From Felis catus (taxonomy: Eukaryota): a stretch of DNA of 64,000 nt. Position 1 is the stretch's first letter. Each line of letters starts with the position of its first letter. Positions 1 through 64,000 of this stretch are shown one piece after another. The position numbers and the translations under genes are program-made. Below the pieces are notes generated by a model. That model had not been told where the DNA came from, made no database searches, and saw only the letters and a program-made list of their open reading frames with translations. The DNA lies in contig NC_058368.1 of assembly GCF_018350175.1 (NCBI RefSeq), positions 81,284,001 to 81,348,000 on the forward strand, in the 5' to 3' direction.

Positions 1-684
1 TATACCATATTTGAAAATTACAATCATTACATACCACTGACTTCATCAGAAGAGAAAAGCCTTTACGACTTGGAAAACTGTGCTCATAGTAGTAAAAGCA
101 ATTTTTCAAAAAGGTGCATTTTCATTTTCAAAATCAAATGTCATCCCTGGCAGCAAACGCTGCCAGTTACTTTCCTTGTCCACCTCAGGTCTTACTGCCC
201 ACAGTGGGTCCGTCAGTTGTTCTTTGTGATAAAGACGGTGCTCTGCGGGGGAAAGAGGCTAGTTTAGCTGGCAACCCAAACAGCCTCACACTGCCCCCAC
301 GGACAACAGGTGCACCTCTGTGCACACCCTTCCCATTTCCTTGCACAGAATGCTGAAAAGACACACTCCCAGGTCAACAATGATCAAAAGGAACAATTTC
401 TACACACCATCAAGGCCGTTCGTAAGTACAACCGGCATTATTATTTTTTTCCTGGGAACACGTGGCAGTGATGCATACTGTGACGACCAGCACACTTAGG
501 GGCTGCTGCCTGGATTTGGGCTCAGACCCCAGCGGTTTGCCCACTGGTGGTTCTGCACCACTGCTTCAACGCCAGCACCACCTGCTGTATCATGAAAACA
601 TTTTGGAACTTGGGAATGTTTATAAGGATTTTGGGGTTCGCCAGGTGCCTATGTACCTACCACATTGTGAAAATTGCTCAATTA

Positions 685-808
685 GGGGCACCTGACTGTC
701 TCAGTCAGTAGAGCATGAGATCTTGGGGTTATGAGTTCAAGCCCCATACTGGGTGTAGAGATTCCTTACAAATAAAATCTCGACAGAGAGAGAGAAACAG
801 AGAGAGCG
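685..808 (+). mobile_element. Short, older carnivore tRNA-derived SINE (CanSINE family)
   Basis: GGGGCACCTG...TCAGTCAGTAGAGCATG...GAGTTCAAGCCCCA head; degenerate TSD gaaaattgctcaatta/gaaatcgctaaatta. Confidence 0.75.
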
Positions 809-2725
809 GAAATCGCTAAATTAGATGCTGGGAGAGGATTTAAAATAAAAAGCAATTATTTCACTAGAAATCTAGCAGAACTCCAGGAGTAAACAGAAAT
901 AATTCAAGTGCAGGCCTAGTGGTAGGGGTAGATCTTTAGCTACCAAAATGGCCAGATGTATGATGTACTTTGAGACGTTTGCCTAGAAAGGCCTAGTAGC
1001 TTACAGACTCCTAAGTAGTATCTGTAGTTTGAATTGTATCTGCCAAATTGCAAATGAGGAATGAATGGGCATTCATTCATTCAGATCATTCATTCATTCA
1101 AATGCCGGTGTGCTAATCAGAATGTAGCAATGTGTGTGTCCTGCTTTTCAAGGAAAGGGCTACTTCCTGCCTGTGGCTCCACTGGGAGTGGGCTAGGGAA
1201 GGGTACCTGATTCTCAGTATATTTGGAATTACAGTTAATTTCAATAAAAGCCAGTGTTCATTTTGGAAAGAAAAAAAAGGGAATGTGACTTGCATCCTGC
1301 AGAAAATGAAATGACAAAAATTTTAGGAAGCAAAGAGCTGTTCTATCAGTAAAGTAGGTAAAATTTGTAAAATGTTAGTATGTAGGCAATCCACATTTCA
1401 GGCCATAAATCCATTTTTTAAGCAAACAAAGACAGTAAAAGCTAACAATGGTTAGAGCTGCAGTTAATCTTTAGAATTCAATTTATGCCTTGGCAGTTCA
1501 CTCTGTTTTTTGGTGAACACACGTTTCTGAAACCTTTTTGGCTTCAATTCAGGCAAAAGCAAAACAAGGCTGAGAAGGTACAGCATTATGAGACTCTCAG
1601 ATTAATGCCGAAGACGGCAACTCCCAGCACATTTGTTTTAAAGGTTGTGCATCTGATTATGAGTGTCTTTAATAAGCTTTTTTTGGAATAAAATGGGATA
1701 GATCTAAAAATGGAAAGTAAATGCATTGCTAATGTGTATTGATATTGTAAGAATATTGGTGTTTCCACAACTGGTTGGTACAGAAAATACATTACGAAGT
1801 ATTTGCAGGCAAGGTGTTTTAAAGTCTTGTTTGGACCATTTGTTGATCACTTTATGACTGTTTAATAAGCCATTAAGGAGTCTACATAACTGCAACATAA
1901 TTATTTATTAAACCTTTTACAACGAAATGAGCACTTAGAAAGAGAGAGCTGTCTCTACTGTGTCTGAACCAATAATTATAACGTATTTACCATGTGTTTT
2001 TTTGTGTCATTGAGGCATGGGAAATTGTGTGTGTAGTGGTTTCACATTTTATCCATAAGGGTGGTTATTTTATAAATGTGCTAAATCTAATTAGAACATG
2101 TATAGCCAAGAAAACCAGCCACCAGCACAAAGCTCCACCCACCTGGCCATTTGTTGCCTGATGTCACTTCCTTTGTCCCAGAATAGACAGTGACTGTGTC
2201 TGGTTAGCAGCATTGGGCAGCATGTCCAGAATAAAGAAAAAGATGGGTTTTTTTCCCCTCAGAAGTTCCTGGTGAGAAAAATCCACGTACCTGCTGTGGT
2301 AGGAGCTGATACCCCGTCACCTTTGGGTGTGCGCAGTGTGGTCTGAGGGTCCTACCAGGGGCTAATTCCTACAGTCCCCAGGGGTCTCGGGGAGCTTCTT
2401 GAAATGACCTTTTCTATGTAACTATGTGTGTATTTCATAATGTTCAGGATGTGAATCAACAATATAACCTAGGAAATATAAGAGGAGAAATGAAAATTAC
2501 AGGCCGGGAAAACCAAGACCCCCCTGCCCCAAAGCCTGTACGAAGTATATATTTTTATATATAAAGATTTAAGCGTTCAAATAACTCTTAAAAATGAAGT
2601 AAGTGCATGAACCCAGGTGGTATCTGTCTTCCGTAGTCTGACTTACTTCCCTCTAAGCGTCCATGTTGTCACAAAGAGCACAATTCATCTTTTTTGTGGC
2701 TGCATGATATTCCATTAGACAGACA

Positions 2726-2726
<1 letters not shown>

Positions 2727-2762
<36 letters not shown>
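2727..2762. repeat. (CA)n microsatellite
   Basis: Direct reading. Confidence 0.95.
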
Positions 2763-2764
<2 letters not shown>

Positions 2765-3389
2765 CATGTCTTCCTTATCCGTCAGCTATGGATGGACACT
2801 TGGGTTCCTTCCAACCTTGGCTGTTGTAAATAGCACTGCGGCAAACATACAGGTACATGTATCTTTTCACATTTGTGGTTTTGTTTCCTTTGCATCAATA
2901 CCAGTAGTGGAGTTAGTTTGGTAGTGGAATTATATGGCAGTTCTATTTTTACCTTTCTGAGGCACCTGCATACTGTTCTCCACAGTGGCTGCACCAGTTT
3001 GCATTCCTACCAGCAGTGCAAGAGGGTTCCCATTTCTCCACATCTTCGCCAGCACTTTTTATTTATTGTCTTTTTGATTCTAGCCGTTCTCACAGGTGTG
3101 AGGCGCTATTTCATTGTGGTTTTGATTTGCATTTCCCTGATGAGGAGTGTTGTTGAGCATCTTTTCATGTATCTGTTGGCCATCTGGATGTCTTCTCTGG
3201 ATACATATCTCCCGTCTTCTGCCCATTTTTAATTGATTGTTTCACTTTGGGTATTGGATTGTATCTGTTCTTTGTATATTTTGGACACTAACCCTTTATC
3301 AGATATGTCACTGGCAAATATCTTCCCCCATTCAGTAGGCTGCCTTTCCGTTTTGCTGATTATTTCCTTCACTGAACAGAAGTTTTTAA

Positions 3390-3613
3390 TTTTTTTTATT
3401 TTTTTTAAGTTTATTTATTATTTTTTGAGAGAGACAGAGACAGCATGAGTGGGGGGTAGGGGCAGAGAGGCAGGGAGATAGAGAATCCCAAGCAAGCTCC
3501 AAGCTGTCAGCACAGAGTCTGATGCAGGACTTGAACCCACAAAACTGTGAGGTCATGACCTGAGCTGAAATCAAGAGTTGGACGCTTAGCTGACTGAGCC
3601 CCCCAGGTGCCCC
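3390..3613 (-). mobile_element. CanSINE (SINEC_Fc-like)
   Basis: T-rich tail, (GA)n, ends CAGGTGCCCC; TSD agaagtttttaatttt/agaagctttttatttt. Confidence 0.92.
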
Positions 3614-4612
3614 AAGAAGCTTTTTATTTTGATGAAGTCCCAATAGTTTATTTTTGCTTTTGTTTCCCTTGCCTCAGGAGACATATCTAGAAAAACGTTG
3701 GTATGGCCGATGTCAGAGAGATTACTGCCTGTGCTGTTTGCCAGGATTTTGTGGTTCTAGGTCTCACACTTAGGTCTTTCATACATTTTGAGTTGACTTT
3801 TGTGTATGGTGTAAGAAAGTACTTACGGTACACTCTTTCTGCATGCAGCTGTCCAGTATTCTCAACACCATTTGTTGAAGAGCTTGTCTTTTGCCCATTG
3901 TATATTCATTCCTGCTTTGTCAAAGATTAATTGACCATATAGTTGTGGGTTGACTTCTGGGTGTTCTACCTTGTTGCATTGATCTTCGTATCTATTTTTA
4001 TACTGTTTCATGATTACAGCTTTGTAGTATAACTTGAAATCTGGAATTGGGATACTTCTGGCTTTGTTTTTCTTTTTCAGTTGCTTTGGCTAATCAGGGT
4101 CTTTTGTGGTTCCATGCAAATTTGAGGATTGCGTGTTCTAGCTCTGTGAAAAATGCTGTTGGTATTTTGATAGGGATTGCATTAAATGTGTATGTTGCTT
4201 TGGATGGTGTGGACATTTTAACAATATTGGTTCTTCCAATCCACGAGCATGGAATGTCTTTCCATCTCTTTTAGTCGTCTTGAATTTCTTTCATCCGTGT
4301 TTCATAGTTTCAGGGTACAGCTCTTTCTTTCACCTCTTTGGTCAAGTTTATTCCTAGGTGCTTCATTATTTTGGGTGCATTTGTAAATGGGATTGGTTTC
4401 TTCATTTCTCTTTCCGCTGCTTCATTTTTGCTGGATAGAAATACAACGGATTTCTGTATGTTGATTTTGTATCCTGTGACCTTACTGAATTCATTCATCG
4501 GTTCTGGTAGTTTTTTGGTGGAGTCTTTTTGGGTTTTCTCTATATAATATCATGTCATCTGTAAACACTGAAAGTTTTATTTCTTCCTTACCAGTTTGGA
4601 TGCCTGTTATTT

Positions 4613-4817
4613 CTAAATTTTTTAATGTTTATTTATTCTTGAGACAGAGAGCATGAACAGGGGAGGGGCAGAGAGAAAGGAAGACACGGAATCCGAAACA
4701 GGCTCCAGGCTCTGAGCTGTCAGCACAGAGCCTGACACGGGCTCAAACCCACGAACTATAAGATCATGACCTGAGCCAAAGTCAGATGCTTAACCGACTG
4801 AGCCACCCAGGCGCCCC
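4613..4817 (-). mobile_element. CanSINE (SINEC_Fc-like)
   Basis: Ends GAGCCACCCAGGCGCCCC; perfect TSD tggatgcctgttattt at 4597 and 4818. Confidence 0.95.
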
Positions 4818-4959
4818 TGGATGCCTGTTATTTATTTATGTAGTGTAATTGCTGTGGCTAGGACTTCCAGCAACATGTTGAATAAAAGTGGTGAGAATGA
4901 ACATCCTTGTCTGGTTCCTGACCTTAGGGGAAAAGCTCTCAGTTTTGCACAGGAAGGCT

Positions 4960-5890
4960 ACTGTTAACAATAACAAACAGAAAATAGCAAATATTGGTGA
5001 GGATATGGAGAAATTGGATGCCTCGTACATGGCTGGTGGGGAATGTAAAATGGTGCCACTGCTATAAGAGATGGGATGGCTGCTCCTCAACAACTTGAAA
5101 ATAGTCTCACTATATGACCCCTGGTCCCAGTCCTGGGGTGGATATTCTCGAAAGAATTCAAAGTAGGAACCTGAGAAAATATCTGTACACCCTTGTTCAC
5201 AGCAACATTATTCACAATCGCCAAAAGGTGGAAACATTCCAACTGTCCGTCAACAGATGACTGGATCAACAAAATGTGGTGTCCATACAGTGGAATACTA
5301 TACGGCCTCTAAAAGCAAGGAGATTCTTGGGGCACCTGGGGCGCTCAGTTGGTTAAGCATCTGACTCTTGGTTTCAGCTCAGGTCATGATCTTACAGTCC
5401 GTGAGTTTGAACCCCACATTGGTCTCTACGCTGGCAGTGTGGAGCCTGCTTGGGATTCTCTCTCTCTCCTTCTCTCTGCCCCTCCCCTGCTTGCTCACTC
5501 TCTCTCAGTCTCTCTCAAAATAAATAAATAAACTTAAAAAAAAAAAAAGCAAGGAAATTCTGGCTGCAACGTGGATGAATCTTGGAGACGCTGGGGCTAA
5601 GTGGATAAGCCAGTCACAGAAGGACAGTGTCTGATTCCACTCATACGAAGTACGTTGAGTAGTCAGATTTATACAGATGGAAGTACATTGGCAGATGCCA
5701 ACCTCTGGGGGGCAGGTGAATGGAGAGTTAATGTCCAGGGACAGGGTTTCGGTTCTGCAAGATGAAGAAGGTTCTAGAGATAGATGGTGGTGATGGGAGT
5801 ATAATAATGTGAATGTACTTAATGCCACTAAACTGTATACTTAGAAGTGGTCAAAATGGAAAATTTTATCTTATGGATATTTTTCCCCGA
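4960..5890 (+). mobile_element. Old LINE-1 3' end (L1MB-like), interrupted by a SINE
   Basis: TGGTGAGGATATGGAGAAATTGG...GATGAAGAAGGTTCTAGAGATAGATGGTGGTGATGG...GTACTTAATGCCACT resembles L1MB 3' ends. Confidence 0.75.
5329..5544 (+). mobile_element. CanSINE
   Basis: GGGGCACCTGGG head, (CT)n, A tail; TSD aaaagcaaggagattct/aaaagcaaggaaattct. Confidence 0.93.
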
Positions 5891-6225
5891 TTTTTTAAAT
5901 ATTTAGAAGTCGACAAAAGTCCATATCAGATATCTAGTTGATGTTCAAAATTTCCCAGTTGTCTCATAAATGCCTTTTTTGCTGCTGTTGGTTTATTCAC
6001 ATCAAGACCCAAACAAGGTCTACGTGCTGCGTGAGGCCCATATGCTTCTTACATCTTTTCTGGCCGCTGTCTGCTCCCCTTCCCTTCCTTCCACTCTCGC
6101 TGCGTGTTTACTGAAGGAGCCAAGTCACTCGTCGTGTAACCGTTCCCACATTCGGCATTTTGCTGATTGCATCCATATAACTGTCTGTCCCTGGATTTTC
6201 TGCAAATTGATCATTTTTTCTAGAA

Positions 6226-6385
6226 CCGTGCCATCCAGTGGAAGCTTCTGCAGTGGTGGGAATGTTCTACTTTGGCACTGTCCCCGGCAGCAGCCACCAG
6301 CCACGATGTGGCTGCCGAGCACGTGAAGTGTGGCTTCTGCTGCTGAGCAATGAATATTTAACTTAGTTTAGTTTTAAGTAATTCA
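6226..6385 (+). mobile_element. MER3-like hAT-Charlie DNA transposon relic
   Basis: TTCTGCAGTGGTGGGAATGTTCTA...GCCACCAGCCAC.ATGTGGCTG..GAGCAC.TGAAGTGTGGCT resembles the MER3 consensus as recalled. Confidence 0.7.
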
Positions 6386-6388
6386 ATT

Positions 6389-6644
6389 GTTTTAATTTTA
6401 TTTTTTATTTTTTAAAATTTGCATCCAAACTAGTTAGCATATAGTGCAACAATGATTTCAGGAGTAGATTCCTTAGTGCCCCTCCCCCATTTAGTCCATC
6501 CCCCCCTCCCACAACCCCTCCAGCAACCCTCAGTTTGTTCTCCATATTTGAGTCTCTTATGCTTTGTCCCCCTCCCTGTTTTTATATTATTTTTGCTTCC
6601 CTTCCCTTATGTTCATCTGTTTTTTCTCTTAAAGTCCTCATATG
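6389..6644 (-). mobile_element. Young 5'-truncated feline-type L1 3' end
   Basis: T-rich tail then CATCCAAA.TAGTTAGCATATAGTGCAACAATGATTTCAGGAGTAGATTCC; perfect TSD agtaattcaatt at 6377-6388 and 6645-6656. Confidence 0.85.
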
Positions 6645-7243
6645 AGTAATTCAATTTTGAATACTTTCTTAGACCCAGGTCTAGAACAGCACAGTCCCAG
6701 AGGCTTGATCAAATCCACGCTTTTTTGCTGTTGTCCGAGAGGCACTTTGATGGGATGTTTGCTGGGGTGACAACCGACCCACCGCAGACTCCAGCCCGGC
6801 CCCAGGGCGCTGGGCTGCTGCCCCGTGGTAGGCCCTTCCCCTGCGGCCCTTACAGTCGTGCCCATGGGTGCTCCCGCTCACAGCCTCTCTGGGGGCCGTT
6901 GGGCCTCTCTCTATCTTCAGAGCTTCACCTGGCCACGCAGCCAAGTACCCGGTGGTGGCATGAAACCAGGCCCCTCCTCAAAACCCACCGCTTCCTGCCG
7001 GGTTGGGTCCGGTCCTTCCCGAGCGCTTATCTTCTGTGGCATATCCACAAAACCATTGCCTTTCTGTGTCGTCCTTAGGTCCCCTAAGGGACCTGAAATT
7101 CAGGAATATATGACTGTCTCAAGATACCCTCCTGGGCTCCTCAGTGCATCTACCCATCCACCTGCTTTGGGACGGAAATTCTGACACCTGTTAATACCCA
7201 CCTCACAGTTACCAGCCATCGGTTCTGTTAACAAAAAAGTCAA

Positions 7244-7640
7244 CTCCTCCTCTTCCTCCTTCCCCCTCCCCTCCTCCTCCCATTCCTCTTCCCCTCCTGC
7301 TCCTCCCTCCTCCCCTCTTGCTCCTCCCTCCTCCCCTCCTGCTCTTCCCTACTTCTCCTCCCATTCCTTCCCCTACTCCTCCTCCCTCCCTCCCCTCCTC
7401 CCCTCCTGATCCTCCCTACTTCTCCTCCCCCTCCTTTCCCTCCTCCTCTTCCTCCTCCCTCTTTTCCTCCTCCCACTCCTCCTCCCCCCACCTCTCCTCC
7501 TCCCCTCCTGCTCTTCCCTCCTCCCTTCTTGCTCCTCCCTCCTCCCCTCCTGCTCTTCCCTACTTCTCCTCCCCCTCGTTCCCCTTCTCCTCCTCCTCCC
7601 CCCTCCCCTCCTCCTCCTCCTCCTCCTTCTTCTCCTCCTT
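7244..7640. repeat. ~400 bp polypyrimidine/polypurine (CCT-rich) low-complexity tract
   Basis: Almost exclusively C/T on the + strand. Confidence 0.95.
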
Positions 7641-7657
7641 TGAACACACTTCTCCTT

Positions 7658-7872
7658 GGGGCACCTGGGTGGTTCAGTCAGTTAAGCATCTGACTTCGGC
7701 TCAGGTCACGATCTCCTGGTCTGTGAGTTCAAGCCCCATATCGGCCTCTGTGCTGACAGCTCGGAGCCTGGAGCCTGCTTTGGATTCTGCGTCTCCCTCT
7801 CTCTCTGCCCCTCCCCTGCTCGTGCTCTGTCTCTGTCTCAAAAATAAATAAAAAACATTTAAAAAAATTTTT
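7658..7872 (+). mobile_element. CanSINE (SINEC_Fc-like)
   Basis: Canonical head, (CT)n region, AATAAA/A tail. Confidence 0.93.
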
Positions 7873-7899
7873 AAACATAATCCTCCTTGAAGACAACGT

Positions 7900-9580
7900 G
7901 AATTCTTCCCAGATAACAAGACTACATCTTATCTTCTTCTTACTGGTGAACACAGGATTGCTTCCAGTCACTTGCCACTTTGCAGAGTGCTGGAGTCAGT
8001 CACCTCTTGCACGCACTTTACACACGTGCAGGTACGTCTTTAGGACAAACCCCAGGAGTAAGATCGCATCTGTGATGGTGACAGACGCAGCCCAGCCACA
8101 CCATAGCACGTGCTCCCACCTGTGCCTGCGTGCAGACTCCCAGTCCACAGAGCACATTGTCCACGTGTGGGATTTGTGCGGTGCTCTTATGTCACAAGTG
8201 GTGTCGCAGAAGGTTCAGCATCTTCTCATGCACTTAGGGGCCATTTGTGTCCCTTTCCTGTGGACCAACCTGTTCACTTCCTTTGCCCATTTGTTGTTGG
8301 TCGTCGGTCTTTTTCTTATTGATTTATAAGGCACTTTACATATTAGGGAAATTAGTCCTCCATGATATGAAGTTGCCTTTATTTTAACTGTAGTTGAATT
8401 AATGAGTCTTCATTAGTTTTCCCCACCCCAGGTTGTAAAGGAATTTGCCCGTGCTTGATTCTAGTATTCGCATAGTTTTTTTGTCTGTTTGTTTGTTTAC
8501 ATTTGATTTTTTGGTCCATTTGGAGTCTCTTCTAGTATTAGGTGAAATACGTGAACCGATGTTCACGTTTTCTGGTTGGCTCTGAACTTTCCTCTGTTCC
8601 ACTTGTCCTTCTGTATGTCCATCTGTCGGGCTCCGCACCATACCATCTACCCACTGAGGTTTCACGTTTGGGGTCTGGGGGCGCTGGGACCCCTTCCGTG
8701 GTTCTTCTTTTTAGGAATTCTTGGACATTCTTTATTTTTCCTTATCAACTTTGAAATTAGCTTGTTTTATTTTTTAAAAAGATGCTGGCAGTAATTTCAA
8801 TGGGTTCGTATTAAGTTTATGTGATAAGTTAAGGAGGGTTTGTATCTTCCCGGCATCAAGACTCCTGATTCAAGGGGGCCGTGTGTTTCCTTCTGCCTGA
8901 GCCTGCACGGACTTCTGCTGTGTGAAAGCTTCCCTCACGCACGATTCCCACATCCCTTCTGGACTTTACTCTAGTTTTGCCGTGACGGCTGCTGCCGCCA
9001 TTCTTTTTGCCGTGATCAGTGGGGGTCTTTCCTTCCATTTGCCTTCCAACTCGTTGTTTGTATCTGTGATGGATATAGATGTTCAAATATGAATACACGA
9101 CAATGTGGTCTTCAGGAATGTGGAAACCAAAAAAAAAAAAAAAAAGGCAAAAAAACATAACGAATGGGGGATTGTTCAGATTGAAAGGAAGCTCAGGGCA
9201 CGTGATAAGCTTATGCGACACGAGATTCTCGTTGGGACCTGGAGTTTTGAAAACATGCAAAGAACGCTTTGGGGACAAGTGGGGAAACTTGTGCTCGAGC
9301 TGTAAACTGGGCATCAGTGTAGAGTCGAGGGCACAGTGCCTGGGCCGGTTGGACGACATCCTCGTTCTGGGACACGCCCGGGGCTGGGCGAAGGATCGCC
9401 AGTCTGCAGTTTACTTCCAAATGGTTTGGCAACAAGTGAAATTCCCACACACAGACGCGCACATGTGGGCAGAGGGGCAAACTTGGAAAAATGTTAGCAG
9501 TTGGCGAATATAAAGTGTCCATTGTGTTATTCTCTCGGCTGTTCTGGGAGTTTGAAATGTTTCCAAATAAAAAGTCGGGG
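7900..9580. mobile_element. Degraded ancient L1 fragments (L1MC/L1ME-like)
   Basis: Fragments such as CATCTTCTCATGCACTTAGGGGCCATTTGTGT...CCTTTGCCCATTT (minus) and TTTGAAATGTTTCCAAATAAAAAG (plus 3' end). Confidence 0.55.
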
Positions 9581-12500
9581 CCAAAGAGAGCATCTGTGTA
9601 AACCCTTGGCACATCGTAGGTGTGCAGTGATGATGTGGCTGGTCACACCCCAGCGGGACCAGAACTCTGCGGAGAATATAGAGAGTTTTATGCGTCCGTG
9701 GGGCGTCTCACTCCCCACTCCCTGAAGGCCCCCGGGTCGGGGAGCGGGTGCAGGCCTGGCTGCTTTATTGCTCAGTTCTCACTGATCACAAGAGTCCTCT
9801 GGGCACCGCTCCCCTAATGCCCACAGAACTGGTTATTTCTGTACGAACATAACCTTCCGAGGTTCGGTGAATGGCACAGTCTCTTCCCGGCGCCCCCACC
9901 TGCGGCCTGCAGCTGTTGAAGCCCGCCCCGGGCCCTCCATCCTGCCCTGGCAGGGACGAAGACACCCCAGAGAGACAGCGATGAAGGACAGACGGACAGA
10001 CGGACACACGCACAAGTGAGGTGCACTTGCCTCGTGCTGTCTCTTCCGTGAGAAGACTTTTCACCATCATGAGCTGGAGGCAGAGGGGGAAGGGCGCCCA
10101 CAGGTGCCAAGGGGAGTGAGCGAAGGGGCGGCCGGTGCCGGCGGGGCAGGCAGTGACGGGTGTCCAGAAGCACTGCCACGCCCAACGACTGCGAGGGATC
10201 TGGGTCACAGAGGCAGCAGACACCAACGCGGGGACATCCAGCTGGATGCTGAGCAGAGAGGGCTGGCGGGTGTGAAGGCGACGCTACGTGGGTGAGTGTC
10301 AGGCATGGTGCGAGGGGCAGCCCCGGGGACCTCAGAGGAGCCGTGCCGGACAGAGCCACGACAGAGGGTGGCTTGCGTGTTGTGATGAGGTGTGGGAATT
10401 GCTCCGGTGAAAGCAAAGCAAACTCACAGGTCCCGTCGGCAGGGACAGGAGAGCTCACTACACACGGAGAGCTCAGGAACGAAACCCTGACTGACCCAGC
10501 CGAGTGCAAGGCCACACAAGGAGCGGCCACCCTGAGCACCTACAGAGACCCCGACGCTGGCGTCTCACCGGGACCGTGCAGCCTCCACCCCCAGGGACAC
10601 ACGGCACCTCTGCACCTGCCGTGTGTCAGGAGTCCCTGCCTCTGTCTGCTGTCGGCCGTGAGGGATTCCAAAAGGTTTGGAAGGATCGGTATGTTCTAGA
10701 AAAGGAGGAGGAGGCATCTCAGGAGAGGAAAATGATGCCAAGAAAAACAGGCCTTGAAAATTATTCTGAATGTAAGATTCATTATCCCCTGAAACCTGTA
10801 TGATAAAATTAATTAGTCGTGTGCCTGGATTTCCTTTGTCCGTCTCTAGGGTGTCACCCGCATGGTTTTCACTCACTGGGTAATGGCCGTGTAAGCACAG
10901 CTCCACTCGGCTGAGTGCGGCCCAGCGCCCTCCTCCACAGCCTGGCAGCCAGTGCCGCCCAGGCCTCTCCGAGCACGAGACTTTGGCAGGGTCTGGTGGG
11001 TGACAGAGACAAGGCCTGCGAGTCAGGCCCAGGGGGTAAAGGGAGAGCAACCAGCAGCATCGAGGAAGAAAGTTCAGGTCAGTGAGGTCGGAGTTTAGGA
11101 AGCACAAGAGGGGCCCAGAGGTGGGCACAGGCCTGGGTACCCGGGACCAGTGGGCACCAGCAGAAGCAGCCACATCGGAGTGGAACGGGCCGGGACATCC
11201 CAGACAAACTGGCCGGAAAGTCCCCGCTGCCCCACCAAGGGAACCACAGGCAGATGTGTAATGACCTCCCAAGGCTTTGATGACAGCATCTTCTCTGTCA
11301 CCGAGCCCGGGTGGCTGGAACCTCCATTCTCTCACATTAAGAAACCAAAGCTCTGTAGGCGTGTTTTGTCCAACAGACAAGATCCCACTTCTGTTTTGAG
11401 GACATCGAACAGTTCAGGAGAAAAACATGAGATATCAAATTGTTGACGCCGCTTCAGGTAAGTCCTGTCAGCATCCCCCCACCCCCCGGCTGCCCGGAAC
11501 GTGGGACAAGCCCTGGGAACACGGCCACCGATGCCCGCCCGGCTGATTTGCTGACTCCCACCCGAGAGGGCACGCACTTGGACCGGCCCAGTGGCAGGAC
11601 ACCAGCCTCGCCTGGGGGAGGGTGACAGGGCGACCGCCAGAAGCCCCCTGCTCTGTCACACGCAGAGCCACTGCCTCGTGACAAAGGGGACGGAGGTGAC
11701 GTCTACTGCAGCCTGAGCCGCGCCCTCACTGCTCAGCGCTGCTGAAATATTCCCCCGGAGTTTCTATGGGTCCAAACTTCGCCCGCCCACCCAGTAGAAA
11801 GTATTTTATGTTTTCACACAGGGTATATTTCTATGCTTGTCAGCAAAGGCCTCCTTCTCAGGAAGACAGCCTGACTGACATATTTTCACACCCATGGAGT
11901 TTCAAATGAAGTCAAAGTCCAAGCAAAATGCCACAGCTACAGAACCACACGAGCTAAATCGATGAGGGCCTCACGGTCCTGCGTGCGGGTGAAAAAGCTG
12001 CGCACTGGGCAAGCTTTGTGTTTCCCGGCTCCCGGGGGGTGGGGGGGAGGGCAGGTGTGGAGCGTCCCCCGCGGTCCTGTGGGCTGCTGGCTCTCTGGGA
12101 GGGACACCGTTGACGTGTCCTTGGGGCCGTGCTCCTCCCAGGCCAGCACACTGGATCAATACCTCACAAGCAGGAGGCTTCCGCCCCCAGGGAAGAGGGA
12201 CAGTGAACAGGTGACCCGCCTTCCGGAGGACTTTGCACCCGCTGCAGACGCATGCAGGCACGGGGGCCTGGGCCTTCTGGAGACCTGGGGGCCATTTTTC
12301 AATCTGCCGTCTCGTCACAGCCCCTGGTGTTGTTGCGGGTTCGCATTCAGTAAGGATCCCTTGGGTCCGGTGGCAGGAGACCTCGCGTCACACGCGGACC
12401 CTCGCCAGGCTCCACCGGGGACCAAGGTTTGGTAACTTTAGTTCTTATGCTGTTGCATCACCCAGAGACCTGGTGAGGGGGCTGCCAATTCTGATATTCA

Positions 12501-15500
12501 GTGATTACGACAAGTGACATCATCACTGATGAGAGGGAGGTGAGGCACCAACACCGAAGTCGATAACGTGAGTGTCGTCCGCCTAAAACGGAGCCCGCAC
12601 TCCAACTGCTTGTCCCCCGGTGGGGTTCTCGGGGTCCGCTGGGGGCTCGTCCAGCAGCTGCAGCGCTCAGTGCCCCTGGGGGGCTTTCCTGGGCACCCGG
12701 CGGGTCTGCCACCAGCATTCACGGGGACACAAGTGGCAAGGACATGAGTGAGTCCCCATAAAGGGCAGACACTTCCCCACGTCACTGCCAGCCACAGGTC
12801 TAGACTCCCCATTCTGATGCTCAGGACACCCCAAGGCCAGAGGAGGGGGGCCCGGGTCCTCGTCGCCTCCGTGCTGATCAGGGAGGTGCTCGGCAGCGGT
12901 GTGCCGAGTGAGGGAGCGTTAGTGCTGCCCTTTATGAGCGCCTACTGTATGCCAGGCACTGTGCTGGGAGCCCCGTGCGTACCGTCTCCCACGCTCAGCA
13001 CGATGCCACAGAGCACATGCTGCACTCCACGCGTGTAGCTGTGGAAACCGTGGCTCCACGGCCGCTTCTGCCCGAGTCCCGGCCATGTAAGCAGTGGGGC
13101 GACAGCCCCAGCTGGTCTGCCTGACTCCACACCTCCGCCCTTCCTGCCCCGCACATCCCCGTCCCCCAGAAGCAGACTCGCTTCAACGGCCAGTCTGGTC
13201 AGGTTTACCTGAACACCTGCTGCCTGTCCTGTGTGCCTCTGGGCCTGGGCGCTGTGGCGCCTGCTCCCCTTCCCTCGGTCCACGGTGAGTGCCTGCTCGT
13301 GCTCCAGGACTTGGCTCCGCGCACAGGCTGTGCGGGTCGGTTCCCTGCCCCTCTGCCTCCTGGCTGTGCAAGCGGGAGCTAGTTCCCCAAACCCTACACT
13401 TGGCTGCTCTGAGATGCAACGCTCACCGCCTACGGTGGGCGGCAGGCTGACTAAAGCCCACTCAGCATTAATGTCCTCTTACCTCCCATCAGCTGTCTCC
13501 CCCTCCCCTGCTTTTGGTGTCAGATACCCCTTGTCTCTCTCTCGTGGTGGCTGGTGGGTGCCCCTGTGCTCACCCTGGCTGCCCTGAATTTCACTGTCCA
13601 GTTCCCTTTTGGCTGACTGTTCCAGACCATCACCTACTTGCAGAGAAAATTCTCGTTCATGTGTGTGCAGCCATTTCCTTGTCCGTCTGGATTCCCCGGG
13701 TCCGTGCGGGTAGAAACCTGGTTTATCTCGCTCACTTTGACACCTGTATCCGTGGTCGTGGGTCCTCGGTAAGTGCCTGAGGGTGACTGAGTAGCCAGGT
13801 GGCCCATGCTGAGTAAAAAGGTGGGCCCCCACCTTGCAGATCGGCAGTCAAGGTCAGGACACCCAGGACAGGCCGAGAACTAGGCGCCCCCCCCCCCCCC
13901 GGGGTTGCTGCAAAGCCTCGGGGAGGGTGCGAGGGACACATGTGGCCTGGCCCGGGAAAAGTCCAGTGACTCGTTTTGAGGGTTGAAGGGGGATTTGAAT
14001 TTGGGTAAGAGAAGGGACACAGAAGAGCAACCACAGAAGCCACGTGTGGAAGGAACCAGAGAGGCTGGCCCAGCCGCCCGCCCTGGGACGGGTCCCGGAG
14101 CTGGGTATGTGCACTGCACTCCCTGCCATCACATTACACAAGAGGGAAAGACCCGTGCAGAGGCGGGGGCCCTGGCTGCTGGGAAGGGCGGAGCTCGCAG
14201 ACGCAGGGCGCTGTGGCCCCGCCAGGGGGTGCACTGAATGAAGGTCATTGCCCTTATCTCTCTCCTCTCCAAAGGTCTACCTTCTTTCTCCCAGCGGCCC
14301 GTGGAAAGGTGACCTTGTCCACGATGCCTTTGGCAGCCAGCCTCGTGCTTCCATGCCTCCACTTCATTGCTGCAGCCGCCACGGGTGCCTGTTCTTCACG
14401 GATGCTCTTGTGTCTGTGATGAGTGTCCACTGGGATTCTCTGCAGCTGTAAGCTCCCTGAGGTCCAGAACTATGTGTTTCTGGTTTTCTCCCCTGACGAC
14501 TCCCTGGAAGTTCCCTGGCTTCTGCCCACGTGTCGCTGCCCATGACGCGCTTGAGTATAGGGACGTGTCCATCATTTGTGTCCCCTGGATAGACTGTCAT
14601 CTCCTTAAAGATCAGGTCTTAGCAATTTTACATCCCCAGAGACTAGGAAAGTGCTTGCACGGGTGTCCGGTGTTAGTGTTTGTTAAATCAAAGAGCAGAT
14701 GAATGGATGAATGGATGAACCAACGAATGGACAAAAACACCCAACCGTCCCAGATCTGGTGACGTATCTCCCGATGGTTTAGCAAAAGCACAGCAAGCAG
14801 TCTAGGGGCCCCTGTGACAACTGAGGGCCCTCGGGAGGGGGCAGGCAGTGGGGCTCCAGCCTGGATCCCAGGAAGGACTCCTGACCCCTGAAAATGTGAC
14901 CCACCAGCAACCTTTGTCACATTCACAAAAATGGGGTATCGGGTGCACTGAAACCATAGGGTTCATGGACACACTGCCAGAATCAGGAAGCTGTCCACCC
15001 CCACCACTCTGAGAAAATCTCTCAACCCCCCAAAAACTGTGACCCCACATCAGGCTGCACGTCCCCACTGTGGCCTTGCTCACAAACGCTGTTCACGGAG
15101 CTGTGGACACAAGAGCACCACTGGGGAGGGGTCCCAACCATACAGCGTTTCCAGGTGGCAGGAAATGGCCACTCAGCAAGAGGGGGTGCCCGCTTCCCCC
15201 TGGAACTGTCTCCCAGGTGAGACACCCTATGTGGGGGGACGTAGTCTACACTTGGCACCCCAGCGGCAAATGCGCTCTGAGCTCCGGCCCCCACAGGAGA
15301 GGAAGACAGACGTGCCTCCTGTGTGGGAAGGATGGTGTCAGCTCACAGGTGTGTAACGAGTCGGCACGGGACGCACTTTGTGGCGGAGACCTTGCATCGC
15401 CGTGTCTGGAACATGCCAACAGCAAGGAGACAGTGCTTCCTGATGTCCCCTCTGCATTCTTCATCGAAGTTAGTAAATAAATGAGGTGCTAATTCCTGCG

Positions 15501-16999
15501 GATACCATTTCCTGCACCATCGAAACCAGCCAGCATCGCCCTGGAAGGCCAGCCCCAGACCAGCACTGAGCACTCTCATGCTCCCTCTCATTCCAGGATT
15601 CACAAGTGCAGTGCGGTCACCGGAGCCCCATGGAAAGAACCCTCCTCCCCTCCCTTCAAATCCCCGCTATAGAGTCTCTTTTCTGGAATTCTCCTTGTGA
15701 CCCATTAGAACAGAACAAAACCAGGCACCTTTCGATCCCACGTGGGGATGGGCAACCTCGCGTGCACACAGGGCCGTCTCCCCAGAGGACGCCAGCTCGG
15801 CCAGGAGGACTCCCCTCTGCCCCCGCCTCACGCCAGCTCGCTCTCTGCGGGCCCTGGGAACCCCACTCTCTTGCCCATGAGCAGAAGTTGGCGTCGTGGT
15901 TGAGTACTCGGCCTGGAAGGCGCCCCCAGCAGACGTGGTCTGACGCCTGGCCGCAGGAGGGGCTCACTGCTCCCCAGGAGTCCAAACCCAGACTCGTCCC
16001 TTTCTCCGGGTGACTTCACGGGCCTCCCTCACGGTTTCCTCATGGAGCCTGTGGCTCTACAAGCAAATAGTAAGTTGTACTTCCTGCCCTCTTGGTCAGC
16101 ACCTGTCACTGAAGGAGGCCTGGTGGCCTTGGTAGAAGTCGGACTGAGTGCAGCAGGACGGAGCTGTTGGCATCCAGGCTGTGATGCTGTATTTGAAATC
16201 TAAGCGGTCACAGCTTGTGGGACGCAAACATTTTTAGGGGTTGGTGAGCTGGCAGCTGGCGGGTCTCTAGTGGTCTGGTCACTGGGGATACAGCAGGGCC
16301 CCGTGTGGCCATTTGTCCAGGACAGGCACCGGGCCTGTGACGCCGTCGTGGCCCCTGCTCCTACTAATGGAAGTGTCCTTCTCCCGTGCAAGGAGACCAA
16401 GTTTCCTGGGTGCCCGCGGGCTGCCAGGGTGACTCCATCTGCCGTCCGAAAAGCTGGCGGGAGGGGCAGGAGGCGGAGACACCCCTGTGAATGGGGACCC
16501 GGCGCTTTCCTCTCCATCGGGTCCCAGGGAGCAGAAGCAACACTAAACTCCGTGTTCGCCCATGTGTTGGGCACCCGCATCTCTGTGAAAGCCTCTTGGT
16601 TCGCACAGAAGGAAAAGAACCCGCTGCCAGCACCACACCAGAACCGGGAACTGGTCCTTATCAACCTAGTGGACCCGCCGATTCCCCTTCCTGACCCCAT
16701 TTCGGGGGCCTCTTGTTCCTTGGGCCTCACACTTGGATGCACCTTTTCCACCCCAGCTCCTGTCTCCTTCGTGTCTGGAGGGTCCTCACTGTGTCCAAGA
16801 GCCCTGTAGCCGGTGCCCCCGGCATTCACTGACCCACTAAGGTGTCGAGTATCAGAAGCAGACCTTACAGCCCATCTAGTCTCATCCAGATTCCTTATTC
16901 CACTGGTGAGAAGCCAGAGAGCCAGAGAGGGGGCTTCCTAGGGCCACCGTCAGAGCAGCCACCCCAGGTTTATCGTCCGTTGTCAACCATCACTTTCAA

Positions 17000-17213
17000 A
17001 AAAAATTTTTTTAATGTGTATTTATTTTTGAGAGAGAGACAGAGCGTGAGCAGGGGAGGGGCAGAGAGAGAGAGGGAGACACAGAATCTGAAGCAGGCTC
17101 CAGGCTCCGAGCTGTCAGCACAGAGCCTGACGTGGTGCTCGAACCCATGAACCGGGAGAACACGACCTGAGCCAAAGTTGGACACTTAAACGACTGAGCC
17201 ACCCAGGCGCCCC
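17000..17213 (-). mobile_element. CanSINE (SINEC_Fc-like)
   Basis: T tail, (GA)n, ends GAGCCACCCAGGCGCCCC. Confidence 0.93.
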
Positions 17214-17869
17214 TAACACCACTTTAATCTTTGCGTTTGTTATTGGAGGACAGACCTGCTTCTGTTAAAACAATAAGAAAAAGATGCTGTTTATTTAGCA
17301 TGTATCAGAGCCCACACTGACTCCCATCACAGGGCTGTCTGTTTGTTCCGATGAGAAAACCAAACCTTTTAAGAAGTTGTGTCACCAATCATCGCGTGGC
17401 AGAGACCGCCTGCTGGCTGCATACATGCCCCTGGGCATTCCTGAGGAGCTGACCCCCTGGTCCCCTGTGTCCCTTGCCTTGGAAACAGCCTCTGGACACA
17501 AACCACAGCAGGCACAGCGGGAGGGCCCCTTAACTTGGGCAAGTGAGAGCCGAGGTTCTGGAAAGGAAGTGGAGACGCACCAGCACCCCTGGGCTCTGCC
17601 CAATTATCCACCACGCGTCCAGCCAGTTTTTAAAAATTACTCAGGCAGTGGGGTTGTCACGGGCTGAATTGTGTCTCCTCAGAATTCATGTGTTCGAGTC
17701 CTGAGCCCCAGGAGCCCCGAATGTGACCTCGTCTGAAGACACAGGAGCAGTCGGACCCCTTGCTAGCTGCAGTCTCCACCTCCGTGGATCCCAACTCTTC
17801 TCAGCCTGTGCAGAGTGTCTCTCAGCCTCAAAGCCTGGGCCCCTGCCCCCTCTCAGAGCTCACGCCCAG

Positions 17870-18490
17870 TCCATGGGCAAACAGATCTCATCCCATGCTC
17901 ACGTCCACATCTCCACCACGGACACTGCCCCCACCCACATTGTCCCCCCTGCAGCCAGTAGCTAGCACGACGTTTGGAAATGTACCACAGTCTCATCACT
18001 GTCTCGCTCAGGATCTTCCGGAGCCTCCCAGCTCGCTCAAAATGCAAGCTAAAGCGTTCACAGAGTCCTCCAAGGTCATCCCTCCACACCTGACCACCAC
18101 CCTCCCCCTCCTACTCCAGAAAACCGGTTGCTTATGGTTCCTGGAGCACTCCAAACTCCCTCCCACCCCATGCTTGCTCTGTCTAGAAAGCTCTGTTTGA
18201 ATGTCTTCTTCTCACTGAGACCTGCCCTGGCCCGCCCAAGTCCCTCCCCCTTAACCGCGCCCTGCTGTCCCCGAAGCATGTGGTGGCATTGAACATCTGC
18301 ACACGGCGCTCGGATCTGTTAGCTTCCCGCCAGCTCCCCCCCGCTGAAGTGCAAGTCCCTCATGTCGGCACTTGAGTTGGTTCACGCCCGCCCTGCAGAG
18401 CCCACATTACTGGCCTGGCAAGAGGCCCCCCAACTATGCACCGAATTCACGAATTTGGTGAATGAATTCACGAATTCACGAATGAGTGAC
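17870..18490 (+). mobile_element. L2 LINE 3' relic
   Basis: L2-like body ending in a TGAATGAA-derived tail. Confidence 0.55.
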
Positions 18491-18799
18491 TTTTGCTCCG
18501 TCACCATCAACTGAGAAGAGAAATCTGCTAATCCTCCTAGATTCTAGCCAATCTCTTATCTCCTTGTTTCTCTTGCTACAAAATGGAAGCAATACCATAA
18601 TACTAGCGATGCGACAAATGCACACATTTGCTTCACGAGAGCAACAGTTATTAGAAGTGTTCCAAGCATTGCTTTGGAGGAAATATAAAACACATCTCTT
18701 CCCTGCTAAGGACCTCTGCTATACAGATGAGCAGTCACGGTAGCCTTGGTGTGTCTACACCTGCAAAGTTCAGTGTGATAGCTCTCTGTGGTTCTTTAA

Positions 18800-18930
18800 A
18801 TGTAAACTGAATAAAATTAAAGTTTCAATAGCTCAGTAGCATTCAGGTGCTCACCAGCCACAGCTAGCTGGTGGTTACAACCATGGACATTCCAGATACG
18901 GGACATTGCCATCATCACAAGGTTTTTGAA
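18800..18930 (-). mobile_element. MER3-like relic
   Basis: AATAAAATTAAA...CTCAGTAGCATTCAGGTGCTCACCAGCCAC...CATTGCCATCATCACA, the reverse of the MER3 pattern. Confidence 0.55.
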
Positions 18931-20464
18931 AGCTTGGGTCTAAAACCTTGATTGCCTAGAATTATTCTCCGTCTCCAATTAATTTAGGGACCGACTGAGA
19001 TTATTTAATGCAGAGAAAAAGAAAATAATTTCTCCTATTTAAACAACAAAAATTAGCAGGTTCACAAAAAATATTTCAATAAACTATCTTGCCATCTGCC
19101 CAGATTCCACATGACTGTGTACATGGAAAAGAAACCGTGATAAAACCAGATGACATGGGCATGAGCATCGGCTTTGGAACGTATCTTAAATCATCCCCCT
19201 AACGCTCCGTGCCGCCGTTCCTACGTTCCCACTGCAGGCGACCGTGCAAAACCGCATCAACATTTAATACGCAGAAGTCCCCTGCGGGTGCCGACACAGC
19301 CACGTTTGTCCCGATGCCCCTGGAATCACAAAACGGCAGTGTGGAACCAGGGCTGTGAAAGGTGGTCTGACACACGTGTTGCTTCCCGGCCACATTTTTA
19401 AACCTGAAATGTGTAGGAACCCCCAATTCTCCAACTCTCCCACCTTGGAAAGGGGTTTCCAAACCTTGGGACTCATGCATGTTGTCTGTCCCACCGTGAC
19501 TCTGTTTTTGGAACCTGGAACAGGGCACTTTTCGGTTTGGGAAGGCTCCTCCCTAGCTTGTCTCCAGGAAAGCTGGTTGAGTTCATTTATGCCAAAGGCT
19601 TTACGCTCGTTGGAAAGAAACTTCATCTACCGCACCTAAATGACTGTGATATGCAACTAAAATTATCCTGATGCAAACCTCATCCCATTAAGCAAAGACT
19701 AAAAGCTGAGGACGGGGAGACGCTGCCTCCAGAACCCTTGCCAAGCATCCTACCTGCTCGGCACACACGCATCAGAAATGGCATTTTGCATAAGTGGTTT
19801 TTATTCAGCGATTATTGAGAAATCACCTCTCTATCACAGCACCCCCTCAGTGGGTAATTGACAAGTGCTCGCTCTGGCAGGCAAGAGAAAATGTAACAAA
19901 CTATAGAATATGCATGGAAACATATAGCATACTTCCTTTGGCTAAAATGCACAACAATTTGTTGGGAAGAGGTTTAATCTTTTGCTCTGTTAATACCTTT
20001 AACCTTTTAAAAAAGACCAAATCATTGTCTTTTTGAGACCAGTGAAACTTCTGGTTTTCCCAGCTGCGTTCCCAGAAACACGTGTGGATTCAACAGTGTG
20101 TGTTAACCCAAAGTCCCACTGGACCCTTAGCGCTATGAACACAAGAGGTGGCTAATCCAGGCTGATGCCAGGGAGAAAAATATATTTCTGTTGGAAAAAC
20201 AGTGGGATTGCACCAAAATATGTGAAATCAGCACACTTTATTTCCTCAGAAGTCGATCCTTTAGACTCCAGTTTAACAATGACAAATTCTGCAGACTAAG
20301 AAAAAGCTTCGTTAACGAAGCAGAGAAGGACCTTCCTCAATGGCTGCCCTTGAAGTTTGCAAAGGAAGGTCAGACAAAAACGAGGTATGCTGTCCTCACC
20401 CCTTCACACCTGTGCCGTCACCTCCCTGTCTCAGTCGTCGCTGCCTTTTCTAGTTGGACCTCTA

Positions 20465-21040
20465 CTGTGGGTTGAATTGCATTCCCACAAAAAAGCCATG
20501 TTGATGGCCAATCCTCAGTACCCCGATGTGACCCTGTTTGGAAATAAGGCCTTTAAAGGTGTAATTAGTTAAGATGAGGTCATACTGCAGTAGGAAGGGC
20601 CCTGATCCAATATGGCAGGGGTCCTTCTAAGGAGGCAAGAAAGACAGACACACACGGAGGGAAGAATGCCATGTCACAATGGAGGCAGAGCCTGGGGAGA
20701 TGCACCTACAAGCTGAGAGATGTCAGGGACCACCGCCACCAGACAGATGCCATGGACCAAGGCCACCAGACAGATGTCACGAACCACCACCAGACAGATG
20801 CCACGGACCAGACCACTGCCACCAGAGAGATGTCATGGACCACCACCACCAGAGAGATGCCAGGGACCAAAGCTACCAGAGAGACGTCACAGACCACTGC
20901 CACCAGAGGCCAGAGAGGTGAGGAAGTTCTCTTTCTACCTGGTCTCAGAGGAGCAGGGCCCCCAGAACGATGAAAGCATCAATTTCTATTGTTGTGAGCC
21001 ATCCGTCTGTGGCACTTTGTTAAGGCAGCCCCAGAACACT
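20465..21040 (+). mobile_element. MLT1 (MaLR) solo LTR with an internal tandem expansion
   Basis: TGTGGGTTGAATTG...GATGTGACCCTGTTTGGAAATAAGG...TAATTAGTTAAGATGAGGTCATACTG...AATTTCTATTGTT..AGCCA...GTGGCACTTTGTTAAGGCAGCCC. Confidence 0.85.
20716..20907 (+). repeat. ~27-bp minisatellite, ~7 copies
   Basis: Unit GASAGATGYCAYGGACCACYGCCACCA repeated with variation. Confidence 0.85.
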
Positions 21041-22819
21041 CATGCCCTGTATGGGGGAGACCCAGGAAGCTGCCCCCCTTCCCAGATGGGTGGTGATGTC
21101 ACTGTCCCTACAGCCGCGTCACTGCATACACGTGAGTTTAGAAGGAAATGTGAAAGTAGCTGTTATTCAGAGTGGTAGAATTAAGTATGTATTTTCTTTT
21201 CTCTAATCCTCCAATTTTATCTAATGCTGATATCTCATGTACATTTTTGTGAAGGTTAATAAAAGAAATTCATAGGCTAAGTGGGTTTTCAGATCCGAGT
21301 AACCATGTTACTGCTGGAAGGCCCTGGAAATGCCTGATTCCACCCACATGGCTGGTGAAGGCCACACCTGCAGCCTCTCTCCAGCCAGTCAGAGCCGTCA
21401 CTCACCCTGACGTGGAGGTGTTTCGGCACCCTCTGAGATTCTAGGCTGGGGACGAGCGCCTGCCCCCATGACAGCGTCACCCCAGCATTCTCTGGTGTCC
21501 ATCGGGGGTGTTGGAAAGACAGTCAATACAGGTGGTGCTTTTTTGAAGGGTGACTCTTCCCCTGGCTGCTTTTCAGTTCTGTCTTTGGTCTTTGGAGTCC
21601 CACTGTGACACACCTGCCATGGCTCCCCCTTCATCTATCCCGCTTAAAGTACACTGGGCTTCTTGAATCTGGGTTGGATGTCATTTAATAGTTCTGGAAG
21701 ATTATCGGCCATTGTGTTTTCCACTATTTCGTTCTCTGTATCCACCCTTCTTGGGCTTGTGTGTCTTACACTGTTACCCTGGGTGCCCTCTGTCCCTTAC
21801 CTGTCCTCTGGCATTCTCACTGTCTGTCTGTCCATGGTGATGTTTGGATGGGCTTCTGAACCAGCTCCCAATCTCTAGCTTTCTCTTTTGCTCTGCCTGA
21901 TTTGGTCTCCAGTCTATCCAGTGAGTTCTTGGTTGACTTGTCATTTTCAGTTCTGAATTTTTAAAAATTCCTATTTCACATTCTGTAGTTTCCAATTCCC
22001 CGCCCGTTGACTTCAGTGTGGTTTGATCTCTTACAACACAGTAAACGCAATCACCGTAGAAACCACACCTACCAACTTCTGTACCCGGACCCGCTCCCAG
22101 GCTGCTGCTGACACCCTGGGTCCTGCTTCTCACTCCCAGTGTGTCGTCCCTTCGTGTCTGCTGGTCTCCGGCTGTGTGCTGGACACAGTGCTCTGAGGAA
22201 ATCACTGCAGGCCTAGAGTGATGTTGCCTTCCCTCAGGAAGATTTTTATTTGCTCCCGGAGGTCACAGGCAGAGGTAGTGGTCTGGGACCACCTTAAGCC
22301 AGCGTCAAGCCCCGAAGTTTCCTGGGCACCAGTTGGTTGAACTACGGAACTCTGCAAAGCTGCTACGGCTTCCTCTGCCGAGTGCCAGCTGGGGATGGGG
22401 GAGTGGGGGACGCTTTAGCAAAATTCTCCAATCTGGTGGGCCCCAAACTCCAACCTTTTCCCTTGGCTCCATAGGGCCACCAAAGGCATACTTCAGTCCC
22501 TGTCTCTGTTCAGTCAGTGCCTAGAAGATCCAAAGAGGCCGTCCAGGCCAGAGTCTGTCTCTGGGCTCCAGTCCTTTCCCAGATGTGGTGCAGTAATGTC
22601 TCAGTCTCTTATTACTTCTCTGATGCTTTAAAAAAAATGATTGTGTTTGTTTTCCAGTTTGCTCAGGTTTTTGGGTGATCCTCTGTGGGACAGAGTAAAT
22701 TATATAGTCAGTATATACTATGATATGTGCCTTTATGATTTGCAAATTATATTTGAATGTAATTTTGTATATCATAAATATATATTATACTTGCTTTCAT
22801 AATTTGCAAGTTATATTTG

Positions 22820-22820
<1 letters not shown>

Positions 22821-22855
<35 letters not shown>
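22821..22855. repeat. (CA)n microsatellite
   Basis: Direct reading. Confidence 0.95.
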
Positions 22856-22856
<1 letters not shown>

Positions 22857-23019
22857 TCACACAGTTACCGTGGTAGGAAGCCATCTAGCCTGCCATTACT
22901 GGAAGTGGAAGTTCCCTCAATAAGAAACTCAAGTGTAGATAAAACTGCACTTATAAAAATTTCCATTAAAAAATTCCTCTTGAAGCCCTTTAAAAATTTT
23001 CCAAGTGATAGACCTTCAC

Positions 23020-23190
23020 ATGTATTAATTCATCCAGTGTCACTGCAGCTACCTCGGACATTATACTGTCATTATCTACAGTTTTAAATGAAGAAATTGT
23101 GGTCCAGAGACATAGAATAACTTGACCGAGAACACACAATGAGTCAGGGGCAGGGCTACAATTTAAACCCAGGCCTGCCTAACTTCCTAG
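23020..23190 (-). mobile_element. MIR SINE relic
   Basis: TTTTAAATGAAGAAATTG.GG.CCAGAGA...AATAACTTG.CC.AG...ATTTAAACCCAGG MIR core. Confidence 0.65.
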
Positions 23191-24199
23191 CCTATTCTTT
23201 TTATCTCTGCATTAAAGACAGGATAGAAAACTGATATTTTAATCTGTTTTGTGCAAGCAGGAAAGAGTTCTTCGGGAGATGAGTGGCATTCATGAACAGC
23301 CAAGAAATCAATGGATAAAATATGCTTTCACTGCATATTTTATACAAATTACTTCAACCATAAAATTTGACAGCTTGTAAATAATGGCTTAAGAAACCCA
23401 GAGAAAAGAGGCAAAATTAATTTAGAGGCTGATTGTCCCCAGTCTTTCGCTGAAACCCCCCGTTCTCTGCCTCCCAACCCATGACGGCATCTCGTGTATG
23501 TTCACTTCATTTCCATTTTCCTTCAATTTCTCTCTGTGTCTAAATGATGGAAGAGTTACAACACAAATGTGCATTTATTTTAGGAAGTATATAGGATGAA
23601 AAACAAGCTTAAATTTTTTAAATCATTGAAACGAGTTTCTATTCTAGCAAGCACAAAGCAGTGTGGGATGGTGATGAGGAAGCAGACAGTACATAATCAC
23701 GTACTTACGTGCTAAACTGAGATTTACAGTAGTCTCACCCCAAAAAACGCGTGAAGTCTCTTTTAGGAACATTACGTTGCACCTTTTATCGTTCTCTTAA
23801 AATATAAGACAGTCGATTTCTTTTTGCTTTTGCAAAAACACAAATTTTAGTAAAGTATCAAAACGATCATTGAGAATCCTCACTAACTTCCGTTTGGGAA
23901 TTGATCACATGAGACAGCTTCAAACAAATACACAACCTTGTTTTTCTCTAAAAGTCTTCCCATGCACATCAATCCAACAGGCAAATCTGAAACCCCGGGC
24001 ACTTCCTGGGGTCCTTTTAACATGCGGCTCCTGATTCAGTGGGTCTGGGGTGGACTCCCAGGTAACGATCATGCTGCTGGGTGTGGGACATTTTATTTTT
24101 AGGCTTCACAGTTCAGCAGTGTAGTCCTTGAATGACATACAGGATATGTAAGAAATATCCAGTAATAGTACCAATAAAAAAATGTTCAGTAATACTCTC

Positions 24200-24398
24200 A
24201 TTATTTTTTTGATGTTTATTTATTTTTGAGAGAGAGAGCAGGGAAGGGCCGAGAGAGAGGGAGACCCAGAATCCGCAGCAGGCTCCAGGCTCTGAGCTGT
24301 CAGCACAGAGCCCGACGCGGGGCTCGAACTCACGAACCGTGAGATCATGACCTGAGCTGAAGTCGGACGCTTAACCGACTGAGCCACCCAGATGCCCC
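24200..24398 (-). mobile_element. CanSINE (SINEC_Fc-like, CpG-rich/young)
   Basis: GAGCCCGACGCGGGGCTCGAACTCACGAACCGTGAGATCATGACCTGAGC. Confidence 0.94.
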
Positions 24399-25468
24399 GG
24401 ATTTTTAAATCTAAGTAAATTTGTCTAAAAAATTAGATAAGACTTCATTAGCATTGTCTTTTAATATTATTTTCTAGCACTGCAAATAATTGTCAAGCAG
24501 GCATGTGAAACACCGTTGTTTTTTTTTTTTTTTTTTGGATATTTTTTATTGATATGCAGAACTTCACTTTTTGAGAGAACATCCCATGGAGCCTCAAAGA
24601 AAAGACCTCAGTAAGTGTATCTGTTATCAGAAGAGACAGACAGGGAGGCAGACAGATTGTTGTACCTTTAAGCCTACTAGGGGAGTAAAACAAAAATGTG
24701 TTTTTGTGTCAAGTAACAAGAAAAAATGGGGAAAAGTGTTAACTTGGTGTCTTCGTAGGCAATACCGTATTTGTCCTCACGAGTGACAAACACTAAGTTC
24801 AGTGTGATACAGCATGCTTCCTTTATTGCCAAGTGCAACTCACTTAGAATAGAGGACTCATAACCCCAAACACAAATTACTACTATTTAAAAAAGAAAAA
24901 CACATGGCCAATATCCAATGAGAGAAGGAAAGAGAGGGACAGACAGACAGAAAGAATAGAGAGAGAAAGAGAAGGAGGAGGGTGGGAGGAGGGGAAGAAA
25001 GAAAGACTAAAATAGCAAATCTCATGGTGGATGCTTGGCTGTTCCTTTTTTTATCCCCAAAGAAATGCATCTTTATTTTATCATTTACATAGATACCCAG
25101 AGCCAAGTAACTATTCAGTTCCAAAGTCTCTCCATGAACCTCTCAGGAGGAAAAATTATTCTGAATGCCCTTGGGCAGCGATGTGAAAAATAATAATCAA
25201 TTTATATTGCAAACAAATCTCAGTTCTTAAAAATGGGCCGGGTTCCTTACTCACCATTCTGTCCCTTATCTGTCATGAAACAAGGACTCTTGAGGAAAAG
25301 CAAGAAACAGGCAGAGAAACAAGGTATCAGTACAATGGAGGTAGACTGTTTGTTGTATTTGAAAAGAACACAGCGATTCCTCAACATAGCCTAGTTTCTC
25401 ACTGGACGGTAACAGGCACTTCATCCTCAAGAAATTTCCTAAGAGTGAGTTAAAAACTCTGTTGGCAA

Positions 25469-25720
25469 GGGGCGCCTGGGTGGCTCAGTCAGTCGGTTAA
25501 GCGTCCGACTTCGGCTCAGGTCATGATCTCGTGGTTCGTGAGTTCGAGCCCCACGTCGGGCTCTGTGCTGACAGCTCAGAGCCTGGAGCCTGTTTCAGAT
25601 TCTGTGTCTCCCTCTCTCTCTCTCCTCCTCCCCCGTTCATGCTCTGTTTCTCTCTGTCTCAAAAGTAAATAAACGTTAAAAAAAAATTAAAAAACAAAAC
25701 AAAAAAACCAAAAAACAAAA
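25469..25720 (+). mobile_element. CanSINE (SINEC_Fc-like)
   Basis: Canonical head and tail; TSD ctctgttggcaa on both sides. Confidence 0.95.
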
Positions 25721-26059
25721 AACCTCTGTTGGCAAAATATTCTGAAAATTCATGAACTCCCAGTGCTTGGGTTCACTTTGTGATCAAAGTTCTCATCCTC
25801 AACATTGTGTTTTGCTTCCTTTTTTTTTTTTTTTTCATTTTTTTTTTTCTCTATCGGGAAATAAGCATGAACTTGTTGGAATTCGTGGTGCCAAGGGTAT
25901 GGATTCAGACTCCACATGGATGTGTCACCTCCATACTGCTTCTAAAGTCACGGACTTACTCTCTGAATGCTTAGTTCTCTTTTAAGCAAATTATGGGAAG
26001 ACCAAAAACAATCTTATTTTGCATGTTTGTTGCTTTTCATTTCTGCCTCTTGACGCCGG

Positions 26060-27230
26060 TTTCCACCTGGTATCGTGTCCTTTCACCGAGCGCCTCTTTT
26101 AGCGTTGTTTGTAGTGCGGGTGTCTTAGCTGTGAGTCCTGCCCGCTTTCACTGATGTGAAAATCTCCTTTGACAGCCTTCTTCTGAGGGATGTGTTTGCT
26201 TCCTATGAAACTGCTGTGGGTCGATAGTTTGGGGGAGGGGGTCCTTTCATGATTTTAAAGACATCCTTCCTTTACTTTATGGTCCCTATTGTACTTCACG
26301 GGGAATCAACATATACCCCTGTGTTTGTGTCTCTTCTCTCCAGCTAATTTCAAGATTTTCCCTTTATCTTTGTTTTTAGCTGTGTAACTACAATGTGCTT
26401 AGTATGATTGTTTTTGTATTTATGTTGCTTGGAGCTGGATGAGCTTCCTGGATCTGTAAACCATGTTTTTCATCAAATTAAGCAGATATTGGGTCATTAT
26501 TTCCTCAAGAACATGTTCATACCTCATATCACCAGCTCCTCCTTCTGACCTCCAATTACATGTGTGTTAGACTATTTGATAATGTCCATAGGTCCCCGAG
26601 ACGCCTCCGTTTATTTTTCTTCAGTTTTTTTCTCTCCATTCTTCAGATGGAACAATATATGTTAATGTCTTCAGATTAATTACTCTTCTTTCTGACATCT
26701 CCTGCCTGTTGTCAAGCCTACCTCATGGATTTTCATTGTAGTTACTCTACTTTTAAGATCCACAACATTCATTTGTCTCCTGCTTATAACTCCCAATTCT
26801 TTGCTGAGTTTCCCAATCTGTTTGCTTATTAAGACTAGGTTTTACTTCAAGTCTTTGAACATATACAAGTTCCTTTAAAATCTTTCCTAAGATTGGGGCG
26901 CCTGGGTGGCTCAGTTGGTTAAGCATCCGACTTCAACTCAGGTCATGATCTCACGGTTCGTGAGTTCCAGCCCTGCGTTGGGCTCTGTGCTGACAGCTCA
27001 GAGCCTGGAGCCTACTTTGGATTCTGTGTCTCCTCTCCCTCTCCCCCTCCCCTGCTCACGCTCTGTCTCTGTCCCTCTCTCAAAAATAAGTAAGCATTAA
27101 AAAAAAACTATAATCTTTGCTAAGTGCACACTCTGGGCCATCTCAGGGTTAGTTTCTATTGACCAGTTTTTGTCTTGACTAAAGATCTCATCTTCCTGTT
27201 TCCCAACATGCCTACTGACTTTTTCAAACT
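26060..27230 (-). mobile_element. Degraded ancient L1 fragment, interrupted by a SINE
   Basis: T-rich L1M-like text (TTCAAGATTTTCCCTTTATCTTTG...GAGCTTCCTGGATCTGT). Confidence 0.55.
26895..27110 (+). mobile_element. CanSINE (SINEC_Fc-like)
   Basis: GGGGCGCCTGGGTGGCTCAGTTGGTTAAGC head; degenerate TSD aatctttcctaag/aatctttgctaag. Confidence 0.93.
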
Positions 27231-28499
27231 GTTTTTGTTTGTTTTTCTCCAGCCACATTCAGCTGTTCATTTGGAAGTGTTGGGTGTCAGGAGTTCACTT
27301 AACCAAGGCTGTGGTTTGGCCATAGTAGAGTTAGTGAAATAGGATGGATTGAGACTGTTTTTAAGGCTGTGAGCACAAGGACCGACTGGACTATGAACTG
27401 GGTCAGAGAAGTTAACCCCAAGAGCTGCACAATTGTTGGAGTTAAAGACTAGAGGTTTGCACACAGGCATCTTGCAGCTACTGTCCGTCCACATGACAAG
27501 AACACTGGTGGCAGGTGCTTATGGGGAAAGAGTCACAGATACAGACCATGTGTCTGTGTGTGGATTGTAGATAATGTGTCCTGGAGACTGAATTCTGCTC
27601 CCCTCATCTTTTTAGTATTGACTGTTATGACAGCAGGCAAATCAGTGACTGAATGATCACCATAAACTTGGTTTCCTGCTTTATTGGTGCAGATCCGTGG
27701 GCGTCTAGTGTTTCCAAAGGCCCTCTCACTTGGCCAGACTTAACTGTCAACATATATTTATCTCCCTTGTGGATCTTTCCAGGCCTTGGCACTAGGTTTT
27801 GCTGGGGCTGGACTAGAGGAAAGCTTACACAGGAACGCGTTCCTCACTCCTGAAGGGGTCTTTCTGGTGTCTCGTCTGGATGCCACGGGTGGCAGAGGGG
27901 GGTGTGTGAGCTCTCTCTCGCAGCAGGGCTGGAGCACAGACAGTGTCGGCACCGTTCATGCTCCGGTTTTCTGTTTTCCTCTCGATCCCTTACCAGCTCC
28001 TGTCTGGTAAGCCCTGGCGAGTCTGGCCTTGTGCAAGGACAACCTGGCCTTGGGCCACACACAAGGGCATCCGGGCCCTCTCCTGGCATGATTCTCCCCA
28101 CTCTGATGTTTCACCCCACAGATTCCAGCTGATTCAGGTTCCCAGAGCTCCGACTGCTGCTTTCTCAACTCGGGGGGTGGGGGGCACCGTGATCCCTTTG
28201 AGCTCTAGCCGTCTGCACCACATCCAGTAAATTGTCCCCAGGCAGAGAGCAAGGGCATGAGCTCACCTCACGAGTGTCCTTCTGTTAAAGATCATGCTCT
28301 TGGGATGCCTGGTACCTGCTGCTGGGAAACTGCTGTCTCTCACATATTTTGCAATATTTTGCAGTTACCTGTGGCTGCAGGGCAATCTAGTAACAGTTCC
28401 TCCATCATAGGCAGCGGCCCATTATCATTTATCTTTACCTATCCAGTAAATATTTATTGAGTATCCACAATGTGCTAGACATCAGAAATGCAGGGTTGA

Positions 28500-28703
28500 G
28501 GGGCGCCTGGGTGGTTCAGTCAGTTAAGCATCCCGCTCTTGATTTCAGCTCAGGTCGCAATCCCAAGTTTTTGAGATTGAGCCCTGCGTCAGAGTCTGGG
28601 CTGAGAGCACGGACCCTGCTTGAGATTCTCTCTGCCCCTCCCCTGTGCTCCGGCATGCACGCTCACATATTCTCTCCCTCTCAAAAAAAAAAAAAAAAAA
28701 AAA
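28500..28703 (+). mobile_element. CanSINE inserted in an L2 relic
   Basis: Canonical head, poly-A; TSD gaaatgcagggttga/gaaatacagggttga. Confidence 0.9.
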
Positions 28704-31036
28704 GGAAATACAGGGTTGAACAAATGATGCAATCTTTGCCCTCACAAAGTTTACGGTCTAGGGGGGGAAATGGATATTAAACAAATAGCCACAGAAATAA
28801 GTCTGTAGTTAAAACTGCGATAGATGTTCGGTGTTTGAACTGTGACAGAGTACCCTTATTTACACTGTGTGGAAACCTCTTCAAGTTAGTCGGGTGATGA
28901 GCAGGTGGGACAAGAGTTTGGGGACAAAGTGTCCAAGATGCAAGAGCTTATGAGAACCAAGACAAGGTTATGAGAGGAGACCCAAGGGCTTGACACTGGT
29001 ACCTGGGGACCCAGTCCAAGATGGCCCCGGCATAGCCAGTGGGGCCTTGGCCAACAGTATGAGATTGTATCTTCAGAGGAGGGGCACCGCTGAAATGTTC
29101 TGAGCAGGGTCAGGTTCAGCAGCGTGCTCCGCACATGGGCAACAAAACCCGATCTGGTGCTCACACATCCGTTGCGCCTGCGTCTTCCAAGACGGCGAGG
29201 ACGATACGCCTCTCAGAGGGCACTAACTCAGAGGGCTAGATGCAGATGTTGGCCACGAGAGAGGCAATGTGATGTAGGTCAGCATCTATCGAGACCATGA
29301 AGTTTCGGCAGTTAATCTTTGCCTTTCAAATGTTCAGGTGATGAGATCGGCCTCAAAAGTCCTTCCCATTTAATGCGTTGGCTCTTTGGGCTCCCGGCGC
29401 GTGTGGTTTGCCATAGTATGGACCAGCTGGGTGACGGAGCTGAGTTTTGTCCATCAGGCGGGCACTCTAGAGGGCAAATGCTCAAAGACGCTAGGGTTGA
29501 AGAAGAGTGGAAGGAGAGGAGGACGACCCACAGGAAAATCACTCTCATACAATCACCAGAAATAACTTCTACCGTTTTCCTTGGATCCCTGACAAAAAGA
29601 GCCAGTTAGTAAAATACCTATTGCCGTCAAGGTTATCCTTATATGCCACTCTTCAATTTAAGCTTAAACATTTTTCTATCATCAAAGAGAAAGCCTCAAA
29701 CACAGCGTCTCCAAACTCACTTACCAAGTCAGCCCTTCACACGGTCGGCAAAGTGCTTATTATTTCTCTCCACTCAAGTTAGGCAATTTTTGCCCAAGAG
29801 GGACAAGCGTTGGTCAGTCTGATCCATTTTGGCGTCACTCGTCTGGTGACTTAAATATTTTCTTTGTGGCAAAGAGAAATTAAGATTCATATGCATATGC
29901 TACTTTTTCAAACTATTGCAAAAGGAGCTTGGTTCCCAAAAATTCTAAAGAGATTCTGATACAGTTACAGCCTGCGTCTTTTCTGTGTAAGATACTAGCC
30001 AAAAAGATGTGTGTCTGTGTATGTGCACGCGTGTGTGTGTCTGTAGGCAGCTATACGCCCATAATCGTGTGCGTATATAACCTAGCATCTCAGTGCCACC
30101 TCACATATATTTTACTCGGCTAAATTACTGAAAATAAAATGTATAGTGTGATATATTGCAAACATATATTGTGTACAGTTTGTATATAAAAAAGAAAGAA
30201 TGATTAAAAGTCGATGACAGACTGTTTATAAATCTTGATTGCTTCATAATTTTAACTTTGAGCAACATTTTTATCATAATTATAGGCTTTCTTAAAGCAT
30301 TTATGCAGATTGTTGTTACTCAAAAGGGGGTTTATTCCATTTTGGTGTAAACTACACTTTTTTTTTCTTTATGAAATCACTCTTTGAGTTCCTAATACTC
30401 ACTACTCTGCCAGAGCTGCAAAATTCAAACAGCAGGAAGTGTTTATGTCAAGAGGGCGGTCGCTGTGCCCCTGCCCATCTGCCCCCCGCATGGCCCCACT
30501 GGCTGGGGCGAGGGCGGAAATTCCCTGTGATGATCGGCATTGATCTTCAGATGCTTCTGGATTTCTCTTCCGACACTGATGCTCCTTTGAGGCCAGCACA
30601 CTTTTGTACCCACTTCCCAGACCAAGAAGTTGAACCCTAGAGGTTTAAATCATGAAGGATGTTCCATTATTCAAGTCTGGGCTCACAAAGCATTAGCTCT
30701 AGCAAGGAGATACAGACACAGTGAAATCCTGCTGCCTTACTGTGAAGCCTGGGAAATTGAGGTCCCAGACTGGTGAAGCAACCATGCCCCTCATAGTCAG
30801 ATGTTCGCCTGTGCTGAGCTCACGCGCCACGATGGAACCTTATTCTAGGCTGATTCGTTCAGGAGCTTCGGTAGCATGTACATTTGAAACCAGAGAAAAG
30901 TCCTATCACCTTTTTTTCCCAAGGAAGCTTCACCTTCACCACGTGGTCACAGACCTAAAAGTGAGGGAGGAAAAGAAACCCGTCACCAGAAACAAAACTA
31001 AAACAAAAGCAAACGAAGCTTTAAGCAGTACACACC

Positions 31037-31243
31037 GGGGGCACCTGGGTGGCTCAGTCGGTTGAGCATCTGACTTTGGCTCAAGTCATGATCTCACAGT
31101 TCGTGGGTTCGAGCCCTGCGTTGGGCTCTGTGCTGACAGCTCGGAGCCTCGCGCCTGCTTCATTTTCTGTGTCTCCTTCTCTCTGTGCCCTCCCCTGCTC
31201 ATGCTCTGTCTCTCTCGAAAATAAATAAACACTAAAAAAAAAA
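31037..31243 (+). mobile_element. CanSINE (SINEC_Fc-like)
   Basis: Canonical head and tail; TSD aagcagtacacac on both sides. Confidence 0.94.
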
Positions 31244-33598
31244 TGGAAGCAGTACACACTGGACGGAAGAGAGCAGCATTAAAGGCCGACTGAGGGGGCC
31301 GGTCCAGAAGAAACACCCCAAGTCTCCCCCAACCCCACCTGTGGACCTGCTCTCCAGCAGAGGACTGTGTGCCCGGCGAGGACAAGACCCAGTTCAGCAT
31401 CGGGTCCCCGGGGCCCACGCGGGGACTGGCACGCAGTTGGAGATCAGTAAATCTTTGTGAAATGGATGAATGAAGTTCTGAAAAAAGAAAAAAAAAACTC
31501 CCACACCAAAGAAGGAATAGGATCCAAAGGCTGTAATTTATGGAATAGGGGTCGCACCCCGAGTATTTCAACTGAGCTTTTGGTCAAGTCCATAAATCAG
31601 CCTTTTATCAGTGGAGGTAACACAAAACTTAAGATTTGGTAACTGTTTCCCAAAAGAGCCAATTTGATTACAAGACAGCAGGTGACAGAGTGCCAAACAG
31701 CTATTACAGACTGCAGGTCTGAAAAACATTCTGAGAAAGGAGAATTCATCCTAGGTTTTCAGATGAAAACACTGAAGTGTCAAGGTAGATAGAGTCCCGG
31801 GTTCCTGCAAACAGATGCCTCTGGCCAGGGCAGCCCCTGATCAGGCTGGCGGCTTTCTCCCTGGACAATGAGGCATGGCTTGGCCTGACATCGCTCCATC
31901 CACCCACGGCTCCCCTTTGCCGGGGAAACCCACATGAGCATGTCCGCAGGAAGACCACACGAGAGGGCTTGGAATGAATGAATGACACGGTGATTTTTTG
32001 AGCGCCAGGTCTCGGGTGCTTTTACAGTGACCACATCACTCAGTTGTTCGATAATCCTACAAGCCAGGAGTGAATCTCTCTACTCTACAGGCGAGGGCAC
32101 AGATTGGGAGAAGGGGAGTCCCTTGCTCAAGGTTGCACGGCACAGGACAGCAGAACAAAGCCAGGCTGCAGTGCAGGTGGCCTTGCGCTAACTAATGCCA
32201 GGACCACCTCACTTGTGAACAAACACCTCCACGCTGACAGTGCGCACACCGCTCTCCCGGGCGCCTGCCGCCCTCAGTGCCATCCACAGGCTGGAAAGCC
32301 TTGTCTAGACTACGGTGCGCATCAACTGTGAAGCAGACGAGGCCGTAAATATTAGCAACTTTACTAAGTGATTTTAGCTTTTCGAAGATCATCTGTTTCC
32401 GTTAGAATTAATCAATGGCTGAGAAGATCCTTTATTCAAACATGTATTCATATAGAGAGGTATCTACAGAGAGGAAGCTCCGTATTCATTTATGCGTGTG
32501 AGTACATCACACTCCTCCTCCTTTAAGGACAACTAGTCATTCAAGTTCTTCTCCACGGACCACATTTAACCCTTTGGTGAGGTCCTCCAGTGATTACAGG
32601 TGCGCGTCTACATGAAGCCTGGAATAAAATGAACTACTGGCCCTTTCCAGCTCTGATTCAGAGACCATTTGGAGATCCCAGTTCTCTTCCTGTTCGAGAA
32701 CTTGTGGACTCAGTACTAAGGGCACCCGCTTTGCTGCGAGGGTTGGCTGCCGGGAAAGAATGGGACGGGAGAGGCTTATGTCCAGGTAAATGTGAATATG
32801 GAAACTTGGGAAATCAGCAAAATTCATTATTTTACTGCTCACGACTTGGTTTGGTTTAAATCCTTGGATAAATGGCATGGAAACATATCACCAGGAGAAA
32901 GACATTATCATCTTTAACAAAGAGTGAGTAGATAGAACTTAAATAATTGGGGGGGTGGATTCGAATAATGTGGAGAGCCCACTAAATATGACTATGACTG
33001 TAGACGCGGCCCCACCTCCTGGAAGCTTCCTTCGAAAGAAGCCTGCCCTCTCCAGCCTCTGCTCGCCTCCCCTCCCCCCTCCAAGCCCCTCCTCAGGGCT
33101 CTTCCAGTGGCCTTTCTCCCGTGGGCACGGCTGCAGCACACCTAACACTGGGACCGTGTAGCCCCTCAACCACACATGGCTGTTATGTTCAGCACGTGTG
33201 ACTTGCCCTCCCCTCCCCTTTACGCCTTTTACACCTTAGTAAGTCTGTTCAGTGACGACCTGCCTCTTGCCCGGTCCTACCTTCTAACTCTAAGTCAGAC
33301 ATCACACGTGCTGAGGCAGCTCTGCCTGCCCGAGGTGACACCGGTCCTGTTTGACATCCCCCAGCACCCCCGTTCACTTCAGAAGGCCAGCGAGGATTCT
33401 GTGGGACAATTGGAGGATGCCCGATCGTGGTCCACCATATATACATGGGAACACGGATACATCCAGAGTACACGTCAGCATAGTCCACGGCGTTGCCCAC
33501 GGAGGCTGTAGTAAGCGCTTTTACGTTATAATACTTCCTTAAAATTGGAAAACCATTTATTATAATTACAAGACGACGTGATTTCTTGGAGGATTTTT

Positions 33599-33793
33599 TT
33601 TAAGTTTATTCATTTATATAGAGAGAGAGAGAACACGCACGCACAAGCTGGGGAGGGACAGAGAGAGGAGGAGGGACAGAATCCCAAGCAGGCTCAGTGC
33701 TGATGCAAAGCTCACCCACCAACCGTGAGGTCATGACCTGAGCCAAGATCAAGAATCAGACACTTAACCAACTGAGCCCCCCAGGCGCGCCCC
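33599..33793 (-). mobile_element. CanSINE
   Basis: TSD tcttggaggattttt at 33584 and 33794. Confidence 0.92.
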
Positions 33794-33834
33794 TCTTGGA
33801 GGATTTTTAAGTAATTTCTTAGAAATACTAGTTT

Positions 33835-34000
33835 CAGTCAGGGAGTCTCAACTCTGAATTATAATCAGAGTCACTTTGGGCCTTTTTTGAAAATGCTGCT
33901 AAGTCTTTCAGGAGATTGAGTCAGTTGATCTGGGATAGGACACTGGAATGTTCTAGAAGGCAGCAGGTGATTTGAATGTGAAGTAGAGCTGCGTTCCCAG
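33835..34000. mobile_element. MER5A-like DNA transposon relic
   Basis: TCTCAACT...ATCAGAGTCAC...TTGAAAAT...TCAGTTGATCTGGG...CAGGTGATT pattern. Confidence 0.55.
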
Positions 34001-34879
34001 TAGTCTGGATACTTTCACGTGTGAAAATAGCGGGCTGTGGTCAGAAGGTGAAATCTTCACATCTTTATTTTTATGCATTTAGAATTAATTAGTCCTAAGG
34101 CCTGTGAAAACTCTCACAAAGTTAGCACATCTGGTTTTCCATTACAATATAATCAGACTAAGTGCACACCAGAGAAGCTTCGGTTCTCTTCAAACTTCCA
34201 GTGGAATATTTGTTCTTACATTTAAAAGAGTTGGGGGAGCATTAAATTATGTTTTGATTCCATTCCATCAAGGAGACGATGCGACACAAGGAGGGGCCTT
34301 GTTTCCAGCGTGTTTAGCGTGTGCGTTTGTGGAAAATGAGAATGAGTCTCAGGCTGACGGTATGGTAAAACAGATTAAAACTAGCGTTTTGACCTCTGTT
34401 TATTATAGATAGTAGCCTAAAGACTCTTGGTCATTTTTAAAGGCCTGCCATGAGGGAATTTGCAAAACAGAGTGGAGCAGCTTTCTTTCTCCAAGGGAAA
34501 GCCCTGAGAATTTTTTTTTAATGTTCATACTGATACATGTGCCTTTTATCACATCTTGTGGTATAATCAGAATCTTCCGTTTTGACCTTCCAGCCTCAAG
34601 AATAAGTTCTAGCTGAAGACTTGGGAGGATGGTTCTGGCAAAGGGAAGGAGAAGTGTGGGGGGAGCAGCAAACCAGAGGCCGTCCCTTTTCTAAAAATCT
34701 AACAAGAAGTCTGTTGTCCCACGGGCCTTACTTGATAAATTAGGACATAGTCTTGTAAACATGTGCATTCCGTGGGCAAGTTGGGCATTGCCGGCAGGTG
34801 ACAACTCGGGACATTTGGGGAAATGTGGGGAGACACACGTCTGTGCGTGAGTAAACGCAACCGCCCTTCCTGCGGAAAA

Positions 34880-35720
34880 ATCAGCCCATGCACGGATTTG
34901 CCAGGAGAACCGAACGTGCAGGACCCCGCGCCCCGCAACTACGCCCCAGTGTTAATGGTGCGCGGGGACCAGACATACAAAGGGTCCGCGGGAGCTGCAG
35001 GGAAGGAAAGGGAGGCGAGGTTCTCCAAGAGCTCGGGGCCCTGCAGGCCTTGGGGAGGAGAGCCCGCTGGGGAGAGGAGGGGGAGTCCCAGGCCCGCCCG
35101 GGGGCGCCTGAACAAAGAAGATGTTCTTTTGCGCCTCCGCCCTCCCCTCGCGGCAGCCAGGGCGCCGCGCACCCTCCGCCCCCGCCCTCGGCACCTGCAG
35201 GGAGAACGAGCGGATCCGACCCGCGTGCCCCAGCTCGGGCCAGTGGGCAGGGGGAGCGGCCGCTGCCCCCCGCGCTTTGGTTGTGGCTCTGGGCCTCGCT
35301 GCGGCCCCGCGTGGCCGCCGACACCTGGCCGCCCTGGGTTGTGCCCGCCAGCTCCGCCACGGTGGCTGGTCGGCCTCACTGACCGGGGCCGCGGGAAAGG
35401 CTGGCAGCGGGGCCCAGGTCGCCGGGCAGAGGCCGGGGCGCGGCGCGGGCCCGAGGGCAGCGCGGGGCTGCGCTCAAGGTCGCCGGGGCCCGCCGCAGGC
35501 GTGTGCAGGGCTGAGGCGGGCGGGCCGGGGGCGAAGAGTGGCGGGGAGGGCGGGGGCGGGCCCCTCGCCGCAGTCCTTCCCCCGCCGCGCAGCGCCTTCG
35601 GCCTGCGGGGCTTCCTTGCCGAGTCCCGAGGCCGCGACTTGCTTCCCGGAGAAGCGCGCCCCGAGGATGCGCGCCCGCGTACGCAGGGGCCCCTCGGAGC
35701 CCGACCGGGAGGGAGGTTAA
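34880..35720. promoter_or_regulatory. CpG island (upstream of SOX1)
   Basis: Very high GC content, dense CpG, GC boxes. Confidence 0.85.
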
Positions 35721-37890
35721 GGATCCACAGCCCCCACTGATGTGAGATGCGGGTTTGACATCTGTTTGCCACAGTGTTTTGCACTTAGCCCAACACCCAC
35801 TATTAAGTGACAGATCGTGGCAGCCTGTCAAAGCCGGCTGACTGGCGGCTGCGCCGCTTACAAAACCACTCAAATATTTGCAGTGTTGTACCCAATCTTT
35901 CAGTGATTTAACGTGTAAAATGTAAGTCAAAGTTTTAAATCTGGATTCCAAAATGTTTCCATTCTCCATACAGAAGGAAAGCGCTCTCAGGGTGTCTGCT
36001 GGAATGGGTCCAACCCCAGCGCCTTCGTGCCCCCCCCCCACCACGAGATTCCTGCGCAAAACCGGTTTAAAAAACATGTCAAGCACCACACTCTCTCTTC
36101 CTGTTGTCACCGACATTTCAGGTGACATAACTAAATTGCCTTAAACTCCAAGGGAACGCGGTCTCTCAAAAGCAGATTTCAAAAAATAATAATAATAACA
36201 ACTGCCAAGTCAAGCAACCTACCTGCTTTATTTTGCATGTAACAGTTACACCAGCGTGCCTTTCGGGGAAAGCGAACCGCTAGGAAGGGTCCCGGCTAGC
36301 GTCCGAGCTGTCCCCCCATTTCCAGAACACTACCTCCTCTCCCTGAACTTCTTGGGAGCCGAGTCCGGTTCAGAAATAATTTGCAACTGACATAGTGTTT
36401 CTCTAGATTAAAGTCCATTGAGTAAAAGTCATGTGGGTTTTTTGTCTCCACAATTGGAGCCAGACAAGGATCTCCTGAAAACTGCAGCTGCAAGCAGTGA
36501 AAAAAAAAATTATCACGCACTTGTCCAAGATGTATAGATAAGTGCACACACCCTCGCCTTGGAGCGCCAAGGGGCTGACAAGCACCGAAGACGTTCCCGT
36601 GAGCCCTACTGCTACTTCTTTATTCAAAAAAAAAAAAAAAATGGTAAATGGCTTTCCCTCTGGTGGGAGGGGTTCATGTGTCCTTGGGGTCATCATTTTC
36701 AGAAAGACAGCTCTTGATCCATTTCCAGAGAGTATCAGAGGGTGCTAGTTCTAAGTCCCGAGTGCTGACATCTTTACACAGTTGAGGAGAAAGAGAACAG
36801 AAGAGAGAGAAAAGGAAGGCGGTAGGGGGGAGACAGACACACACGCACACACACAGAGACAGAGATAACAGAAGAGAAGAACAGGGAAGAGAGGCCCAAG
36901 TGGGGGTGGGGGTAGGGGTGGGGGTGGGGCCGAGATGTGGCTCCAGCCCAGGCGCCTTCGCCGCGGGCGGCTTGGTCATCCAAAGGGGCGGCCAGGGACT
37001 CTGCCCCGCAGAGGGCTCCCCACCAGCGGTGGAGCCGAAATGCCAGGCCACCTAACCGTGGCCACTTTTTACCTGGAGAGTTTTGTGTCCACAACACTAA
37101 TCCTTAGTCACTGCCTTCCGTTCAGCAGCTGGGGGGGGGGGGGTTGCTTAAAAGCGAGGAGCAGAGGAGGAGGTGGGGGACAGAAAACAAGGCCAAGGTG
37201 TCCCCTGGGCGGGAGAACAAAGCTGAAACTCCATCGCGGAGAGGGGCGAGCCTAGAGCGGGGACGTGGCGGGATGGGAGCAGGGGGCGGCGCCGATGGCC
37301 CTGGGACACGGCCGAGGGGACTCGGGACCGCGGGTGGGGGCGGACATCCTCCCCCTCAGAGACAGGAGAGCAGCTGGAGGCGAAAATCGGAAGCGTGTGT
37401 GATATGGGAGTGACATCTATTTTATGGGGAGGGGGCAGAGGCTCGCGGGCAGCCTGGGCGGAGGTGCAGGGAGGAGCGCGCTCTGGCCCCTGCGGTTTTG
37501 CTGAGCGGGAATCTGAGCCCAGGCGGGGCCTGGTGGGGAGCGGCGCAGGGGGATGGGGCCCAGGGCGAGGGGCGCGCGGGCGGCCCGGGTGGGGGTGGGG
37601 GAGACGGGGGCGCGGCGCAGGGGCGCGGGGGGCGCCCGGCTCCACCTCCCGCTCAAAACGGCGTCGCAGCTGCTCGCGAACCAACTGCTCGATTCTATTC
37701 ACTGTCGAGTAGGAACAAAAAAGTGGCTATTTATTAGAATACTTGTTTGGTATTGTTCGGCGCCACACAAAAGGCGTTTCATTATGTGCAGGGATCCCCC
37801 TTTTTCCAGAGAAAAACAATAACTTGAAATTGTCTTTAAAGTCTTCCCTATCAATAATAAATTTCATTTTCTTGTCTCTCTCGCCCGCAG

Positions 37891-38164
37891 CGCGTGTGTC
37901 TGGGAGGGTGTGCGCGAGGCGGGCGAGCCGCGGGTGCGTGTGCAGCGAGTGTGCGAGCGGGGGAGCGTGTGTGCGCGTGTGAGTGTGCGTGCGCGTGGCG
38001 CCGCGTCTGCGGTGCGGGCGCCGCCGGGAGCCGGCCGGCGGGGGTCCCCGGGCGGAGGCGCCCGGCGCGCGGAGCGGGCGGGCCAGCGGGACCCGAGGCG
38101 CGGGGCCGGCAGGTGCGGCGGGCGGAGCGCCGGGGACCCGCCGGCGCCGGAGGAGGAACTCACT
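37891..38164 (+). ncRNA. Candidate lncRNA exon (SOX1 overlapping transcript-like)
   Basis: Pyrimidine tract plus CAG ending at 37890 (ttcattttcttgtctctctcgcccgcag) and donor ACT|GTAAGT at 38165; no credible protein. Confidence 0.4.
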
Positions 38165-38747
38165 GTAAGTGCCTGAACTTGCGCGGGGCCGCGGGCCGCG
38201 CGAAGCTGGGGAGGGGGCGTGAAAGGCGCGGGGAGGGGCGCCGTGTCTCCACAGTGACTTCCCCAAAAGGCGCGCACTGTGTCCCCGCGGCTGTCCCCGG
38301 TAAAGAACAGGTGCGTAGCCGTGGTGACCGCCTAGGGCTATTCTCGAGCCTGGCGGGGGGTGGGGGGGCATTTGTCATTTTCTAGTCTGTACGGTCACTC
38401 CTCCCTCCTTCCCGGCTTTTGGGATTGGCCGCTGCCCAGTGGACCGACACTTGTTCCTCTCCGGGTCGCCCTGTTTTGGCAGGGCGGAGGACGGTCGGGG
38501 CAGCGGTTTGCGGGAGGGCTGGTGGCGGCGGCGGCGGCGGCGGCCCCCTTCTCCCGGCTCCGCGCCCTTGCCCTTGGCGGCGCTGGCTCCGGCTCTTGGC
38601 TGTGAGCACCCGGCGGCGCCGAGAACGAAATCCGCCGGTGGAGATTACGTTTTAAAAATGAACACGTAGAACGTGTGCCATTTAGTGAGAGGTGTTTTGG
38701 GCAAAGAATCAATTTAACTTTGACTGACCGACGGTCTTGACTGTTAA

Positions 38748-38753
38748 TACACA

Positions 38754-38793
<40 letters not shown>
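38748..38793. repeat. (CA)n microsatellite inside the CpG island
   Basis: Direct reading. Confidence 0.95.
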
Positions 38794-38796
<3 letters not shown>

Positions 38797-41700
38797 CAAT
38801 GAGCAGTGAGCCCTTGACAAGCCGCAAACGCCTCTGGACCCACCGGGTGCCCGGGCCGGAACCCCCCGCGAGCCTGGCGTTCGTCCTGGTCCCGCAGGCT
38901 AGGGGAGGGCACCCCGAGATGGGGTCCGGGGTGCCCCCAAAGCCCCGCCCGCTGAGCGGCGGGGATGACCCCGGCGCGGGCGCCCAGTCCCCCTCGGTGC
39001 GTCCTCCCTCCTCCTGCGAAATCGCGCCCGCTCGGCATCTCTGGTACCCGCCTCGGTTCTCCGGGCGCACAGCCCGCAGCCTCCCCACCCGCGCGGGGCC
39101 GCTGCCCGCTTCCGCCCTGATTTCCCAGGTTTGAGCCGCCCGCGGAGAGGAAAGGTCGAGAAGTTTCAAGGGTCACATGGATTCTCGGCTGCGGCCGGTG
39201 CTGGAGTGGACGGACGGGGCGGGGCCGGCCTGGCAGCCATCGACCGGGGACTGAACGAGGCTGGCCGACTCGGCCTGCAGGAAACAGGTGTTCGAACACG
39301 ATAGCGGCCGCCAGTCAATTAACCCATTAACAGCCCGCTTTACCGCATTGGTTTCCGGGAGCGCAGAGCGGCCGGCGTCCTGGAAGCCCCTTTGTGAAGG
39401 GCGGGGGAGCGGGACGGACTGCGCTCTCGGCACCTCGATGGGCTCAGGGCACCCCCAAAGCCCCGGCCACCTCAGCAGTGCTGCCCAGGCGGCGGGTCAG
39501 GGCTTTCCCTTAGGCTGGAGTTGGGGAGGGAGGGGTCCTGCTCTGTTCTACCCCAGAACCAGGATCTCGTTACCCCAGGCGCCTCCCCCTGCTTGGGCCT
39601 AACGGGCCTGTGGTGCCTGAAACGTCCCGCGCGGCCCGTGTCCCGGACACACCCAAGGGTGGCGAAGACCAAAGGTTAAGGCCAGGATCCACGCGGAAAG
39701 GAATTCCACCCCCACCCCACCTCCTCTCCAGGTCTCCCTGGAGAGCGTCTCTCCCCGAAGCGCGAGGCAGGCCGGGTAGCTCGTCCCAGCATGGACCAAC
39801 ACAGAACGCCCAAAAACGACAGAAAACGTCCAGGTGGCCTCGAGTTCTGGTCCTCTTTATTCCTGGAGAGGTTGGAGCGAAAGGCTGAGCCAGGAGTGGG
39901 AGTCAGCTGCTGCCGAGCGTGGGGGGTGAGGTGGGGGTGAAGGGCAGTTGGGATAGAAGGAGGCAGCCTCTGCCAAGGACCCTGGGGGGAAGCGTGGGCA
40001 GCGACACTGAACGTACCCATTCCCCTGCCGCCAGTAGGAAGAGGTGGTGGGGCTGTGCTCAGGGTGCAGGCGACCTGCTCAATGGCCAAGATCGCATCTA
40101 CCTGGAAAGGCCGGTGGTAACTGGCCTCTCCAGTCGCAGATGTGGCTGTGAGCTCTGAGGGCTGAACACAATTTCAGCCAAAATATGTAGAAAGCACAGG
40201 GTCCCTGCTCTGTAACCAGAACACCCTTCCCTGTGGCCTGCTGGGGCCCTCTGTCCTTTGGGGGCCCCTCCCCAGAGCCCTGGGTGCCAGCCCTGGAGCA
40301 GCCAGTCCCCAAGGGGAGACACAGTGCCAGCAGCCGGTTGGAGAGCTGGAACCCTCCGTTAACCAGTTTTGCAGGAAACTATGTTCACCCACTTTTTCCG
40401 CCCTGCCCCCCCCCCTGCCGAGATTTAAGGTTCAAAGGCTGTGTGAAGCAGTTCTCTTCCTGATCTGCCAAACCTTCTGCCTCATTTTCATGGTGCCCCC
40501 TCCTGTAGGGAAGGGGCATCCGGGGGATGCTTGGGGGTGGGTTGCGGGTCCTGCCCGGCCCCTCCTGTGTGTGCAAGGCCTGCGCCCCAAATAAGGAGGA
40601 AGGAACACTGCGAATGTGGTCCTCAGAAAGCACTCCCCCCCAGGTGGGACCTCGACCTTCACCGGAAGTGGAGGGAAATCTGACTTCCCCTCAGGGGTCA
40701 GCCGGCTCTGCCCCCCACCCCCCAGGTGAGAGAGCATCACAGTGAGCCCACGGGCCTCCTTCCGGGGTGCGCACAGGGCAAGGGCGCTGGCTTCTGGGCC
40801 CAACCCCACTGCTCCAGGACCTCAGAGGGCCTCCCTTTGTGATTGCGGTTTCTGGAGTAAGCAACACGCCCCACTGAAAGGCTTGAAATTGTGTCAAAGT
40901 GATGTTTTAATCTCGTTGAAAAGTGTATTAAAGGACAAGATGTAATTTATGTGAGACGCGCCGATGGAAGGAGAGATTGGAGAGGATGGCCCTTTCGCTC
41001 CCGTGAACCCCGTGTCACGTTGGTATTGAAGCCCGTGTGGCTAATCTAATTTGCAATAACAGGCATGGCCTGTAAGAAAAAAGCATCTCTGATTTCACTT
41101 TATTTCTTTTCATATAGAAATTCCTCATGACTTGTCTCCTCTTGTGAGTGATGCCTTTTCTATGTGGGGCTAATGAGAGAGTGTGAGACAGGGCTGTGTT
41201 CCTGCTCACTGCGCCTCTCCCCTACAAACACCCCTGGTAACCGGGCTCACCTGGACTGGCCTGGACTCAGCAGGGACGCATCAGGGCCTTGAAAGACCCG
41301 CTCTGAGCGCTTCAGAAACTATCGCCCCGCGGCCTGCTGGGTGCCTGCGTTTACCTGCAGAGGCTGGTTGTGTCTCCCAAGGATTTTGGCTTTGGAAGTT
41401 AGCTCCGTCAGAAGTGCTGTATTCTCAGACCTTTACGTTCTACAGATTTTAATTTGAATGGTGAGGAAGCTCCCCGCGTTCCGGAAAGTTTGATCTTTGA
41501 TGAGTCTTTGCACTTGCTTACGGAGGACCCAGACACACCCACTGTCACACCAGGTGCTCTGTATTCTTATTACGCGTGGCACACGAGCATTCTTTACCAA
41601 TAAAAAACTACGCGTTAGAAAATTACAACTTTTGTACAATGTAAAAAGGTGTATTCAAACTGTTAATTATGGGGGGTTGTGTAAATGAAACTTTACCAGT

Positions 41701-41819
41701 GACCCATTTAATTTGGTGGTAATTACTGACAAAATAAGACAAGGAAGAATCACAATGCAGTATGCTTTCTCGAAGGAGACCATTGCGCACAGGTAGTTAA
41801 GCCAAGAAGGAAGACAAAA

Positions 41820-42860
41820 TCCGCGGGCGTTGGTGGGGGGAGGTTGCGGATGTATAAAAAGTATACAAAAATCGCACCGTGAAACCATTCGGATTGAAAC
41901 AGCAGAGAACGCGGCTCAGGCGGCCTCCGGAGAAGCCCCAGCGAATTTTAGAGGCGCCGGCGTTTTCTCCTTAAAACCCAAGGCTCCGGCACCGACAGGT
42001 CAGCTCTGCGGATCCGCCGACTTGAGCAGCGACTTTTTTGGGTCCTGGAAACGCGGGGTGCTCTTTGCAGCCCGGCCTCCGCTCTCCCGGCAGGACCGGC
42101 GCCCACGGCGGGCGGAGGGGGGGGGAGGGGAGGGGAGGAGCACCGCTGCACCCCTGCCCAGCGCGCTCCCGGCAGGCGCGGCTGGCGGCCTCTTCCTTCC
42201 CGGCTTCCTCGAAGGACTTGCGGGGACAGGCGGAGGCAGGGACGCGGGTCCCGGCGCTTTACTCCCAAGGTCCGCCTGCGGCCCCAGCGTCAGGCGGCGG
42301 CTTGGCCGAGGCTAACCAGCCGGGCCTCCGGGCACTGGCCGGGGTTCCCGCTCGACTCGCTTTCCCGCCAAGTTGTTAATCGGTATGGACGCGAGAATAC
42401 CACCCTTCCACGCCCACCGGGCGTCGCGCGCGCCCACCACGTACCTTGGCCGGGGATGCTGGGACCTCCTGGCTGGCGCCCCGGGCCCGGCGAGGGCGGG
42501 GCGGGGGAGGGGGAGCCCGGGCAGAGCTCGAGTCCCTAAAGGCCGCCCAGCAGAACTGCGCCCCAAAGCCGCGCTCGGCCCAGCTCCCCGCCCAACTGGC
42601 TTGGGCCCGGTGGGCGCCCTGGAGGAGACACCAGAGTCCAGGTGTGCGGGGCAGGCGGCCCGCCGCGATTCTGGGGGCAAAGTTTCCCACCGAAGGGCCG
42701 GGCGGGCTGAGCGGCAGGAGGAACCCGAGCTGGCGGCGAGGCCCGGACGGCCTGGCACCCCGCGGCCGCCCAGCCCCGCGCCCGGCCCGCCGCCCCCCCC
42801 CCCTCTCCCGAGCGCCCGCAGCTCCGCCGGGCCGAGGGCGCGGGGCCCCCCTCGGGTCCC
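41820..42860. promoter_or_regulatory. CpG island
   Basis: Dense CpG/GC. Confidence 0.8.
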
Positions 42861-43329
42861 AGAGCTTCCCTCCCCTTGTCTTGTGTCTTTCATTCATAAA
42901 CCTGGTGGCCACGGACGCAGCTTGAATATTGACGCCTCTCCCCCAACTGCTCTGCCGTTAACCCAATTACAGAATTCATCAAGAACTGTGTTGAATTATC
43001 TCTTTCCATACAGTATCAGCATTAGCCTAATTAAAAGCTATAATGTCTGATATAATGATTAAATCGTTAGCTCTGCTGTAGGGAAGCAATATTTTGTTTT
43101 CCCTTCAATTAGAAGCTGATTGAGGTTTTCAGAGCAGGTCAGCTGTGAAATTTGAATTATATGTGTGAGTACTGCTCACAGGGTGAGCCCCTACTCGAAA
43201 GCTCCCAGAGATTCTCCAAATGCTTTCACCCAGAGAGCTAGGAGGCACGAAACAACACTCGCGCGCGCACACACAGGGTTGTTTGCTCTTCGGGGGGGAT
43301 GTGCGGATCCCCACACTGATGGCTGAGGA

Positions 43330-44320
43330 AGGCCTTCATGTCCCCTGTCCCGCAGACACGCCGGGCGCAGGCCTCCGAACCCGGAGAGGGCCGCGGACTG
43401 GCGAGCTCAGAGAGGCCACAAAGGTCTCCTGCTCAGTTGCCATCCCCAAATGGCAGGGGCCGCTGGAAGTTCCCTACTGGCGAGCGGCTCTTTTTCTTCT
43501 CCTTCCTCTTTACCCCTTTCTGTGACTATTTTTCCCCCTTTAAAAGAAAAAAAAATCAACAAAGAAACTTTTGTGCTACTTTGCCTCCGTTGGCTTTGTT
43601 TGGGAACAACGGGCCAAGTTAGCAGGGTCAGGGCACAGAGGGGGGACCCAGAGCGCCCTGGGACCCGGGCCAGACCAGTGTCTCTTACGACGCTGGGGTT
43701 GACCCCCGCGCACCCTGCCTGGAAAAGCCCCGAAGGCGCGCGCCGAGCCCCGGAGACGGGCGCAAGGCCGCAGGAGCTGGACGCGGGCGCGGGGCCCGAG
43801 GCCCGGAGCTCCGAGAGGCGGCGAGGGCGGCAGCGGCCAGCAGACGGCGATCGCGTCCCGCGCTCCCGCGGCTCCCGGCAGGGGGGAAACGCGGCCTCCG
43901 CCGCCGCCTCCCCGCGCTGTCCCCCTCCAGCGGCACACGCCTCTCCTCGGTCTGCGCCTCCTGTCGGCAGAGATGACCTCGAAGGCCCGAGCTGCCTCCC
44001 CGTCTTCCCTGTTCTCTCTCCCGCGCTCGCTCCGCCGCCGCCGCCTCCTCCTCCTCCTTGCAGCCTCTTCTCGGATCACTTTTTTTCGCTCCCGGAGTCC
44101 TGCCTTGAATTGGTGGCTCCCTCCCTCAGGATCTGCCTCCTCGGAATCTCTCGGGTCTCGGTCCTTCGGGGCGACTCCAGAGCCTAGAAGGCTGTGCCCA
44201 GTCCGGGCCTCGGTTCTCCCCCTGCCTGGGAAGCCCCAGGAGTTTAACTCCTGTGGGGGCGCAGCCGCCGGCGGTGTGCGCGCATCTCCTGGGCGAGTGT
44301 CACCAGGACCCGCCGACTGA
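43330..44320. promoter_or_regulatory. CpG island
   Basis: Dense CpG/GC. Confidence 0.8.
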
Positions 44321-47300
44321 GCCAAGGAGGGAAGACAGGAATGTTTGGTCTCACTGCTTCCCTGCGGTGACCTTTCACTGACTCCCGTCCCCACCTGCCA
44401 ACTCCTGACCTGTCCATCTCTCTGCTTGCTTGGAGCTGTGGACTGGTGCTGGCACAGAAAGTCTCCTCTAGGTGCCCGAAACGCAGCTTTCATTTAAAGA
44501 TTGCTAGGGGCGATCTACAGGGAGTTCTGTCCACTCTGACCGTCTCTGCTTCCCAGATTTCTCCTGAGCACAACCACGGAGCTGTGGGGAAAGTCAAAGC
44601 CAAAAGTCTTAGTTACTCCACACAAGCAGTTTACACTGGTGGTGTTAGAAGTCCAGAACTCAGTTTATTTAAAAGTCAGGGGCTCTTGTGCAATTGCCCA
44701 AATACATCATGTACATAGATATGCATATATTCTGTATGTCTACCCACCTACATGTACACGTACAGATCTCCTCTGTAACGCATGATGTTTATGAATGCAT
44801 ATACTCTTTGCGGGCATTGTGTATTCGCATGCGTATGTGTGCCATATGTATATACACATACGTATACATACACCCACGTGTGCATGTGTGTGTATATAAT
44901 TTCCTCTAACGGAGCTTGGATCTGGATTCTCTTTGAGGATCATGCCCACAAATTAAATAAAAGAACAGCAAGTATCTTCACCTATCCATATTGCCAAGTC
45001 GATCTTCACTTTGGCATTTTGAGCAAAAAGATACAATGAAGTTTCTGAAAGCCAAAAAAAAGCCCATTCGGTCAATCATCAGTGAACTAATCCTTCCCTC
45101 AGGGTCTGGGCCCTGACGTTACCTGGAAATTGTGTAGTCTGTCTTCAAATCCTCTAGCACCCAACCTTGAAGAATCCCTCAGTCCCAAGGAGGCCCCTGC
45201 CAACCTAGTGGAGGTGAAGAGGGGAGAAACAAAACTGGGGAGAGGAGGTGTTTTCCAAACCGGTTTTTGTACGGTTTCCTCTCCTTTCAAAGAGTCACTG
45301 GAGAGAGGGGTCAGGAGTGAGGAACTGAGGCTCCCAGAAGCTGTCACCGACGGGAGTCGATGTGACGCCCCTCAGTCTCCATGCCAGGGTGGAAGGCGAG
45401 GAGAGGTCTGGCACTCACTGCCCTGCCACTGCCTAATTGGCACAGGCGGCTGGTGCCAATCATCTATCGCTTGGCAACAAGTTACACCTGCGGCTCCAGT
45501 TTAATGCTTGTGCGCGTGGACACCCAGAGCGTGCACCCGCTCGGGCCCAGGGAGCATCTCATCACTCAAAAGGGCTTGTGGAGAGAGCCCTGAATGCTAA
45601 GCATCAGCGTGATCTCACGCAAGGCTAAACCATTTACCTCCCATTTAGATGCTCCGGAAAACAAGGGTAACATCGTATTTGGAAACAATTTTCAGGATGG
45701 TGGTCGAAAGAAACCAGACCGTTCAAAGTCGGCCATCCAAGTTCCCAAAAGCATAAAGCATTCCTGCAATGCTGACTGGAGTGCAGGGTGTTTATAAAAT
45801 AAATTGCCCCATTGATATGGAAAATAATGTGCCAAGCCTGACTCACACAAAGCATTTTCAGGGGGTCTTAGGCTATTTAGTTTAAAATCTAAATTGAAAA
45901 GCAGAGGAAAAGAAATCTTTCAATTGCTAAGTGGATAATATAGTTTATAATTTGTAAACCATTTCCTTTATTTCAGTCTTGCTGACTTTCCATAACACAC
46001 TGGATCTCACTGCACACCCATCGCCTCCTAAATTATCAAAGGAAAAACGGGCCTGTAGCATTCTTAAACAATATTCTTGTTCTTTTTTTGTTCACTCACA
46101 ATGTAACTGATATTTGGAGGTAGTGCATGAAACAAATCAAAAGATTTAACAAACTCGATTGATGAAATGAGAAGGTAGTTGAAAACCGACTTTATAACCT
46201 AGATATTTAGTGAAAAACTAAATACAAAACGACATTTCCTTTCTAATATAATTATGTATTATTTGATGAGTTCACTATTAACTGCTGAATGGCCTGAAGC
46301 GGAAGCAGTTCAATCTGCAGAGACCAATTTGCTGTCGCATGGCATACTGTAGCAACCTTGAAATAATAATAAAAAGGCTATACAGTAATAATCACGGTAA
46401 CTGGGATCACAGAGAGCAGGACGCCTGCACCTCGGGCGAGCAATGGGGTCAGGATATTCACCACCTCAGAGGTTTTTTTAATGGAGGGGGAGGGAGAAGG
46501 TGTCACGTGCTCACTGCCCAGAACACTTCAACGTCCTTATTAGAACGTTTAGGGTCATCGTCGCCGGTACATGGTTATTCCGATTACAAGATGGTCAGTC
46601 ACGCCGCTGTGGTTGGGCTCGGCTTCACCCACGTCCCCTAAGCACCTCCCTCTCCAGGGCGCGCACACACGCCCGCGTGGAGTAGGCACGAGGGGTTCTA
46701 GGGCTCGAGGGAGTCTCTGCAAAAAAAAAGGGGGGGGGCTCTGGGCCACTTGCTTATCGTTCGGACTGAAATGGTAGCGTGAGCGCCACGGTGGGGGCTC
46801 TGAACTGGGCTTGGAAATCTCTTGTGCGTCCCCAGATGGAGCACACTGTGAGGGTTAGGAGTTGTGGCCGAAGACAGGGCCTCACTCCTCCCAGGAACCA
46901 GGCCTTTCGTTCGCATTATGTAGGAAAGCGGCATCTGTCACTGAGTCGCGAGGCCCCGCTTCTCCCGTTCGGTGTCCAGTGGGCCCCGCTGCGTTCACGC
47001 AGTTTTCATAGATCTTGGGCCAACAGCTGCTGGAAGATTCGCTCCAGAAAAGCGTGGGCTCCATCGTTCTTTTGCGATTTCAACAAACTTTTTCGATTGT
47101 TGTGGAGTCACTACTAGACTCCAGATAGATCTTGTTGTCTCCCCAGCTCCCTGGCAATTCCTTTTGAGGAGGAAGGAGCCAAATTGAGAAGACGCCCCCA
47201 GGCTCATTGAAACCCTCAACAAACACACACACAAAGTTCAGGGCTGATGGAGCGAAGTCTGACAAAACGCCCCCTCTCCTCCTTAGGGGGATTCTCGGGG

Positions 47301-47819
47301 CCTGGGCCGGGAAGGCCTTGCGGATGAGAGAGGGCACTGGGGAACCTCCGCCCACGCGGCGGCCGAGCAAGTATACCCGGGAGAGTCTCGCAGGAGAACT
47401 CGTGGGGGGCTTCCGAGCTGCGGATCTCAGACGCCCTCCAGCTACCCCCGGCTCCCGGGGGCGCGCCTCTCCTCCCAGGCCTCGGCCCCAACTTTCCCCC
47501 TCCCAGCAAGCGGAGACTTGGCCGGCGGGGGTGCCGCGGGGCTGGGTCTCCAGTGCGCTCCTCTAAACAAGGCTCGGGGCTGTATTACCCCCCAACCCTC
47601 AACCCCCCCCCCCCCGCCCCGAACGAGTCTTTCTCCGTCTTCGCTTTTAAACCCAACCTTAATCGTTCGGAGCGCGCGGGCGGGAGAGGCGAGGAGGGCG
47701 AGCTCGGGGTTCGCCGCCGCCGCCGCTGCCGCGCGCGCTCAGGAAGCAGCGTGGCTGTGCCCCCTCCCAGGCCTCCTTCCCCCTCCTTCCTGCCCCTGCT
47801 CCCCCTCCTTCCTCCCCTC

Positions 47820-47945
47820 CTCCCGCCCCGCCGCCCGCGCCCCGAGCTTCTACTCCCTCCCCACGTCACTCGCCAGCGCGCCATGCAAATCACCGCCGCC
47901 GCCGGCTCCCATTGGCCGCGGCGCGCTCATTTAATGGCAGCCCGG
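47820..47945 (+). promoter_or_regulatory. Putative SOX1 core/proximal promoter
   Basis: GC boxes (CCCGCCCC), CRE-like CACGTCA (47862-47868), perfect octamer ATGCAAAT (47883-47890), inverted CCAAT (ATTGG 47911-47915) and an AT-rich CATTTAAT element, clustered in a CpG island ~750-870 bp upstream of the ATG. Confidence 0.65.
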
Positions 47946-48696
47946 GCCCGGCGTATGGCTGCTGGGCCCCGCGCGCCGCCGGCCCCGCGTGCGCCTCCGC
48001 TCCGAGCGCACGGCCTCGGGCAGGCAGCGGGCAGCCAGTCCCGGGCTCGGCGGCCCCGCTCTCTGGCCCTCTCCTCGCGCCTGCGCTGCCCCCGGCCCCC
48101 CTCCCCAGCGGCCCCCCTCCGCGCCCCCCTCCGCGCCCCGCTCCCCCCCGGGCACCTGGGACCGGCACATGCCCAGCGCACGCGGCGCGCCGCGCTGCTA
48201 GAAGTTGTAGCCCCGGAGTTGGAGGCCGCCGAGGACCGAGCGCAGGAGCGAGGAGGCGGCGCTCGGCGGCGGCCAGCGAGAAGGCGGCGGAGAGCCCCGG
48301 GCCAGGCCCCGCGCACGGCTCACGTCCCGAAAAGTGGAGCTGCAGCTTGGCGACGCCTGCACCTGTTTGCGCCGCTCCGCCGAGGCGACCGGGCTGCGGC
48401 GGCGGCGGCGGCGGCGGCGAAGACGGCGACCCCGGCCAGCGCCCTCTTCGGCAAGTGGTTTGAGCGCCAGGAGAAACTTTGCACCTGTGAGCCGGACCTG
48501 CGCTGAGTGCGTGTGTTTTTGCCTCCCGTTCCGTTGTCTTCGCTTCCACCTGCGCCCCGCTCTCCTCTCCGGTAGGACTTCTCCCCCTCCCCGCGTCCCG
48601 CTCCGTTCGATTGAGCCCCTCTCCACCCTCCGCCCCCCGGCCGTCTATGCTCCCGGCCCTCCCCGCGCGGTGCCGGTGAACCCGCGGGCCGCCCCG

Positions 48697-49875
48697 ATGT
48701 ACAGCATGATGATGGAGACCGACCTGCACTCGCCTGGCGGCGCCCAGGCCCCCACGAACCTGTCGGGCCCGGCCGGGGCGGGCGGCGGCGGGGGTGGCGG
48801 TGGCGGCGGCGGCGGCGGCGGCGGGGTCGCCAAGGCCAACCAGGACCGGGTCAAGCGGCCCATGAACGCCTTCATGGTGTGGTCCCGCGGGCAGCGGCGC
48901 AAGATGGCCCAAGAGAACCCCAAGATGCACAACTCGGAGATCAGCAAGCGCCTGGGCGCCGAGTGGAAGGTCATGTCCGAGGCCGAGAAGCGGCCGTTCA
49001 TCGACGAGGCCAAGCGGCTGCGCGCGCTGCACATGAAGGAGCACCCGGATTACAAGTACCGGCCGCGCCGCAAGACCAAGACGCTGCTCAAGAAGGACAA
49101 GTACTCGCTGGCCGGCGGGCTGCTGGCGGCCGGCGCGGGCGGCGGCGGCGCGGCGGTGGCCATGGGCGTGGGCGTGGGCGTGGGCGCGGCGGCCGTGGGC
49201 CAGCGCCTGGAGAGCCCGGGCGGCGCGGCGGGCGGCGGCTACGCGCACGTCAACGGCTGGGCCAACGGCGCCTACCCCGGCTCGGTGGCGGCGGCGGCGG
49301 CGGCCGCGGCCATGATGCAGGAGGCACAGCTGGCCTACGGGCAGCACCCGGGCGCGGGCGGCGCGCACCCGCACGCCCACCCGGCGCACCCGCACCCGCA
49401 CCACCCGCACGCGCACCCGCACAACCCGCAGCCCATGCACCGCTACGACATGGGCGCGCTGCAGTACAGCCCCATCTCTAACTCGCAGGGCTACATGAGC
49501 GCCTCGCCCTCGGGCTACGGCGGCCTCCCCTACGGCGCCGCGGCCGCCGCCGCCGCCGCCGCGGGCGGCGCGCACCAGAACTCGGCCGTGGCGGCGGCGG
49601 CAGCGGCGGCGGCCGCGTCGTCGGGCGCCCTGGGCGCGCTGGGCTCGCTCGTCAAGTCCGAGCCGAGCGGCAGCCCGCCCGCCCCCGCGCACTCGCGGGC
49701 GCCGTGCCCCGGGGACCTGCGCGAGATGATCAGCATGTACTTGCCCGCCGGCGAGGGCGGAGACCCGGCGGCGGCCGCGGCGGCCGCGGCGCAGAGCAGG
49801 CTGCACTCGCTGCCGCAGCACTACCAGGGCGCGGGCGCGGGCGTCAACGGCACGGTGCCCCTGACGCACATTTAG
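48697..49875 (+). CDS. SOX1: SRY-box transcription factor 1 (SoxB1 HMG-box protein), single exon, 392 aa
   Basis: ATG at 48697 ([13 protein letters not shown]...), TAG at 49873-49875. HMG box [42 protein letters not shown]...YKYRPRRK (~48844-49074), SoxB motif [11 protein letters not shown], Gly15 tract, poly-Ala tracts, His-Pro repeat, VKSE SUMO-type motif, C-terminal TVPLTHI. The ORF-track start at 48334 is a GTG in the leader. Confidence 0.99.
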
Positions 49876-52100
49876 GGACGCGGGGACTCTGCGGCCCGCG
49901 CCCACGACGCGCGACGAGGGAGCGCGCGGCCCGCCCCGGGCGGCCTTGCTTTTGTACAGACGTTTCCACGTTCTTGTAAAGAGGAAGGCACTGGCGACGA
50001 GCGCGGGCGACCCGCGGCCCCCACCTCCCCTTTGCGGGAGCTCCTGGGGACCCGCCGGGCGCAGACACCGCCGTGCGGTCTAGGCCGACTTCGGGGCTTT
50101 CTTGAGACTTTTTGTACAGTATTTATCACTCACGGAGGAGGCGGAAAGCGTTTTCTTTGCGCGAGGGGACAAAGGCCAAACCAAGCGAGAGGCGACTCCC
50201 AACTTTTCTATCCCGGCCGGCGCGCCCCCTCACCCTGCACCGCTTCCTGGCGCCGTTTGGTCGCCCGAGACCCGAGGCTCGGTGCCGGGAGCTGTGCTCG
50301 TTCGTTATTGATGTAGTGAGGCAGATCCAGACACTTAACGACTTTTTTGTAGTTGTTACCGCTTTTTTTTCCCCCCCTTTTTTCTTTTTTTCTTTTTGGT
50401 TGGTTAATTTATACACAGATCTCCCCAGTGCTTTCGGGTGGCCGCGTTATATTCTGGGTTTTGTAAAACTTTCTGTATCTGAGCATTTCCATTTTTTTTT
50501 GTTTTGTATTATTTCTTGTAAATGCATTGTGAAATTTTTATTTTCGGCGTTGCGGTGTGGGGAGGGGGATTCAGATTATGTACATAATTTCCTAAAAAGC
50601 CTTTCTTCTAAAAACGAAAAAAGACCTCTCCTTAAAACAAAAAATGCATCGAGTTTTGAGTCAATAAATTTGAGAGAGAAAGAGGGAGAAAAAAGCCCAG
50701 TTTTCCCCTGTAATTGGAACGTGCTAATTTTATATGCATGTTTTGTGACTTTAAAATACAATCAGTAAATCAGAAGAAGGAGAAAGAGGCGTTATCAGCA
50801 TAAACTAAAAGTGAGAGACTCCCCGGGGGAGGGGGGTGTGTGTGTGGGGGGGGGAGATACGATCTTCATGGAGCTCCCTTCAGTGGAAGGGAAGAAACTT
50901 AAAATCGATAGATGGTTTTGTAGCATTTACAGTGTTAATACGGATCAAGAAATAATGACCAGGTTTCTAGTCTGGCCCTTTGGTGTGTTGTTTCTAACCG
51001 CGGGCCCACATGGCTGCTTCTGCGTCCCCGCAGCCTAGGATCTCTGCCGAAGTTTGGTCTGCAGGACGAAGGAGACCCCGATGGCGGCACCAGGCCCCGG
51101 ACGGATGACCTCCGTGGGGTCACGGAGGCCTCCAATTGCCCCACAAGTAACAAGATTGCAAATGGAATTTATCTGAATTTGTCTCAAGGGAACACACTTG
51201 GAACCAAAATGTAGTGCAACCGAGCCCCCTCCGTCCCTCCTCAGCCCCTCCCTCTGGCTTCTTTCTCCTTGGGAAAGGGCAAACCGATCAAGAATTCTCT
51301 CTCTTTCTCTCCCCCCCCCCCAACATAAATACACAGCACACTCACTCTGTACACTCACTCCACCACCCCCCTACCCGCAGAGTGAACTGGGATACACAAA
51401 ATGTGTTTGTTATTCCTAAGGAGATCAGAGGGTGTTTGATGCTTTAAATTTTTTAATTATATTTTTTCTAGGTGTTTATGGGTACACTGCAGTTTTTTCT
51501 GGAATTTCAAGTTTTCTGTAAAACTTTGTCTTCAAGTAACCTGACAGCATTAAATACTGCATTTAAAAGTTATACTGTAGCAAATACGTTTTGAAATTAG
51601 TCACAACATAAAGATGAAGTTACGTTCTGGGGGAGAAAAAAAAGCCCTGAGGCCACATCAAAACACGTTGACTTCATCAGCTTTAGGCCTCCTCCTTCAT
51701 TTTCTTTTCTTGTCCTGGAATGAGCAGAGACCATCTCTCCAAAAATGGGCCTGTGCTCCTAGGTTAACGAGAACCTCCTTCAGCCTGCGTTGGAGAATAG
51801 CTTTAAGTAAAACGCTAAACTGGCAATTGACATGTGTCTTTTTTGGAGTCGTTTTGATAATTTGGCTTAAACCATGCATTTTTTAAAGTGACTGCAAAAA
51901 TTTCAGGAACGATGTCCACTGCTTCTTTCTAACAGATAATAAAGTCCCCTCTTTTTTTCTCTTTTCTTTTATTTAAGCAATCTGATCCTTTGTGACACGG
52001 TGGCCCTTGAAAGTGTTTGGATATGTGTGGATTGCTGAGTGGCACAGCATCAGGAAGTAGTCTGGGGATACATGAATAAATGCCACACAACCCTCTGGGA
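49876..52100 (+). other. SOX1: SOX1 3'UTR with candidate polyadenylation signals
   Basis: U-rich sequence after the stop codon; AATAAA at 50663-50668, 51938-51943 and 52075-52080. The true 3' end cannot be fixed from sequence alone. Confidence 0.6.
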
Positions 52101-52879
52101 GATGCTTTGGGAAATTCGGTAATGCTCTGCTAATTCACCACACCCAGCTTAAGGAGCGGGCCACATGGCTCTGAAACGTAGGTTAAACGGACTCTCTCCG
52201 TGCTTTTGCTAACCCTAATCCCAAATGTCCCCGCACTTATTAAAGCGGCACACAGATGTGTGGTTGTGGCCACAAGTGTGTACGCCCCTGGTTGGTATCT
52301 GTGCTCAGCCACTGGCATCCAGATCCTGGCTCATCCCCCGTATTAGTGATGTGGTCACACTCGTGTGTCAGACTGAGAAGTGTAGCACCGGGCAGGAGTT
52401 CTGGACACAGCTGTCCCTGGGTCTCCCCGAAGGTGGATGTAGGACATTTTCCCGCCTGTGCGGCATACAGAGCCGAAATTCAATGCCAGGTGCTGGGAGC
52501 CACTTCTGTTAAAAACCCAGGAAGATCTTAACATAGGAATTCCTAAAATCCCGCGAAATTTGTTGTGTTGATTAGAACGACATGGAGAAAAGCAAATAGA
52601 GATCCGTGAATGACTCCATTAAAAATAAGCCGGGATGGGGGGAGCAGCCGGTGGCTGGGATGCACGTCGGGGCTGAGACCCTGGCTCTCCAGCAGCGTTT
52701 GTGCGGTTTACACTCGTGGAGAAAATATCCCACTAGGCCCTGGAGATGGCTCGCTCGCCTGCGAATTTGGTTCTCGTCAAGGTTCCTCCTCATGACATTC
52801 AGGAAACCAACCGGGATCTGAGGACTCTGATATGATGGCTTCATTCACTCCCCCAATCACAGGGTGCTTGTTCTCCCCA

Positions 52880-55280
52880 CAGCTTCGTCCCGTCTTTGCT
52901 GCAGAACCTGGCGCAGAACGCGGACAGGACTCGCTGGGGAGCCGGGTGCAAAGTTTGCAGAACTTGGCGCAGAAGGCGGTTCTAGCCGCGGGTGGCACGG
53001 TTTGCCGCGGGGGGGGGGGGGAGTTGTCTGGTTTCCCACCACCTGTATTTAAAACGAACAGGCCCTTTTTGTGGCTGCCCTTGGGACTTGACTCCAGCCC
53101 CCCCGCGCCCGGCCCGGGAATCCCACAGTAGCGAGATGCCATGCACTGGCCGGAGAACCAGCGCCGGCAGGCGCGCCCGTTCTGCAGATGTGGGTCGGGA
53201 GCTTGGCTGACGGGTCTATTAAAGGCGCGCGTGGGAGAAGGCTCGCACGCACGTTCACGCAGTTCTTTTTCCCGACAAAGACTCGGCCACGCAGAGCTCT
53301 GTCTCCGGAAAATTCCGCTTAATTCGAGAAAGCATCCGGGGCCCCGGGAGGCGCGATCCAGGGCGGCCGGGCTCCGGCACCCGCCGCCCGCCCGCGGCCC
53401 CCCTCCCCGCGGCCCCTCCCGGCTCCCCCCTCCCGGCTTCCGCAGCCTGGCCCGCGGGGCAGAGGCTCCAGAAACGTCGGCGGCAGAATGTAATAATAGG
53501 TTTGATTCCTTGGAAACTTCAAGTGAAAAGCAGACTTGGCCTTGGCGCAGCCCCTTTTCCAGCACGACTCTTCGGCGGGATTGAAATGCTGGGCCAGAGA
53601 GGAGGGGAGAGGGGCGCAGGCCCCCGGGGCGAGCAGCCGAGGGGGGTGGGTCCGGTCCCCGCCCCCGGGGCCTGCAGGGTCGCCCCCCAGCCCGACAGCG
53701 GGGCCCGGCGGAGAGGGAGGGGGGCTCGGAGCCCGCGTCCCCGCCCCTCCTCCGCCCCCCGCCCGGCCCTTCCCCTCCAGCTGCGCGCCGCCCGCCCCCG
53801 GGAACCCAGCGGCGTGGGCGGCGGGGCGCTGGGGGCGCGGCCCGGGTCCCCTCCCGGCGGGGGGCGGGGGCGGCCGGCCTCCGGCCCCGCTCGCCGCCCT
53901 TCCCAGGCCCTGCTCCGGCGGAGCCCCGGCCGGGACGGCTCCCTGGCCTTCGCGCCCCGCTTGCGTCCTCCCCTCTCCGCGGTGCGCACCCCTTCCCGGC
54001 CCGCCAGCCGCCCGCCTCCCTCCGCCTTTACCTCCGTCCCCTCCCGCCTCCGACTCAGTCCCTTCCTTTCTCCGCGCGCCCGGCCTCCCTTTGTCCTCGC
54101 CGCGTCCGTCTCCGCCCCGCGCCCCGGCTGCTGCTGCCGCCGAGTCGGGTCGGGGTCGGCCGGTACCCGGACGTGGCCCGTCGCCCCCCGCTTGCTCGGC
54201 CGCGTCCCCACCGGCTCGCGCGGGAGGGGCGGGGACCCCGGCAGCGACCCGGAGCCCCGCGTCCGGGCCGCCCCGACCCTCCCGGTGCAGCCTGGGCTCC
54301 GGGGCTGGCGGTGTCAGCCGCGGGGGATTAAGGTGACTGATGCGAGGGAAGAGGCAGAGTGTTTTTGTGTTTAAAGAGAGCGGGATTAGTAGAGAGAAAG
54401 TCCTGACCCGGGGTCAGCTGCAAGTCAAACCCTTTTACAATCAGCGGGCGGAACAAGCGCGTCTCCGGGCCGGGCCGCAACACGTGGGGGGAAGGCGGCG
54501 GGGCGGAGGGCGGCGGGGGGGGGGGAGAGGGGGACCCGTACCCCCAGACTGCGGCATCCCCGGACTGTGGGGTGGAGAGCGGGGGGGGGGAGGGACATGG
54601 GGGTCCGCACCCCCGGACTGCGGGATGGAGGGCAGGGGGAGGTGAGGGTCCACAACCCCGGACTGTGGGGTAGAGGGCAGGGGGAGAGGGGGGCCCGCAC
54701 CCCCGGATTGCGGGGTGGAGGGCGGGAGGAGGTGAGGGTCCGCACCCCCCGGACTGTGGGGGGGAGAGGGGGGGCCCGCACCCCTGGATTGCGGGGTTGG
54801 AGGGCAGGGGGAGGTGAGGGTCCGCACCCCCGGAATGCCAGGTGAAGGGCTGGGGGAGAGGGGATCCGCACCCCCGGACTGCGGGGTGGAGGGCGGGGGG
54901 AGAGGGGGCCGAGATTAGGGACTGGCACTCCTGGCCAGAGCGCGCACTGGACCGGGCGAACGGAGGGGGCGCGGGGGGGGGGGGTCGCGAATCACCGCGG
55001 TGCGGGTTCGGAGCTTTGCAGGGTGGGATTAGCTGCCCATCAGAATTCCTTCCAAGCCGGAATGCCTGCGTCTGCCGTTTCCTGGGCCGTCTCCCGCTGC
55101 TCCTCGGATGGGAGCCTGGGGAGAAGGCCTGATGGGCTCCCTGCTTTAGGGGCTCTGTCTTACTAAAGCAGCTCTTTTTCCGTAAGAAACCCAAACCGAA
55201 AGCCCAGGCCCTGGGGCGAGGGGCGCTTCCCGGCCTCCCGTCCAGAACCGTGGCCTCACTTAGGCCCTTGCAAACCCAGA
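52880..55280. promoter_or_regulatory. Downstream CpG island
   Basis: Dense CpG/GC; includes a G-rich minisatellite. Confidence 0.85.
54530..54910 (+). repeat. G-rich ~45-bp minisatellite, ~8 copies
   Basis: Unit GGGTCCGCACCCCCGGACTGCGGGGTGGAGGGCAGGGGGAGGTGA with variation. Confidence 0.88.
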
Positions 55281-56859
55281 TCGGAGGCGGAGGCGTGTAG
55301 CAGTGAGGGCGGGGGGAATATGTTAGGACCCCCATTGTCCATCAGGGTGGAGGAGTGAGGCCCTCATTTGGGTTATAAACCAGGCGTTTTTCATCAGGGA
55401 GTGAAATCCCCTGGCGGCGGGTGGGGGTGGGGCGCTGACCTCAAAAGTAATGAAAACTGGAGTTTGGGGGGAAGGATGAGAGGGGTCAGGAGAAAAGAAC
55501 AGAACAGAGATAAATTTGTCTTCCTTAGCAGTCAGGTTCAGAATTTATGCTTAAGTAACACCAAGTTTTGACAAATATGAAAAACAAGGGAAAACACGAC
55601 AAGCAAACTATCCATCCCATATAGAAAAAGGTCATCTATCTTGGTAAACAAACAAACAAACAAAAAATCCAGGATTGGCACACTTTTCTCTAAGTTGGCT
55701 TTTCGTCTTTAAATGTGAAAACATCGACACCAAATTGAGAGAGAGAAAGCAGGCTTACAAACACCACAAAAGGAGGGACTGGGAGTGAACCCAGGCCCTT
55801 CCTGGGGCAACACCGGGTGCCCTGGCGGCACATGGGCTCCGGGTTCAAAACCAAGTAGCCAAAACTCGCCAAGTAGCTCAGGAACTTGCTAAATGTAACC
55901 GATGGGGAAAATTGGTCTGTGACAAAAACTCTGGACTCTGAGAGTAATTCTGGATGCCCGGCAGGCAGCTCCAAGGCTTTAATTGCCGGCAGCCACTTCA
56001 GAGCAGCCACGCGGGCACATTAAAGACGTTTGTCAAGAACAGGTCACATGCAAAGTCTCGAAATAGTCAGCCAGTCAAATCAGTGGAAAAAATCAGCTTT
56101 TGTTAGATTTTGCAGCTTCAGGAATTAGGCATTCACTGCAGAGCTGCGGTTTTGAGAAATTGCAATGTCAGGCATGTTCCCAATGGGGAAATATTGTGAA
56201 CGTGGAGGAATGTAAGATTGGGTCTGACAATGGGGAAACTGACAAGAGGTATCACCCAGACATTGTTTTCTCTCTGAGCACCCCGAAATGCTAACTAGAG
56301 ACGATATCTAGAGGCAGCAATAGCACTCGCAGTTCGTCCTACGCACTTGAGACCTACGGAAACAAGAGTCTCACCGGCCTGGAGTACTGACCCAGGACTT
56401 CCTACGATGAATCCCAGAATGTAGGGCAAAGTACCCGATAGGTAGACACAACCACAAACACGACACCAGCAGGAAGAAATTCAAAGCAGAGGCCAACTTG
56501 TCTTTTTATTTCTAAGCAACAGAATAGGAGGAGAGCCAGGCGAGCGTCCTTTAACCCGGAAAAGAATTTAGAACCCTCTTGCTTTTAAGTCATCCAAACT
56601 ATCGGGGGAATTTTCAGGACATGGAAAAGCCCAAACTTCAGCAGTAAATTTACCGTGAATTTCCGCGTAGAGATCGACGCAGAAGCTTCGCTCTTTGTGT
56701 TCAAAACCGAACTGAAGAGTGAAGTTGATTCCTGTAAAAATTGGCTATTTGCGTTTTCACCCTACAGGGAAATGACAGATGTGTGCTCAAAGAAAAGGAA
56801 GAATTTAGGTGAAAAGTTAGTCAATATGGTATTTGTCGTATTTCTAATGTCTGTTGAAC

Positions 56860-57095
56860 CGTAGCACAGCAACATGGGAAAGAATACAGGATTTGGAGGA
56901 AGACAGGATTGCAGTTGAATCCAGGCTTGGCATGTGTCAGCTCATTGCCCTTGATCAAGTGTCCTTCTTCTGAGTCCATTTTCTCATATGCAAAAAAGAA
57001 AGACTAGAACCCACTTCATAAGAATATGGTCAGGATTAATGATGTAAGGAGCATGCTGCGTCTAGCAAAGAGTAGACCGTCAGTAAGTGGTCACT
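56860..57095 (+). mobile_element. MIR SINE relic
   Basis: GTTGAATCCAGGCT...CTTGATCAAGT...TCTGAGTCCATTTTCTCATATGCAAAA...AGGATTAATGA. Confidence 0.7.
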
Positions 57096-58957
57096 TGACA
57101 TAGAAGCCTGTGTCGGCCCGGGCAGGGGTACAGTGGGACATCAATGCCAAATTTGGCCTGAGTGGGAGCAGTGTTAATTGTATGCGCCAATACAGTGCGC
57201 CGATATATTCATATTAATAACAACCCGTCTTTAGAGTTACGTGACAACCATCCTATTCATTCATTCATCTGTTCAACAAATACCAGTTATGGGCACATTG
57301 TACATCCAGGTTATCACAGGAGCACGTGTGTGTGTGTGTGTGTGTGTGGCCAGGTGCTGGGGCTCACTACCCAGTGGGTGGGACTCATTGTCACATGAAC
57401 GAGTACGTTATTGAGGGCGACAGTTGGGGGGCAGAGGTATCTGCTTCATGCTGCCTGATCATTCGTGCCCCATTTGGGGGAATCAGGGAAGGCTTCTCAG
57501 AGGAAGTGAAAGATGGAAGCCGGACATCCTGGTGCTGCTCCAACATTCCCTGTCGCCAGTCTTGACACGAGGCGTAGGCACTGCATTTCTGTACACACCA
57601 GTGAAGAGTGCCACATAAATTTGAGCAGAGGATACACGAGAACCGCTTTGTTTTTCAGTGAACTGCTAATGCAGATTGGCTCTGAGCTGTCAAAGATGTA
57701 GACTCAGAGGTTCACTCTGGCAGCGGGCTCCCGTCTTCAGGGTGCACAGGACACGGGAGAGCTTGCTTCACATCCAGAATCAAAGACCCCGTGCCCCTGA
57801 CAGGCCAAGCCTGGGGTTCCAGTGACACCCGGGATCTGCACCATCATAGGCACACCCAGACGAGGTGAGACGGGTCCTGCGTGATACTGGGAAACCGGTG
57901 TCAGGGGAGAGGCCCCCAAATTTGTATGATAAATAGAGCTGCTAAAGCTGTGTCTAGATCATTTAAATTCAAGTAGCGATTTATTACTTATAAAGTGCTC
58001 TTACCTAATTGTTCAATTACATGACTTTTGAAAAAAATTGAATTAGCGAGAGAAGAAAAAAATTTAAGCTGGATTATTAGAATGTCATAAAGAGGAAGGA
58101 CTGACTGATTTACTGCCTTTATTTTCTGTTTTCCAACAAATCGTTCTGGCTGCCTGTAAAGAACTTTGCCGCTCCTGAACCACAGTTAACGTGAAAACAC
58201 CACGAGCATATACCACGCACTCGCCTTTTGCTTTTCAGGGGCCAAAGCATTCGTGTCGGTTAGCTGAGAGTAATTTTAGTGGCACGTGACATGGAAGGAG
58301 GGACATTTAATAGTGCCCATGAGATGGGATAAATCAGCTTAACTGGATAGGTCATGATTATAACAAAGTGCGGTATCATTAGTTTCTCCATACTGTCATC
58401 TGTGAAATGGGAATATTTTGTTGTTAAAAAACCTTGATCCATTCACTACTTTAAACATCTTTGTGCAAATCGAGGGGCTGCCGTATGAACAAGTAAGCTG
58501 TATACACGGGCTGTGCTACATCTACAAAGCACGCAGTTCTGCTTTATGGACGTCCCTATTACCGCCGATCACAGTAAAGACCGCATTCCTGCTGTTGACA
58601 GACACAGATGTGGATTAAGGTGTGGTTGTGGGAGAAATCGTGACCTATGTGAATGGCATGTGAGAAAATAAATTTTAAATACAAGATAATGAGAGAAAAT
58701 GTTCCATAAAAAAGAATCAAAACTGTGTTGGTAATCTAAGAATTCCAGTATGGGTTTTAGGTAATTTCAGGACACAAGGTGTCGTTCAGGAAGTCTAATA
58801 ATCTATGCATTTTAACTATAGCTTTTTGGAGACAGTGACTTTGCCTTTGTTGACTAAATCATTCATAATTTTAACAGATGAGAATGTCAGGCCAGACACT
58901 CAGGCCCCTGTAGATAGTGGGGAGGGCGGAGTTTCTTAAACTGACTCGTTCTGAATA

Positions 58958-59770
58958 TTATCACATGTGATTAATACCACTGTTGCCCCTAGTGCCACCA
59001 TCACGTGCATGTCCCTTTTCTGTTCCCCACAACACCCAGAACGGGGGATGCTCTGTCACCACGTGGCGAATCCAGAGGAAAGAAAATCCTGCACTCGGAA
59101 AGGAGGCATGTGCAGGAGCGGAGTTGTTTATATTGGAGCCAATGAAATGAAGAGAGAAGAATAAAAATTGAGCAAAGTAAAAATCTAGGGTGGCTCTGAC
59201 CACAGGATTGCTCCTGGCCAACACCATCAGACTCAGCCTCTGTGGGGACAGTTGGGAGAGGTCCTGGGGCTGCCAGCATTTACAACCAAAAGGGTCACAA
59301 AGCTACTGACCGTATTTTAGTAGGTCCTTAGCATATGGGCTTACGTGTCAGTATGTCACCTGTAATTCTCTCCGAGATGCACGGATTTAAATTTGGTTAT
59401 GATAATCTGAGTAAGATACTAATGTAAAAAACTTTCCTGATCATTAAAAAAAAATTGTTTTAGTCTTTCAAAGTTAGAATACTACTGGAAATGTATTCTC
59501 AATTTTAAAATATGAACTATGAAATTTGGAAAACAAACTAAAGTATGCACTTGCTAAGGGGAATTATATAAAAGCCTTGAGATAATTAAACCATATTTTA
59601 TTCCCCAAAACAAATATATCACCTGTAGGCACTACTTGCAGAACGCTAAAATTGTATTTAAAATCACAGCTCAAATTTGATTATGCATGTGCATTAAAAA
59701 TAGATCATTTAAAATCAAGCTACAAGCTACAAGTTCAATATAAATATGAACAAATTAAGTTTTAACTGAA
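58958..59770 (+). repeat. Large inverted repeat, left arm
   Basis: Reverse complement aligns to 61725-62243 plus 62701-63004. Confidence 0.93.
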
Positions 59771-61724
59771 TTTGAAACAGTTATGATTATAAGAAATCAG
59801 GTTTGGAAAAAAAAAACATAACATTTACAATAACATTTTAAGGTGAAGTCGTCACATTAGGGATTTATTTAAACTTAACGTCCAGAAAGGGGCCAGACCA
59901 GCATGCTTCTGCCTGAAACCCTGCCAGAGAGGAGAGCCCCCAACAGCCTCGTGCAGGTGAAGTCTTCGCCGGCCAGAACAGCTTTGGAGAGAGCAGGTAT
60001 ACCCCTGGCAGTGACCACATGGAAGGCCTCACTCCCAACATCACCAAGGCTCCTGGAGACCAGAAACTGATTGGCTTGATTCCCCACCATCAGCAGAGTT
60101 CCGAGCACCTCGTACGGGGAAAGCAGCCATTCACCGAAGTGAATCCATGCAGAAGGGCACACGTAGGGGTATAGGCTGCTGACAAGGAACCAGAGAGAGC
60201 AAGGCTGGCCTCAGCCGGGGCCCCCTGCATCCCCAGGGGAGGGCCCAGTGTCACGTGTGATGGTGTGAAGGAGAGAAGGCCCCTCGGGGACTCAGCATAG
60301 TGCCTGCCACATCTCAGGACACGGGGAGCAGTAGTGTCTTTGTGGCCGCTGTTTTTGTGGTTCTTCGGGAGATACAGAACGCAAAATCGAGGCTGGAGAG
60401 CAGGACACGCCCTCCCGTGGCCTGGTGCTGAGGCAGCAGAGGCTCCGGAAGAGTAAAGCTCTCTCACCTCCATGTCCCATAAAACGGGACTGAGGGGCAG
60501 TGGAGGCCACGGGGCTTGTATTTCAATTCTGAATTCCCCAAGACCTGCTCTGTGATTCGGCAGGTAGTGGGGTGCAGGGAATGTTTGTTAGTCAAGTGAG
60601 GTGTTATGACTGTTGTATTGCGTTGTGCAGCGTTGTGTCTTGCGGTTTCATGCTGTGCTGTTTCGTGTTCTGTTGAGGTCAAGGGGTTCTCTCAGGACCA
60701 TCAGGGCAAAGTCACACCCGGCGTGCAGAGATGGTCCAGGCACCTGGCGAAAAGGAAGCATGGCAGGGACGAGGCGGTCACCTCCGGGGCTGCAAGGCAG
60801 AACTGGGAGCCTCCTGGTAGGAGTCACACAGTGGGGACATTACCTCTTCCTGCTTTAATCATACAACTAGCAAGGAACCTAGGAAAGAGCTTATGGGGAC
60901 CCGCCTCACGGCAGTGACCCTGACGTGGAAATAGGTTGGCAGCTGGCCGGTCCCAGCCAGCACTGTCTCCAGATGCTCACCTTCTCGCTCTTCTTCGTAA
61001 CAATCCTTGTCGCAGTGTGAATCTGACCTGTAACCTGCTTGTGTGTCTGAAATGTACAAACCTGGGAAGGTACTTCCTATAATTAGAGTGGTGGGTGTCG
61101 GACCGTGCAGAGGGAGGCACAGGGCACCCGTACTTGGGGACAGGATGGGCCCAGTGCCCTGTCCCAACTCTGTCCCTACTGTGCTTTCCCACACTGTGAG
61201 CAGAGGCACCCTGGGGGCCCCCGCAGAATCAGAGAGACTGCTCAGGATGTTTACACTCCAAGGGAACACAAGAATCCTGGCCACTCGATCAGATGCCATG
61301 TGCACCCTGCTTCAAGGTAGTCCACCATCTGAACGTTCCTTTCTGGCCAGATCCCTCTGCTGGCATCTGATCTTCGTGAAACTGGGTTTTCAGCAGCTGC
61401 TGTGTCAAAAGTAATTTGCATGGGAAACTCGGAGTGGACCCAGAAAGGAGGTATCAGGGTCCAACCTGATCCCACGTTGGCAGAGGCGTGCAATATGCAG
61501 ACTGTACACACGGCCGCTGATCAATAATTGTGGCTGATGGGGAGCAAAGTGAAAGTGAATACTTTTTCACTCAATTTATGTAATTAAAAAATTGTCACTG
61601 AGTTATTAGCACATACGTGTTTATTAAGTTGTTTAGACTTACCTACTTAACAATCAGAACCGTTAGATACGTCTTTTGGCCTGGGGCACTCTAAATAATT
61701 ACTGGAATGCTAAGAGGGCGCTAA

Positions 61725-63004
61725 AAATGCATACAATTCAAATTGATATGGAATTGGTAGCTCATAGATTGACGTAAAATTATTTTTGCTTTTATTATAT
61801 CAATACAAAGGCATCATTTAATTTAAGCTGCAACTTTAAATATAATCTTATTTTTCTGCCAATACTTACTACAGATGATGTATTCATTTTGGATAATCAG
61901 TGGTCTATTTTAAGAATTTTTTATAAATTCCATTAGTAAGTGATAATATCCCTTGTTATCCAAATTTCCCTTTTTTAAAAAACTGAGAATACATTTCCAG
62001 TAGGGTCCTCGGTTTGAGAACAGAGGTAAATGATTTATTTATGCTTAAATGAGAATAAAGTCTTTACGTTAGTATTTTACTCAGATTATCATAACCAAAT
62101 TTAAATCCATGCATCTCGGAGAGAATTACAGGTGATAAAACACAGACACATCAGTCTGTGTGCTGAGGACCTGCTAAAATATGGTCAGTAGCTTTGTGTC
62201 CCTTTTGGTATAAATGCTTCCAGCCCCAGGATCTCTCCCAACTTTCTTTTCTTTCTTAAATTAAAAAAAAAAAAACATTTTTTTTTACATTGATTTATTT
62301 TTGACAAACAGAGTGAGACAAAGCATGAGCAGGGGAGGAACAGAGAGAAAAGGAGACACAGAATCCGAAGCAGGCTCCAGGCTCCGAGCCGTCAGCACAG
62401 AGCCCGACAAGGGGCTCGAACCCACAAACTGTGAGATCATGACCTGAGCCGAAGTCAGTCGGTTGAGCCACCCAGGTGCCCCGTTTCTTAATTTTTTTTA
62501 AATGTTTATTTATTTTTGTGAGAGAGAGACAGACCATGAGTGAGGGAGGGGCAGAGAGAGAGGGAGACACAGACTCCAAACAGGCTCCAGGCTCTGAGTT
62601 GTCAGCACAGAGCCCTACACGGGGCTCGAACTCATGGACCTCGAGGTCGCCACCTGAGCCACAATCTGATGCCCAACCGACTGAGCCCCCCAGGCGCCCC
62701 TCTCCCAACTGTCCCCACAGAGGCTGAGTCTGATGGCGTTGGCCAGGGCAGGCCTGCATTCAGAGCCACCCTAGATTTTTGCTTTGCTCGATTTTTATTC
62801 TTCTCTGTTCATTTCATTGGCTCCAATATAAACAATTCCATTCCCGCACATGCCTCCTTTCCGAGTGCAGGATTTTCTTTCCTCGAGATGTGCCACATGG
62901 TGACAGAGCGTCATCCCCCATTCTGGGTGTTGTGGGGAACAGACAAGGGACATGGACGTGATGGTAGCACTAGGGGCAGCAGTGGTATTAATCCCGTGTG
63001 ATAA
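61725..63004 (-). repeat. Large inverted repeat, right arm (interrupted by SINEs at 62244-62700)
   Basis: Reverse complement of 58958-59770. The ORF track shows the same peptide on opposite strands (58961..59227 - and 62540..63001 +). Confidence 0.93.
62244..62700 (-). mobile_element. Two tandem CanSINEs, one nested in the other's A-tail
   Basis: Two SINE bodies ending at 62482 and 62700; outer TSD ctctcccaact (62233-62243 / 62700-62710); inner TSD tttcttaa. Confidence 0.93.
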
Positions 63005-63731
63005 AGGGCCAAGCGGCTGGTAGTTCAGGGTGTGAACGGGAACTTCAAACAGCACAGGGTCGGCGGGGCCCTCAGCGTCACTCTGAAACCAAAACATGTG
63101 ATTCACCACTCTCGTTCTTGCAAGTAATTATATTTGTCGTGTATTCAAATCAAATATACGCAAATAGGAGCAAATGCCTCCCTTGGAAGAGGCAGCTGTC
63201 CGTCATGTACGTTAACTGACTTTCTTCAAAAGCTCTTTGGTATTTTAAGTTATCTTACTTCCTGTTTTGGTTTTGTTTGTGTCCCTGGAGAGGCAGTGGG
63301 GGGGGGGGGTTCGCAGGGGCGGGAGGGCGGTGGGACTTAGATCAGCAGTTTGTAGGACCCACGTCCAAGCAAAACGTGAAAGGCTTTGGGCTCAGCGTCT
63401 GTTTCAGCCGGTTCAGGGATGTGAGTGGTTTCTATACTCACTACAAAAGTACTCAGGTTCGCCCGTGGGAGCCAGGGCTCTGGTATGAACATGGAATTGT
63501 GTTTGAAGTACAGATGACTGAAATCCTTTGGCCCGATGGATTCACTACAGTGACTGGAACATGGGAACAAGGAGAGAACATAATTCAGGCCAAAAAGTAC
63601 ACAGAATGTTAAGAAAATGATCAGGAATGAGGGGTTACCCAGAGCTCAAGTGGATGCAAAGCAGAGGGAGTCAGAAGGGTCACCCTGGAGCCACGGAAAC
63701 ATGAGAAAGTCAGGGAGGCGTCCCTGTGACT

Positions 63732-64000
63732 CGGAGGCCACGCCTGTACCACAGAGGTCTCACTGCACCACTGAAGCCACCCTGGCAACTCGGAGGCCAC
63801 CCCTGAACCACAGAAGCCACCCCTGAACCATGGAGGCCACCCCTGCACCATGGAGGTCACCCCTGAACCACAGAGGCTGCCCCTGAACCACGGAGGCCTC
63901 ACTGCACCACAGAGGCCACCCCCACACCCCGGAGGCCACACCTGCACCATGGAGGCCACCCTTACACTGCAGAGGCCACCCTCACACCCCAAAGGCCACC
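63732..64000 (+). repeat. 20-bp minisatellite running off the window end
   Basis: Unit GAGGCCACCCCTGAACCAYR, ~13 copies visible. Confidence 0.9.

Follow-up and report, generated by a model that had tools for sequence, protein, structure and literature searches.

An inverted repeat with two strata of arm-to-arm identity downstream of a SOX1-type gene in Felis catus, and the possible origin of the strata in past gene conversion

An inverted repeat positioned 9 to 13 kb downstream of a SOX1-type gene in the cat genome has arms that are much more alike in one part than in another, raising the question of whether the arms have exchanged sequence since they were duplicated. The repeat was examined in a window of 64,000 nucleotides (contig NC_058368.1, positions 81,284,001 to 81,348,000; positions below are those of the window) and is real, with arms at 58958-59750 and 63004-61737. 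The 2.0-kb spacer between them (59751-61736, 1,986 bp) has no convincing self-complementarity (10 of 200 shuffles as good for its two halves) and no Pfam or Rfam match. The gene, which is outside the repeat, is a single-exon SoxB1 open reading frame on the forward strand (48697-49875) with Pfam SOXp and HMG_box domains. Its protein scores 0.98 against the nearest Atlas cluster, "Sox-1b", and 0.97 and 0.96 against SOX-3 clusters; we take the gene to be SOX1. Used as a query, the C-terminal portion of this protein returned four distant, uninformative loci on contigs of 2.6 to 8.0 kb, sharing 35 to 49% identity. Degenerate patterns of the arms matched nothing in viral, metagenome, or prokaryote genome contigs, where single-copy mammalian sequence would hardly be looked for, and this negative carries no weight. 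Judged by title or the start of the abstract, full-text searches whose scope left out subscription journals and bioRxiv supplements returned no published account of the repeat; inversion catalogues in those sources may include the locus. The word "inverted" does not occur in two papers on SOX1-OT, and the human-chimpanzee inversion tables of PMC1270012 contain no number with the provisional coordinate prefixes of the locus, which is a weak negative.

Using blastn, 58958-59261 was aligned with 63004-62699 at 90.6% identity. Across the 788 aligned pairs, a single change point at left position 59437 and right position 62056 separated a core with 429 of 478 pairs identical (89.7%) from an inner flank with 225 of 310 (72.6%); its likelihood ratio of 38.4 was equalled in none of 1,000 permutations. 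On the left arm (forward strand), the core, or young stratum, spans 58958-59436, with the change point at 59423-59437 according to the scoring, and the inner flank, or old stratum, spans 59437-59750. The inner flank of the right arm (reverse strand) was placed at 61737-62056 by the change-point alignment and the pair-HMM. Inner-flank similarity reflects true homology (local score of 223, where shuffles averaged 42 and none of 500 was as good), which stops at L59750/R61737 in the pair-HMM; deeper into the spacer, no homology beyond chance was found (144 of 500 shuffles as good). Neither stratum contains a further change point (p = 0.64 and 0.71) or a trend (p = 0.98 and 0.35). Across six alignment schemes, a step was better than uniform identity by 27 to 55 AIC units, and better than a smooth gradient by only 2 to 16 units. 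The initial annotation had proposed an identity gradient unlike the uniform divergence expected of a single duplication. The inequality persists on formal alignment, and a uniformly ageing single duplication is rejected by the permutations; a smooth gradient as the clearly better description was dropped, as one step fits slightly better. The 54 of 72 identities previously counted between 59605-59676 and the reverse complement of 61821-61892, ungapped, were exact, whereas the 90 to 96% given for the core was too generous, with about 90% measured overall and 83 to 98% in ungapped pieces.

Base composition was ruled out as the cause of the step, as A/T and G/C sites both differ between the strata. 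The inner flank is AT rich (27% GC, against 46% in the core, 44% upstream, 48% downstream, and 52% in the spacer); however, non-CpG A/T sites were mismatched at 18 of 251 positions in the core versus 40 of 216 in the inner flank (p = 2e-4), and non-CpG G/C sites at 15 of 191 versus 32 of 78 (p = 7e-10). The AT-rich end of the core has 74 of 78 positions identical at 32% GC. Overall, the non-CpG distance was 0.079 (0.054-0.111) in the core and 0.296 (0.228-0.380) in the inner flank. The core is a bounded stretch more alike than the homology adjoining it, beyond what chance and composition provide, which is the pattern by which a gene conversion tract is recognized. Within it, 46 of 475 sites are mismatched, there are six indel events, and the longest identical run, 39 bp, is as expected by chance (null mean, 42.2); no long identical tract pointing to ongoing conversion is present. 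Mismatches are clumped in 20-bp windows (dispersion of 1.54 against 0.86, with 99% of permutations lower, approximately p = 0.01), and there is a borderline excess of adjacent mismatches (8 versus 4.3, p = 0.051).

The initial annotation of this feature makes no mention of a 456-bp insertion (62244-62699) that interrupts the right core. It consists of two head-to-tail SINEs (approximately 62272-62483 and 62484-62699, reverse strand), presumably of a carnivore-type family, and dispersed members of that family elsewhere in the window match them at approximately 82% or less. The insertion is flanked by an 11-bp direct repeat (62233-62243 and 62700-62710), and the left arm carries the same 11-mer once (59250-59260, forward strand) as an empty target site. 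Identity is similar on either side (p = 0.26), at 266 of 291 positions in the outer part of the right core (62700-63004) and 152 of 173 in the inner part (62057-62243).

The SINEs also provide two clocks, non-CpG divergence and CpG loss, based on 13 hand-picked copies with approximately 100 sites each. Non-CpG divergence was 7.5% in the core (33 of 442 sites) and 8.5% in 21 young SINE pairs; for 6 pairs of older SINEs the figure was 20.2%. CpG sharing in the three groups was 0.32 (3 shared and 13 unshared sites), 0.39, and 0.06, respectively. By both clocks the core resembles the young SINEs in age, while the inner flank, at 24.5% non-CpG divergence, is on this measure no younger than the older SINEs. 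One of the inserted SINEs differs from its family consensus at 13 of 102 positions, where divergence of the core would predict 3.7% per copy (p = 1e-4); taken at face value, it would be older than the reset of the core, but eight of the 13 differences are common to other copies.

We give slightly better than even chances to an old inverted duplication in which the outer approximately 475 bp would have been reset by non-allelic gene conversion around the time of the SINE burst, followed by drift. The first event would be an inverted duplication, 800 bp or longer and no later than the older SINE subfamily of the window, that placed its arms 2 kb from each other. A double-strand break in one of them may, much later, have been repaired from the other arm on the same chromosome, possibly flipping the spacer, with one or a few overlapping tracts overwriting the outer approximately 475 bp. 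The overwriting would have stopped at the outer limit of homology and, on the inner side, in an AT-rich stretch close to 59437 with many indels; it would date to about the spread of the young SINE family. The two SINEs would then have inserted in the right core, with no later tract fixed across that point, and both arms would have drifted neutrally, like ordinary methylated DNA. Published tract estimates are mostly 50 to several hundred bp (PMC3924818), and conversion rates among Alu copies are described as raised within 10 kb (PMC6598467); the tract size and arm distance here are within these ranges and thus count for conversion. Against it, a donor 73 to 80% identical falls short of the approximately 200 bp of identity at which conversion in yeast is described as efficient (PMC3924818), and the clumping of core mismatches, the fit of a model with 8-bp invariant blocks, the older-looking inserted SINE, the small size of the SINE sample behind the clocks, and the narrow margin of step over gradient are further adverse points. 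The mismatches in the core, its chance-length longest run, and the SINE insertion in one arm only fit a past reset and drift rather than continuing homogenization. Arm-to-arm copying, as first suggested for this locus, is the best single explanation, but the view that the arms are kept similar was overstated.

Whether old homology flanks the core on both sides is clear for the inner side and borderline for the outer, where it depends on a match between 58770-58842 (forward strand) and 63213-63284 (reverse strand). This possible remnant, approximately 92 bp off the core diagonal with 43 of 78 columns identical, consists of three collinear words of 7 to 8 bases (58770-58777, 58787-58794, and 58820-58826 versus 63284-63277, 63264-63257, and 63234-63228), one of which we take to resemble an ETS site. 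The words exist and are collinear, as initially noted, but they are significant only under a chain statistic built to suit them, which was equalled in 7 and 1 of 1,000 shuffles and by 96 of 2,612 and 22 of 2,615 real unrelated window pairs, after removal of 16 and 13 high scorers of 2,628 as presumed repeat-family pairs. Ordinary local alignment of the outer flanks was equalled in 87 of 500 shuffles and, in further runs, in 171, 127, 54, and 112 of 300, and an anchored pair-HMM in 5, 6, and 23 of 60, and a match in direct orientation outscores the inverted one (33 versus 26; 7 of 500). Between the remnant and the core, no alignable sequence was found (257 of 300 shuffles as good). Thus, of the weak flanks noted originally, the inner one is clearly distinct from shuffled sequence and the outer one is borderline.

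The outer flank bears on both of the leading alternatives. Selection on a regulatory module, the likelier of the two although unlikely in itself, would make the whole repeat one age, with both copies keeping sites that control SOX1 and the core evolving at roughly one third of the rate of the flank. The proximity of a developmental transcription factor gene suits this explanation, as do a conserved mouse enhancer further out, at +35 kb (bioRxiv 2025.08.08.669284), the clumping of core mismatches, and the borderline outer words, which look like isolated conserved motifs. It would require approximately 63% of the 475 sites to be invariant in both copies; models with blocks of at least 15 bp predict longer runs than the 39 bp observed (p = 0.011 or less) and are rejected, while 8-bp blocks are compatible (p = 0.12 to 0.68). 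The core has, moreover, taken its indels and the SINE insertion, 13 of its 16 CpG sites differ, as among young SINEs, and the arms share no CTCF-like site: with a consensus pattern, the one match, at two mismatches, was in the right arm, and the 30 matches across the window compare with 22.6 expected by chance. Outward extension, which we judge a little less likely again, holds that the old repeat comprised only the 310-bp inner flank and that the core is a younger duplication with no older counterpart, approximately 475 bp of unique sequence having been copied across by one-sided strand invasion or template switching from the inner homology. The young stratum is outermost, its identity is flat, it ends abruptly at 58958/63004, and under most tests nothing alignable lies beyond; a duplication with an unrelated deletion beside an inversion has been described in human reads (PMC5829575). 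A rarer nonhomologous end would be required, and the outer three-word chain, if real, is older homology past the core.

Two other explanations have less to recommend them. Two independent insertions, in opposite orientation, of a noncoding part or LTR of an old transposable element, later partly converted, would need no local duplication and would suit the AT-rich inner flank. We regard this as improbable, as there is no third copy in the 64 kb, none of the six frames of 58600-62243 matched a Pfam family, and none of the six frames of 58600-60101 matched L1 ORF1 or ORF2, although an L1 fragment from the same window used as a positive control matched ORF2 at an E value of 8e-39. As these ranges contain no remnant of ORF1, ORF2, or a transposase, coding fragments of L1 or of another transposon were rejected as the source of the arms. 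Less probable still is that a transcript across the repeat, such as an RNA overlapping SOX1, folds the arms into double-stranded RNA whose pairing is maintained. Human SOX1-OT overlaps SOX1 and reaches past it (PMC5641280), and the arms are predicted to pair if cotranscribed (-546.5 and -285.3 kcal/mol), as would those of any such repeat. Selection for RNA pairing, raised in the initial annotation, found no support, with G.U versus A.C differences on the forward strand of 19 to 12 in the core (p = 0.28) and 14 to 18 in the flank (p = 0.60). Both strands pair about equally well, the core alone folds ordinarily (z = 0.04), and 50000-64000 has no Rfam match at E values up to 1.

Comparable inverted repeats at FLNA-EMD were reportedly described by Caceres et al. 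in 2007. The locus is like these and the primate X palindromes in having inverted arms, a spacer, arm-to-arm exchange as its favored explanation, and shifting boundaries (PMC8327919 and PMC8981503). In those systems, arms of 8 to 140 kb share more than 99% identity, still undergo conversion, and mostly contain genes, whereas the arms here measure 0.8 kb, have identities of 90% and 73% in their two strata, and contain no recognized gene. An actively homogenized palindrome of the X/Y type was rejected, as the core falls below the threshold of >99% (PMC8327919) and lacks long identical runs. The short inverted repeats and few-kilobase spacer, able to flip by recombination between arms, also recall human polymorphic inversions, which break in high-identity stretches (PMC3961182); the longest identical run here is 39 bp, inversion is hypothetical, and SOX1 is not named in the main text of that paper. 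The closest likeness is to interlocus gene conversion, with a sub-kilobase, high-identity tract inside older homology and copies less than 10 kb apart; in the known cases, conversion is between nearby duplicates or transposon copies (PMC3924818 and PMC6598467), and the arms beside SOX1 are at most putative genes or transposons. In place of paralogues clustering by species, we infer conversion here from one genome, and the candidate tract is old, having diverged again by approximately 10%.

Also unlikely, ranking between outward extension and a transposable element origin, is that the arms are a mammal-old inverted pair of SOX1 modules of approximately 1 kb each, outer motifs included, which recurrent conversion matches and whose 2-kb spacer it flips in many lineages, the SINE having uncoupled the arms in a cat-like lineage. 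If true, the locus would parallel the FLNA-EMD repeats on a small scale, with no genes in its arms and a neural master gene as its neighbor, and would be a natural experiment on an insertion ending the concerted evolution of enhancers. If the arms proved to be conserved and regulatory in mammals, copying or flipping between SOX1 enhancers would be an unusual route of regulatory change. On the gene conversion reading, which we prefer, the repeat would be one more fossil of an ordinary mechanism and of minor importance, but it is a tidy test case, as its two strata, together with a SINE insertion in one arm only, provide an internal time order.

A single-exon SoxB1 gene on the + strand at 48697-49875, whose nearest Atlas cluster is Sox-1b (score 0.98), is read as a putative SOX1, and an inverted repeat lies 9.1 to 13.1 kb downstream of its stop codon. 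Self-comparison of the window aligned 58958-59261 with 63004-62699 (90.6% identity) and 59247-59750 with 62246-61737 (73.4%); the two pieces are a single left arm opposite an interrupted right arm, with a spacer at 59751-61736. This is the one inverted pair in the region, and no third copy of the arm was found in the 64-kb self-comparison. Pattern scans for the arms in three microbial and viral collections, where mammalian single-copy DNA is not to be expected, gave 0 matches, and a scan anchored on the SOX protein yielded four distant loci. The interruption of the right arm (62244-62699) consists of two head-to-tail SINEs with an 11-bp direct repeat on either side (62233-62243 and 62700-62710). 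As the same 11-mer occurs once in the left arm (59250-59260), entry of the SINEs postdates the duplication, and it appears that no exchange across this point has been fixed since, as this would have deleted the insertion or copied it over. Within 62244-62499, the A-rich tail of the outer SINE (62484-62699) seems to have received the inner SINE (62272-62483), which has a short repeated word on either side; the outer SINE would then be older. One ~210-bp SINE family, which we take to be of the carnivore type, was found by self-comparison in many copies across the window. Other repeats include a G-rich minisatellite (45-bp unit, 6.9 copies) at 54601-54902, within the CpG island that lies 3' of the SOX gene, a second at 63732-64000 (20-bp unit, at least 12.6 copies) that continues past the window end, and 98 bp of weak self-complementarity (65%) at 22694-22791.

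With the SINE insertion taken out, the arms gave 788 aligned pairs, which split at left position 59437 and right position 62056 into an outer core (429/478 identical, 89.7%) and an inner flank (225/310, 72.6%). The likelihood ratio of this split (38.4) was reached in 0 of 1,000 permutations, bearing out the uneven identity proposed in the initial annotation, whose count of 54/72 for an inner block was exact on recounting. Neither stratum contained a second change point (P = 0.64 and 0.71) or an identity trend (P = 0.98 and 0.35). Across six scoring schemes the change point fell at 59423-59430, and a step, its change point counted as one parameter, was better than uniform identity by 27 to 55 AIC units but better than a smooth gradient by only 2 to 16; two strata therefore describe the pattern better, by a small margin. 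Base composition was rejected as the cause of the step, as the inner flank was more diverged at both non-CpG A/T sites (40/216 mismatched versus 18/251 in the core) and non-CpG G/C sites (32/78 versus 15/191), while the innermost 78 core sites were 74/78 identical at 32% GC. The inner flank is true homology, with a local alignment score of 223 against a shuffle mean of 42 and none of 500 shuffles as good. Transitions in this flank (59437-59750 versus 61737-62056) were few (33 versus 52 transversions), which may be alignment noise near gaps, as one ungapped block gave 15 versus 11.

Faint matches outside the core had also been proposed. Three such words are present and collinear (58770-58842 versus 63213-63284), offset by about 92 bp from the core diagonal, but they reached significance only by a chain statistic built to fit them (7 and 1 of 1,000 shuffles as good, 5 and 0 of 292 other real segments, and 96/2,612 and 22/2,615 real unrelated pairs, 16 and 13 of 2,628 pairs having been dropped as presumed repeat-family pairs) or when the windows were picked beforehand (2/500). 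By local alignment 87/500 shuffles, and 227/570 and 241/570 real segments, were as good; four other alignment schemes gave 171, 127, 54, and 112 of 300, and an anchored pair-HMM, with the inner flank as control scoring 69.4 versus -9.6, gave 5, 6, and 23 of 60. An unrelated direct-orientation match in the same flanks reached 7/500. The words are possibly an outer remnant of older homology.

Thirteen SINE copies chosen from self-comparison matches (nine of a younger type, four of an older) were aligned as a clock. The core arms differed at 7.5% of non-CpG sites (33/442) with CpG sharing of 0.32 (3 shared, 13 unshared), and the young SINEs outside the repeat (seven copies, 21 pairs) at 8.5% with sharing of 0.39; by both clocks the core looks about as old as the young family. 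The inner flanks (24.5%, 72/294) look no younger than the older type (six pairs, 20.2%, CpG sharing 0.06). Core identity was similar either side of the SINE insertion (266/291 versus 152/173, P = 0.26). One inserted SINE differs from the consensus at 5/96 sites and the other at 13/102, whereas the divergence of the core predicts 3.7% for each copy (P = 1e-4 for the excess at 13/102); the latter would speak against a simple order of reset and insertion, although 8 of its 13 differences recur in other copies, pointing to subfamily structure or decayed CpGs. The outer SINE carries eight weak-to-strong and four strong-to-weak non-CpG changes (9 and 14 summed over seven copies elsewhere), an excess at few sites for which either subfamily structure or GC-biased conversion at this spot may account.

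The most likely mechanism, which we hold with moderate confidence, starts from an old inverted duplication whose outer ~475 bp would have been overwritten, by one tract or a few copied from the other arm while a break was repaired, roughly when the young SINEs multiplied, both arms drifting ever since. A 30-bp low-identity patch (59327-59356) that immediately precedes the best-matching block (59356-59428, 96%) may have escaped conversion, as an island flanked by two tracts. Alternatively, a shorter repeat may have been extended outward later by one-sided copying, which is unlikely on its own; taken together, these two forms of arm-to-arm copying, the idea of the initial annotation, are likely. 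Past copying is favored, but continuing homogenization is unsupported: conversion still in progress would be expected to show as an extended stretch without mismatches, and the longest identical run in the core is 39 bp (null mean, 42.2). The matching ages make it a fair guess that exchange ceased because of the SINE insertion.

Selection on paired enhancers after one old duplication is somewhat unlikely. It requires about 63% of core sites to be invariant; a model with 8-bp invariant blocks fits the core (P = 0.12 to 0.68), but simulated blocks averaging 15, 30, and 60 bp gave longer runs than observed (P = 0.011, <0.001, and <0.001). Core mismatches are clumped beyond a uniform spread in 20-bp windows (dispersion 1.54 versus 0.86, P about 0.01), as motif-scale constraint, a tract mosaic, or alignment noise near indels would alike produce. 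Six indel events, a tolerated SINE insertion, and CpG loss like that of SINEs lean toward neutral drift of the core. Selection for pairing, also raised initially, fares worse, and an RNA stem is extremely improbable: G.U pairs in the core showed no excess over A.C (19 versus 12, P = 0.28), both strands pair similarly, the core has no unusual fold, and no Rfam match was found over 50000-64000. That the arms are two old noncoding transposon copies is very unlikely. Coding remnants were rejected, with 0 Pfam families in six frames over 58600-62243 and no L1 match in six frames over 58600-60101, while a control L1 fragment from the window matched ORF2 at 8e-39. An L1 ORF2 C-terminal remnant lies on the - strand at 2761-3231 (E = 8e-39 versus solved ORF2), and a second, inverted fragment at 4972-5282 matches it at 62%.

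No description of this repeat was found in the open full-text literature searched; no entry matching the presumed coordinates of the locus was found in the human-chimpanzee inversion tables of PMC1270012, and two SOX1-OT papers use the word "inverted" 0 times. Nonallelic gene conversion tracts span 50 to several hundred bp (PMC3924818) and are favored between copies within 10 kb (PMC6598467), conversion is observed beside inversions between inverted L1s (PMC5829575), and in human inversions between inverted repeats the breaks fall where identity is high (PMC3961182). The repeat works like such conversion between close copies, unlike actively homogenized palindromes, whose arms are described as 8 to 140 kb and >99% identical (PMC8327919, PMC8981503) and among which it is not a member. 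Mouse Sox1 has a +35 kb enhancer (bioRxiv 2025.08.08.669284). It is quite improbable that paired SOX1 enhancers flip-flop throughout mammals and were frozen in this lineage by the SINE. The structure is a real inverted repeat of two ages, best read as carrying a fossil conversion tract and as a further example of a known process, nonallelic gene conversion.

What the first reader, a model, noticed from the sequence alone, without database searches (positions are those of the whole stretch)
58958..63004. Large non-transposon inverted repeat ~9 kb downstream of SOX1
Seen: 58958-59770 is the reverse complement of 61725-63004 once the SINEs at 62244-62700 are removed. This gives ~800-bp arms around a ~2-kb spacer. 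Hand counts: 58961-59260 vs 62701-63004 ~90% identical; 59356-59428 vs 62063-62135 70/73 identical. I do not recognise the arms as any SINE, LINE or LTR. Knowledge: SOX1 lies within an overlapping lncRNA locus (SOX1-OT) in human and mouse. Inference: any transcript crossing this region could fold into a several-hundred-bp dsRNA stem (ADAR substrate, endo-siRNA source, circRNA or splicing loop). Alternatively the arms could be a mirror-image duplicated enhancer pair.
Basis: partly seen in the sequence, partly recalled or inferred. Interest (0 to 1): 0.85.

Follow-up and report, generated by a model that had tools for sequence, protein, structure and literature searches.

The report
Old inverted duplication downstream of SOX1
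About 9 kb past the SOX1 gene of a cat-family genome, an 800-base stretch was copied long ago in reverse orientation 2 kb away; it is real and not a jumping gene, but nothing yet shows that it does anything.

Summary
The inverted repeat is real. The left arm 58958-59750 aligns to the reverse complement of 61737-63004 once a 456-bp pair of carnivore SINEs (62244-62699) is removed. The alignment has 652 matches, 122 mismatches and 56 gap columns. In the 2.43-Gb assembly each arm matches only itself and its partner. SINE and LINE controls gave 3,614-9,080 candidates in the same search. It is therefore a single-locus inverted duplication, not a transposon pair. The diverged arms, with SINEs in only one of them, also argue against an assembly artefact.

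The arms have two tiers. The outer 465 bp differ at 9.5% of sites and the inner 328 bp at 25%; the change point is at 59423 and 0 of 1000 permutations reach it. The SINEs inserted after the duplication and have themselves diverged 6-11%. That makes the outer arms 2-3 times too alike for neutral drift. I favour arm-to-arm gene conversion; constraint on a duplicated regulatory element is the main rival.

An RNA from either strand would fold into the predicted long stem. This is an ordinary kind of structure with modest interest.

The parts
58958..59422 (+). Left arm, outer high-identity tier (465 bp, GC about 46%). It begins with a perfect 12-bp palindrome ATCACATGTGAT at 58960-58971.
   Evidence: 44 mismatches in 463 aligned columns (9.5%) and 4 small indels. 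The outer boundary of homology is sharp at 58958/63004.
59423..59750 (+). Left arm, inner low-identity tier (AT-rich, GC about 26%).
   Evidence: 78 mismatches in 311 columns (25%) and 12 indels. Transversions outnumber transitions (43 tv to 30 ts for 59441-59750). The match is still significant: E=7.7e-78 for arm positions 290-793.
59751..61736 (.). Spacer of 1,986 bp, unique in the genome. Its GC-rich core at 59850-61500 has GC 55.7% and CpG o/e 0.40, so it is not a CpG island. It holds one old dispersed-repeat fragment at 61548-61704.
   Evidence: the spacer matches itself plus three short matches of 86-155 nt at 71-78%. One search gives the composition; none of the four ORFs of 90 aa or more has a Pfam family; no Rfam match.
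61737..62243 (-). Right arm, inner part plus the proximal part of the high-identity tier (partner of 59250-59750).
   Evidence: in the whole genome it matches only itself and the left arm (73%, E=4.8e-78).
62244..62699 (-). Two tandem carnivore-type tRNA-derived SINEs inserted into the right arm after the duplication. SINE A is about 62260-62483 and SINE B about 62484-62699.
   Evidence: D2 and D3 are 80% alike; an 11-bp target-site duplication CTCTCCCAACT lies at 62233-62243 and 62700-62710, and the 8-bp direct repeat TTTCTTAA at 62252-62259 and 62484-62491 suggests that A is nested in B's tail; 5,144 and 3,614 genome candidates. A differs from the consensus of its 29 best copies at 14/204 sites (6.9%) and B at 23/209 (11%).
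62700..63004 (-). Right arm, outermost high-identity block (partner of 58958-59261).
   Evidence: 26 mismatches in 303 columns (8.6%; 6.1% outside CpG); in the whole genome it matches only itself and the left arm (90%, E=8.7e-114).

Best explanation
This is a genuine, single-locus, old inverted duplication (a small palindrome with a spacer). Roughly 800 bp lying 9 kb 3' of SOX1 was copied in reverse orientation about 2 kb away. The most likely cause is a replication template switch or fold-back repair event (inferred). It happened before two SINEs landed in the right arm. The inner third of the arms has since drifted at about the neutral rate. The outer 465 bp has stayed 2-3 times more alike, most likely because arm-to-arm gene conversion kept homogenising it on both sides of the SINE insertion until fairly recently (inferred). 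On this reading the structure has no selected function of its own. If it lies inside a SOX1-OT-like primary transcript, it would passively form a long imperfect dsRNA stem, as inverted SINE pairs do.
For: Shown:
- The arms are collinear, inverted and highly significant.
- There are only two copies in 2.43 Gb, with 2 of 2 first-look candidates scored. The same search gives 3,614-9,080 candidates for the SINEs and a LINE-like control.
- In a self-comparison of 74 kb it is the only low-copy inverted pair.
- The arms differ at 122 of 774 aligned sites and only one arm carries SINEs, so this is not an assembler fold-back.
- 14 DNA-like runs from six studies (P1-P6), under two organism labels, hold 94-97% of the stretch's sampled 31-mers. 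None was laid.
- Divergence has two tiers, with a maximum-likelihood change point at 59423/62068 (2dLL=33.4; 0 of 1000 permutations reach it).
- Internal clock: the SINEs are absent from the left arm, which keeps a single target site, so they post-date the duplication. Their non-CpG divergence from a consensus is 5.9% (A) and 9.1% (B), or 11% each against a cruder 11-copy consensus.
- Neutral arms should therefore differ by at least about 12-18%. The inner tier does (23.2% non-CpG). The outer tier does not (8.1%; binomial p=1.8e-9 against 18%, p=0.007 against 11.8%).
- The outermost block has near-Poisson mismatch spacing (dispersion 1.1-1.5), and the longest exact run of 39 nt is not exceptional (permutation mean 41-42). 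This is what uniform drift since a homogenising event would give.
- No ORF with a Pfam family and no Rfam match.

Background: arm-to-arm gene conversion is the accepted explanation for high arm identity in mammalian palindromes (start of abstracts of PMC8981503 and PMC3723533 in the listing).
Against: - Gene conversion and purifying selection predict the same thing in a single genome, and no outgroup could be obtained (searches found nothing).
- Conversion after the SINE insertions would have to act in short tracts (304 bp and about 160 bp) on either side of a 456-bp heterology, with homology ending at the outer edge. That is possible but not efficient.
- Across the whole outer tier the mismatches are over-dispersed (index 1.88 in 25-bp bins, p=0.005). 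A 73-nt block is 96% identical right next to a bin with 8 mismatches in 25. A mosaic of constrained sites would look like this.
- The locus is next to a developmental regulator gene, where conserved non-coding elements are common (recalled knowledge).
- The SINE clock is rough. The consensus built from best-matching copies is biased towards the query, and SINEs may mutate faster than unique DNA.
Confidence: 0.5

Rival explanations
1. Duplicated cis-regulatory module. The outer ~465 bp of each arm is a conserved non-coding element, such as a SOX1 or SOX1-OT enhancer. It was duplicated in mirror image, and purifying selection holds both copies at about one third of the neutral rate.
For: The outer tier is 2-3 times less diverged than the SINE clock allows. 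It has few indels, 4 against 12 in the inner tier. Mismatches are over-dispersed and a 73-nt block is 96% identical. Its position 9 kb 3' of a developmental transcription-factor gene fits. The cited paper reports evolutionarily conserved regions across the human SOX1-OT locus (passages of PMC5641280), but none is placed at this site.
Against: There are no cross-species data of any kind. The longest exact run (39 nt) is what random mismatch placement gives. CpG transitions make up a large share of the outer differences, as in unconstrained DNA: 13 of 49 mismatches fall in CpG-containing columns. Neither arm has a paralogous copy elsewhere in the genome.
Confidence: 0.25
2. Selected RNA hairpin. 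The repeat lies in a SOX1-OT-like transcript, and its long stem is the functional unit. It could be an ADAR substrate, an endo-siRNA source, or an intron-pairing device that promotes back-splicing or exon skipping of the spacer. Complementarity would then be what selection preserves.
For: The stem dominates the predicted fold of a 4.16-kb RNA from either strand: 663 or 628 arm-to-arm pairs, covering 434 or 430 of the 465 outer positions. Helices reach 47-59 bp. In human and mouse, SOX1-OT spans about 139 kb around SOX1 and extends 3' of it (passages of PMC5641280). One run guessed to be RNA (X16) holds 63% of the stretch's sampled words.
Against: No transcription evidence could be obtained. 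Transitions that would keep G.U pairing are not skewed to either strand (18 vs 11, p=0.26), and 15 of 44 outer mismatches are transversions that break pairs. A 456-bp SINE bulge interrupts the stem. There is no Rfam family. The RNA rows that hold the stretch are mostly gut or mammal metatranscriptomes, where host DNA carry-over is likely.
Confidence: 0.1
3. Two copies of an interspersed repeat, for example inverted LTRs or a DNA transposon with long terminal inverted repeats carrying the spacer.
For: The arms contain CCAAT-, TATA- and AATAAA-like words (read), which superficially recall an LTR. Very old families with more than 30% divergence from each other could escape the genome search.
Against: Three queries covering both arms find only two copies in the genome. 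The same tool finds thousands of candidates for SINE and LINE controls and picks up 71-78% matches of about 100 nt for the spacer's old repeat fragment. No target-site duplication flanks the unit: the flanks read TCTGAATA and AGGGCCAA. There are no TG...CA termini. No spacer ORF has a transposase or retroviral domain. Even if the source DNA were ancient transposon debris, two arms 84-90% alike with no third copy still require a local duplication.
Confidence: 0.04
4. Assembly artefact (a fold-back chimera).
For: None found.
Against: The arms differ at 122 aligned sites plus indels, and only one carries SINEs. Fourteen DNA-like runs from six studies hold 94-97% of the sampled 31-mers of the whole stretch, though none was laid.
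Confidence: 0.01

Closest known systems
Mammalian palindromes, i.e. inverted segmental duplications with a spacer (sex-chromosome palindromes P1-P8 and X palindromes; starts of abstracts of PMC3723533, PMC8981503 and PMC8327919 in the listing)
   Same: Two locus-specific arms in inverted orientation around a unique spacer. Arm identity is higher than the age of the structure predicts, which in those cases is due to arm-to-arm gene conversion and, for X palindromes, to selection as well.
   Different: This one is 10-1000 times smaller (0.8-kb arms against 8 kb to 1.45 Mb, sizes recalled). It is autosomal and non-genic. It is far more diverged (84% overall, 90% at best, against more than 99%), so any conversion has long since slowed or stopped.
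Inverted SINE pairs (IR-Alus) as dsRNA, ADAR and MDA5 substrates (start of abstract of PMC11263572 and titles in the listing)
   Same: A few hundred bp of about 85-90% complementary sequence separated by a few kb. If both arms sit in one transcript it would form the same kind of long imperfect duplex.
   Different: The arms are not transposable elements and occur once in the genome. Transcription and editing are not shown here.
Cis-duplicated conserved non-coding elements near developmental genes (recalled from the literature on duplicated CNEs; no paper read here)
   Same: A two-copy non-coding sequence next to a developmental transcription-factor gene, with less divergence than neutral.
   Different: Cross-species conservation, which defines a CNE, could not be tested. 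The mirror-image arrangement within 4 kb is not the usual layout.

Membership tests
Interspersed repeat / transposon (SINE, LINE, LTR, DNA transposon with TIRs) | Many dispersed copies in the genome | tested here: not met
   Arm queries give 2 first-look candidates, the arm itself and its partner. Controls give 5,144, 3,614 and 9,080 candidates.
Interspersed repeat / transposon (SINE, LINE, LTR, DNA transposon with TIRs) | Target-site duplication flanking the element; canonical termini (TG...CA for LTRs) | tested here: not met
   The flanks are TCTGAATA | arm ... arm | AGGGCCAA. The arm ends read TTATCACA... (read).
Interspersed repeat / transposon (SINE, LINE, LTR, DNA transposon with TIRs) | Internal coding capacity (transposase, gag/pol) or remnants of it | tested here: not met
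   0 Pfam families at E<=0.1 in all 7 ORFs of 90 aa or more in arms and spacer.
Palindromic / inverted segmental duplication | Two collinear arms in inverted orientation around a spacer, specific to one locus | tested here: met
Palindromic / inverted segmental duplication | Arm identity kept above neutral expectation by arm-to-arm gene conversion | tested here: inconclusive
   The outer 465 bp differ at 8.1% of non-CpG sites, against at least 12-18% expected from the SINE clock. Selection would give the same result. No outgroup or population data.
Palindromic / inverted segmental duplication | Large (arms of 8 kb or more) and near-identical (more than 99%), as in the classic sex-chromosome class (thresholds recalled) | tested here: not met
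   The arms are about 0.8 kb and 84% identical overall.
IR-SINE-like dsRNA / ADAR substrate | Complementary arms able to form a duplex of several hundred bp | tested here: met
   282-284 pairs in the outermost block, helices up to 59 bp. The stem is present in the MFE of the whole 4.16-kb RNA on both strands.
IR-SINE-like dsRNA / ADAR substrate | Both arms present in one transcript; clustered A-to-G mismatches in RNA reads | not testable with these tools
The cap then closed the tool.
Conserved non-coding element / enhancer pair | Conservation across species beyond the neutral level | not testable with these tools
   No mammalian outgroup is reachable. The protein-collection proxy found nothing, and three collection scans with arm motifs found nothing.
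Conserved non-coding element / enhancer pair | Open chromatin, enhancer marks or reporter activity | not testable with these tools

The most novel reading that the evidence does not exclude
The outer 465 bp of both arms is preserved by selection, not by gene conversion. It would be an ancient mirror-image pair, older than the SINE insertions and perhaps shared beyond the cat family. It would act either as twin enhancers 3' of SOX1 or as a conserved long hairpin that loops out the 2-kb spacer within the SOX1-OT primary transcript.
Probability: 0.25. Interest if true: 0.55.

Novelty: new member of a known kind. Interest (0 to 1): 0.3.

Why it matters
As it stands, this is a well-documented example of a small, old, non-transposon palindrome in a mammalian autosome, with a built-in clock. 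Two SINEs landed in one arm after the duplication. They show that part of the arms has stayed 2-3 times more alike than neutral drift allows. That makes the locus a compact test case for separating concerted evolution from constraint in short inverted duplications. If the arms prove to be conserved across mammals, it would point to a duplicated regulatory or RNA-structural element beside SOX1, whose regulatory landscape is less mapped than that of SOX2 (abstract of PMC5641280). If not, it is a neutral structural relic.

Tried and rejected
Nothing was learned.
- Run X16 is labelled 'RNA? may be DNA' and holds 0.63 of the sampled words. Gut, mammal and feline metatranscriptome runs hold 0.05-0.63 of them. 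None was laid, so these are leads only and not evidence of expression.
- Cross-species proxy through the protein collection. The left-arm ORF 59001-59279(-) found no candidate.
- Exact-motif scans with three short blocks shared by both arms gave 0 hits: metagenome contigs twice and genome contigs once. This was expected for collections that are mostly microbial.
- Earlier findings of this scan, searched by sequence, place and words: nothing relevant.
- Literature. 'SOX1' with 'inverted repeat' gave 100 papers, and none of the 15 listed concerns this locus. No description of this repeat turned up in that search or in the passages of PMC5641280 returned by the term search.
- Rfam at E<=1 over 56000-64000: 0 matches.
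- Pfam on 7 ORFs: 0 families. The ORFs at 59001-59279(-) and 62669-63001(+) share a frame only until a 1-nt indel, so coding is rejected.
- CpG island or promoter in the spacer: rejected, CpG o/e is 0.40.
- Strand-specific selection for G.U-preserving changes: not seen.
- A larger duplication around the repeat: none. The direct repeat 2772-4946 versus 7.6-9.7 kb beyond the window end is a high-copy LINE-like element.
Full report
**1. Observation**

The repeat finder on 57000-64000 returns seven collinear inverted pairs that tile 58958-59506 against 63004-61979. An eighth, A/T-rich pair of 74% looks like chance.

I removed 62244-62700 and ran a gapped local alignment of 58800-60100 against the reverse complement of the right side. 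It runs from 58958/63004 to 59750/61737 with 652 matches, 122 mismatches and 56 gap columns. The outer boundary is sharp. The inner one fades out in AT-rich DNA. In a search of the whole assembly the two partner pieces score E=2.9e-114 and E=7.7e-78, so chance is excluded.

The SOX1 ORF (392 aa, with the HMG-box sequence) is at 48697-49875 on the plus strand. The left arm therefore begins 9,083 bp after the stop codon.

**2. The interruption**

The block 62244-62699 is two tandem SINEs on the minus strand, 80% alike (D2 and D3; alignment). The tRNA-like head GGGGCGCCTGGGTGGCTCAG is typical of carnivore SINEs; that family name is recalled, not tested.

An 11-bp target-site duplication, CTCTCCCAACT, lies at 62233-62243 and 62700-62710, and the left arm has this word once. 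An 8-bp direct repeat, TTTCTTAA, at 62252-62259 and 62484-62491 suggests that SINE A landed in the tail of SINE B. The SINEs therefore post-date the duplication. The only alternative is a precise excision from the left arm, which is rare.

**3. Not a transposon, not an artefact**

The window lies at C1:81284001-81348000 of a 2.43-Gb, 71-contig assembly.

- The left arm, the outer right arm and the inner right arm (E up to 10) each produced exactly two first-look candidates: the query itself and its partner.
- The same tool gave 5,144 and 3,614 candidates for the two SINEs and 9,080 for a LINE-like stretch at 3615-4219.
- It also picked up 71-78% matches of 86-155 nt for an old repeat fragment in the spacer at 61548-61704. 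A family of even moderately diverged copies would therefore have been seen.
- The tool warns that its counts are lower bounds, so very old families with pairwise identity below about 70% cannot be excluded. Two arms 84-90% alike with no third copy still require a local duplication.
- No target-site duplication flanks the unit and the ends are not TG...CA.
- None of the 7 ORFs of 90 aa or more in arms and spacer has a Pfam family at E<=0.1.
- Rfam finds nothing in 56000-64000 at E<=1.
- A self-comparison of the window plus the next 10 kb (74 kb) shows this as the only low-copy inverted pair.

An assembler fold-back would give identical arms. These differ at 122 sites, and only one holds SINEs. 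Fourteen DNA-like runs under two organism labels, from six studies (P1-P6), hold 94-97% of the sampled 31-mers of 58900-63060. None was laid, and the best holder may be the assembly's own sample.

**4. Anatomy: two tiers**

Divergence is not uniform. A maximum-likelihood change point falls at 59423 on the left and 62068 on the right. Before it there are 44 mismatches in 463 columns (9.5%). After it there are 78 in 311 (25.1%). The likelihood-ratio statistic is 33.4, and 0 of 1000 permutations reach it.

| Segment (left-arm coordinates) | All sites | Outside CpG columns | K2P outside CpG | Transitions : transversions |
|---|---|---|---|---|
| Outer, 58958-59440 | 49/479 (10.2%) | 36/446 (8.1%) | 0.086 | 31 : 18 |
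| Inner, 59441-59750 | 73/295 (24.7%) | 67/289 (23.2%) | 0.278 | 30 : 43 |
| Sub-block 58958-59261 | 8.6% | 6.1% | 0.064 | 18 : 8 |
| Sub-block 59262-59440 | 13.1% | 11.4% | 0.124 | 13 : 10 |

The two sub-blocks lie on either side of the SINE site. The outer tier has 4 small indels and the inner tier 12. Left-arm GC is 46% in the outer tier and 26% in the inner.

**5. An internal clock**

I built a consensus from the 29 best-matching genome copies of each SINE. This choice biases divergence downwards.

- SINE A differs from its consensus at 14/204 sites (6.9%; 5.9% outside CpG).
- SINE B differs at 23/209 (11%; 9.1% outside CpG).
- Against a cruder consensus of 11 in-window copies the figures are 12% and 13% (11% each outside CpG).

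Both arms have existed at least as long as SINE B. Neutral arms should therefore differ by at least twice its divergence, about 18%, or at the very least twice SINE A's, about 12%. The inner tier (23%) fits. The outer tier (8.1%) does not: binomial p=1.8e-9 against 18% and p=0.007 against 11.8%.

So the outer 465 bp has either been homogenised between the arms after the SINEs arrived, or it evolves two- to three-fold slower than neutral DNA in both arms.

With recalled mammalian neutral rates of about 1-2.2e-9 per site per year, the inner tier (about 0.14 per lineage) points to a duplication several tens of millions of years old, perhaps older than the cat family. The outer tier (about 0.04 per lineage) points to a few tens of millions of years. 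These dates are inference only.

**6. Conversion or constraint?**

One genome cannot decide between them.

For drift since a homogenising event:
- In the outermost 304 bp the mismatches are spaced almost as a Poisson process (dispersion 1.1-1.5).
- The longest exact run (39 nt) is no longer than random placement gives (permutation mean 41-42).
- Thirteen of the 49 outer mismatches fall in CpG-containing columns, as expected for unconstrained methylated DNA.

For constraint:
- Over the whole outer tier the mismatches are over-dispersed (1.88 in 25-bp bins, p=0.005).
- A bin with 8 mismatches sits next to the 96%-identical 73-nt block.
- Indels are scarce.
- The locus adjoins a developmental regulator gene.

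Gene conversion after the SINE insertions would have to act in short tracts on each side of a 456-bp heterology. The differing divergence of the two sub-blocks (6% and 11%) is compatible with that. I put conversion without selected function at about 0.5 and constraint on a duplicated element at about 0.25.

**7. The RNA reading**

As RNA, the outermost blocks pair over 282-284 positions, with helices up to 47-50 bp. The next block pairs over 155-161 positions, with helices up to 46-59 bp. In the minimum-free-energy fold of a 4.16-kb RNA (58900-63060), the arms pair with each other on either strand: 663 and 628 pairs, covering 434 and 430 of the 465 outer positions. This is the geometry of inverted SINE pairs that ADAR edits (listing; mechanism recalled).

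In human and mouse, SOX1-OT is described as spanning about 139 kb around SOX1 and extending 3' of it (passages of PMC5641280). A primary transcript across this site is therefore plausible, but that is an inference from other species.

Nothing here shows transcription. The cap then closed the tool.

Among the 29 transitions of the outer tier, 18 would keep a G.U pair in a plus-strand RNA and 11 in a minus-strand RNA (p=0.26). Fifteen of the 44 outer mismatches are transversions that break pairs. There is no sign that pairing on one strand is what is being preserved. As a selected function I give this reading about 0.1. Passive dsRNA formation, if the site is transcribed, is likely under any reading.

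**8. The spacer**

The interval 59751-61736 is unique in the genome apart from the old repeat fragment. Its GC-rich core (59850-61500, GC 55.7%) has CpG o/e 0.40 and is not a CpG island. Its ORFs have no Pfam family. I found nothing that marks it as a gene or a mobile-element body.

**9. Comparison with known things, and verdict**

The structure belongs to the known kind 'inverted segmental duplication (palindrome) with spacer'. [quoted passage not shown] It is not a transposon pair, because the defining features were tested and not met. It would work like an inverted SINE pair at the RNA level if transcribed, but membership of that class fails on the point that the arms are not SINEs.

I found no description of it. 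The search 'SOX1' with 'inverted repeat' listed nothing relevant among the 15 of 100 papers shown, and earlier findings of this scan held nothing.

- The 'non-transposon' claim is supported.
- The functional inferences are untested.
- The one new result is the two-tier divergence, calibrated by the nested SINEs.

Interest is modest (0.3). It would rise if the arms prove to be conserved by side across mammals.

Noticed in passing
window 63732-64000 (runs to the window end): GC-rich minisatellite with a 20-nt unit (consensus CGGAGGCCACCCCTGCACCA, 12.6 copies, 72% matches) and a 99-nt higher-order period, about 700 bp beyond the right arm.
   Followed up: partly
window 54328-55335 (minus-strand ORF) and 54555-54902: A GC-rich stretch about 4.5-5.5 kb 3' of SOX1 holds an internal direct repeat offset by about 98 bp (79% identity). 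It gives a 335-aa open frame full of repeated PPALHPAVRGCGP-like units. This is probably a tandem repeat in a GC-rich stretch rather than a gene.
   Followed up: no
window 2772-4946; L068 about 7608-9651 (7.6-9.7 kb beyond the window end): Direct repeat pair at 74-80% identity on either side of the SOX1 region. The stretch 3615-4219 is a high-copy LINE-like element (9,080 genome candidates). It also has a 91% inverted copy about 11 kb before the window start, at C1:81272401-81273006.
   Followed up: partly
window 61548-61704: Fragment of an old dispersed repeat inside the spacer, next to the inner end of the right arm. It has three genome matches of 86-155 nt at 71-78% identity. The family was not identified.
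   Followed up: no
window 58960-58971: A perfect 12-bp palindrome, ATCACATGTGAT, lies exactly at the outer end of the left arm. Its counterpart in the right arm (62991-63002) is degenerate. It might be a relic of the duplication junction (read).
   Followed up: no
window 62263-62287: Between the target-site duplication and SINE A, a run of 13 A is followed by a run of 9 T on the same strand (pair I8). This is an odd tail structure for a minus-strand SINE.
   Followed up: no
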